A DNA stretch of 64,000 nucleotides from NCBI GenBank assembly GCA_009914755.4, contig CP086569.2, positions 29,088,001-29,152,000 of the forward strand, read 5' to 3'. Positions 1 through 64,000 of this stretch are shown piece by piece. The position numbers and the translations under genes were made by a program. Each line of letters starts with the position of its first letter. The stretch's first letter is position 1. Source of the stretch: the human T2T-CHM13v2.0 reference genome, Homo sapiens. Under the pieces are notes generated by a model. It was not told the origin of the DNA. It was given only the letters and a program-made list of their open reading frames with translations, and searched no databases.

Positions 1-85
1 TTTCACTCTAGTCCATTCCATTCCATTCAATTCCATTCGACTCTATTCCGTTCCATTCAATTCCATTCCATTCGATTCCATTTTT

Positions 86-98
86 TTCGAGAACCTTC
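86..98. promoter_or_regulatory. Perfect heat-shock-element trimer TTCgaGAAccTTC, recurring once per HOR. Function is speculative.
   Basis: The motif matches the canonical alternating nGAAn/nTTCn x3. It reappears at the same phase in most units (for example 3639-3651). Some units carry the variant 'gtcgagaacgttcc', for example near 10757. Confidence 0.2.
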
Positions 99-365
99 CA
101 TTACACTCCCTTCCATACCAGTGCATTCCATTCCAGTCTCTTCAGTTCGATTCCATTCCATTCGTTTCGATTCCTTTCCATTCCAGCCCATGCCATTCCA
201 TTCCATTCCTTTCCTTTCCGTTTCATTAGATTCCATTGCATTCGATTCCATTCAATTCAGTTCCGTGCTATTCAATTTGATTCATTTCCATTTAATTCCA
301 TTCCATTAGATTCCATTCCGTACGATTCCATTCCTTTTGAATCCATTGCATTGGAGTCCATTCAC

Positions 366-378
366 TTCCAGAACATTC
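366..378. promoter_or_regulatory. Perfect HSE trimer TTCcaGAAcaTTC, recurring once per HOR. Function is speculative.
   Basis: The string 'cacttccagaacattcc' is present at this phase in essentially every unit, for example near 3919 and 7473. Confidence 0.2.
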
Positions 379-1116
379 CATTCCAGTCGAATCCATTCGA
401 GGACATTCCATTAAAGTTCATTACATTCTAATACATTCCATTCCATTGCATTCCATTCCATTCCATTCGATGCCATTCGATTCCATTCCATGCCAAATCA
501 TTGCATTCCTTTCCATTCCGTTCCTATCAATTCCATTCCATTCGATTTAGTTCGATTCTATTCACTTCCATTCCATTTGATTCCATTCCATTGGAGTCAA
601 TTCCTTTCGACACCCAGCCTTTCCAGTCAATGATTTTGGAGTCCATTTTTTTGCATTCCATTACATTCTATGACATTCGATTCCGTTTCATTGCATTCCA
701 TTCCATACATTTTTATTCCATTCGAGACCGTAGCATTCTGCTTTATTCCAGGCCTGTCCATTACACTACATTCCCTTCCATTCCAATGAATTCCATTCCA
801 TTCCAATCCATTCCTTTCCTTTCGCTTGCATTCCATTCTATTCTCTTCTACTGCATACAATTTCACTCCATTCGTTCCCATTCCATTCAATTCCATTCCA
901 TTCAATTCCATTCCATTTGTTTCCATTCTCTTCGATTCCATTTCCTTATATTCCATGCCATTCGATTCCATTCTATTGGATTGCATTACATTCGTGTTCA
1001 TTCCATTCCAGACCATTCCATTTGACTCCATTCCTTTCGAGCCCTTTCAATTTGAGTCCATTCTTTCCAGTCCATTTCACTCCAGTCCATTACTATCCAT
1101 TCCATACCATTCCATC

Positions 1117-1176
1117 CCATTCCATTCCATTCCATTCCATTCCATTCCATTCCATTCCATTCCATTCCATTCCATT
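1117..1176 (+). repeat. Pure (CCATT)12 microsatellite-like tract inside the HOR. Its copy number varies between units.
   Basis: There are 12 perfect ccatt units here. The equivalent tract has 11 units at 4671-4725 and 9 at 15352-15396, and is interrupted in other copies (for example 'caatt' near 26030). Confidence 0.85.
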
Positions 1177-2632
1177 GCATTCCATTCCATTCCATTGCAC
1201 TGCACTCCATTCCATTACATTCTACTCTATCTGAGTCGATTTTATTGCATTAGATTCTATTCCATTGGATTACTTTCCATTCGATTACATTTCATTCATG
1301 TACATTCCATTCCAGTCAATTACATTCGAGTTCACTACATTACATTCCAGTATATTCCATTGTATTCGATCCCATTCCTTTCAATTCCATTTCATTCGAC
1401 TCCATTATATTCGATTCCATTCCACTCGAATCCATTCCATTAGAGGACATTCCATTCCAATGCATTCCATTCCATTCCATAGCATTCCATTGCATTCGAT
1501 TCCATTCCATTTGATGCCATTCCATTTGATGCCATTCCATGACATTCCATTCCATTCGAGTCCATTCCGTTCCAATTCATTCCATTCCGTTTCATGAAAT
1601 TCGAGTCCTTTCCAGTACATTTCATTCCAATCCCATCCAATCCCATCTACTCCATTCAATTCCTTTCCATTCCATTTGATTATATTCCATTGATTTGATT
1701 CCATTCAGTTTGATTCCATTCCGTGAAATTTCCTTCCATTTTCTTCCATTGCATTACTTTCCATTCAATTCCATTCCATTTCATTTCAGTCCATTCGCTT
1801 CCTTTCCTTTCGATTCAATTCCATTTGATTCCACTCCATTCTATGCGATTTCATTCCAATCGATTCAATTCCATTCGATGACATTCCTTTCGTTTCCATT
1901 CCATTCGAGTCCATTCAATTTGAACATTCGTGTCCATTCTATTCGAGTCCATTCCATTACCGTCTATTCTATTCCCTTCCATTCCTGTTGATTCAATTTC
2001 ATTCCCTTCCATTCGATTCCTTTCCATTCGATTCCATTCCTTTCCATTCCATTCCATTCGTTCCCATTCCATGTGATTTCATTCCATTCCAGTCCATTAT
2101 ATTCGAGTCCACTCCACTCCATTCTATTACATTCAATTCCTTTTGAGTCCGTTCCATAACACTCCATTCATTTCGATTCCATTTCTTGCCAGTTTTCTTC
2201 CATTTTATTCCATTCCGTTCGATTCCATTCCATTCGATTGCATTCCATTCGAATCCTTTCCATTCCATTTCATTCCATTCCTTTCTATTCCATTCCATTT
2301 CATTCGATTTGATTCCATTCTGTTCTATTCCATTCAATTCTTTTTCATTCCATTCGAATCCTTTCTATTGCAGTCCATTCCATTCGAGTCCATTCCAATC
2401 CCTCCCATTCCATTCCATTACAGTCCATTCCAATAGATTCCATTCCTTTGCCTTCCATTCGAATCCATTCCATTCTAGTCCATTCCATTTGAGTCAATTC
2501 CATTCCATTCCATTCTATTCCTTTCCAATCCATTCGATTCCATTCGATTCAATTCCGTTTGATTCTCTTTCATTCTATTTTATTCCATGCCATTTGATTG
2601 CATTGCATTCCTTTCCGTTTGATTCCAGTCCA

Positions 2633-2645
2633 TTCAAGAATGTTC
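2633..2645. promoter_or_regulatory. Perfect HSE trimer TTCaaGAAtgTTC, recurring once per HOR. Function is speculative.
   Basis: The string 'cattcaagaatgttccattcc' recurs, and some units carry the variant 'caagaaagttcc', which still fits TTCnnGAAnnTTC. Confidence 0.2.
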
Positions 2646-4303
2646 CATTCCAGTCCATTGCTTTCCAGTCCATTCCATTCCACTCTAGTCTATTCCACTC
2701 CATTCCTTTCCATTCCATTCCATACTATTCCATTCCATTCCTTTGCATTCCGTTTCCAATCTATTCGAGTCCATTGCATTCCAGTCGAATCCATTCGATT
2801 TCATTCCTTTTGATTCCCTGCCAGTCGATTGCATTGCATACTACACCATTCCAAAGGAGTCCATTCCATTCTATCTCAACACTTTCCATTCCACTCTGTT
2901 CGAGTCCATTCCATTCCAGTCCATTTAATTCAAGGGCATTCCATTCCATTCCATTCCATTTCATATTATTCCATTCCATTCAATTCCATTCCAGATGATT
3001 CCATTCCATTCTATACCATTGCTCTCTGTTCCATTCCATTCCATCTGTCTCCATTCCTTTCGTTTCGATTCCTTTCCATTCCATTCCATTACATTTGATC
3101 CTATTTTATTAAATTGCATTCTATTCGAGTGATTTCCATTCGAGTCCTTTCCATTCGATTCCATTCCTTTGGATTCCATTCCATTTCGTTCTGTTCACAT
3201 CAATTCCTTGCGATTCCATTACATTCGATTTCTTGCCATTCGATTCCATTCCTTTTGACTCCATTTCATTCGATTCCATTCCATTCCATTAATTTCCATT
3301 CCATTCGAGACCTTTCCATTGCAGTCTTTTCCCTTCGAGTCCATTCCGTTCGATTCCCTTCCATTCGATTCCATTCCATTGGAGTCCGTACCAGTCGAGT
3401 CCATTCTATTCCAGTCCATTAGTTTCGACTCCATTGCATTCGAGTGCATTCCATTCCGTGGCTGTCCATTCCATTCCGTTTGATGCCATTCCATACGATT
3501 CCATTCAATTCGAGACCATTCTATTCCTGTCCATTCCTTGTGGTTCGATTCCATTTCACTCTAGTCCATTCCATTCCATTCAATTCCATTCGACTCTATT
3601 CCGTTCCATTCAATTCCATTCCATTCGATTCCATTTTTTTCGAGAACCTTCCATTACACTCCCTTCCATTCCAGTGCATTCCATTCCAGTCTCTTCAGTT
3701 CGATTCCATTCCATTCGTTTCGATTCCTTTCCATTCCAGCCCATTCCATTCCATTCCATTCCTTTCCATTCCGTTTCATTAGATTCCATTGCATTCGATT
3801 CCATTCAATTCAATTCCGTGCTATTCAATTTGATTCATTTCCATTTAATTCCATTCCATTAGATTCCATTCCGTACGATTCCATTCCTTTTGAATCCATT
3901 CCATTGGAGTCCATTCACTTCCAGAACATTCCATTACAGTCGAATCCATTCGAGGACATTCCATTAAAGTTCATTACATTCTAATACATTCCATTCCATT
4001 GCATTCCATTCCATTCCATTCGATGCCATTCGATTCCATTCCATGCCAAATCATTGCATTCCTTTCCATTCCGTTCCTATCAATTCCATTCCATTCGATT
4101 TAGTTCGATTCTATTCACTTCCATTCCATTCGATTCCATTCCATTGGAGTCAATTCCTTTCGACACCCAGCCTTTCCAGTCAATGATTTTGGATTCCATT
4201 TTTTTGCATTCCATTACATTCTATGACATTCGATTCCGTTTCATTGCATTCCATTCCATACATTTTTATTCCATTCGAGACCGTAGCATTCTGCTTTATT
4301 CCA

Positions 4304-7300
4304 GGCCTGTCCATTACACTACATTCCCTTCCATTCCAATGAATTCCATTCCATTCCAATCCATTCCTTTCCTTTCGCTTGCATTCCATTCTATTCTCTT
4401 CTACTGCATACAATTTCACTCCATTCGTTCCCATTCCATTCAATTCCATTCCATTCAATTCCATTCCATTTGTTTCCATTCTCTTCGATTCCATTTCTTT
4501 ATATTCCATGCCATTCGATTCCATTCTATTGGATTGCATTACATTCGTGTTCATTCCATTCCAGACCATTCCATTTGACTCCATTCCTTTCGAGCCCTTT
4601 CAATTTGAGTCCATTCCTTTCCAGTCCATTTCACTCCAGTCCATTACTATCCATTCCATACCATTCCATCCCATTCCATTCCATTCCATTCCATTCCATT
4701 CCATTCCATTCCATTCCATTCCATTGCATTCCTTTCCATTACATTCCATTGCACTGCACTCCATTCCATTACATTCTACTCTATCTGAGTCGATTTTATT
4801 GCATTAGATTCTATTCCATTGGATTACTTTCCATTCGATTACATTTCATTCTTGTACATTCCATTCCAGTCAATTACATTCGATTTCATTACATTACATT
4901 CCAGTATATTCCATTGTATTCGATCCCATTCCTTTCAATTCCATTTCATTCGACTCCATTATATTCGATTCCATTCCACTCGAATCCATTCCATTAGAGG
5001 ACATTCCATTCCAAAGCATTCCATTCCATTCCATAGCATTCCATTGCATTCGATTCCATTCCATTTGATGCCATTCCATTTGATGCCATTCCATGACATT
5101 CCATTCCATTCGAGTCCATTCCGTTCCAATTCATTCCATTCCGTTTCATGAAATTCGAGTCCTTTCCAGTACATTTCATTCCAAACCCATCCAATCCAAT
5201 CTACTCCATTCAAATCCTTTCCATTCCATTTGATTATATTCCATTGATTTGATTCCATTCAGTTTGATTCCATTCCGTGAAATTTCCTTCCATTCTCTTC
5301 CATTGCATTACTTTCCATTCAATTCCATTCCATTTCATTTCAGTCCATTCGCTTCCTTTCCTTTCGATTCAATTCCATTTGATTCCACTCCATTCTATGC
5401 GATTTCATTCCAATCGATTCAATTCCATTCGATGACATTCCTTTCGTTTCCATTCCATTCGAGTCCATTCAATTTGAACATTCGTGTCCATTCTATTCGA
5501 GTCCATTCCATTACCGTCTATTCTATTCCCTTCCATTCCTGTTGATTCAATTTCATTCCCTTCCATTCGATTCCTTTCCATTCGATTCCATTCCTTTCCA
5601 TTCCATTCCAATCGTTCCCATTCCTTGTGATTTCATTCCATTCCAGTCCATTATATTCGAGTCCACTCCACTCCATTCTATTACATTCAATTCCTTTTGA
5701 GTCCGTTCCATAACACTCCATTCATTTCGATTCCATTTCTTGCAAGTTTTCTTCCATTTTATTCCATTCCGTTCGATTCCATTCCATTCGATTGCATTCC
5801 ATTCGAATCCTTTCCATTCCATTTCATTCCATTCCTTTCTATTCCATTCCATTTCATTCGATTTGATTCCATTCTGTTCTATTCCATTCAATTCTTTTTC
5901 ATTCCATTCGAATCCTTTCTATTGCAGTCCATTCCATTCGAGTCCATTCCAATCCCTTCCATTCCATTCCATTACAGTCCATTCCAATAGATTCCATTCC
6001 TTTGCCTTCCATTCGAATCCATTCCATTCTAGTCCATTCCATTTGAGTCAATTCCATTCCATTCCATTCTATTCCTTTCCAATCCATTCGATTCCATTCG
6101 ATTCAATTCCGTTTGATTCTCTTTCATTCTATTTTATTCCATGCCATTTGATTGCATTGCATTCCATTCCGTTTGATTCCAGTCCATTCAAGAATGTTCC
6201 ATTCCAGTCCATTGCTTTCCAGTCCATTCCATTCCACTCTAGTCTATTCCACTCCATTCCTTTCCATTCCATTCCATACTATTCCATTCCATTCCTTTGC
6301 ATTCCGTTTCCAATCTATTCGAGTCCATTGCATTCCAGTCGAATCCATTCGATTTCATTCCTTTTGATTCCCTGCCAGTCGATTGCATTGCATACTACAC
6401 CATTCCAAAGGAGTCCATTCCATTCTATCTCAACACTTTCCATTCCACTCTTTTCGAGTCCATTCCATTCCAGTCCATTTAATTCAAGGGCATTCCATTC
6501 CATTCCATTCCATTTCATATTATTCCATTCCATTCAATTCCATTCCAGATGATTCCATTCCATTCTATACCATTGCTCTCTGTTCCATTCCATTCCATCT
6601 GTCTCCATTCCTTTCGTTTCGATTCCTTTCCATTCCATTCCATTACATTTGATCCTATTTTATTAAATTGCATTCTATTCGAGTGATTTCCATTCGAGTC
6701 CTTTCCATTCGATTCCATTCCTTTGGATTCCATTCCATTTCGTTCTGTTCACATCAATTCCTTGCGATTCCATTACATTCGATTTCTTGCCATTCGATTC
6801 CATTCCTTTTGACTCCATTTCATTCGATTCCATTCCATTCCATTAATTTCCATTCCATTCGAGACCTTTCCATTGCAGTCTTTTCCCTTCGAGTCCATTC
6901 CGTTCGATTCCCTTCCATTCGATTCCATTCCATTGGAGTCCGTACCAGTCGAGTCCATTCTATTCCAGTCCATTAGTTTCGACTCCATTGCATTCGAGTG
7001 CATTCCATTCCGTGGCTGTCCATTCCATTCCGTTTGATGCCATTCCATACGATTCCATTCAATTCGAGACCATTCTATTCCTGTCCATTCCTTGTGGTTC
7101 GATTCCATTTCACTCTAGTCCATTCCATTCCATTCAATTCCATTCGACTCTATTCCGTTCCATTCAATTCCATTCCATTCGATTCCATTTTTTTCGAGAA
7201 CCTTCCATTACACTCCCTTCCATTCCAGTGCATTCCATTCCAGTCTCTTCAGTTCGATTCCATTCCATTCGTTTCGATTCCTTTCCATTCCAGCCCATTC

Positions 7301-7857
7301 CATTCCATTCCATTCCTTTCCTTTCCGTTTCATTAGATTCCATTGCATTCCATTCCATTCAATTCAGTTCCGTGCTATTCAATTTGATTCATTTCCATTT
7401 AATTCCATTCCATTAGATTCCATTCCGTACGATTCCATTCCTTTTGAATCCATTCCATTGGAGTCCATTCACTTCCAGAACATTCCATTCCAGTCGAATC
7501 CATTCGAGGACATTCCATTAAAGTTCATTACATTCTAATACATTCCATTCCATTGCATTCCATTCCATTCCATTCGATGCCATTCGATTCCATTCCATGC
7601 CAAATCATTGCATTCCTTTCCATTCCGTTCCTATCAATTCCATTCCATTCGATTTAGTTCGATTCTATTCACTTCCATTCCATTCGATTCCATTCCATTG
7701 GAGTCAATTCCTTTCGACACCCAGCCTTTCCATTCAATGATTTTGGAGTCCATTTTTTTGCATTCCATTACATTCTATGACATTCGATTCCGTTTCATTG
7801 CATTCCATTCCATACATTTTTATTCCATTCGAGACCGTAGCATTCTGCTTTATTCCA
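4304..7857 (+). repeat. HSat3 HOR unit 2 (3554 bp). Subtype A.
   Basis: GGCC at 4304 and 7858. The ORF translations are nearly identical to unit 1. For example, the 174-aa ORF at 501..1025 and its copy at 4054..4578 differ at 2 residues. Confidence 0.9.
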
Positions 7858-10800
7858 GGCCTGTCCATTACACTACATTCCCTTCCATTCCAATGAATTC
7901 CATTCCATTCCAATCCATTCCTTTCCTTTCGCTTGCATTCCATTCTATTCTCTTCTACTGCATACAATTTCACTCCATTCGTTCCCATTCCATTCAATTC
8001 CATTCCATTCAATTCCATTCCATTTGTTTCCATTCTCTTCGATTCCATTTCTTTATATTCCATGCCATTCGATTCCATTCTATTGGATTGCATTACATTC
8101 GTGTTCATTCCATTCCAGACCATTCCATTTGACTCCATTCCTTTCGAGCCCTTTCAATTTGAGTCCATTCCTTTCCAGTCCATTTCACTCCAGTCCATTA
8201 CTATCCATTCCATACCATTCCATCCCATTCCATTCCATTCCATTCCATTCCATTCCATTCCATTCCATTCCATTCCGTTCCATTGCATTCCTTTCCATTA
8301 CATTCCATTGCACTGCACTCCATTCCATTACATTCTACTCTATCTGAGTCGATTTTATTGCATTAGATTCTATTTCATTGGATTACTTTCCATTCGATTA
8401 CATTTCATTCATGTACATTCCATTCCAGTCAATTACATTCGATTTCATTACATTACATTCCAGTATATTCCATTGTATTCGATCCCATTCCTTTCAATTC
8501 CATTTCATTCGACTCCATTATATTCGATTCCATTCCACTCGAATCCATTCCATTAGAGGACATTCCATTCCAATGCATTCCATTCTATTCCATAGCATTC
8601 CATTGCTTTCGATTCCATTCCATTTGATGCCATTTCATTTGATGCCATTCCATGACATTCCATTCCATTCGAGTCCATTCCGTTCCAATTCATTCCATTC
8701 CGTTTCATGACATTCGAGTCCTTTCCAGTACATTTCATTCCAATCTCATCCAATCCCATCTACTCCATTCAATTCCTTTCCATTCCATTTGATTATATTC
8801 CTTTGATTTGATTCCATTCAGTTTGATTCCATTCCGTGAAATTTCCTTCCATTCTCTTCCATTGCATTACTTTCCATTCAATTCCATTCCATTTCATTTC
8901 AGTCCATTCGCTTCCTTTCTTTTCGATTCAATTCCATTTGATTCCACTCCATTCTATGCGATTTCATTCCAATCGATTCAATTCCATTCGATGACATTCC
9001 TTTCGTTTCCATTCCATTCGAGTCCATTCAATTTGAGCATTCGTGTCCATTCTATTCGAGTCCATTCCATTACCGTCTATTCTATTCCCTTCCATTCCTG
9101 TTGATTCAATTTCATTCCCTTCCATTCGATTCCTTTCCATTCGATTCCATTCCTTTCCATTCCATTCCATTCGTTCCCATTCCATGTGATTTCATTCCAT
9201 TCCAGTCCATTATATTCGAGTCCACTCCACTCCATTCTATTACATTCAATTCCTTTTGAGTCCGTTCCATAACACTCCATTCATTTCGATTCCATTTCTT
9301 GCCAGTTTTCTTCCATTTTATTCCATTCCGTTCGATTCCATTCCATTCGATTGCATTCCGTTCGAATCCTTTCCATTCCATTTCATTCCATTCCTTTCTA
9401 TTCCATTCCATTTCATGCGATTTGATTCCATTCTGTTCTATTCCATTCAATTCTTTTTCATTCCATTCGCATCCTTTCTATTGCAGTCCATTACATTCGA
9501 GTCCATTCCAATCCCTTCCATTCCATTCCATTACAGTCCATTCCAATAGATTCCATTCCTTTGCCTTCCATTCGAATCCATTCCATTCTAGTCCATTCCA
9601 TTTGAGTCAATTCCATTCCATTCCATTCTATTCCTTTCCAATCCATTCGATTCCATTCGATTCAATTCCGTTTGATTCTCTTTCATTCTATTTTATTCCA
9701 TGCCATTTGATTGCATTGCATTCCATTCCGTTTGATTCCAGTCCATTCAAGAATGTTCCATTCCAGTCCATTGCTTTCCAGTCCATTCCATTCCACTCTA
9801 GTCTATTCCACTCCATTCCTTTCCATTCCATTCCATACTATTCCATTCCATTCCTTGGCATTCCGTTTCCAATCTATTCGAGTCCATTGCATTCCAGTCC
9901 AATCCATTCCATTACATTCCTTTTGATTCCCTGCCAGTCGATTGCATTGCATACTAGACCATTCCAAAGGAGTCCATTCCATTCTATCTCAACACTTTCC
10001 ATTCCACTCTGTTCGAGTCCATTCCATTCCAGTCCATTTAATTCAAGGGCATTCCATTCCATTCCATTCCATTTCATATTATTCCATTCCATTCAATTCC
10101 ATTCCAGATGATTCCATTCCATTCTATACCATTGCTCTCTGTTCCATTCCATTCCATCTGTCTCCATTCCTTTCGTTTCGATTCCTTTCCATTCCATTCC
10201 ATTCCATTTGATCCTATTTTATTAAATTGCATTCTATTCGAGTGATTTCCATTCGAGTCCTTTCCATTCGATTCCATTCCATTCTATTCCATTCCTTTGG
10301 ATTCCATTCCATTCCGTTCCGTTCACATCAATTCCTTGCGATTCCATTACATTCGATTTCTTGCCATTCAATTCCATTCCTTTTGACTCCATTTCATTCG
10401 ATTCCATTCCATTCCATTAATTTCCATTCCATTCGAGACCTTTCCATTGCAGTCTTTTCCCTTCGAGTCCATTCCGTTCGATTCCCTTCCATTCGATTCC
10501 ATTCCATTGGAGTCCGTACCAGTCGAGTCCATTCTATTCCAGTCCATTAGTTTCGACTCCATTGCATTCGAGTGCATTCCATTCCGTGGCTGTCCATTCC
10601 ATTCCGTTTGATGCCATTCCATACGATTCCATTCAATTCGAGACCATTCTATTCCTGTCCATTCCTTGTGGTTCGATTCCATTTCACTCTAGTCCATTCC
10701 ATTCCATTCAATTCCATTCGACTCTATTCCGTTCCATTCAATTCCATTCCATTCGATTCCATTTTTGTCGAGAACGTTCCATTACACTCCCTTCCATTCC

Positions 10801-11431
10801 AGTGCATTCCATTCCAGTCTCTTCAGTTCGATTCCATTCCATTCGTTTCGATTCCTTTCCATTCCAGCCCATTCCATTCCATTCCATTCCTTTCCTTTCC
10901 GTTTCATTAGATTCCATTGCATTCGATTCCATTCAATTCAATTCCGTGCTATTCAATTTGATTCATTTCCATTTGATTCCATTCCATTAGATTCCATTCC
11001 GTACGATTCCATTCCTTTTGAATCCATTCCATTGGAGTCCATTCACTTCCAGAACATTCCATTCCAGTCGAATCCATTCGAGGACATTCCATTAAAGTTC
11101 ATTACATTCTAATACATTCCATTCCATTGCATTCCATTCCATTCCATTCGATGCCATTCGATTCCATTCCATGCCAAATCATTGCATTCCTTTCCATTCC
11201 GTTCCTATCAATTCCATTCCATTCGATTTAGTTCGATTCTATTCACTTCCATTCCATTCGATTCCATTCCATTGGAGTCAATTCCTTTCGACACCCAGCC
11301 TTTCCAGTCAATGATTTTGGAGTCCATTTTTTTGCATTCCATTACATTCTATGACATTCGATTCCGTTTCATTGCATTCCATTCCATACATTTTTATTCC
11401 ATTCGAGACCGTAGCATTCTGCTTTATTCCA
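7858..11431 (+). repeat. HSat3 HOR unit 3 (3574 bp). Subtype B, with a 15-bp insertion.
   Basis: GGCC at 7858 and 11432. The extra 15 bp 'attctattccattcc' lies at ~10281-10295, so the recurring ORF is 107 aa here and 102 aa in subtype A. Confidence 0.9.
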
Positions 11432-14400
11432 GGCCTGTCCATTACACTACATTCCCTTCCATTCCAATGAATTCCATTCCATTCCAATCCATTCCTTTCC
11501 TTTCGCTTGCATTCCATTCTATTCTCTTCTACTGCATACAATTTCACTCCATTCGTTCCCATTCCATTCAATTCCATTCCATTCAATTCCATTCCATTTG
11601 TTTCCATTCTCTTCGATTCCATTTCTTTATATTCCATGCCATTCGATTCCATTCTATTGGATTGCATTACATTCGTGTTCATTCCATTCCAGACCATTCC
11701 ATTTGACTCCATTCCTTTCGAGCCCTTTCAATTTGAGTCCATTCTTTCCAGTCCATTTCACTCCAGTCCATTACTATCCATTCCATACCATTCCATCCCT
11801 TTCCATTCCATTCCATTAAATTCCATTCCATTCCATTCCATTGCATTCCATTCCATTCCATTCCATTGCACTGCACTCCATTCCATTACATTCTACTCTA
11901 TCTGAGTCGATTTTATTGCATTAGATTCTATTCCATTGGATTACTTTCCATTCGATTACATTTCATTCATGTACATTCCATTCCAGTCAATTACATTCGA
12001 GTTCATTACATTACATTCCAGTATATTCCATTGTATTCGATCCCATTCCTTTCAATTCCATTTCATTCGACTCCATTATATTCGATTCCATTCCACTCGA
12101 ATCCATTCCATTAGAGGACATTCCATTCCAATGCATTCCATTCCATTCCATAGCATTCCATTGCATTCGATTCCATTCCATTTGATGCCATTCCATTTGA
12201 TGCCATTCCATGACATTCCATTCCATTCGAGTCCATTCCCTTCCAATTCATTCCATTCCGTTTCCTGAAATTCGAGTCCTTTCCAGTACATTTCATTCCA
12301 ATCCATTCCTATCCCATCTACTCCATTCAATTCCTTTCCATTCCATTTGATTAGATTCCATTGATTTGATTCCATTCAGTTTGATTCCATTCCGTGAAAT
12401 TTCCTTCCATTCTCTTCCATTGCATTACTTTCCATTCAATTCCATTCCATTTCATTTCAGTCCATTCGCTTCCTTTCTTTTCGATTCAATTCCATTTGAT
12501 TCCACTCCATTCAATGTGATTTCATTCCAATCGATTCAATTCCATTCGATGACATTCCTTTCGTTTCCATTCCATTCGAGTCCATTCAATTTGAGCATTC
12601 GTGTCCATTCTATTCGAGTCCATTCCATTACCGTCTATTCTATTCCCTTCCATTCCTGTTGATTCAATTTCATTCCCTTCCATTCGATTCCTTTCCATTC
12701 GATTCCATTCCTTTCCATTCCATTCCATTCGTTCCCATTCCATGTGATTTCATTCCATTCCAGTCCATTATATTCGAGTCCACTCCACTCCATTCTATTA
12801 CATTCAATTCCTTTTGAGTCCGTTCCATAACACTCCATTCATTTTGATTCCATTTCTTGCCAGTTTTCTTCCATTTTATTCCATTCCGTTTGATTCCATT
12901 CCATTCAATTGCATTCCATTCGAATCCTTTCCATTCCATTTCATTCCATTCCTTTCTATTCCATTCCATTTCATTCGATTTGATTCCATTCTGTTCTATT
13001 CCATTCAATTCTTTTTCATTCCATTCGAATCCTTTCTATTGCAGTCCATTCCATTCGAGTCCATTCCAATCCCTTCCATTCCATTCCATTACAGTCCATT
13101 CCAATAGATTCCATTCCTTTGCCTTCCATTCAAATCCATTCCATTCTAGTCCATTCCATTTGAATCAATTCCATTCCATTCAATTCTATTCCTTTCCAAT
13201 CCATTCGATTCCATTCGATTCAATTCCGTTTGATTCTCTTTCATTCTATTTTATCCCATGCCATTTGATTGCATTGCATTCCATTCCGTTTGATTCCAGT
13301 CCATTCAAGAAAGTTCCATTCAAGTCCATTGCTTTCCAGTCCATTCCATTCCACTCTAGTCTATTCCACTCCATTCCTTTCCATTCCATTGCATACTATT
13401 CCATTCCATTCCTTTGCATTCCGTTTCCAATCTATTCGAGTCCATTGCATTCCAGTCCAATCCATTCGATTACATTCCTTTTGATTCCCTGCCAGTCGAT
13501 TGCATTGCATACTACACCATTCCAAAGGAGTCCATTCCATTCTACCTCAACACTTTCCATTCCACTCTGTTCGAGTCCATTCCATTCCAGTCCATTTAAT
13601 TCAAGGGCATTCCATTCCATTCCATTCCATTTCATATTATTCCATTCCATTCAATTCCATTCCAGATGATTCCATTCCATTCTATACCATTGCTCTCTGT
13701 TCCATTCCATTCCATCTGTCTCCATTCCTTTCGTTTCGATTCCTTTCCATTCCATTCCATTACATTTGATCCTATTTTATTAAATTGCATTCTATTCGAG
13801 TGATTTCCATTCGAGTCCTTTCCATTCGATTCCATTCCATTCTATTCCATTCCTTTGGATTCCATTCCATTCCGTTCCGTTCACATCAATTCCTTGCGAT
13901 TCCATTACATTCGATTTCTTGCCATTCGATTCCATTCCTTTTGACTCCATTTCATTCGATTCCATTCCATTCCATTAATTTCCATTCCATTCGAGACCTT
14001 TCCATTGCAGTCTTTTCCCTTCGAGTCCATTCCGTTCGATTCCCTTCCATTCGATTCCATTCCATTGGAGTCCGTACCAGTCGAGTCCATTCTATTCCAG
14101 TCCATTAGTTTCGACTCCATTGCATTCGAGTGCATTCCATTCCGTGGCTGTCCATTCCATTCCGTTTGATGCCATTCCATACGATTCCATTCAATTCGAG
14201 ACCATTCTATTCCTGTCCATTCCTTGTGGTTCGATTCCATTTCACTCTAGTCCATTCCATTCCATTCAATTCCATTCGACTCTATTCCATTCCATTCAAT
14301 TCCATTCCATTCGATTCCATTTTTGTCGAGAACCTTCCATTACACTCCCTTCCATTCCAGTGCATTCCATTCCAGTCTCTTCAGTTCGATTCCATTCCAT

Positions 14401-14984
14401 TCGTTTCGATTCCTTTCCATTCCAGCCCATTCCATTCCATTCCTTTCCTTTCCGTTTCATTAGATTCCATTGCATTCGATTCCATTCAATTCAATTCCGT
14501 GCTATTCAATTTGATTCATTTCCATTTAATTCCATTCCATTAGATTCCATTCCGTACGATTCCATTCCTTTTGAATCCATTCCATTGGAGTCCATTCACT
14601 TCCGGAACATTCCATTCCAGTCGAATCCATTCGAGGACATTCCATTAAAGTTCATTACATTCTAATACATTCCATTCCATTGCATTCCATTCCATTCCAT
14701 TCGATGCCATTCGATTCCATTCCATGCCAAATCATTGCATTCCTTTCCATTCCGTTCCTATCAATTCCATTCCATTAGATTTAGTTCGATTCTATTCCCT
14801 TCCATTCCATTCGATTCCATTCCATTGGAGTCAATTCCTTTTGACACCCATCCTTTCCAGTCAATGATTTTGGAGTCCATTTTTTTGCATTCCATTACAT
14901 TCTATGACATTCGATTCCGGTTCATTGCATTCCATTCCATACATTTTTATTCCATTCGAGACCGTAGCATTCTGCTTTATTCCA
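11432..14984 (+). repeat. HSat3 HOR unit 4 (3553 bp). Subtype B.
   Basis: GGCC at 11432 and 14985. The 15-bp insertion is present at ~13839-13853. Confidence 0.9.
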
Positions 14985-17900
14985 GGCCTGTCCATTACAC
15001 TACATTCCCTTCGATTCCAATGAATTCCATTGCATTCCAATCCATTCCTTTCCTTTCGCTTGCATTCCATTCTATTCTCTTCTACTGCATACAATTTCAC
15101 TCCATTCGTTCCCATTCCATTCAATTCCATTCCATTCAATTCCATTCCATTTGTTTCCATTCTCTTCGATTCCATTTCTTTATATTCCATGCCATTCGAT
15201 TCCATTCTATTGGATTGCATTATATTCGTGTTCATTCCATTCCAGACCATTCCATTTGACTCCATTCCTTTCGAGCCCTTTCAATTTGAGTCCATTCCTT
15301 TCCAGTCCATTTCACTCCAGTCCATTACTATCCATTCCATACCATTCCATCCCATTCCATTCCATTCCATTCCATTCCATTCCATTCCATTCCATTGCAT
15401 TCCTTTCCATTCCATTCCATTGCACTGCACTCCATTCCATTACATTCTACTCTATCTGAGTCGATTTTATTGCATTAGATTTTATTCCATTGGATTACTT
15501 TCCATTCGATTACATTTCATTCATGTACATTCCATTCCAGTCAATTACATTCGAGTTCATTACATTACATTCCAGTATATTCCATTGTATTCGATCCCAT
15601 TCCTTTCAATTCCATTTCATTCGACTCCATTATATTCGATTCCATTCCACTCGAATCCATTCCATTAGAGGACATTCCATTCCAATGCATTCCATTCCAT
15701 TCCATAACATTCCATTGCATTCGATTCCATTCCATTTGATGCCATTTCATTTGATGCCATTCCATGACATTCCATTCCATTCGAGTCCATTCCTTTCCAA
15801 TTCATTCCATTCCGTTTCATGAAATTCGAGTCCTTTCCAGTACATTTCATTCCAATCCCATCCAATCCCATCTACTCCATTCAATTCCTTTCCATTCCAT
15901 TTGATTATATTCCATTGATTTGATTCCATTCAGTTTGATTCCATTCCGTGAAATTTCCTTCCATTCTCTTCCATTGCATTACTTTCCATTCAATTCCATT
16001 CCATTTCATTTCAGTCCATTCGCTTCCTTTCTTTTCGATTCAATTACATTTGATTCCACTCCATTCTATGCGATTTCATTCCAATCGATTCAATTCCATT
16101 CGATGACATTCCTTTCGTTTCCATTCCATTCGAGTCCATTCAATTTGAGCATTCGTATCCATTCTATTCGAGTCTATTCCATTACCGTCTATTCTATTCC
16201 CTTCCATTCCTGTTGATTCAATTTCATTCCCTTCCATTCGATTCCTTTCCATTCGATTCCATTCCTTTCCATTCCATTCCATTCGTTCCCATTCCATGTG
16301 ATTTCATTCCATTCCAGTCCATTATATTCGAGTCCACTCCACTCCGTTCTATTACATTCAATTCCTTTTGAGTCCGTTCCATAACACTCCATTCATTTCG
16401 ATTCCATTTCTTGCCAGTTTTCTTCCATTTTATTCCATTCCGTTCGATTCCATTCCATTCGATTGCATTCCATTCGAATCCTTTCCATTCCATTTCATTC
16501 CATTCCTTTCTATTCCATTCCATTCCATGCGATTTGATTCCATTCTGTTCTATTCCATTCAATTCTTTTTCATTCCATTCGCATCCTTTCTATTGCAGTC
16601 CATTACATTCGAGTCCATTCCAATCCCTTCCATTCCATTCCATTACTGTCCATTCCAATAGATTCCATTCATTTGCCTTCCATTCGAATCCACTCCATTC
16701 TAGTCCATTCCATTTGAGTCAATTCCATTCCATTCCATTCTATTCCTTTCCAATCCATTGGATTATATTCGATTCAATTCCATTTGATTCTCTTTCATTC
16801 TATTTTATTCCATGACATTTGATTGCATTGCATTCCATTCCGTTTGATTCCAGTCCATTCAAGAAAGTTCCATTCCAGTCCATTGCTTTCGAATCCATTC
16901 CATTCCAGTCTAGTCTATTCCACTCCATTCCTTTCCATTCCATTCCATACTATTCCATTCCATTCCTTTGCATTCCGTTTCCAATCTATTCGAGTCCATT
17001 GCATTCCAGTCCAATCCATTCGATTACATTCCTTTTGATTCCCTGCCAGTCGATTGCATTGCATACTACACCATTCCAAAGGAGTCCATTCCATTCTATC
17101 TCAACACTTTCCATTCCACTCTGTTCGAGTCCATTCCATTCCAGTCCATTTAATTCAAGGGCATTCCATTCCATTCCATTCCATTTCATACTATTCCATT
17201 CCATTCAATTCCATTCCAGATGATTCCATTCCATTCTATACCATTGCTCTCTGTTCCATTCCATTCCATCTGTCTCCATTCCTTTCGTTTCGATTCCTTT
17301 CCATTCCATTCCATTACATTTGATCCTATTTTATTAAATTGCATTCTATTCGAGTGATTTCCATTCGAGTCCTTTCCATTCGATTCCATTCCTTTGGATT
17401 CCATTCCATTTCGTTCTGTTCATATCAATTCCTTGCGATTCCATTACATTCGATTTCTTGCCATTCGATTCCATTCCTTTTGACTCCATTTCATTCGATT
17501 CCATTCCATTCCATTAATTTCCATTCCATTCGAGACCTTTCCATTGCAGTCTTTTCCCTTCGAGTCCATTCCGTTCGATTCCCTTCCATTCGATTCCATT
17601 CCATTGGAGTCCGTACCAGTCGAGTCCATTCTATTCCAGTCCATTAGTTTCGACTCCATTGCATTCGAGTGCATTCCATTCCGTGGCTGTCCATTCCATT
17701 CCGTTTGATGCCATTCCATACGATTCCATTCAATTCGAGACCATTCTATTCCTGTCCATTCCTTGTGGTTCGATTCCATTTCACTCTAGTCCATTCCATT
17801 CCATTCAATTCCATTCGACTCTATTCCGTTCCATTCAATTCCATTCCATTCGATTCCATTTTTTTCGAGAACCTTCCATTACACTCCCTTCCATTCCAGT

Positions 17901-18528
17901 GCATTCCATTCCAGTCTCTTCAGTTCGATTCCATTCCATTCGTTTCGATTCCTTTCCATTCCAGCCCATTCCATTCCATTCCATTCCTTTCCTTTCCGTT
18001 TCATTAGATTCCATTACATTCGATTCCATTCAATTCAGTTCCGTGCTATTCAATTTGATTCATTTCCATTTAATTCCATTCCATTAGATTCCATTCCGTA
18101 CGATTCCATTCCTTTTGAATCCATTGCATTGGAGTCCATTCACTTCCAGAACATTCCATTCCAGTCGAATCCATTCGAGGACATTCCATTAAAGTTCATT
18201 ACATTCTAATACATTCCATTCCATTGCATTCCATTCCATTCCATTCGATGCCATTCGATTCCATTCCATGCCAAATCATTGCATTCCTTTCCATTCCGTT
18301 CCTATCAATTCCATTCCATTCGATTTAGTTCGATTCTATTCACTTCCATTCCATTCGATTCCATTCCATTGGAGTCAATTCCTTTCGACACCCAGCCTTT
18401 CCAGTCAATGATTTTGGAGTCCATTTTTTTGCATTCCATTACATTCTATGACATTCGATTCCGTTTCATTGCATTCCATTCCATATATTTTTATTCCATT
18501 CGAGACCGTAGCATTCTGCTTTATTCCA
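14985..18528 (+). repeat. HSat3 HOR unit 5 (3544 bp). Subtype A.
   Basis: GGCC at 14985 and 18529. The pure pentamer tract has only 9 units (15352-15396). Confidence 0.9.
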
Positions 18529-21500
18529 GGCCTGTCCATTACACTACATTCCCTTCCATTCCAATGAATTCCATTCCATTCCAATCCATTCCTTTCCTTT
18601 CGCTTGCATTCCATTCTATTCTCTTCTACTGCATACAATTTCACTCCATTCGTTCCCATTCCATTCAATTCCATTCCATTCAATTCCATTCAATTTGTTT
18701 CCATTCTCTTCGATTCCATTTCCTTATATTCCATGCCATTCGATTCCATTCTATTGGATTGCATTACATTCGTGTTCATTCCATTCCAGACCATTCCATT
18801 TGACTCCATTCCTTTCGAGCCCTTTCAATTTGAGTCCATTCTTTCCAGTCCATTTCACTCCAGTCCATTACTATCCATTCCATACCATTCCATCCCATTC
18901 CATTCCATTCCATTCCATTCCATTCCATTCCATTCCATTCCATTCCATTGCATTCCATTCCATTCCATTGCACTGCACTCCATTCCATTACATTCTACTC
19001 TATCTGAGTCGATTTTATTGCATTAGATTCTATTCCATTGGATTACTTTCCATTCGATTACATTTCATTCATGTACATTCCATTCCAGTCAATTACATTC
19101 GAGTTCACTACATTACATTCCAGTATATTCCATTGTATTCGATCCCATTCCTTTCAATTCCATTTCATTCGACTCCATTATATTCGATTCCATTCCACTC
19201 GAATCCATTCCATTAGAGGACATTCCATTCCAATGCATTCCATTCCATTCCATAGCATTCCATTGCATTCGATTCCATTCCATTTGATGCCATTCCATTT
19301 GATGCCATTCCATGACATTCCATTCCATTCGAGTCCATTCCGTTCCAATTCATTCCATTCCGTTTCATGAAATTCGAGTCCTTTCCAGTACATTTCATTC
19401 CAATCCCATCCAATCCCATCTACTCCATTCAATTCCTTTCCATTCCATTTGATTATATTCCATTGATTTGATTCCATTCAGTTTGATTCCATTCCGTGAA
19501 ATTTCCTTCCATTTTCTTCCATTGCATTACTTTCCATTCAATTCCATTCCATTTCATTTCAGTCCATTCGCTTCCTTTCCTTTCGATTCAATTCCATTTG
19601 ATTCCACTCCATTCTATGCGATTTCATTCCAATCGATTCAATTCCATTCGATGACATTCCTTTCGTTTCCATTCCATTCGAGTCCATTCAATTTGAACAT
19701 TCGTGTCCATTCTATTCGAGTCCATTCCATTACCGTCTATTCTATTCCCTTCCATTCCTGTTGATTCAATTTCATTCCCTTCCATTCGATTCCTTTCCAT
19801 TCGATTCCATTCCTTTCCATTCCATTCCATTCGTTCCCATTCCATGTGATTTCATTCCATTCCAGTCCATTATATTCGAGTCCACTCCACTCCATTCTAT
19901 TACATTCAATTCCTTTTGAGTCCGTTCCATAACACTCCATTCATTTCGATTCCATTTCTTGCCAGTTTTCTTCCATTTTATTCCATTCCGTTCGATTCCA
20001 TTCCATTCGATTGCATTCCATTCGAATCCTTTCCATTCCATTTCATTCCATTCCTTTCTATTCCATTCCATTTCATTCGATTTGATTCCATTCTGTTCTA
20101 TTCCATTCAATTCTTTTTCATTCCATTCGAATCCTTTCTATTGCAGTCCATTCCATTCGAGTCCATTCCAATCCCTTCCATTCCATTCCATTACAGTCCA
20201 TTCCAATAGATTCCATTCCTTTGCCTTCCATTCGAATCCATTCCATTCTAGTCCATTCCATTTGAGTCAATTCCATTCCATTCCATTCTATTCCTTTCCA
20301 ATCCATTCGATTCCATTCGATTCAATTCCGTTTGATTCTCTTTCATTCTATTTTATTCCATGCCATTTGATTGCATTGCATTCCATTCCGTTTGATTCCA
20401 GTCCATTCAAGAATGTTCCATTCCAGTCCATTGCTTTCCAGTCCATTCCATTCCACTCTAGTCTATTCCACTCCATTCCTTTCCATTCCATTCCATACTA
20501 TTCCATTCCATTCCTTTGCATTCCGTTTCCAATCTATTCGAGTCCATTGCATTCCAGTCCAATCCATTCGATTACATTCCTTTTGATTCCCTGCCAGTCG
20601 ATTGCATTGCATACTACACCATTCCAAAGGAGTCCATTCCATTCTATCTCAACACTTTCCATTCCACTCTGTTCGAGTCCATTCCATTCCAGTCCATTTA
20701 ATTCAAGGGCATTCCATTCCATTCCATTCCATTTCATATTATTCCATTCCATTCAATTCCATTCCAGATGATTCCATTCCATTCTATACCATTGCTCTCT
20801 GTTCCATTCCATTCCATCTGTCTCCATTCCTTTCGTTTCGATTCCTTTCCATTCCATTCCATTACATTTGATCCTATTTTATTAAATTGCATTCTATTCG
20901 AGTGATTTCCATTCGAGTCCTTTCCATTCTATTCCATTCCTTTGGATTCCATTCCATTTCGTTCTGTTCACATCAATTCCTTGCGATTCCATTACATTCG
21001 ATTTCTTGCCATTCGATTCCATTCCTTTTGACTCCATTTCATTCGATTCCATTCCATTCCATTAATTTCCATTCCATTCGAGACCTTTCCATTGCAGTCT
21101 TTTCCCTTCGAGTCCATTCCGTTCGATTCCCTTCCATTCGATTCCATTCCATTGGAGTCCGTACCAGTCGAGTCCATTCTATTCCAGTCCATTAGTTTCG
21201 ACTCCATTGCATTCGAGTGCATTCCATTCCGTGGCTGTCCATTCCATTCCGTTTGATGCCATTCCATACGATTCCATTCAATTCGAGACCATTCTATTCC
21301 TGTCCATTCCTTGTGGTTCGATTCCATTTCACTCTAGTCCATTCCATTCCATTCAATTCCATTCGACTCTATTCCGTTCCATTCAATTCCATTCCATTCG
21401 ATTCCATTTTTGTCGAGAACCTTCCATTACACTCCCTTCCATTCCAGTGCATTCCATTCCAGTCTCTTCAGTTCGATTCCATTCCATTCGTTTCGATTCC

Positions 21501-22076
21501 TTTCCATTCCAGCCCATTCCATTCCATTCCATTCCTTTCCATTCCGTTTCATTAGATTCCATTGCATTCGATTCCATTCAATTCAATTCCGTGCTATTCA
21601 ATTTGATTCATTTCCATTTAATTCCATTCCATTAGATTCCATTCCGTACGATTCCATTCCTTTTGAATCCATTCCATTGGAGTCCATTCACTTCCAGAAC
21701 ACTCCATTCCAGTCGAATCCATTCGAGGACATTCCATTAAAGTTCATTACATTCTAATACATTCCATTCCATTGCATTCCATTCCATTCCATTCGATGCC
21801 ATTCGATTCCATTCCATGCCAAATCATTGCATTCCTTTCCATTCCGTTCCTATCAATTCCATTCCATTCGATTTAGTTCGATTCTATTCACTTCCATTCC
21901 ATTCGATTCCATTCCATTGGAGTCAATTCCTTTCGACACCCAGCCTTTCCAGTCAATGATTTTGGAGTCCATTTTTTTGCATTCCATTACATTCTATGAC
22001 ATTCGATTCCGTTTCATTGCATTCCATTCCATACATTTTTATTCCATTCGAGACCGTAGCATTCTGCTTTATTCCA
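18529..22076 (+). repeat. HSat3 HOR unit 6 (3548 bp). Subtype A.
   Basis: GGCC at 18529 and 22077. Confidence 0.9.
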
Positions 22077-25000
22077 GGCCTGTCCATTACACTACATTCC
22101 CTTCCATTCCAATGAATTCCATTCCATTCCAATCCATTCCTTTCTTTTCGCTTGCATTCCATTCTATTCTCTTCTACTGCATACAATTTCACTCCATTCG
22201 TTCCCATTCCATTCAATTCCATTCCATTCAATTCCATTCCATTTGTTTCCATTCTCTTCGATTCCATTTCTTTATATTCCATGCCATTCGATTCCATTCT
22301 ATTGGATTGCATTACATTCGTGTTCATTCCATTCCAGACCATTCCATTTGACTCCATTCCTTTCGAGCCCTTTCAATTTGAGTCCATTCCTTTCCAGTCC
22401 ATTTCACTCCAGTCCATTACTATCCATTCCATACCATTCCATCCCATTCCATTCCATTCCATTCCATTCCATTCCATTCCATTGCATTCCTTTCCATTAC
22501 ATTCCATTGCACTGCACTCCATTCCATTACATTCTACTCTATCTGAGTCGATTTTATTGCATTAGATTCTATTTCATTGGATTACTTTCCATTCGATTAC
22601 ATTTCATTCATGTACATTCCATTCCAGTCAATTACATTCGATTTCATTACATTACATTCCAGTATATTCCATTGTATTCGATCCCATTCCTTTCAATTCC
22701 ATTTCATTCGACTCCATTATATTCGATTCCATTCCACTCGAATCCATTCCATTATAGGACATTCCATTCCAACGCATTCCATTCCATTCCATAGCATTCC
22801 ATTGCATTCGATTCCATTCCATTTGATGCCATTCCATTTGATGCCATTCCATGACATTCCATTCCATTCGAGTCCATTCCGTTCCAATTCATTACATTCC
22901 GTTTCATGAAATTCGAGTCCTTTCCAGTACATTTCATTCCAATCCCATCCAATCCCATCTACTCCATTCAAATCCTTTCCATTCCATTTGATTATATTCC
23001 ATTGATTTGATTCCATTCAGTGTGATTCCATTCCGTGAAATTTCCTTCCATTCTCTTCCATTGCATTACTTTCCATTCAATTCCATTCCATTTCATTTCA
23101 GTCCATTCGCTTCCTTTCCTTTCGATTCAATTCCATTTGATTCCACTCCATTCTATGCGATTTCATTCCAATCGATTCAATTCCATTCGATGACATTCCT
23201 TTCGTTTCCATTCCATTCGAGTCCATTCAATTTGAACATTCGTGTCCATTCTATTCGAGTCCATTCCATTACCGTCTATTCTATTCCCTTCCATTCCTGT
23301 TGATTCAATTTCATTCCCTTCCATTCGATTCCTTTCCATTCGATTCCATTCCTTTCCATTCCATTCCAATCGTTCCCATTCCTTGTGATTTCATTCCATT
23401 CCAGTCCATTATATTCGAGTCCACTCCACTCCATTCTATTACATTCAATTCCTTTTGAGTCCGTTCCATAACACTCCATTCATTTCGATTCCATTTCTTG
23501 CAAATTTTCTTCCATTTTATTCCATTCCGTTCGATTCCATTCCATTCGATTGCATTCCATTCGAATCCTTTCCATTCCATTTCATTCCATTCCTTTCTAT
23601 TCCATTCCATTTCATTCGATTTGATTCCATTCTGTTCTATTCCATTCAATTCTTTTTCATTCCATTCGAATCCTTTCTATTGCAGTCCATTCCATTCGAG
23701 TCCATTCCAATCCCTTCCATTCCATTCCATTACAGTCCATTCCAATAGATTCCATTCCTTTGCCTTCCATTCGAATCCATTCCATTCTAGTCCATTCCAT
23801 TTGAGTCAATTCCATTCCATTCCATTCTATTCCTTTCCAATCCGTTCGATTCCATTCGATTCAATTCCGTTTGATTCTCTTTCATTCTATTTTATTCCAT
23901 GCCATTTGATTGCATTGCATTCCATTCCGTTTGATTCCAGTCCATTCAAGAATGTTCCATTCCAGTCCATTGCTTTCCAGTCCATTCCATTCCACTCTAG
24001 TCTATTCCACTCCATTCCTTTCCATTCCATTCCATACTATTCCATTCCATTCCTTTGCATTCCGTTTCCAATCTATTCGAGTCCATTGCATTCCAGTCCA
24101 ATCCATTCCATTACATTCCTTTTGATTCCCTGCCAGTCGATTGCATTGCATACTACACCATTCCAAAGGAGTCCATTCCATTCTATCTCAACACTTTCCA
24201 TTCCACTCTGTTCGAGTCCATTCCATTCCAGTCCATTTAATTCAAGGGCATTCCATTCCATTCCATTCCATTTCATATTATTCCATTCCATTCAATTCCA
24301 TTCCAGATGATTCCATTCCATTCTATACCATTGCTCTCTGTTCCATTCCACTCCATCTGTCTCCATTCCTTTCGTTTCGATTCCTTTCCATTCCATTCCA
24401 TTCCATTTGATCCTATTTTATTAAATTGCATTCTATTCGAGTGATTTCCATTCGAGTCCTTTCCATTCGATTCCATTCCATTCTATTCCATTCCTTTGGA
24501 TTCCATTCCATTCCGTTCCGTTCACATCAATTCCTTGCGATTCCATTACATTCGATGTCTTGCCATTCAATTCCATTCCTTTTGACTCCATTTCATTCGA
24601 TTCCATTCCATTCCATTAATTTCCATTCCATTCGAGACCTTTCCATTGCAGTCTTTTCCCTTCGAGTCCATTCCGTTCGATTCCCTTCCATTCGATTCCA
24701 TTCCATTGGAGTCCGTACCAGTCGAGTCCATTCTATTCCAGTCCATTAGTTTCGACTCCATTGCATTCGAGTGCATTCCATTCCGTGGCTGTCCATTCCA
24801 TTCCGTTTGATGCCATTCCATACGATTCCATTCAATTCGAGACCATTCTATTCCTGTCCATTCCTTGTGGTTCGATTCCATTTCACTCTAGTCCATTCCA
24901 TTCCATTCAATTCCATTCGACTCTATTCCGTTCCATTCAATTCCATTCCATTCGATTCCATTTTTGTCGAGAACGTTCCATTACACTCCCTTCCATTCCA

Positions 25001-25630
25001 GTGCATTCCATTCCAGTCTCTTCAGTTCGATTCCATTCCATTCGTTTCGATTCCTTTCCATTCCAGCCCATTCCATTCCATTCCATTCCTTTCCTTTCCG
25101 TTTCATTAGATTCCATTGCATTCGATTCCATTCAATTCAATTCCGTGCTATTCAATTTGATTCATTTCCATTTGATTCCATTCCATTAGATTCCATTCCG
25201 TACGATTCCATTCCTTTTGAATCCATTCCATTGGAGTCCATTCACTTCCAGAACATTCCATTCCAGTCGAATCCATTCGAGGACATTCCATTAAAGTTCA
25301 TTACATTCTAATACATTCCATTCCATTGCATTCCATTCCATTCCATTCGATGCCATTCGATTCCATTCCATGCCAAATCATTGCATTCCTTTCCATTCCG
25401 TTCCTATCAATTCCATTCCATTCGATTTAGTTCGATTCTATTCACTTCGATTCCATTCGATTAAATTCCATTGGAGTCAATTCCTTTTGACACCCAGCCT
25501 TTCCAGTCAATGATTTTGGATTCCATTTTTTTGCATTCCATTACATTCTATGACATTCGATTCCGTTTCATTGCATTCCATTCCATACATTTTTATTCCA
25601 TTCGAGACCGTAGCATTCTGCTTTATTCCA
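22077..25630 (+). repeat. HSat3 HOR unit 7 (3554 bp). Subtype B.
   Basis: GGCC at 22077 and 25631. Confidence 0.9.
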
Positions 25631-28600
25631 GGCCTGTCCATTACACTACATTCCCTTCCATTCCAATGAATTCCATTGCATTCCAATCCATTCCTTTCCT
25701 TTCGCTTGCATTCCATTCTATTCTCTTCTACTGCATACAATTTCACTCAATTCGTTCCCATTCCATTCAATTCCATTCCATTCAATTCCATTCCATTTGT
25801 TTCCATTCTCTTCGATTCCATTTCTTTATATTCCATGCCATTCGATTCCATTCTATTGGATTGCATTACATTCGTGTTCATTCCATTCCAGACCATTCCA
25901 TTTGACTCCATTCCTTTCGAGCCCTTTCAATTTCAGTCCATTCCTTTCCAGTCCATTTCACTCCAGTCCATTACTATCCATTCCATACCATTCCATCCCA
26001 TTCCATTCCATTCCATTCCATTCCATTCAATTCCATTCCATTCCATTCCATTGCATTCCATTCCATTCCATTCCATTGCACTGCACTCCATTCCATTACA
26101 TTCTACTCTATCTGAGTCGATTTTATTGCATTAGATTCTATTCCATTGGATTACTTTCCATTCGATTACATTTCATTCATGTACATTCCATTCCAGTCAA
26201 TTACATTCGAGTTCATTACATTACATTCCAGTATATTCCATTGTATTCGATCCCATTCCTTTCAATTCCATTTCATTCGACTCCATTATATTCGATTCCA
26301 TTCCACTCGAATCCATTCCATTAGAGGACATTCCATTCCAATGCATTCCATTCCATTCCATAGCATTCCATTGCATTCGATTCCATTCCTTTTGATGCCA
26401 TTCCATTTGATGCCATTCCATGACATTCCATTCCATTCGAGTCCATTCCGTTCCAATTCATTCCATTCCGTTTCATGAAATTCGAGTCCTTTCCAGTACA
26501 TTTCATTCCAATCCCATCCAATCCCATCTACTCCATTCAATTCCTTTCCATTCCATTTGATTATATTCCATTGATTTGATTCCATTCAGTTTGATTCCAT
26601 TCCGTGAAATTTCCTTCCATTCTCTTCCATTGCATTACTTTCCATTCAATTCCATTCCATTTCATTTCAGTCCATTCGCTTCCTTTCCTTTCGATTCAAT
26701 TCCATTTGATTCCACTCCATTCTATGCGATTTCATTCCAATCGATTCAATTCCATTCGATGACATTCCTTTCGTTTCCATTCCATTCGAGTCCATTTAAT
26801 TTGAGCATTCGTGTCCATTCTATTCGAGTCCATTCCATTACCGTCTATTCTATTCCCTTCCATTCCTGTTGATTCAATTTCATTCCCTTCCATTCGATTC
26901 CTTTCCATTCGATTCCATTCCTTTCCATTCCATTCCATTCGTTCCCATTCCATGTGATTTCATTCCATTCCAGTCCATTATATTCGAGTCCACTCCACTC
27001 CATTCTATTACATTCAATTCCTTTTGAGTCCGTTCCATAACACTCCATTCATTTCGATTCCATTTCTTGCCAGTTTTCTTCCATTTTATTCCATTCCGTT
27101 CGATTCCATTCCATTCGATTGCATTCCATTCGAATCCTTTCCATTCCATTTCATTCCATTCCTTTCTATTCCATTCCATTTCATTCGATTTGATTCCATT
27201 CTGTTCTATTCCATTCAATTCTTTTTCATTCCATTCGAATCCTTTCTATTGCAGTCCATTCCATTCGAGTCCATTCCAATCCCTTCCATTCCATTCCATT
27301 ACAGTCCATTCCAATAGATTCCATTCCTTTGCCTTCCATTCGAATCCATTCCATTCTAGTCCATTCCATTTGAGTCAATTCCATTCCATTCCATTCTATT
27401 CCTTTCCAATCCATTCGATTCCATTCGATTCAATTCCGTTTGATTCTCTTTCATTCTATTTTATGGCATGCCATTTTATTGCATTGCATTCCATTCCGTT
27501 TGATTCCAGACCATTCAAGAAAGTTCCATTCCAGTCCATTGCTTTCCAGTCCATTCCATTCCACTCTAGTCTATTCCACTCCATTCCTTTCCATTCCATT
27601 CCATACTATTCCATTCCATTCCTTTGCATTCCGTTTCCAATCTATTCGAGTCCATTGCATTCCAGTCCAATCCATTCGATTACATTCCTTTTGATTCCCT
27701 GCCAGTCGATTGCATTGCATACTACACCATTCCAAACGAGTCCATTCCATTCTATCTCAACACTTTCCATTCCACTCTGTTCGAGTCCATTCCATTCCAG
27801 TCCATTTAATTCAAGGGCATTCCATTCCATTCCATTCCATTTCATATTTTTCCATTCCATTCAATTCCATTCCAGATGATTCCATTCCATTCTATACCAT
27901 TGCTCTCTGTTCCATTCCATTCCATCTGTCTCCATTCCTTTCGTTTCGATTCCTTTCCATTCCATTCCATTACATTTGATCCTATTTTATTAAATTGCAT
28001 TCTATTCGAGTGATTTCCATTCGAGTCCTTTCCATTCGATTCCATTCCATTCTATTCCATTCCTTTGGATTCCATTCCATTCCGTTCCGTTCACATCAAT
28101 TCCTTGCGATTCCATTACATTCGATTTCTTGCCATTCGATTCCATTCCTTTTGACTCCATTTCATTCGATTCCATTCCATTCCATTAATTTCCATTCCAT
28201 TCGAGACCTTTCCATTGCAGTCTTTTCCCTTCGAGTCCATTCCGTTCGATTACCTTCCATTCGATTCCATTCCATTGGAGTCCGTACCAGTCGAGTCCAT
28301 TCTATTCCAGTCCATTAGTTTCGACTCCATTGCATTCGAGTGCATTCCATTCCGTGGCTGTCCATTCCATTCCGTTTGATGCCATTCCATACGATTCCAT
28401 TCAATTCGAGACCATTCTATTCCTGTCCATTCCTTGTGGTTCGATTCCATTTCACTCTAGTCCATTCCATTCCATTCAATTCCATTCGACTCTATTCCGT
28501 TCCATTCAATTCCATTCCATTCGATTCCATTTTTTTCGAGAACCTTCCATTACACTCCCTTCCATTCCAGTGCATTCCATTCCAGTCTCTTCAGTTCGAT

Positions 28601-29199
28601 TCCATTCCATTCGTTTCGATTCCTTTCCATTCCAGCCCATTCCATTCCATTCCATTCCATTCCTTTCCGTTTCATTAGATTCCATTGCATTCGATTCCAT
28701 TCAATTCAATTCCGTGCTATTCAATTTGATTCATTTCCATTTGATTCCATTCCATTAGATTCCAATCCGTACGATTCCATTCCTTTTGAATCCATTCCAT
28801 TGGAGTCCATTCACTTCCAGAACATTCCATTCCAGTCGAATCCATTCGAGGACATTCCATTAAAGTTCATTACATTCTAATACATTCCATTCCATTGCAT
28901 TCCATTCCATTCCATTCGATGCCATTCGATTCCATTCCATGCCAAATCATTGCATTCCTTTCCATTCCGTTCCTATCAATTCCATTCCATTCGATTTAGT
29001 TCGATTCTATTCACTTCCATTCCATTCGATTCCATTCCATTGGAGTCAATTCCTTTCGACACCCAGCCTTTCCAGTCAATGATTTTGGAGTCCATTTTTT
29101 TGCATTCCATTACATTCTATGACATTCGATTCCGTTTCATTGCATTCCATTCCATACATTTTTATTCCATTCGAGACCGTAGCATTCTGCTTTATTCCA
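25631..29199 (+). repeat. HSat3 HOR unit 8 (3569 bp). Subtype B.
   Basis: GGCC at 25631 and 29200. Confidence 0.9.
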
Positions 29200-32100
29200 G
29201 GCCTGTCCATTACACTACATTCCCTTCCATTCCAATGAATTCCATTCCATTCCAATCCATTCCTTTCCTTTCGCTTGCATTCCATTCTATTCTCTTCTAC
29301 TGCATACAATTTCACTCCATGCGTTCCCATTCCATTCAATTCCATTCCATTCAATTCCATTCCATTTGTTTCCATTCTCTTCGATTCCATTTCTTTATAT
29401 TCCATGCCATTCGATTCCATTCTATTGGATTGCATTACATTCGTGTTCATTCTATTCCAGACCATTCCATTTGACTCCATTCCTTTCGAGCCCTTTCAAT
29501 TTGAGTCCATTCCTTTCCAGTCCATTTCACTCCAGTCCATTACTATCCATTCTATACCATTCCATCCCATTCCATTCCATTCCATTCCATTCCATTCCAT
29601 TCCATTCCATTCCATTCCATTGCATTCCATTCCATTCCATTCCATTGCACTGCACTCCATTCCATTACATTCTACTCTATCTGAGTCGATTTTATTGCGT
29701 TAGATTCTATTCCAGTGGATTACTTTCCATTCGATTACATTTCATTCATGTACATTCCATTCCACTCAATTACATTCGAGTTCAATACATTACATTCCAG
29801 TATATTCCATTGTATTCGATCCCATTCCTTTCAATTCCATTTCATTCGACTCCATTATATTCGATTCCATTCCACTCGAATCCATTACATTAGAGGACAT
29901 TCCATTCCAATGAATTCCATTCCATTCCATAGCATTCCATTGCATTCGATTCCATTCCATTTGATGCCATTCCATTTGATGCCATTCCATGACATTCCAT
30001 TCCATTCGAGTCCATTCCGTTCCAATTCATTCCATTCCGTTTCATGAAATTCGAGTCCTTTCCAGTACATTTCATTCCAATCCCATCCAATCCCATCTAC
30101 TCCATTCAATTCCTTTCCATTCCATTTGATTATATTCCATTGATTTGATTCCATTCAGTTTGATTCCATTCCGTGAAATTTCCTTCCATTCTCTTCCATT
30201 GCATTACTTTCCATTCAATTCCATTCCATTTCATTTCAGTCCATTCGCTTCCTTTCTTTTCGATTCAATTCCATTTGATTCCACTCCATTCTATGCGATT
30301 TCATTCCAATCGATTCAATTCCATTCGATGACATTCCTTTCGTTTCCATTCCATTCGAGTCCATTCAATTTCAGCATTCGTGTCCATTCTATTCGAGTCC
30401 ATTCCATTACCGTCTATTCTATTCCCTTCCATTCCTGTTGATTCAATTTCATTCCCTTCCATTCGATTCCTTTCCATTCGATTCCATTCCTTTCCATTCC
30501 ATTCCATTCGTTCCCATTCCATGTGATTTCATTCCATTCCAGTCCATTATATTCGAGTCCACTCCACTCCATTCTATTACATTCAATTCCTTTTGAGTCC
30601 GTTCCATAACACTCCATTCATTTCGATTCCATTTCTTGCCAGTTTTCTTCCATTTTATTCCATTCCGTTCGATTCCATTCCATTCGATTGCATTCCATTC
30701 GAATCCTTTCCATTCCATTTCATTCCATTCCTTTCTATTCCATTCCATTTCATTCGATTTGATTCCATTCTGTTCTATTCCATTCAATTCTTTTTCATTC
30801 CATTCGAATCCTTTCTATTGCAGTCCATTCCATTCGAGTCCATTCCAATCCCTTCCATTCCATTCCATTACAGTCCATTCCAATAGATTCCATTCCTTTG
30901 CCTTCCATTCGAATCCATTCCATTCTAGTCCATTCCATTTGAGTCAATTCCATTCCATTCCATTCTATTCCTTTCCAATCCATTTGATTCCATTCGATTC
31001 AATTCCGTTTGATTCTCTTTCATTCTATTTTATTCCATGCCATTTGATTGCATTGCATTCCATTCCGTTTGATTCCAGTCCATTCAAGAAAGTTCCATTC
31101 CAGTCCATTGCTTTCCAGTCCATTCCATTCCACTCTAGTCTATTCCACTCCATTCCTTTCCATTCCATTCCATACTATTCCATTCCATTCCTTTGCTTTC
31201 CGTTTCCAATCTATTCGAGTCCATTGCATTCCAGTCCATTCCATTCGATTACATTCCTTTTGATTCCCTGCCAGTCGATTGCATTGCATACTAGACCATT
31301 CCAAAGGAGTCCATTCCATTCTATCTCAACACTTTCCATTCCACTCTGTTCGAGTCCATTCCATTCCAGTCCATTTAATTCAAGGGCATTCCATTCCATT
31401 CCATTCCATTCCATTTCATATTATTCCATTCCATTCAATTCCATTCCAGATGATTGCATTCCATTCTATACCATTGCTCTCTGTTCCATTCCATTCCATC
31501 TGTCTCCATTCCTTTCGTTTCGATTCCTTTCCATTCCATTCCATTACATTTGATCCTATTTTATTAAATTGCATTCTATTCGAGTGATTTCCATTCGAGT
31601 CCTTTCCATTCGATTCCATTCCATTCTATTCCATTCCTTTGGATTCCATTCCATTCCGTTCCGTTCACATCAATTCCTTGCGATTCCATTACATTCGATT
31701 TCTTGCCATTCGATTCCATTCCTTTTGACTCCATTTCATTCGATTCCATTCCATTCCATTAATTTCCATTCCATTCGAGACCTTTCCATTGCAGTCTTTT
31801 CCCTTCGAGTCCATTCCGTTCGATTCCCTTCCATGCGATTCCATTCCATTGGACTCCGTTCCAGTCGAGTCCATTCTATTCCAGTCCATTAGTTTCAACT
31901 CCATTGCATTCGAGTGCATTCCATTCCGTGGCTGTCCATTCCATTCCGTTTGATGCCATTCCATACGATTCCATTCAATTCGAGACCATTCTATTCCTGT
32001 CCATTCCTTGTGGTTCGATTCCATTTCACTCTAGTCCATTCCATTCCATTCAATTCCATTCGACTCTATTCCGTTCCATTCAATTCCATTCCATTCGATT

Positions 32101-32768
32101 CCATTTTTGTCGAGAACCTTCCATTACACTCCCTTCCATTCCAGTACATTCCATTCCAGTCTCTTCAGTTCGATTCCATTCCATTCGTTTCGATTCCTTT
32201 CCATTCCAGCCCATTCCATTCCATTCCATTCCTTTCCGTTTCATTGGATTCCATTGCATTCGATTCCATTCAATTCAATTCCGTGCTATTCAATTTGATT
32301 CATTTCCATTTAATTCCATTCCATTAGATTCCATTCCGTACGATTCCGTTCCTTTTGAATCCATTCCATTGGAGTCCATTCACTTCCAGAACATTCCATT
32401 CCAGTCGAATCCATTCGAGGACATTCCATTAAAGTTCATTACATTCTAATACATTCCATTCCATTGCATTCCATTCCATTCCATTCGATGCCATTCGATT
32501 CCATCCCATGCCAAATCATTGCATTCCTTTCCATTCCGTTCCTATCAATTCCATTCCATTCGATTTAGTTCGATTCTATTCACTTCCATTCCATTCGATT
32601 CCATTCCATTGGAGTCAATTCCTTTTGACACCCAGCCTTTCCAGTCAATGATTTTGGAGTCTATTTTTTTGCATTCCATTACATTCTATGACATTCGATT
32701 CCGTTTCATTGCATTCCATTCCATACATTTTTATTCCATTCTAGACCGTAGCATTCTGCTTTATTCCA
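29200..32768 (+). repeat. HSat3 HOR unit 9 (3569 bp). Subtype B.
   Basis: GGCC at 29200 and 32769. One extra ccatt unit near 31381-31420 frame-shifts the artefactual ORF into a 305-aa read-through. Confidence 0.9.
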
Positions 32769-35700
32769 GGCCTGTCCATTACACTACATTCCCTTCCATT
32801 CCAATGAATTCCATTGCATTCCAATCCATTCATTTCCTTTCGCTTGCATTCCATTCTATTCTCTTCTACTGCATACAATTTCACTCCATTCGTTCCCATT
32901 CCATTCAATTCCATTCCATTCAATTCCATTCCATTTGTTTCCATTCTCTTCGATTCCATTTCTTTATATTCCATGCCATTCGATTCCATTCTATTGGATT
33001 GCATTACATTCGTGTTCATCCCATTCCAGACCATTCCATTTGACTCCATTCCTTTCGAGCCCTTTCAATTTGAGTCCATTCCTTTCCAGTCCATTTCACT
33101 CCAGTCCATTACTATCCATTCCATACCATTCCATCCCATTCCATTCCATTCCATTCCATTCCATTGCATTCCATTCCATTCCATTCCATTCCACAGCACT
33201 CCATTCCATTACATTCTACTCTATCTGAGTCGATTTTATTGCATTAGATTCTATTCCATTGGATTACTTTCCATTCGATTACATTTCATTCATGTACATT
33301 CCATTCCAGTCAATTACATTCGAGTTCATTACATTACATTCCAGTATATTCCATTGTATTCGATCCCATTCCTTTCAATTCCATTTCATTCGACTCCATT
33401 ATATTCGATTCCATTCCACTCGAATCCATTCCATTAGAGGACATTCCATTCCAATGCATTCCATTCCATTCCATAGCATTCCATTGCATTCGATTCCATT
33501 CCATTTGATGCCATTCCATTTGATGCCATTCCATGACATTCCATTCCATTCGAGTCAATTCCGTTCCAATTCATTCCATTCCGTTTCATGAAATTCGAGT
33601 CCTTTCCAGTACATTTCATTCCAATCCCATCCAATCCAATCTACTCCATTCAATTCCTTTCCATTCCATTTGATTATATTCCATTGATTTGATTCCATTC
33701 AGTTTGATTCCATTCCGTGAAATTTCCTTCCATTTTCTTCCATTGCATTACTTTCCATTCAATTCCATTCCATTTCATTTCAGTCCATTCGCTTCCTTTC
33801 ATTTCGATTCAATTCCATTTGATTCCACTCCATTCTATGCGATTTCATTCCAATCGATTCAATTCCATTCGATGACATTCCTTTCGTTTCCATTCCATTC
33901 GAGTCCATTCAATTTGAGCATTCGTGTCCATTCTATTCGAGTCCATTCCATTACCGTCTATTCTATTCCCTTCCATTCCTGTTGATTCAATTTCATTCCC
34001 TTCCATTCGATTCCTTTCCATTCGATTCCATTCCTTTCCATTTAATTCCATTCGTTCCCATTCCATGTGATTTCATTCCATTCCAGTCCATTATATTCGA
34101 GTCCACTCCACTCCATTCTATTACATTCAATTCCTTTTGATTCCGTTCCATAACACTCCATTCATTTCGATTCCATTTCTTGCCAGTTTTCTTCCATTTT
34201 ATTCCATTCCGTTCGATTCCATTCCATTCGATTGCATACCATTCGAATCCTTTCCATTCCATTTCATTCCATTCCTTTCTATTCCATTCCATTTCATGCG
34301 ATTTGATTCCATTCTGTTCTATTCCATTCAATTCTTTTTCATTCCTTTCGCATCCTTTCTATTGCAGTCCATTACATTCGAGTCCATTCCAATCCCTTCC
34401 ATTCCATTCCATTACAGTCCATTCCAATAGATTCCATTCATTTGCCTTCCATTCGAATCCATTCCATTCTAGTCCATTCTATTTGAGTCAATTCCATTCC
34501 ATTCCATTCTATTCCTTTCCAATCCATTCGATTATATTCGATTCAATTCCATTTGATTCTTTCATTCTATTTTATTCCATGACATTTGATTGCATTGCAT
34601 TCCATTCCGTTTGATTCCAGTCCATTCAAGAAAGTTCCATTCCAGTCCATTGCTTTCCAGTCCATTCCATTCCACTCTAGTCTATTCCACTCCATTCCTT
34701 TCCATTGCATTCCATACTATTCCATTCCATTCCTTTGCATTCCGTTTCCAATCTATTCGAGTCCATTGCATTCCAGTCCAATCCATTCGATTACATTCCT
34801 TTTGATTCCCTGCCAGTCGATTGCATTGCATACTACACCATTCCAAAGGAGTCCATTCCATTCTATCTCAACACTTTCCATTCCACTCTGTTCGAGTCCA
34901 TTCCATTCCAGTCCATTTAATTCAAGGGCATTCCATTCCATTTCATATTATTCCATTCCATTCAATTCCATTCCAGATGATTCCATTCCATTCTATACCA
35001 TTGCTCTCTGTTCCATTCCATTCCATCTGTCTCCATTCCTTTCGTTTCGATTCCTTTCCATTCCATTCCATTCCATTTGATCCTATTTTATTAAATTGCA
35101 TTCTATTCGAGTGATTTCCATTCGAGTCCTTTCCATTCGATTCCATTCCATTCTATTCCATTCCTTTGGATTCCATTCCATTCCGTTCCGTTCACATCAC
35201 TTCTTTGCGATTCCATTACATTCGATTTCTTGCCATTCGATTCCATTCCTTTTGACTCCATTTCATTCGATTCCATTCCATTCCATTAATTTCCATTCCA
35301 TTCGAGACCTTTCCATTGCAGTCTTTTCCCTTCGAGTCCATTCCGTTCGATTCCCTTCCATTCGATTCCATTCCATTGGAGTCCGTACCAGTCGAGTCCA
35401 TTCTATTCCAGTCCATTAGTTTCGACTCCATTGCATTCGAGTGCATTCCATTCCGTGGCTGTCCATTCCATTCCGTTTGATGCCATTCCATACGATTCCA
35501 TTCAATTCGAGACCATTCTATTCCTGTCCATTCCTTGTGGTTCGATTCCATTTCACTCTAGTCCATTCCATTCCATTCAATTCCATTCGACTCTATTCCG
35601 TTCCATTCAATTCCATTCCATTCGATTCCATTTTTGTCGAGAACCTTCCATTACACTCCCTTCCATTCCAGTGCATTCCATTCCAGTCTCTTCAGTTCGA

Positions 35701-36300
35701 TTCCATTCCATTCGTTTTGATTCCTTTCCATTCCAGCCCATTCCATTCGATTCCATTCCTTTCCTTTCCGTTTCATTAGATTCCATTGCATTCGATTCCA
35801 TTCAATTCAATTCCGTGCTATTCAATTTGATTCATTTCCATTTAATTCCATTCCATTAGATTCCATTCCGTTCGATTCCATTCCTTTCGAATCCATTCCA
35901 TTGGAGTCCATTCACTTCCAGAACATTCCATTCCAGTAGAATCCATTCGAGTACATTCCATTAAAGTTCATTACATTCTAATACATTCCATTCCATTGCA
36001 TTCCATTCCATTCCATTCGATGCCATTCGATTCCATTCCATGCCAAATCATTGCATTCCTTTCCATTCCGTTCCTATCAAATCCATTCCATTCGATTTAG
36101 TTCGATTCTATTCACTTCCATTCCATTCGACTCCATTCCATTGGAGTCAATTCCTTTCGACACCCAGCCTTTCCAGTCAGTGTTTTTGGATTCCATTTTT
36201 TTGCATTCCATTACATTCTATGACATTCGATTCCGTTTCATTGCATTCCATTCCATACATTTTTATTCCATTCGAGACCGTAGCATTCCACTTTATTCCA
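32769..36300 (+). repeat. HSat3 HOR unit 10 (3532 bp). Subtype B.
   Basis: GGCC at 32769 and 36301. It is shortened by small deletions: 5 bp near 34040, 2 bp near 34556 and 10 bp near 34921. Confidence 0.9.
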
Positions 36301-39300
36301 GGCCTGTCCATTACACTACATTCCCTTCCATTCCAATGAATTCCATTCCATTCCAATCCATTCCTTTCCTTTCGCTTGCATTCCATTCTATTCTCTTCTA
36401 CTGCATACAATTTCACTCCATTTCTTCCCATTCCATTCAATTCCATTCCATTCAATTCCATTCCATTTGTTTCCATTCTCTTCGATTCCATTTCTTTATA
36501 TTCCATGCCATTCGATTCCATTCTATTGGATTGCATTACATTCGTGTTCATTCCATTCCAGACCATTCCATTTGACTCCATTCTTTTCGAGCCCTTTCAA
36601 TTTGAGTCCATTCCTTTCCAGTCCATTTCACTCCAGTCCATTACTATCCATTCCATACCATTCCATCCCATTCCATTCCATTCCATTCCATTCCATTCCA
36701 TTGCATTCCATTCCATTCCATTCCATTGCACTGCACTGCACTCCATTCCATTACATTCTACTCTATCTGAGTCGATTTTATTGCATTAGATTCTATTCCA
36801 TTGGATTAATTTCCATTCGATTACATTCCATTCATCTACATTCCATTCCAGTCAATTACATTCGAGTTCATTACATTACATTCCAGTATATTCCATTGTA
36901 TTCGATCCCATTCCTTTCAATTCCATTTCATTCGACTCCTTTATATTCGATTCCATTCCACTCGAATTCATTCAATTAGAGGACATTCCATTCCAATGCA
37001 TTCCATTCCATTCCATAGCATCCCATTGCATTCGATTCCATTCCATTTGATGCCATTCCATTTGATGCCATTCCATGACATTCCATTCCATTCGAGTCCA
37101 TTCCGTTCCAATTCATTCCATTCCGTTTCATGAAATTCGAGTACTTTCCAGTACATTTCATTCCAATCCCATCCAATCCAATCTACTCCGTTCAATTCCT
37201 TTCCATTCCATTTGATTATATTCCATTGATTTGATTCCATTCAGTTTGATTCCATTCCGTGAAATTTCGTTCCATTCTATTCCATTGCATTACTTTCCAT
37301 TCAATTCCATTCCATTTCATTTCAGTCCATTCGCTTCCTTTCCTTTCGATTCAATTCCATTTGATTCCACTCCATTCTATGCGATTTCATTCCAGTCGCT
37401 TCAATTCCATTCGATGACATTCCTTTCGTTTCCATTCCATTCGAGTCCATTCAATTTGAGCATTCGTGTCCATTCTATTCGAGTCCATTCCATTACCGTC
37501 TATTCTATTCCCTTCCATTCCTGTTGATTCAATTTCATTCCCTTCCATTCGATTCCTTTCCATTCGATTCCATTCCTTTCCATTCCATTCCATTCGTTCC
37601 CATTCCATGTGATTTCATTCCATTCCAGTCCATTATATTCGAGTCCACTCCACTCCATTCTATTACATTCAATTCCTTTTGAGTCCGTTACATAACACTC
37701 CATTCATTTCGATTCCATTTCTTGCCAGTTTTCTTCCATTTTATTCCATTCCGTTCGATTCCATTCCATTCGATTGCATTCCATTCGAATCCTTTCCATT
37801 CCATTTCATTCCATTCCTTTCTATTCCATTCCATTTCATTCGATTTGATTCCATTCTGTTCTATTCCATTCAATTCTTTTTCATTCCATTCGAATCCTTT
37901 CTATTGCAGTCCATTCCATTCGAGTCCATTCCAATCCCTTCCATTCCATTCCATTACAGTCCATTCCAATAGATTCCATTCCTTTGCCTTCCATTCGAAT
38001 CCATTCCATTCTAGTCCATTCCATTTGAGTCAATTCCATTCCATTCCATTCTATTCCTTTCCAATCCATTCGATTCCTTTCGATTCAATTGCATTTGATT
38101 CTCTTTCATTCTGTTTTATTCCATGCCATTTGATTGCATTGCATTCCATTCCGTTTGATTCCAGTCCATTCAAGAAAGTTCCATTCCAGTCCATTGCTTT
38201 CGAGTCTATTCCATTCCACTCTAGTCTATTCCAATCCATTCCTTTCCATTCCATTCCATACTATTCCATACTATTCCTTTGCATTCCGTTTCCAATCTAT
38301 TCGAGTCCAGTACATTCCAGTCCAATCCATTCGATTACATTCCTTTTGATTCCCTGCCAGTCGATTGCATTGCATACTAGACCATTCCAAAGGAGTCCAT
38401 TCCATTCTATCTCAACACTTTCCATTCCACTCTGTTCGAGTCCATTCCATTCCAGTCCATTTAATTCAAGGGCATTCCATTCCATTCCATTCCATTTCAT
38501 ATTATTCCATTCCATTCAATTCCATTCCAGATGATTCCATTCCATTCTATACCATTGCTCTCTGTTCCATTCCATTACATCTGTCTCCATTCCTTTCGTT
38601 TCGATTCCTTTCCATTCCATTCCATTCCATTTGATCCTATTTTATTAAATTGCATTCTATTCGAGTGATTTCCATTCGAGTCCTTTCCATTCGATTCCAT
38701 TCCATTCTATTCCATTCCTTTGGATTCCATTCCATTCCGTTCCGTTCACATCAATTCCTTGCGATTCCATTACATTCGATTTCTTGCCATTCGATTCCAT
38801 TCCTTTTGACTCCATTTCATTCGATTCCATTCCATTCCATTAATTTCCATTCCATTCGAGACCTTTCCATTGCAGTCTTTTCCCTTCGAGTCCATTCCGT
38901 TCGATTCCCTTCCATTCGATTCCATTCCATTGGAGTCCGTACCAGTCGAGTCCATTCTATTCCAGTCCATTAGTTTCGACTCCATTGCATTCGAGTGCAT
39001 TCCATTCCGTGGCTGTCCATTCCATTCCGTTTGATGCCATTCCATACGATTCCATTCAATTCGAGACCATTCTATTCCTGTCCATTCCTTGTGGTTCGAT
39101 TCCATTTCACTCTAGTCCATTCCATTCCATTCAATTCCATTCGACTCTATTCCGTTCCATTCAATTCTATTCCATTCGATTCCATTTTTTTCGAGAATCT
39201 TCCATTACACTCCCTTCCATTCCATTGCATTCCATTCCAGTCTCTTCAGTTCGATTCCATTCCATTCGTTTTGATTCCTTTCCATTCCAGCCCATTCCAT

Positions 39301-39854
39301 TCCATTCCATTCCTTTCCTTTCCGTTTCATTAGATTCCATTGCATTCGATTCCATTCAATTCAATTCCGTGCTATTCAATTTGATTCATTTCCATTTAAT
39401 TCCATTCCATTAGATTCCATTCCGTTCGATTCCATTCCTTTCGAATCCATTCCATTGGAGTCCATTCACTTCCAGAACATTCCATTCCAGTAGAATCCAT
39501 TCGAGTACATTCCATTAAAGTTCATTACATTCTAATACATTCCATTCCATTGCATTCCATTCCATTCCATTCGATGCCATTCGATTCCATTCCATGCCAA
39601 ATCATTGCATTCCTTTCCATTCCGTTCCTATCAAATCCATTCCATTCGATTTAGTTCGATTCTATTCACTTCCATTCCATTCGATTCCATTCCGTTGGAG
39701 TCAATTCCTTTCGACACCCAGCCTTTCCAGTCAGTGTTTTTGGATTCCATTTTTTTGCATTCCATTACATTCTATGACATTCGATTCCGTTTCATTGCAT
39801 TCCCTTCCATACATTTTTATTCCATTCGAGACCGTAGCATTCCACTTTATTCCA
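36301..39854 (+). repeat. HSat3 HOR unit 11 (3554 bp). Subtype B.
   Basis: GGCC at 36301 and 39855. Units 10-11 share local variants around 36.0-40.1 kb ('ctatcaaatcc' and 'cagtgtttttgg'). Confidence 0.9.
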
Positions 39855-42800
39855 GGCCTGTCCATTACACTACATTCCCTTCCATTCCAATGAATTCCAT
39901 TCCATTCCAATCCATTCCTTTCCTTTCGCTTGCATTCCATTCTATTCTCTTCTACTGCATACAATTTCACTCCATTCCTTCCCATTCCATTCAATTCCAT
40001 TCCATTCAATTCCATTCCATTTATTTCCATTCTCTTCGATTCCATTTCTTTATATTCCATGCCATTCGATTCCATTCTATTGGATTGCGTTACATTCGTG
40101 TTCATTCCATTCCAGACCATTCCATTTGACTCCATTCCTTTCGAGCCCTTTCAATTTGAGTCCATTCCTTTCCAGTCCATTTCACTCCAGTCCATTACTA
40201 TCCATTCCATACCATTCCATCCCATTCCGTTCCATTATATTCCATTCCATTCCATTCCATTGCATTCCATTCCATTCCATTCCATTGCACTGCACTCCAT
40301 TCCATTACATTCTACTCTATCTGAGTCGATTTTATTGCATTAGATTCTATTCCATTGGATTACTTTCCATTCGATTACATTCCATTCATGTACATTCCAT
40401 TCCAGTCAATTACATTCGAGTTCATTACCTTACATTCCAGTATATTCCATTGTATTCGATCCCATTCCTTTCAATTCCATTTCATTCGACTCCATTATAT
40501 TCGATTCCATTCCACTCGAATCCATTCCATTAGAGGACATTCCATTCCAATGCATTCCATTCCATTCCATAGCATTCCATTGCATTCGATTCCATTCCAT
40601 TTGATGCCATTCCATTTGATGCCATTCCATGACATTCCATTCCATTCGAGTCCATTCCGTTCCAATTCATTCCATTCCGTTTCATGAAATTCGAGACCTT
40701 TCCAGTACATTTCATTCCAATCAGATCCAATCCAATCTACTCCATTCAATTCCTTTCCATTCCATTTGATTATATTCCATTGATTTGATTCCATTCAGTT
40801 TGATTCCATTCCGTGATATTTCGTTTCTTTCTATTCCATTGCATTACTTTCCATTCAATTCCATTCCATTTCATTTCAGTCCATTCGCTTCCTTTCCTTT
40901 CGATTCAATTCCATTTGATTCCACTCCATTCTATGCGATTTCATTCCAATCGATTCAATTCCATTCGATGACATTCCTTTCGTTTCCATTCCATTCGAGT
41001 CCATTCAATTTGAGCATTCGTGTCCATTCTATTCGAGTCCATTCCATTACCGTCTATTCTATTCCCTTCCATTCCTGTTGATTCAATTTCATTCCCTTCC
41101 ATTCGATTCCTTTCCATTCGATTCCATTCCTTTCCATTCCATTCCATTCGTTCCCATTCCATGTGATTTCATTCCATTCCAGTCCATTATATTCGAGTCC
41201 ACTCCACTCCATTCTATTACATTCAATTCCTTTTGAGTCCGTTCCATAACACTCCATTCATTTCGATTCCATTTCTTGCCAGTTTTCTTCCATTTTATTC
41301 CATTCCGTTCGATTCCATTCCATTCGATTGCATTCCATTCGAATCCTTTCCATTCCATTTCATTCCATTCCTTTCTATTCCATTCCATTTCATTCGATTT
41401 GATTCCATTCTGTTCTATTCCATTCAATTCTTTTTCATTCCATTCGAATCCTTTCTATTGCAGTCCATTCCATTCGAGTCCATTCCAATCCCTTCCATTG
41501 CATTACATTACAGTCCATTCTAATAGATTCCATTCGTTTGCCTTCCATTTGAATCCATTCCATTCTAGTCCATTCCATTTGAGTCAATTCCATTCCATTC
41601 CATTCTATTCCTTTCCAATCATTTGATTCCATTCGATTCAATTCCATTTGATTCTCTTTCATTGTATTTTATTCCATGCCATTTGATTGCATTGCATTCC
41701 ATTCCGTTTGATTCCAGTCCATTCAAGAAAGTTCCGTTCCAGTCCATTGCTTTCGAGTCCATTCCATTCCACTCTAGTCTATTCCACTCCATTCCTTTCC
41801 ATTCCATTCCATACTATTCCATTCCATTCCTTTGCATTCCGTTTCCAATCTATTCGAGTCCATTGCATTCCAGTCCAATCCATTCGATTACATTCCTTTT
41901 GATTCCCTGCCAGTTGACTGCATTGCATACTAGACCATTCCAAAGGAGTCCATTCCATTCTATCTCAACACTTTCCATTCCACTCTGTTTGAGTCCATTC
42001 CATTCCAGTCCATTTAATTCAAGGGCATTCCATTCCATTCCATTCCATTTCATATTATTCCATTCCATTCAATTCCATTCCAGATGATTCCATTCCATTC
42101 TATACCATTGCTCTCTCTTCCATTCCATTCCATCTGTCTCCATTCCTTTCGTTTCGATTCCTTTCCATTCCATTCCATTCCATTTGATCCTATTTTATTA
42201 AATTGCATTCTATTCGAGTGATTTCCATTCGAGTCCTTTCCATTCGATTCCATTCCATTCTATTCCATTCCTTTGGATTCCATTCCATTCCGTTCCGTTC
42301 ACATCAATTCCTTGCGATTCCATTACATTCGATTTCTTGCCATTCGATTCCATTCCTTTTGACTCCATTTCATTCGATTCCATTCCATTCCATTAATTTC
42401 CATTCCATTCGAGACCTTTCCATTGCAGTCTTTTCCCTTCGAGTCCATTCCGTTCGATTCCCTTCCATTCGATTCCATTCCATTGGAGTCCGTACCAGTC
42501 GAGTCCATTCTATTCCAGTCCATTAGTTTCGACTCCATTGCATTCGAGTGCATTCCATTCCGTGGCTGTCCATTCCATTCCCTTTGATGCCATTCTATAC
42601 GATTCCATTCAATTCGAGACCATTCTATTCCTGTCCATTCCTTGTGGTTCGATTCCATTTCACTCTAGTCCATTCCATTCCATTCAATTCCATTCGACTC
42701 TATTCCGTTCCATTCAATTCCATTCCATTCGATTCCATGTTTTTCGAGAACTTTCCATTACACTCCCTTCCATTCCAGTGCATTCCATTCCTGTCTCTTC

Positions 42801-43407
42801 AGTTCGATTCCATTCCATTCGTTTCGATTCCTTTCCATTCCAGCCCATTCCTTTCCATTCCATTCCTTTCCTTTCCGTTTCATTAGATTCCATTGCATTC
42901 GATTCCATTCAATTCAATTCCGTGCTATTCAATTTGATTCATTTCCATTTAATTCCATTCCATTAGATTCCATTCCGTACGATTCCATTCCTTTTGAATC
43001 CATTCCGTTGGATTCCATTCACTTCCAGAACATTCCATTACAGTCGAATCCATTCGAGTACATTCCATTAAAGTTCATTACATTCTAATACATTCCATTC
43101 CATTGCATTCCATTCCATTCCATTCGATGCCATTCGATTCCATTCCATGCCAAATCATTGCATTCCTTTCCATTCCGTTCCTATCAATTCCATTCAATTC
43201 GATTTAGTTCGATTCTATTCACTTCCATTCCATTCGATTCCATTCCATTGGAGTCAATTCCTTTCGACACCCAGCCTTTCCAGTCAATGATTTTGGATTC
43301 CATTTTTTTGCATTCCATTACATTCTATGACATTCGATTCCGTTTCATTGCATTCCATTCCATACATTTTTATTCCATTCGAGACCGTAGCATTCCACTT
43401 TATTCCA
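39855..43407 (+). repeat. HSat3 HOR unit 12 (3553 bp). Subtype B.
   Basis: GGCC at 39855 and 43408. Confidence 0.9.
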
Positions 43408-46241
43408 GGCCTGTCCATTACACTACATTCCCTTCCATTCCAATGAATTCCATTCCATTCCAATCCATTCCTTTCCTTTCGCTTGCATTCCATTCTATTC
43501 TCTTCTATTGCATACAATTTCACTCCATTCGTTCCCATTCAATTCAATTCCATTCCATTCAATTCCATTCCATTTGTTTCCATTCTCTTCGATTCCACTT
43601 CTTTATATTCCATGCCATTCGATTCCATTCTATTGGATTGCATTACATTCGTGTTCATTCCATTCCAGACCATTCCATTTGACTCCATTCCTTTCGAGCC
43701 CTTTCAATTTGAGTCCATTTCATTTCAGTCCATTCGCTTCCTTTCCTTTCGATTCAATTCCATTTGATTCCACTCCATTCTATGCGATTTCATTCCAATC
43801 GATTCAATTCCATTCGATGACATTCCTTTCGTTTCCATTCCATTCGATTCCATTCAATTTGCGCATTCGTGTCCATTCTATTCGAGTCCATTCCATTACC
43901 GTCTATTCTATTCCCTTCCATTCCTGTTGATTCAATTTCATTCCCTTCCATTCGATTCCTTTCCATTCGATTCCATTCCTTTCCATTCCATTCCATTCGT
44001 TCCCATTCCATGTGATTTCATTCCATTCCAGTCCATTATATTCGAGTCCACTCCACTCCATTCTATTACATTCAATTCCTTTTGAGTCCGTTCCATAACA
44101 CTCCATTCATTTCGATTCCATTTCTTGCCAGTTTTCTTCCATTTTATTCCATTCCGTTCGATTCCATTCCATTCGATTGCATTCCATTCGAATCCTTTCC
44201 ATTCCATTTCATTCCATTCCTTTCTATTCCATTCCATTTCATTCGATTTGATTCCATTCTGTTCTATTCCATTCAATTCTTTTTCATTCCATTCGAATCC
44301 TTTCTATTGCAGTCCATTCCATTCGAGTCCATTCCAATCCCTTCCATTCCATTCCATTACAGTCCATTCCAATAGATTCCATTCCTTTGCCTTCCATTCG
44401 AATCCATTCCATTCTAGTCCATTCCATTTGAGTCAATTCCATTCCATTCCATTCTATTCCTTTCCAATCCATTCGATTCCATTCGATTCAATTCCATTTG
44501 ATTCTCTTTCATTCTATTTTATTCCATGCCATTTGATTGCATTGCATTCCATTCCGTTTGATTCCAGTCCATTCAAGAAAGTTCCATTCCAGTCCATTGC
44601 TTTCCAGTCCATTCCATTCCACTCTAGTCTATTCCACTCCATTCCTTTCCATTCCATTCCATACTATTCCATTCCATTCCTTTGCATTCCGTTTCCAATC
44701 TATTCGAGTCCATTGCATTCCAGTCCAATCCATTCGATTACATTCCTTTTGATTCCCTGCCAGTCGATTGTATTGCATACTACACCATTCCAAAGGAGTC
44801 CATTCCATTCTATCTCAACACTTTCCATTCCACTCTGTTCGAGTCCATTCCATTCCAGTCCATTTAATTCAAGGGCATTCCATTCCATTCCATTCCATTT
44901 CATATTATTCCATTCCATTCAATTCCATTCCAGATGATTCCATTCCATTCTATACCATTGCTCTCTGTTCCATTCCATTCCATCTGTCTCCATTCCTTTC
45001 GTTTCGATTCCTTTCCATTCCATTCCATTACATTTGATCCTATTTTATTAAATTGCATTCTATTCGAGTGATTTCCATTCGAGTCCTTTCCTTTCGATTC
45101 CATTCCTTTGGATTCCATTCCATTCCGTTCCGTTCACATCAATTCCTTGCGATTCCATTACATTCGATTTCTTGCATTCGATTCCATTCCCTTTGACTCC
45201 ATTTCATTCGATTCCATTCCATTCCATTAATTTCCATTCCATTCGAGACCTTTCCATTGCAGTCTTTTCCCTTCGAGTCCATTCCGTTCGATTCCCTTCC
45301 ATTCGATTCCATTCCATTGGAGTCCGTACCAGTCGAGTCCATTCTATTCCAGTCCATTAGTTTCGACTCCATTGCATTCGAGTGCATTCCATTCCGTGGC
45401 TGTCCATTCCATTCCGTTTCATGCCATTCCATACGATTCCATTCAATTCGAGACCATTCTATTCCTGTCCATTCCTTGTGGTTCGATTCCATTTCACTCT
45501 AGTCCATTCCATTCCATTCAATTCCATTCGACTCTATTCCGTTCCATTCAATTCCATTCCATTCGATTCCATTTTTGTCGAGAACCTTCCATTACACTCC
45601 CTTCCATTCCAGTGCATTCCATTCCAGTCTCTTCAGTTCGATTCCATTCCATTCATTTCGATTCCTTTCCATTCCAGCCCATTCCATTCCATTCCATTCC
45701 TTTCCTTACCGTTTCATTAGATTCCATTGCATTCGATTCCATTCAATTCAATTCCGTGCTATTCAATTTGATTCATTTCCATTTAATTCCATTCCATTAG
45801 GTTCCATTCCGTTCGATTCCATTGCTTTCGAATCCATTCCATTGGAGTCCATTCACTTCCAGAACATTCCATTACAGTCGAATCCATTCGAGTACATTCC
45901 ATTAATGTTCATTACATTCTAATACATTCCATTCCATTGCATTCCATTCCATTCCATTCGATGCCATTCGATTCCATCCCATGCCAAATCATTGCATTCC
46001 TTTCCATTCCGTTCCTATCAATTCCATTCCTTTCGATATAGTTCGATTCTATTCACTTCCATTCCATTCGATTCCATTCCATTGGAGTCAATTCCTTTCG
46101 ACACCCAGCCTTTCCAGTCAATGATTTTGGAGTCCATTTTTTTGCATTCCATTACATTCTATGACATTCGATTCCGTTTCATTGCATTCCATTCCATACA
46201 TTTTTATTCCATTCGAGACTGTAACATTGCACTTTATTCCA
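43408..46241 (+). repeat. HSat3 HOR unit 13, a truncated 2834-bp unit carrying an internal ~719-bp deletion
   Basis: GGCC at 43408 and 46242. At 43711-43730, 'gagtccatt|tcatttcagtcc' joins sequence that in other units lies ~719 bp apart. In unit 2 the corresponding positions are 4615 and 5335. This unit is also an A/B hybrid in the 15-bp-insertion region: the insertion is absent but the B-type 'ccgttccgttcac' is present. Confidence 0.85.
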
Positions 46242-49200
46242 GGCCTGTCCATTACACTACATTCCCTTCCATTCCAATGAATTCCATTCCATTCCTATCC
46301 ATTCCTTCCTTTCGCTTTCATTCCATTCTATTCTCTTCTACTGCATACAATTTCACTCCATTCATTCCCATTCCATTCAATTCCATTCCATTCAATTCCA
46401 TTCCATTTGTTTCCATTCTCTTCGATTCCATTTCTTTATATTCCATGCCATTCGATTCCATTCTATTGGATTGCATTACATTCGTGTTCATTCCATTCCA
46501 GACCATTCCATTTGACTCCATTCCTTTCGAGCCCTTTCAATTTGACTCCATTCCTTTCCAGTCCATTTCACTCCAGTCCATTACTATCCATTCCATACCA
46601 TTCCATCCCATTCCATTCCGTTCCATTACATTCCATTCCATTGAATTCCATTCCATTCCATTCCATTGCACTGCACTCCATTCCATTACATTCTATTCTA
46701 TTTGAGTCGATTTTATTGCATTAGATTCTATTCCATTGGATTACTTTCCATTCGATTACATTCCATTCATGTACATTCCATTCCAGTCAATTACATTCGA
46801 GTTCATTTCGTTACATTCCTGTATATTCCATTGTATTTGATCCCATTCCTTTCAATTCGATTTCATTCGACTCCATTATATTCGATTCCATTCCACTCGA
46901 ATCCATTCCATTAGAGGACATTCCATTCCAATGCATTCCATTCCATTCCATAGCATTCCATTGCATTCGATTCCATTCCATTTGATGCCATTCCATTTGA
47001 TGCCATTCCATGACATTCCATTCCATTCGAGTCCATTCCGTTCCAATTCATTCCATTCCGTTTCATGAAATTCGAGTCCTTTCCAGTACATTTCATTCCA
47101 ATCCCATCCAATCCAATCTACTCCATTCAATTCCTTTCCATTCCACTTGATTAGATTCCATTGATTTGATTCCATTCAGTTTGATTCCATTCCGTGAAAT
47201 TTCGTTCCATTGTATTCCATTGCGTTACTTTCCATTCAATTCCATTCCATTTCATTTCAGTCCATTCGTTTCCTTTCCTTTCGATTCAATTCCATTTGAT
47301 TCCACTCCATTCTATGCGATTTCATTCCAATCGATTCAATTCCATTCGATGACATTCCTTTCGTTTCCATTCCATTCGAGTCCATTCAATTTGAGCATTC
47401 GTGTCCATTCTATTCGAGTCCATTCCATTACCGTCTATTCTATTCCCTTCCATTCCTGTTGATTCAATTTCATTCCCTTCCATTCGATTCCTTTCCATTC
47501 GATTCCATTCCTTTCCATTCCATTCCATTCGTTCCCATTCCATGTGATTTCATTCCATTCCAGTCCATTATATTCGAGTCCACTCCACTCCATTCTATTA
47601 CATTCAATTCCTTTTGAGTCCGTTCCATAACACTCCATTCATTTCGATTCCATTTCTTGCCAGTTTTCTTCCATTTTATTCCATTCCGTTCGATTCCATT
47701 CCATTCGATTGCATTCCATTCGAATCCTTTCCATTCCATTTCATTCCATTCCTTTCTATTCCATTCCATTTCATTCGATTTGATTCCATTCTGTTCAATT
47801 CCATTCAATTCTTTTTCATTCCATTCGAATCCTTTCTATTTCAGTCCATTCCATTCGAGTCCATTCCAATCCCTTCCATTCCATTCCATTACTGTCCATT
47901 CCAATAGATTCCATTCCTTTGCCTTCCATTCGAATCCATTCCATTCTAGTCCATTCCATTTGAGTCAATTCCATTCCATTCCATTCTATTCCTTTCCAAA
48001 CCATTCGATTCCATTCGATTCAATTCCATTTGATTCTCTTTCATTCTATTTTATTCCATGCCATTTGATTGCATTGCATTCCATTCCGTTTGATTCCAGT
48101 ACATTCAAGAAAGTTCCATTCCAGTCCATTGCTTTCGAGTCCATTCCATTCCACTCTAGTCTATTCCACTCCATTCCTTTCCATTCCATTCCATACTATT
48201 CCATTCCATTCCTTTGCATTCCGTTTCCAATCTATTCGAGTCCATTGCATTCCAGTCCAATCCATTCGATTACATTCCTTTTGATTCCCTGCCAGTCGAT
48301 TGCATTGCATACTAGACCATTCCAAAGGAGTCCATTCCATTCTATCTCAACACTTTCCATTCCACTCTGTTCGAGTCCATTCCATTCCAGTCCATTTAAT
48401 TCAAGGGCATTCCATTCCAATCCATTCCATTTCATATTATTCCGTTCCATTCAATTCCATTCCAGATGATTCCATTCCATTCTATACCATTGCTCTCTGT
48501 TCCATTCCATTCCATCTGCCTCCATTCCTTTCGTTTCGATTCCTTTCCATTCCATTCCATTCCATTTGATCCTATTTTATTAAATTGCATTCTATTCGAG
48601 TCATTTCCATTCGAGTCCTTTCCATTAGATTCCATTCCATTCTATTCCATTCCTTTGGATTCTATTCCATTCCGTTCCGTTCACATCCATTCCTTGCGAT
48701 TCCATTACATTCGATTTCTTGCCATTCGATTCCATTCCTTTTGACTCCATTTCATTCGATTCCATTCCATTCCATTAATTTCCATTCCATTCGAGACCTT
48801 TCCATTGCAGTCTTTTCCCTTCGAGTCCATTCCGTTCGATTCCCTTCCATTCGATTCCATTCCATTGGAGTCCGTACCAGTCGAGTCCATTCTATTCCAG
48901 TCCATTAGTTTCCACTCCATTGCATTCGAGTGCATTCCATTCCGTGGCTGTCCATTCCATTCCGTTTGATGCCATTCCATACGATTCCATTCAATTCGAG
49001 ACCATTCTATTCCTGTCCATTCCTTGTGCTTCGATTCCATTTCACTCTAGTCCATTCCATTCCATTCAATTCCATTCGACTCTATTCCGTTCCATTCCAT
49101 TCCATTCCATTCGATTCCATTTTTTTGGAGAACCTTCCAGTACACTCCCTTCCATTCCAGTGCATTCCATTCCAGTCTCTTCAGTTCGATTCCATTCCAT

Positions 49201-49789
49201 TCGTTTCGATTCCTTTCCATTCCAGCCCATTCCATTCCATTCCATTCCTTTCTTTTCCGTTTCTTTAGATTCTATTGCATTCGATTCCATTCAATTCAAT
49301 TCCGTGCTATTCAATTTGATTCATTTCCATTTAATTCCATTCCATTAGATTCCATTCCGTTCGATTCCATTCCTTTCGAATCCATTCCATTGGATTCCAT
49401 TCACTTCCAGAACATTCCATTCCAGTCGAATCCATTCGAGGACATTCCATTAAAGTTCATTACATTCTAATACATTCCATTCCATTGCATTCCATTCCAT
49501 TCCATTCGATGCCATTCGATTCCATTCCATGCCAAATCATTGCATTCCTTTCCATTCCGTTCCTATCAATTCCATTCCATTCGATTTAGTTCGATTCTAT
49601 TCACTTCCATTCCATTCGATTCCATTCCATTGGAGTCAATTCCTTTGGACACCCAGCCTTTCCAGTCAATGTTTTTGGATTCCATTTTTTTGCATTCCAT
49701 TACATTCTATGACATTCGATTCCGTTTCATTGCATTCCATTCCATACATTTTTATTCCATTCGAGACCGTAGCATTCCACTTTATTCCA
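46242..49789 (+). repeat. HSat3 HOR unit 14 (3548 bp). Subtype B.
   Basis: GGCC at 46242 and 49790. Confidence 0.9.
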
Positions 49790-52700
49790 GGCCTGTCCAT
49801 TACACTACATTCCCTTCCATTCCAGTGAATTCCATTCCATTCCAATCCATTCCTTTCCTTTCGCTTGCATTCCATTCTATTCTCTTCTACTGCATACAAT
49901 TTCACTCCATTCGTTCCCGTTCCATTCAATTCCATTCCGTTTGTTTCCATTCTCTTCGATTCCATTTCTTTATATTCCATGCCATTCGATTCCATTCTAT
50001 TGGATTGCATTACATAAGTGTTCATTCCATTCCAGACCATTCCATTTGACTCCATTCCTTTCGAGCCCTTTCAATTTGAGTCCATTCCTTTCCAGTCCAT
50101 TTCACTCCAGTCCATTACTATCCATTCCATACCATTCCATCCGATTCCATTGCATTCCATTCCATTCCATTCCATTCCATTGCACTGCACTCCATTCCAT
50201 TACATTCTACTCTATCTGAGTCGATTTTATTGCATTAGATTCTATTCCATTGGATTACTTTCCATTCGATTACATTCCATTCATGTACATTCCATTCCAG
50301 TCAATTACATTCGAGTTCATTACGTTACATTCCAGTATATTCCATTCTATTCGATCCCATTCCTTTCAATTCTATTTCATACGACTCCATTATATTCGAT
50401 TCCATTCCACTCGAATCCATTCCATTAGAGGACATTCCATTCCAATGCATTCCATTCCATTCCATAGCATTCCATTGCATTCGATTCCATTCCATTTGAT
50501 GCCATTCCATTTGATGCCATTCCATGACATTCCATTCCATTCGAGTCCATTCCGTTCCAATTCATTCCATTCCGTTTCATGAAATTCGAGTCCTTTCCAG
50601 TACATTTCATTCCAATCCCATCCAATCCAATCTACTCCATTCAATTCCTTTCCATTCCATTTGATTTGATTCCATTCAGTTTGATTCCATTCCGTGAAAT
50701 TTCGTTCCATTCTATTCCATTGCATTACTTTCCATTCAATTCCATTCCATTTCATTTCAGTCCATTCGCTTCCTTTCCTTTCGATTCAATTCCATTTGAT
50801 TCCACTCCATTCTATGCGATTTCATTCCAATCGATTCAATTCCATTCGATGACGTTCCTTTCGTTTCCATTCCATTCGAGTCCATTGAATTTGAGCATTC
50901 GTGTCCATTCTATTCGAGTCCATTCCATTACCGTCTATTCTATTCCCTTCCATTCCTGTTGATTCAATTTCATTCCCTTCCATTCGATTCCTTTCCATTC
51001 GATTCCATTCCTTTCCATTCCATTCCATTCGTTCCCATTCCATGTGATTTCATTCCATTCCAGTCCATTATATTCGAGTCCACTCCACTCCATTCTATTA
51101 CATTCAATTCCTTTTGAGTCCGTTCCATAACACTCCATTCATTTCGATTCCATTTCTTGCCAGTTTTCTTCCATTTTATTCCATTCCGTTCGATTCCATT
51201 CCATTCGATTGCATTCCATTCGAATCCTTTCCATTCCATTTCATTCCATTCCTTTCTATTCCATTCCATTTCATTCGATTTGATTCCATTCTGTTCTATT
51301 CCATTCAATTCTTTTTCATTCCATTCGAATCCTTTCTATTGCAGTCCATTCCATTCGAGTCCATTCCAATCCCTTCCATTCCATTCCATTACAGTCCATT
51401 CCAATAGATTCCATTCCTTTGTCTTCCATTCGAATCCATTCCATTCTAGTCCATTCCATTTGAGTCAATTCCATTCCATTCCATTCTATTCCTTTCCAAT
51501 CCATTCGATTCCATTCGATTCAATTCCATTTGATTCTCTTTCATTCTATTTTATTCCATGCCATTTGATTGCATTGCATTCCATTCCGTTTGATTCCAGT
51601 CCATTCAAGAAAGTTCCATTCCAGTCCATTGCTTTCCAGTCCATTCCATTCCACTCTAGTCTATTCCACTCCATTCCTTTCCATTCCATTCCATACTATT
51701 CCATTCCATTCCTTTGCATTCCGTTTCCAATCTATTCGAGTCCATTGCATTCCAGTCCAATCCATTCGATTACATTCCTTTTGATTCCCTGCCAGTCGAT
51801 TGTATTGCATACTAGACCATTCCAAAGGAGTCCATTCCATTCTATCTCAACACTTTCCATTCCACTCTGTTCGAGTCCATTCTATTCCAGTCCATTTAAT
51901 TCAAGGGCATACCATTCCATTCCATTCCATTTCATATTATTCCATTCCATTCAATTCCATTCCAGATGATTCCTTTCCATTCTCTACCATTGCTCTCTAT
52001 TCCATTCCATTCCATCTGTCTCCATTCCTTTCGTTTCGATTCCTTTCCATTCCATTCCATTCCATTTGATCCTATTTTATTAAATTGCATTCTATTCGAG
52101 TGATTTCCATTCGAGTCCTTTCCATTAGATTCCATTCCATTCTATTCCATTCCTTTGCATTCTATTCCATTCCGTTCCGTTCACATCCATTCCTTGCGAT
52201 TCCATTACATTCGATTTCTTGCCCTTCGATTCCATTCCTTTTGACTCCATTTCATTCGATTCCATTCCATTCCATTAATTTCCATTCCATTCGAGACCTT
52301 TCCATTGCAGTCTTTTCCCTTCGAGTCCATTCCGTTCGATTCCCTTCCATTCGATTCCATTCCATTGGAGTCCGTACCAGTCGAGTCCATTCTATTCCAG
52401 TCCATTAGTTTCCACTCCATTGCATTCGAGTGCATTCCATTCCGTGGCTGTCCATTCCATTCCGTTTGATGCCATTCCATACGATTCCATTCAATTCGAG
52501 ACCATTCTATTCCTGTCCATTCCTTGTGGTTCGATTCCATTTCACTCTAGTCCATTCCATTCCATTCAATTCCATTCGACTCTATTCTGTTCCATTCCAT
52601 TCCATTCCATTCGATTCCATTTTTTTCGAGAACCTTCCAGTACACTCCCTTCCATTCCAGTGCATTCCATTCCAGTCTCTTCAGTTCGATTCCATTCCAT

Positions 52701-53289
52701 TCGTTTCGATTCCTTTCCATTCCAGCCCATTCCGTTCCATTCCATTCCTTTCCTTTCCGTTTCTTTAGATTCCATTGCATTCGATTCCATTCAATTCAAT
52801 TCCGTGCTATTCAATTTGATTCATTTCCATTTAATTCCATTCCATTAGATTCCATTCCGTTCGATTCCATTCCTTTCGAATCCATTCCATTGGATTCCAT
52901 TCACTTCCAGAACATTCCATTCCAGTCGAATCCATTCGAGTACATTCCATTAAAGTTCATTACATTCTAATACATTCCATTCCATTGCATTCCATTCCAT
53001 TCCATTCGATGCCATTCGATTCCATTCCATGCCAAATCATTGCATTCCTTTCCATTCCGTTCCTATCAATTCCATTCCATTCGATTTAGTTCGATTCTAT
53101 TCACTTCCATTCCATTCGATTCCATTCCATTGGAGTCAATTCCTTTGGACACCCAGCCTTTCCAGTCAATGTTTTTGGATTCCATTTTTTTGCATTCCAT
53201 TACATTCTATGACATTCGATTCCGTTTCATTGCATTCCATTCCATACATTTTTATTCCATTCGAGACCGTAGCATTCCACTTTATTCCA
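49790..53289 (+). repeat. HSat3 HOR unit 15 (3500 bp), belonging to the short distal haplotype
   Basis: GGCC at 49790 and 53290. There are 15-bp deletions near 49941 and near 50650 ('ttgattatattccattgatttgatt' becomes 'ttgatttgatt'). It shares variants with units 14-17 ('caatgtttttgg', 'cataagtg' and the 74-aa minus-strand ORF variant). Confidence 0.9.
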
Positions 53290-56200
53290 GGCCTGTCCAT
53301 TACACTACATTCCCTTCCATTCCAATGAATTCCATTCCATTCCAATCCATTCCTTTCCTTTCGCTTGCATTCCATTCTATTCTCTTCTACTGCATACAAT
53401 TTCACTCCATTCGTTCCCGTTCCATTCAATTCCATTCCATTCAATTCCATTCCGTTTGTTTCCATTCTCTTCGATTCCATTTCTTTATATTCCATGCCAT
53501 TCGATTCCATTCTATTGGATTGCATTACATAAGTGTTCATTCCATTCCAGACCATTCCATTTGACTCCATTCCTTTCGAGCCCTTTCAATTTGAGTCCCT
53601 TCCTTTCCAGTCCATTTCACTCCAGTCCATTACTATCCATTCCATACCATTCCATCCGATTCCATTGCATTCCATTCCATTCCATTCCATTCCATTGCAC
53701 TGCACTCCATTCCATTACATTCTACTCTATCTGAGTCGATTTTATTGCATTAGATTCTATTCCATTGGATTACTTTCCATTCGATTACATTCCATTCATG
53801 TACATTCCATTCCAGTCAATTACATTCGAGTTCATTACGTTACATTCCAGTATATTCCATTCTATTCGATCCCATTCCTTTCAATTCTATTTCATTCGAC
53901 TCCATTATATTCGATTCCATTCCACTCGAATCCATTCCATTAGAGGACATTCCATTCCAATGCATTCCATTCCATTCCATAGCATTCCATTGCATTCGAT
54001 TCCATTCCATTTGATGCCATTCCATTTGATGCCATTCCATGACATTCCATTCCATTCGAGTCCATTCCGTTCCAATTCATTCCATTCCGTTTCATGAAAT
54101 TCGAGTCCTTTCCAGTACATTTCATTCCAATCCCATCCAATCCAATCTACTCCATTCAATTCCTTTCCATTTCATTTGATTTGATTCCATTCAGTTTGAT
54201 TCCATTCCGTGAAATTTCGTTCCATTCTATTCCATTGCATTACTTTCCATTCAATTCCATTCCATTTCATTTCAGTCCATTCGCTTCCTTTCCTTTCGAT
54301 TCAATTCCATTTGATTCCACTCCATTCTATGCGATTTCATTCCAATCGATTCAATTCCATTCGATGACATTCCTTTCGTTTCCATTCCATTCGAGTCCAT
54401 TCAATTTGAGCATTCGTGTCCATTCTATTCGAGTCCATTCCATTACCGTCTATTCTATTCCCTTCCATTCCTGTTGATTCAATTTCATTCCCTTCCATTC
54501 GATTCCTTTCCATTCGATTCCATTCCTTTCCATTCCATTCCATTCGTTCCCATTCCATGTGATTTCATTCCTTTACAGTCCATTATATTCGAGTCCACTC
54601 CACTCCATTCTATTACATTCAATTCCTTTTGAGTCCGTTCCATAACACTCCATTCATTTCGATTCCATTTCTTGCCAGTTTTCTTCCATTTTATTCCATT
54701 CCGTTCGATTCCATTCCATTCGATTGCATTCCATTCGAATCCTTTCCATTCCATTTCATTCCATTCCTTTCTATTCCATTCCATTTCATTCGATTTGATT
54801 CCATTCTGTTCTATTCCATTCAATTCTTTTTCATTCCATTCGAATCCTTTCTATTGCAGTCCATTCCATTCGAGTCCATTCCAATCCCTTCCATTCCATT
54901 CCATTACAGTCCATTCCAATAGATTCCATTCCTTTGTCTTCCATTCGAATCCATTCCATTCTAGTCCATTCCATTTGAGTCAATTCCATTCCATTCCATT
55001 CTATTCCTTTCCAATCCATTCGATTCCATTCGATTCAATTCCATTTGATTCTCTTTCATTCTATTTTATTCCATGCCATTTGATTGCATTGCATTCCATT
55101 CCGTTTGATTCCAGTCCATTCAAGAAAGTTCCATTCCAGTCCATTGCTTTCCAGTCCATTCCATTCCACTCTAGTCTATTCCACTCCATTCCTTTCCATT
55201 CCATTCCATACTATTCCATTCCATTCCTTTGCATTCCGTTTCCAATCTATTCGAGTCCATTGCATTCCAGTCCAATCCATTCGATTACATTCCTTTTGAT
55301 TCCCTGCCAGTCGATTGCATTGCATACTACACCATTCCAAAGGAGTCCATTCCATTCTATCTCAACACTTTCCATTCCACTCTGTTCGAGTCCATTCCAT
55401 TCCAGTCCATTTAATTCAAGGGCATACCATTCCATTCCATTCCATTTCATATTATTCCATTCCATTCAATTCCATTCCAGATGATTCCTTTCCATTCTCT
55501 ACCATTGCTCTCTATTCCATTCCATTCCATCTGTCTCCATTCCTTTCGTTTCGATTCCTTTCCATTCCATTCCATTCCATTTGATCCTATTTTATTAAAT
55601 TGCATTCTATTCGAGTGATTTCCATTCGAGTCCTTTCCATTAGATTCCATTCCATTCTATTCCATTCCTTTGGATTCTATTCCATTCCGTTCAGTTCACA
55701 TCCATTCCTTGCGATTCCATTACATTCGATTTCTTGCCATTCGATTCCATTCCTTTCGACTCCATTTCATTCGATTCCATTCCATTCCATTAATTTCCAT
55801 TCCATTCGAGACCTTTCCATTGCAGTCTTTTCCCTTCGAGTCCATTCCGTTCGATTCCCTTCCATTCGATTCCATTCCATTGGAGTCCGTACCAGTCGAG
55901 TCCATTCTATTCCAGTCCATTAGTTTCCACTCCATTGCATTCGAGTGCATTCCATTCCGTGGCTGTCCATTCCATTCCGTTTGATGCCATTCCATACGAT
56001 TCCATTCAATTCGAGACCATTCTATTCCTGTCCATTCCTTGTGGTTCGATTCCATTTCACTCTAGTCCATTCCATTCCATTCAATTCCATTCGACTCTAT
56101 TCTCTTCCATTCCATTCCATTCCATTCGATTCCATTTTTTTCGAGAACCTTCCTGTACACTCCCTTCCATTCCAGTGCATTCCATTCCAGTCTCTTCAGT

Positions 56201-56804
56201 TCGATTCCATTCCATTCGTTTCGATTCCTTTCCATTCCAGCCCATTCCATTCCATTCCATTCCTTTCCTTTCCGTTTCTTTAGATTCCATCGCATTCGAT
56301 TCCATTCAATTCAATTCCGTGCTATTCAATTTGATTCATTTCCATTTAATTCCATTCCATTAGATTCCATTCCGTTCGATTCCATTCCTTTCGAATCCAT
56401 TCCATTGGATTCCATTCACTTCCAGAACATTCCATTCCAGTCGAATCCATTCGAGTACATTCCATTAAAGTTCATTACATTCTAATACATTCCATTCCAT
56501 TGCATTCCATTCCATTCCATTCGATGCCATTCGATTCCATTCCATGCCAAATCATTGCATTCCTTTCCATTCCGTTCCTATCAATTCCATTCCATTCGAT
56601 TTAGTTCGATTCTATTCACTTCCATTCCATTCGATTCCATTCCATTGGAGTCAATTCCTTTGGACACCCAGCCTTTCCAGTCAATGTTTTTGGATTCCAT
56701 TTTTTTGCATTCCATTACATTCTATGACATTCGATTCCGTTTCATTGCATTCCATTCCATACATTTTTATTCCATTCGAGACCGTAGCATTCCACTTTAT
56801 TCCA
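53290..56804 (+). repeat. HSat3 HOR unit 16 (3515 bp), distal haplotype
   Basis: GGCC at 53290 and 56805. Confidence 0.9.
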
Positions 56805-59800
56805 GGCCTGTCCATTACACTACATTCCCTTCCATTCCAATGAATTCCATTCCATTCCAATCCATTCCTTTCCTTTCGCTTGCATTCCATTCTATTCTCT
56901 TCTACTGCATACAATTTCACTCCATTCGTTCCCGTTCCATTCAATTCCATTCCATTCAATTCCATTCCGTTTGTTTCCATTCTCTTCGATTCCATTTCTT
57001 TATATTCCATGCCATTCGATTCCATTCTATTGGATTGCATTACATAAGTGTTCATTCCATTCCAGACCATTCCATTTGACTCCATTCCTTTCGAGCCCTT
57101 TCAATTTGAGTCCATTCCTTTCCAGTCCATTTCACTCCAGTCCATTACTATCCATTCCATACCATTCCATCCGATTCCATTGCATTCCATTCCATTCCAT
57201 TCCATTCCATTGCACTGCACTCCATTCCATTACATTCTACTCTATCTGAGTCGATTTTATTGCATTAGATTCTATTCCATTGGATTACTTTCCATTCGAT
57301 TACATTCCATTCATGTACATTCCATTCCAGTCAATTACATTCGAGTTCATTACGTTACATTCCAGTATATTCCATTCTATTCGATCCCATTCCTTTCAAT
57401 TCTATTTCATTCGACTCCATTATATTCGATTCCATTCCACTCGAATCCATTCCATTAGAGGACATTCCATTCCAATGCATTCCATTCCATTCCATAGCAT
57501 TCCATTGCATTCGATTCCATTCCATTTGATGCCATTCCATTTGATGCCATTCCATGACATTCCATTCCATTCGAGTCCATTCCGTTCCAATTCATTCCAT
57601 TCCGTTTCATGAAATTCGAGTCCTTTCCAGTACATTTCATTCCAATCCCATCCAATCCAATCTACTCCATTCAATTCCTTTCCATTCCATTTGATTTGAT
57701 TCCATTCAGTTTGATTCCATTCCGTGAAATTTCGTTCCATTCTATTCCATTGCATTACTTTCCATTCAATTCCATTCCATTTCATTTCAGTCCATTCGCT
57801 TCCTTTCCTTTCGATTCAATTCCATTTGATTCCACTCCATTCTATGCGATTTCATTCCAATCGATTCAATTCCATTCGATGACGTTCCTTTCGTTTCCAT
57901 TCCATTCGAGTCCATTCAATTTGAGCATTCGTGTCCATTCTATTCGAGTCCATTCCATTACCGTCTATTCTATTCCCTTCCATTCCTGTTGATTCAATTT
58001 CATTCCCTTCCATTCGATTCCTTTCCATTCGATTCCATTCCTTTCCATTCCATTCCATTCGTTCCCATTCCATGTGATTTCATTCCATTCCAGTCCATTA
58101 TATTCGAGTCCACTCCACTCCATTCTATTACATTCAATTCCTTTTGAGTCCGTTCCATAACACTCCATTCATTTCGATTCCATTTCTTGCCAGTTTTCTT
58201 CCATTTTATTCCATTCCGTTCGATTCCATTCCATTCGATTGCATTCCATTCGAATCCTTTCCATTCCATTTCATTCCATTCCTTTCTATTCCATTCCATT
58301 TCATTCGATTTGATTCCATTCTGTTCTATTCCATTCAATTCTTTTTCATTCCATTCGAATCCTTTCTATTGCAGTCCATTCCATTCGAGTCCATTCCAAT
58401 CCCTTCCATTCCATTCCATTACAGTCCATTCCAATAGATTCCATTCCTTTGTCTTCCATTCGAATCCATTCCATTCTAGTCCATTCCATTTGAGTCAATT
58501 CCATTCCATTCCATTCTATTCCTTTCCAATCCATTCGATTCCATTCGATTCAATTCCATTTGATTCTCTTTCATTCTATTTTATTCCATGCCATTTGATT
58601 GCATTGCATTCCATTCCGTTTGATTCCAGTCCAATCAAGAAAGTTCCACTCCAGTCCATTGCTTTCCAGTCCATTCTATTCCACTCTAGTCTATTCCACT
58701 CCATTCCTTTCCATTCCATTCCATACTATTCCATTCCATTCCTTTGCATTCCGTTTCCAATCTATTCGAGTCCATTGCATTCCAGTCCAATCCATTCGAT
58801 TACATTCCTTTTGATTCCCTGCCAGTCGATTGCATTGCATACTAGACCATTCCAAAGGAGTCCATTCCATTCTATCTCAACACTTTCCATTCCACTCTGT
58901 TCGAGTCCATTCCATTCCAGTCCATTTAATTCAAGGGCATACCATTCCATTCCATTCCATTTCATATTATTCCATTCCATTCAATTCCATTCCAGATGAT
59001 TCCTTTCCATTCTCTACCATTGCTCTCTGTTCCATTCCATTCCATCTGTCTCCATTCCTTTCGTTTCGATTCCTTTCCATTCCATTCCATTCCATTTGAT
59101 CCTATTTTATTAAATTGCATTCTATTCAAGTGATTTCCATTCGAGTCCTTTCCATTCGATTCCATTCCATTCTATTCCATTCCTTTGGATTCCATTCCAT
59201 TCCGTTCCGTTCACATCAATTCCTTGCGATTCCATTACATTCGATTTCTTGCCATTCGATTCCATTCCTTTTGACTCCATTTCATTCGATTCCATTCCAT
59301 TCCATTAACTTCCATTCCATTCGAGACCTTTCCATTGCAGTCTTTTCCCTTCGAGTCCATTCCGTTCGATTCCCTTCCATTCGATTCCATTCCATTGGAG
59401 TCCGTACCAGTCGAGTCCATTCTATTCCAGTCCATTAGTTTCGACTCCATTGCATTCGAGTGCATTCCATTCCGTGGCTGTCCATTCCATTCCGTTTGAT
59501 GCCATTCCATACGATTCCATTCAATTCGAGACCATTCTATTCCTGTCCATTCCTTGTGGTTCGATTCCATTTCACTCTAGTCCATTCCATTCCATTCAAA
59601 TCCATTCGACTCTATTCCGTTCCATTCAATTCCATTCCATTCGATTCCATTTTTTTCGAGAACCTTCCATTACACTCCCTTCCATTCCAGTGCATTCCAT
59701 TCCAGTCTCTTCAGTTCGACTCCATTCCATTCGTTTCGATTCCTTTCCATTCCAGCCCATTCCATTCCATTCCATTCCTTTCCTTTCCGTTTCATTAGAT

Positions 59801-60319
59801 TCCATTGCATTCGATTCCATTCAATTCAATTCCGTGCTATTCAATTTGATTCATTTCCATTTAATTCCATTCCATTAGATTCCATTCCGTTCGATTCCAT
59901 TCCTTTCGAATCCATTCCATTGGAGTCCATTCACTTCCAGAACATTCCATTCCAGTCGAATCCATTCGAGTACATTCCATTAAAGTTCATTACATTCTAA
60001 TACATTCCATTCCATTGCATTCCATTCCATTCCATTCGATGCCATTCGATTCCATTCCATGCCAAATCATTGCATTCCTTTCCATTCCGTTCCTATCAAT
60101 TCCATTCCTTTCGATTTAGTTTGATTCTATTCACTTCCATTCCATTCGATACCATTCCATTGGAGTCAATTCCTTTCGACACCCAGCCTTTCCAGTCAAT
60201 GTTTTTGGATTCCATTTTTTTGCATTCCATTACATTCTATGACATTCGATTCCGTTTCATTGCATTCCATTCCATACATTTTTATTCCATTCGAGACCGT
60301 AGCATTCCACTTTATTCCA
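56805..60319 (+). repeat. HSat3 HOR unit 17 (3515 bp), distal haplotype
   Basis: GGCC at 56805. The expected HaeIII site at 60320 is mutated to GGTC ('ttattccaggtctgtcc'). Confidence 0.88.
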
Positions 60320-63300
60320 GGTCTGTCCATTACACTACATTCCCTTCCATTCCAATGAATTCCATTCCATTCCAATCCATTCCTTTCCTTTCGCTTGCAT
60401 TCCATTCTATTCTCTTCTACTGCATACAATTTCACTCCATTCGTTCCCATTCCATTCAATTCCATTCCATTCAATTCCATTCCATTTGTTTCCATTCTCT
60501 TCGATTCCATTTCTTTATATTCCATGCCATTCGATTCCATTCTATTGGATTGCATTACATTCGTGTTCATTCCATTCCAGACCATTCCATTTGACTCCAT
60601 TCTTTTCGAGCCCTTTCAATTTGAGTCCATTCCTTTCCAGTCCATTTCACTCCAGTCCATTACTATCCATTCCATACCATTCCATCCCATTCCATTCCAT
60701 TCCATTCCATTCCATTCCATTCCATTCCATTGCATTCCATTCCATTCCATTCCATTGCACTGCACTCCATTCCATTACATTCTACTCTATCTGAGTCGAT
60801 TTTATTGCATTAGATTCTATTCCATTGGATTACTTTCCATTCGATTACATTCCATTCATGTACATTCCATTCCACTCAATTACATTCGAGTTGATTACAT
60901 TACATTCCAGTATATTCCATTCTATTCGATCCCATTCCTGTCAATTCCATTTCATTCGACTCCATTATATTCGATTCCATTCCACTCGAATCCATTCCAT
61001 TAGAGGACATTCCATTCCAATGCATTCCATTCCATTCCATAGCATTCTATTGCATTCGATTCCATTCCATTTGATGCCATTCCATTTGATGCCATTCCAT
61101 GACATTCCATTCCATTCGAGTCCATTCCGTTCCAATTCATTCCATTCCGTTTCATGAAATTCGAGTCCTTTCCAGTACATTTCATTCCAATCCCATCCAA
61201 TCCAATCTACTCCATTCAATTCCTTTCCATTCCATTTGATTAGATTCCATTGATTTGATTCCATTCAGTTTGATTCCATTCCGTGAAATTTCGTTCCATT
61301 CTATTCCATTGCATTACTTTCCATTCAATTCCATTCCATTTCATTTCAGTCCATTCGCTTCCTTTCCTTTCGATTCAATTCCATTTGATTCCACTCCATT
61401 CTATGCGATTTCATTCCAATCGATTCAATTCCATTCGATGACATTCCTTTCGTTTCCATTCCATTCGAGTCCATTCAATTTGAGCATTCGTGTCCATTCT
61501 ATTCGAGTCCATTCCATTACCGTCTATTCTATTCCCTTCCATTCCTGTTGATTCAATTTCATTCCCTTCCATTCGATTCCTTTCCATTCGATTCCATTCC
61601 TTTCCATTCCATTCCATTCGTTCCCATTCCATGTGATTTCATTCCATTCCAGTCCATTATATTCGAGTCCACTCCACTCCATTCTATTACATTCAATTCC
61701 TTTTGAGTCCGTTCCATAACACTCCATTCATTTCGATTCCATTTCTTGCCAGTTTTCTTCCATTTTATTCCATTCCGTTCGATTCCATTCCATTCGATTG
61801 CATTCCATTCGAATCCTTTCCATTCCATTTCATTCCATTCCTTTCTATTCCATTCCATTTCATTCGATTTGATTCCATTCTGTTCTATTCCATTCAATTC
61901 TTTTTCATTCCATTCGAATCCTTTCTATTGCAGTCCATTCCATTCGAGTCCATTCCAATCCCTTCCATTCCATTCCATTACTGTCCATTCCAATAGATTC
62001 CATTCCTTTGCCTTCCATTCGAATCCATTCCATTCTAGTCCATTCCATTTGAGTCAATTCCATTCCATTCCATTCTATTCCTTTCCAAACCATTCGATTC
62101 CATTCGATTCAATTCCATTTGATTCTCTTTCATTCTATTTTATTCCATGCCATTTGATTGCATTGCATTCCATTCCGTTTGATTCCAGTACATTCAAGAA
62201 AGTTCCATTCCAGTCCATTGCTTTCGAGTCCATTCCATTCCACTCTAGTCTATTCCACTCCATTCCTTTCCATTCCATTCCATACTATTCCATTCCATTC
62301 CTTTGCATTCCGTTTCCAATCTATTCGAGTCCATTGCATTCCAGTCCAATCCATTCGATTACATTCCTTTTGATTCCCTGCCAGTCGATTGCATTGCATA
62401 CTAGACCATTCCAAAGGAGTCCATTCCATTCTATCTCAACACTTTCCATTCCACTCTGTTCGAGTCCATTCCATTCCAGTCCATTTAATTCAAGGGCATT
62501 CCATTCCAATCCATTCCATTTCATATTATTCCATTCCATTCAATTCCATTCCAGATGATTCCATTCCATTCTATACCATTGCTCTCTGTTCCATTCCATT
62601 CCATCTGCCTCCATTCCTTTCGTTTCGATTCCTTTCCATTCCATTCCATTCCATTTGATCCTATTTTATTAAATTGCATTCTATTCGAGTGATTTCCATT
62701 CGAGTCCTTTCCATTAGATTCCATTCCATTCTATTCCATTCCTTTGGATTCCATTCCATTCCGTTCCGTTCACATCAATTCTTTGCGATTCCATTACATT
62801 CGATTTCTTGCCATTCGATTCCATTCCTTTTGACTCCATTTCATTCGATTCCATTCCATTCCATTAACTTCCATTCCATTCGAGACCTTTCCATTGCAGT
62901 CTTTTCCCTTCGAGTCCATTCCGTTCGATTCCCTTCCATTCGATTCCATTCCATTGGAGTCCGTACCAGTCGAGTCCATTCTATTCCAGTCCATTAGTTT
63001 CGACTCCATTGCATTCGAGTGCATTCCATTCCGTGGCTGTCCATTCCATTCCGTTTGATGCCATTCCATACGATTCCATTCAATTCGAGACCATTCTATT
63101 CCTGTCCATTCCTTGTGGTTCGATTCCATTTCACTCTAGTCCATTCCATTCCATTCAATTCCATTCGACTCTATTCCGTTCCATTCAATTCCATCCCATT
63201 CGATTCCATTATTTTCGAGAACCTTCCATTACACTCCCTTCCATTCCAGTGCATTCCATTCCAGTCTCTTCAGTTCGATTCCATTCCATTCGTTTCGATT

Positions 63301-63888
63301 CCTTTCCATTCCAGCCCATTCCATTCCATTCCATTCCATTCCTTTCCGTTTCTTTAGATTCCATTGCATTCGATTCCATTCAATTCAATTCCGTGCTATT
63401 CAATTTGATTCATTTCCATTTAATTCCATTCCATTAGATTCCATTCCGTTCGATTCCATTCCTTTCGAATCCATTCCATTGGAGTCCATTCACTTCCAGA
63501 ACATTCCATTCCAGTCGAATCCATTCGAGTACATTCCATTAAAGTTCATTACATTCTAATACATTCCATTCCATTGCATTCCATTCCATTCCATTCGATG
63601 CCATTCGATTCCATTCCATGCCAAATCATTGCATTCCTTTCCATTCCGTTCCTATCAATTCCATTCCATTCGATTTAGTTCGATTCTATTCACTTCCATT
63701 CCATTCGATTCCATTCCATTGGAGTCAATTCCTTTGGACACCCAGCCTTTCCAGTCAATGTTTTTGGATTCCATTTTTTTGCATTCCATTACATTCTATG
63801 ACATTCGATTCCGTTTCATTGCATTCCATTCCATACATTTTTATTCCATTCGAGACCGTAGCATTCCACTTTATTCCAGGCCTGTCCA
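60320..63888 (+). repeat. HSat3 HOR unit 18 (3569 bp)
   Basis: It is bounded by the mutated site (GGTC at 60320) and GGCC at 63889. Confidence 0.88.
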
Positions 63889-64000
63889 TTACACTACATT
63901 CCCTTCCATTCCAATGAATTCCATTCCATTCCAATCCATTCCTTTCCTTTCGCTTGCATTCCATTCTATTCTCTTCTACTGCATACAATTTCACTCCATT
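63889..64000 (+). repeat. Partial HOR unit, 5' portion only
   Basis: It is in phase with positions 751-862 of unit 1, so the array continues past the end of the window. Confidence 0.85.

What the first reader, a model, noticed from the sequence alone, without database searches (positions are those of the whole stretch)
43690..43740. One HOR copy carries a ~719-bp internal deletion, giving a 2834-bp unit
Unit 13 (43408-46241) is 2834 bp, against 3500-3574 bp for all others. The sequence 'caatttgagtccatt' joins directly to 'tcatttcagtccattcgcttcc' at 43714-43719. In neighbouring units these two strings lie 719 bp apart; in unit 2 they are at 4615 and 5335. The missing segment includes the variable pure (CCATT)n tract and the 'ctgagtcgattttattgcattagattctattccattggattac' landmark. 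The junction sits in a 6-bp 'tccatt' microhomology. That fits unequal exchange or replication slippage between pentamers in different registers of the same unit. The artefactual ORF at 43508..43930 is a fusion across this junction.
Basis: seen in the sequence. Interest (0 to 1): 0.5.

Follow-up and report, generated by a model that had tools for sequence, protein, structure and literature searches.

The report
Deleted repeat unit in Y-chromosome satellite
One copy of the well-known 3.56-kb human Y-chromosome satellite repeat (DYZ1) has lost about 700 bp in a single clean deletion, which is an ordinary structural variant of a very unstable repeat array and not a new kind of element.

Summary
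The window contains 18 complete tandem units of a (CCATT)n-derived satellite with one HaeIII site per unit. Seventeen units are 3500-3574 bp. Unit 13 (43410-46243) is 2834 bp. Multiple and pairwise alignments put the shortfall in one gap, joined at TCCATT (43714-43719). The size needs correcting. The gap is 704 bp against unit 12, 699 bp against unit 14 and 719 bp against unit 2, because the lost segment includes a length-variable (CCATT)n tract. The array is human Yq12 DYZ1 (HSat3A6). Unit length, HaeIII periodicity and seven published DYZ1 primers all fit, and contaminant contigs from human-associated metagenomes are 96-99% identical. The two parental sites share exactly 6 bp and 24 of 30 bp around the junction, but only background similarity beyond that. 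This favours microhomology-guided end joining or template switching over classical unequal homologous exchange. The tools cannot separate these mechanisms. The junction 30-mer occurs once in the window and never in three public collections, while the intact parent occurs in 42 external loci. I found no sign that the variant recurs. Assembly error cannot be excluded without reads, but it looks unlikely. This is an ordinary variant of low interest.

The parts
43410..46243 (+). Short DYZ1 unit (unit 13), 2834 bp, from HaeIII site to HaeIII site
   Evidence: It is 98.1-98.6% identical to units 12, 14 and 2 over 2833-2834 aligned bases.
43714..43719 (+). Deletion junction: TCCATT, 6 bp of exact microhomology shared by both parental breakpoints
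   Evidence: Alignment places the gap anywhere within these 6 bases.
43705..43734 (+). Junction 30-mer CAATTTGAGTCCATT|TCATTTCAGTCCATT. It is unique in the window and differs by exactly 3 mismatches from each parental site.
   Evidence: It has 0 exact matches in metagenome, genome and viral contig collections.
40167..40870 (+). The equivalent intact segment in neighbouring unit 12 (704 bp). It shows what unit 13 lost, including the variable (CCATT)n tract, the 43-bp landmark and DYZ1 primer sites B and E.
43508..43930 (+). Artefactual 140-aa open frame spanning the junction
   Evidence: It is not on record as an exact product. The protein search gave only 3 low-complexity partial hits without Pfam domains, and none crosses the junction.
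753..63880 (+). Surrounding array of 18 complete DYZ1 units with one HaeIII site per unit

Best explanation
The window is a stretch of the human Y-chromosome long-arm heterochromatin satellite DYZ1 (HSat3A6). Unit 13 is a DYZ1 unit that lost about 700 bp (699-719 bp) in one event. Two in-phase pentamer sites roughly 700 bp apart in the same unit share TCCATT exactly and 24 of 30 bases around it. They were joined and the intervening satellite was discarded. The most likely route is repair of a double-strand break by microhomology-mediated end joining or short-homology single-strand annealing. Template switching during replication is a close alternative. The deletion has no functional consequence that the sequence shows. 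It is a neutral structural variant of a non-coding repeat. Shown here: the identity of the array, the single junction, the microhomology, the lack of long homology, and the uniqueness of the junction in the window. Inferred: the repair pathway, and that the assembly is correct at this point.
For: Array identity: units are 3500-3574 bp with one GGCC per unit. Two units are exactly 3569 bp, the modal HaeIII fragment reported for DYZ1. DYZ1 is described as about 3.5-3.6 kb of pentameric HSat3. Seven published DYZ1 primers map in the published order, orientation and unit positions. Forty-two contaminant contigs from metagenomes, including human gut, and from bacterial isolates match unit 12, and most are 96-99% identical to it. 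Single event: there is one 724-column gap in the MSA and one 699-719 bp gap in each pairwise alignment. Derived state: 17 of 17 other units, all external copies that span the site and the published 3564-bp unit carry the segment. Microhomology: it is exactly 6 bp. Only 5% of random breakpoint pairs in this sequence reach 6 bp (0.8% when weighted per event), 1.1% reach 24/30, and 0.7% reach both. No long homology: identity is 62-64% over +/-25 to +/-100 bp, and about 11-12% of random offset pairs do at least as well over +/-25 and +/-50 bp. Pentamer phase is preserved across the junction. Against a chimera of neighbouring units: unit 13 carries 16 private substitutions on both sides of the junction, and the longest exact in-register match between the parental contexts is 9 bp. 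That is far too short for an overlap-based assembler to jump across.
Against: No reads are available, so a consensus or assembly error is not excluded. A 6-bp match of the commonest hexamer in this satellite arises by chance at about 5% of random breakpoint pairs, so the microhomology is suggestive but not compelling. About 69,000 breakpoint and size combinations per unit are at least as good, so nothing marks this site as special. The sequence alone cannot separate end joining, annealing, replication template switching and homeologous sister-chromatid exchange.
Confidence: 0.8

Rival explanations
1. Unequal (out-of-register) homologous exchange took place between sister chromatids or within one chromatid, misaligned by about 700 bp. 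It produced this deleted unit and a reciprocal unit with a 700-bp duplication.
For: Yq12 evolves by unequal exchange, and sister-chromatid exchanges are seen there in about 15% of Strand-seq libraries (Rhie et al.). The two sites are in the same pentamer phase and share 24/30 bases.
Against: Homology at the offset alignment is only 62-64% beyond +/-15 bp, the same as background, and the longest exact match is 9 bp. From general knowledge, this is far below what mammalian homologous recombination normally needs. No unit in the window is longer than 3574 bp, so no reciprocal product is present here.
Confidence: 0.12
2. The deletion is an assembly or consensus artefact. The true sequence has a full-length unit here.
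For: Yq12 is among the hardest regions of the genome to assemble, and population Y assemblies flag errors there. The junction was found nowhere else.
Against: Collapses in tandem arrays normally remove whole units at long, near-identical overlaps. This junction joins two non-homologous positions inside one unit that share only 6 bp exactly. Unit 13 has 16 private substitutions spread on both sides of the junction, so it is a distinct copy. The rest of the unit aligns base for base with its neighbours.
Confidence: 0.07
3. The 2.83-kb unit belongs to a separate, established repeat family, such as the 2.7-kbp DYZ18/DYZ1 hybrid repeat described next to Yq12, and is not a deleted DYZ1 unit.
For: Hallast et al. 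describe a 2.7-kbp repeat that is 77% DYZ1-like, and its size is similar.
Against: All 2834 bp align to ordinary DYZ1 units at 98.1-98.6% identity and there is no foreign (DYZ18-like) segment. It is a single unit inside a normal DYZ1 array, not an array of its own.
Confidence: 0.01

Closest known systems
DYZ1 / HSat3A6, the 3.56-kb HaeIII repeat of human Yq12
   Same: It has the same pentamer (CCATT/TTCCA) basis, the same unit length (3500-3574 bp, including two units of exactly 3569 bp) and a single HaeIII site per unit. Published primers fall at the published positions. Units are about 98-99% identical, as reported.
   Different: Nothing differs for the array as a whole. Unit 13 alone lacks unit positions about 311-1014, which include primer sites B and E.
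Small indel polymorphism inside DYZ1 units (PMC3925983: 5-35 bp gains and losses, hot spot at positions 390-427)
   Same: The same hot spot is seen here: the (CCATT)n tract at alignment columns 382-426 varies in 5-bp steps between units. It is the same class of variation, repeat-internal length change.
   Different: The unit-13 deletion is 20-100 times larger. It is not a change in pentamer copy number within a pure tract but a join between two different diverged positions.
Structural-variant higher-order repeat units in other human satellites (for example deleted or hybrid alpha-satellite HOR variants)
   Same: A single unit in an otherwise regular array lacks an internal block.
   Different: Alpha-satellite HOR variants usually arise by in-register exchange between 171-bp monomers that are 70-80% identical over their whole length. 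Here the join rests on 6 bp (24/30) with no longer homology.
2.7-kbp DYZ18/DYZ1 hybrid repeat (Hallast et al.)
   Same: It has a similar length and largely DYZ1-derived sequence.
   Different: That repeat carries 23% DYZ18-derived sequence and forms its own array proximal to Yq12. Unit 13 has no foreign sequence and is a singleton.

Membership tests
DYZ1 (HSat3A6) of human Yq12 | Tandem unit of about 3.5-3.6 kb released by HaeIII (one GGCC per unit) | tested here: met
   There are 18 GGCC sites at 3500-3574-bp spacing, with two exceptions: unit 13, and one lost site at 60320.
DYZ1 (HSat3A6) of human Yq12 | Built from diverged copies of the pentamer CCATT / TTCCA | tested here: met
   TRF finds a period-5-multiple array over 12..63971. 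In the sampled 704 bp, 44 of 141 pentamer slots are exact CCATT.
DYZ1 (HSat3A6) of human Yq12 | Sequence match to published DYZ1 (primer sites in the right order and at the right positions) | tested here: met
   Primers A-G of PMC3925983 Table 5 match with 0-2 mismatches at unit positions within about 30 bp of those published. Primer H fails only because the window carries one extra C relative to the primer. The classical 154-bp sexing primer pair, which I recalled from memory and could not find in the paper search, also matches exactly with 154-bp spacing.
DYZ1 (HSat3A6) of human Yq12 | Located on the human Y chromosome, in blocks that alternate with DYZ2 | not testable with these tools
   No human genome is available in the tools, and the window holds no DYZ2 boundary. 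There is indirect support only: contaminant contigs from human-associated samples are 96-99% identical.
Microhomology-mediated deletion (MMEJ or template switching) | Single junction with a short exact identity (2-20 bp) shared by both breakpoints and no inserted bases | tested here: met
   The junction has a 6-bp TCCATT, no filler and one gap.
Microhomology-mediated deletion (MMEJ or template switching) | No long homology that could support homologous recombination | tested here: met
   Identity is 62-64% over +/-25 to +/-100 bp, and about 11-12% of random offset pairs do at least as well.
Microhomology-mediated deletion (MMEJ or template switching) | Dependence on the pathway's enzymes (Pol theta and others), or a replication origin of the event | not testable with these tools
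   This would need experimental or pedigree data.
Unequal homologous exchange product | A reciprocal duplication product exists | tested here: not met
   No unit in the window is longer than 3574 bp. This is not decisive, because the reciprocal product would sit on the other chromatid.

The most novel reading that the evidence does not exclude
The 2.83-kb unit could be more than a private one-off. It could be a lineage marker that has been copied to other DYZ1 blocks or is shared by a Y haplogroup. If so, its junction 30-mer would be a simple k-mer tag for tracing how blocks of Yq12 were duplicated and moved.
Probability: 0.1. Interest if true: 0.25.

Novelty: new member of a known kind. Interest (0 to 1): 0.1.

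Why it matters
It matters little. The finding documents one more structural variant in a satellite array already known to be highly unstable. Its practical uses are modest. The junction 30-mer (CAATTTGAGTCCATTTCATTTCAGTCCATT) is a unique tag that can anchor reads in an otherwise near-featureless array, so it can serve as an assembly check-point or a marker for block duplication. The junction also adds one data point suggesting that intra-unit rearrangements in HSat3 use very short homology rather than in-register exchange.

Tried and rejected
1. I scanned for the junction 30-mer in metagenome contigs, genome contigs and viral contigs and found 0 hits. I also found 0 hits for a 21-mer core in the 42 fetched loci. 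The positive control with the intact left parent gave 34 + 8 loci. Power is low, because most of these contigs are short-read consensus collapses that would never show a rare variant.

2. I tried protein-based routes to find the junction in other assemblies. Exact look-up of both junction-spanning ORFs found nothing on record. One homology search gave 3 low-complexity partial hits, and none crosses the junction. I did not pursue this further.

3. I searched papers for the classical DYZ1 sexing primers recalled from memory and found no paper. I used the primers printed in PMC3925983 instead.

4. I tested the idea of a 7.1-kb two-unit super-repeat, suggested by the exact landmark recurring in every second unit. 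I rejected it. Units 3, 5, 7, 9 and 11 do not share a common variant of the landmark (units 3 and 7 carry the same change, units 5, 9 and 11 each a different one), and lag-2 divergence (1.45%) is not below lag-1 (1.29%).

5. I tested whether the breakpoints lie in a longer internal sub-repeat of the unit, which would be a substrate for homologous exchange. I rejected this, since similarity falls to background beyond +/-15 bp.

6. I tried to infer the ancestry of the left and right parts of unit 13. The left part has only 310 columns and 3-8 differences, too few to decide.

7. An Rfam scan of 39-48 kb found nothing.

Full report
**What the window is.** Tandem Repeats Finder reports one array of period-5 multiples (consensus TCCATTCCATTCCAT) covering 12..63971. 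GC content is an even 38-40% with a strong C-over-G skew throughout. An anchor next to the only recurring GGCC (HaeIII) site divides the window into 18 complete units of 3553, 3554, 3574, 3553, 3544, 3548, 3554, 3569, 3569, 3532, 3554, 3553, 2834, 3548, 3500, 3515, 3515 and 3559 bp. Units differ from each other by 10-85 substitutions, or about 0.3-2.4%.

This matches the human Yq12 satellite DYZ1 (HSat3A6):
- DYZ1 is described as about 3.5-3.6 kb of pentameric HSat3 (Hallast et al. 10.1101/2022.12.01.518658; Rhie et al. 10.1101/2022.12.01.518724).
- Most copies are reported to be more than 98% identical.
- The modal HaeIII fragment is 3,569 bp, and two units here have exactly that length.
- Seven of the eight DYZ1 primers printed in PMC3925983 match the window with 0-2 mismatches. 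They fall in the published order and orientation, within about 30 bp of the published unit positions. The eighth fails only because the window carries one extra C relative to the primer.
- The 154-bp sexing primer pair I recalled from memory also matches exactly, but I could not find it in the paper library. I count it only as a lead.
- An intact 30-mer from the unit occurs in 34 metagenome contigs, one of which is labelled human gut, and in 8 contigs of 'bacterial' genome assemblies. Most are 96-99% identical to unit 12 over up to the full 3553 bp. This is the human-Y satellite contamination that Rhie et al. describe.

Chromosomal location cannot be tested with these tools.

**Checking the observation.** Unit 13 (43410-46243) is 2834 bp, 35 standard deviations below the mean of the others. 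In a MAFFT alignment of all 18 units it has one contiguous 724-column gap (columns 311-1034). Its only other gaps are 5, 15 and 1 columns elsewhere, and the first two are shared with other units. Independent pairwise global alignments give a single large gap of 704 bp against unit 12 (40161-40864, equivalently 40167-40870), 699 bp against unit 14 and 719 bp against unit 2. The remaining 2833-2834 bases are 98.1-98.6% identical.

CAATTTGAGTCCATT ends at 43719 and TCATTTCAGTCCATTCGCTTCC begins at 43720. The figure of 719 bp needs qualifying. It holds against unit 2, but the immediate neighbours give 704 and 699 bp, because the lost segment includes the (CCATT)n tract whose length varies between units (columns 382-426). 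The 719-bp length difference between units 12 and 13 is 704 + 15 + 1 - 1.

Unit 13 shares a 15-bp indel with units 1, 2, 5 and 6. It is also closest to units 6 and 1 rather than to its neighbours. Its ancestor may therefore have resembled unit 2, in which case about 719 bp would be the better estimate. I give the size as 699-719 bp.

**The junction.** The left parent reads ...CAATTTGAGTCCATT|CCTTTCCAGTCCATT... and the right parent reads ...CAATTCCATTCCATT|TCATTTCAGTCCATT.... The exact identity shared at the breakpoints is TCCATT, 6 bp, with a mismatch on either side. The junction 30-mer differs by exactly 3 mismatches from each parent, so the parents share 24 of 30 bases. Further out the offset alignment is 62-64% identical. 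About 11-12% of random offset pairs in this satellite do at least as well over +/-25 and +/-50 bp.

Against chance in this same sequence:
- 5% of random breakpoint pairs have at least 6 bp of microhomology, or 0.8% when each distinct event is counted once.
- 1.1% reach 24/30.
- 0.7% reach both, which still leaves about 69,000 equally good combinations per unit.

The junction is therefore better matched than a random pair, but the site is not special.

The lost segment is 4 mod 5 in length only because it contains the one 4-mer (GATT) that shifts the pentamer frame near its 3' end. Both breakpoints lie immediately after a CCATT, and the pentamer phase runs unbroken through the junction.

**What was lost.** The lost segment is 704 bp of ordinary diverged pentamers (37% GC, 15 CpG). 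It includes the variable pure CCATT tract, the 43-bp landmark, and DYZ1 primer sites B and E. Nothing in it or around it matches an Rfam family.

The ORF at 43508..43930 is real as an open frame of 140 aa with a TTG start. It is an artefact, because CCATT repeats have no stop codon in any frame. It has no exact record in the gene-position collection. The protein search returned only three partial low-complexity hits without Pfam domains.

**Direction of change and age.** All 17 other units, every external copy that spans the site and the published 3564-bp unit carry the segment. The short form is therefore derived. Unit 13 has 16 private substitutions outside the gap, 2 to the left and 14 to the right of the junction. 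That is within the range of the other units (2-19). It is an independent copy of ordinary age, and the deletion cannot be dated. No other unit in the window shares the deletion, so it has not spread locally.

**Mechanism.** This section is inference. Classical unequal homologous exchange needs a long, nearly identical alignment. At this roughly 700-bp offset there is none, and the longest in-register exact match is 9 bp. A join at a 6-bp identity within a 30-bp patch of 80% similarity, with no filler, is the usual signature of three processes: microhomology-mediated end joining, short-homology annealing after a double-strand break, or a replication template switch. I favour these processes together over homeologous sister-chromatid exchange (about 0.12), and I put assembly artefact at about 0.07. 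The 0.8 confidence I give the best explanation covers the overall reading, a real one-event microhomology deletion in a DYZ1 unit, and not the choice among repair pathways, which the sequence cannot make. Yq12 does show frequent sister-chromatid exchange and evolves by unequal exchange at the scale of whole units and blocks, so that rival is not negligible. The window holds no reciprocal longer unit, but such a product would lie on the other chromatid.

**Artefact?** No reads are available. Three observations argue against an artefact:
- Collapses in tandem arrays remove whole units at long identical overlaps, whereas this junction joins non-homologous positions inside one unit.
- The unit has private variants on both sides of the junction.
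- Everything else aligns base for base.

**Recurrence.** The junction 30-mer occurs once in the window. It does not occur in metagenome, genome or viral contig collections or in the 42 fetched DYZ1 loci. The intact parent gave 42 loci. This negative result is weak, because most of those contigs are consensus collapses of thousands of units.

**Comparison with what is known.** The array is DYZ1. Length variation inside DYZ1 units has been reported, but as 5-35-bp changes concentrated at positions 390-427 (PMC3925983). That is the same hot spot seen here. A 700-bp intra-unit deletion is larger and of a different type, but it belongs to the familiar class of structural-variant repeat units in satellite arrays. 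It is not the 2.7-kbp DYZ18/DYZ1 hybrid repeat of Hallast et al., because unit 13 has no foreign sequence.

**Verdict.** This is an individual instance of a known kind of variation in a known satellite, and its interest is low.

Noticed in passing
window 60320-60323: The HaeIII site at the unit 17/18 boundary is lost (GGCC to GGTC). A HaeIII digest would give a 7,074-bp dimer fragment here.
   Followed up: partly
each unit, positions about 380-430 (for example window 40235-40286 in unit 12); MSA columns 382-426: The pure (CCATT)n tract varies between units in 5-bp steps (5 to 45 bp). It coincides with the indel hot spot at 390-427 reported for DYZ1 in PMC3925983.
   Followed up: partly
window 49792-60321 (units 15-17): Three adjacent units share a 45-bp and a 14-bp deletion and differ by only 19-32 substitutions, so they form a locally homogenised block. 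Units 1 and 6, five units apart, differ by only 10 substitutions, which suggests a recent duplication or gene conversion.
   Followed up: partly
MSA columns 2417-2431 (for example window 42247-42261 in unit 12): A 15-bp indel is shared by the non-adjacent units 1, 2, 5, 6 and 13. Unit 13 is closest to units 6 and 1, not to its neighbours 12 and 14, so unit subtypes are interleaved along the array.
   Followed up: partly
window 1231, 4785, 11902, 19004, 26112, 33225, 40321: The exact 43-bp landmark recurs about every 7.1 kb across units 2-12, which looks like a two-unit super-repeat. It is a coincidence: units 3, 5, 7, 9 and 11 do not share a common variant of the landmark (units 3 and 7 carry the same change, units 5, 9 and 11 each a different one), and lag-2 divergence is not lower than lag-1.
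   Followed up: yes
loci L001-L042 (for example L035 Actinomadura cremea JCM 3308, L039 Streptomyces sp., L037 Legionella sp.): Human DYZ1 sequence sits in 34 metagenome contigs and in 8 contigs of deposited bacterial genome assemblies. Some contigs are about 3.6 kb long, consistent with collapsed single units. This is contamination of public records.
   Followed up: partly
whole window, both strands: Many open frames of 40-170 codons occur on both strands, for example 43158..43682 (174 aa). They arise because CCATT/AATGG repeats lack stop codons. They are not genes.
   Followed up: yes
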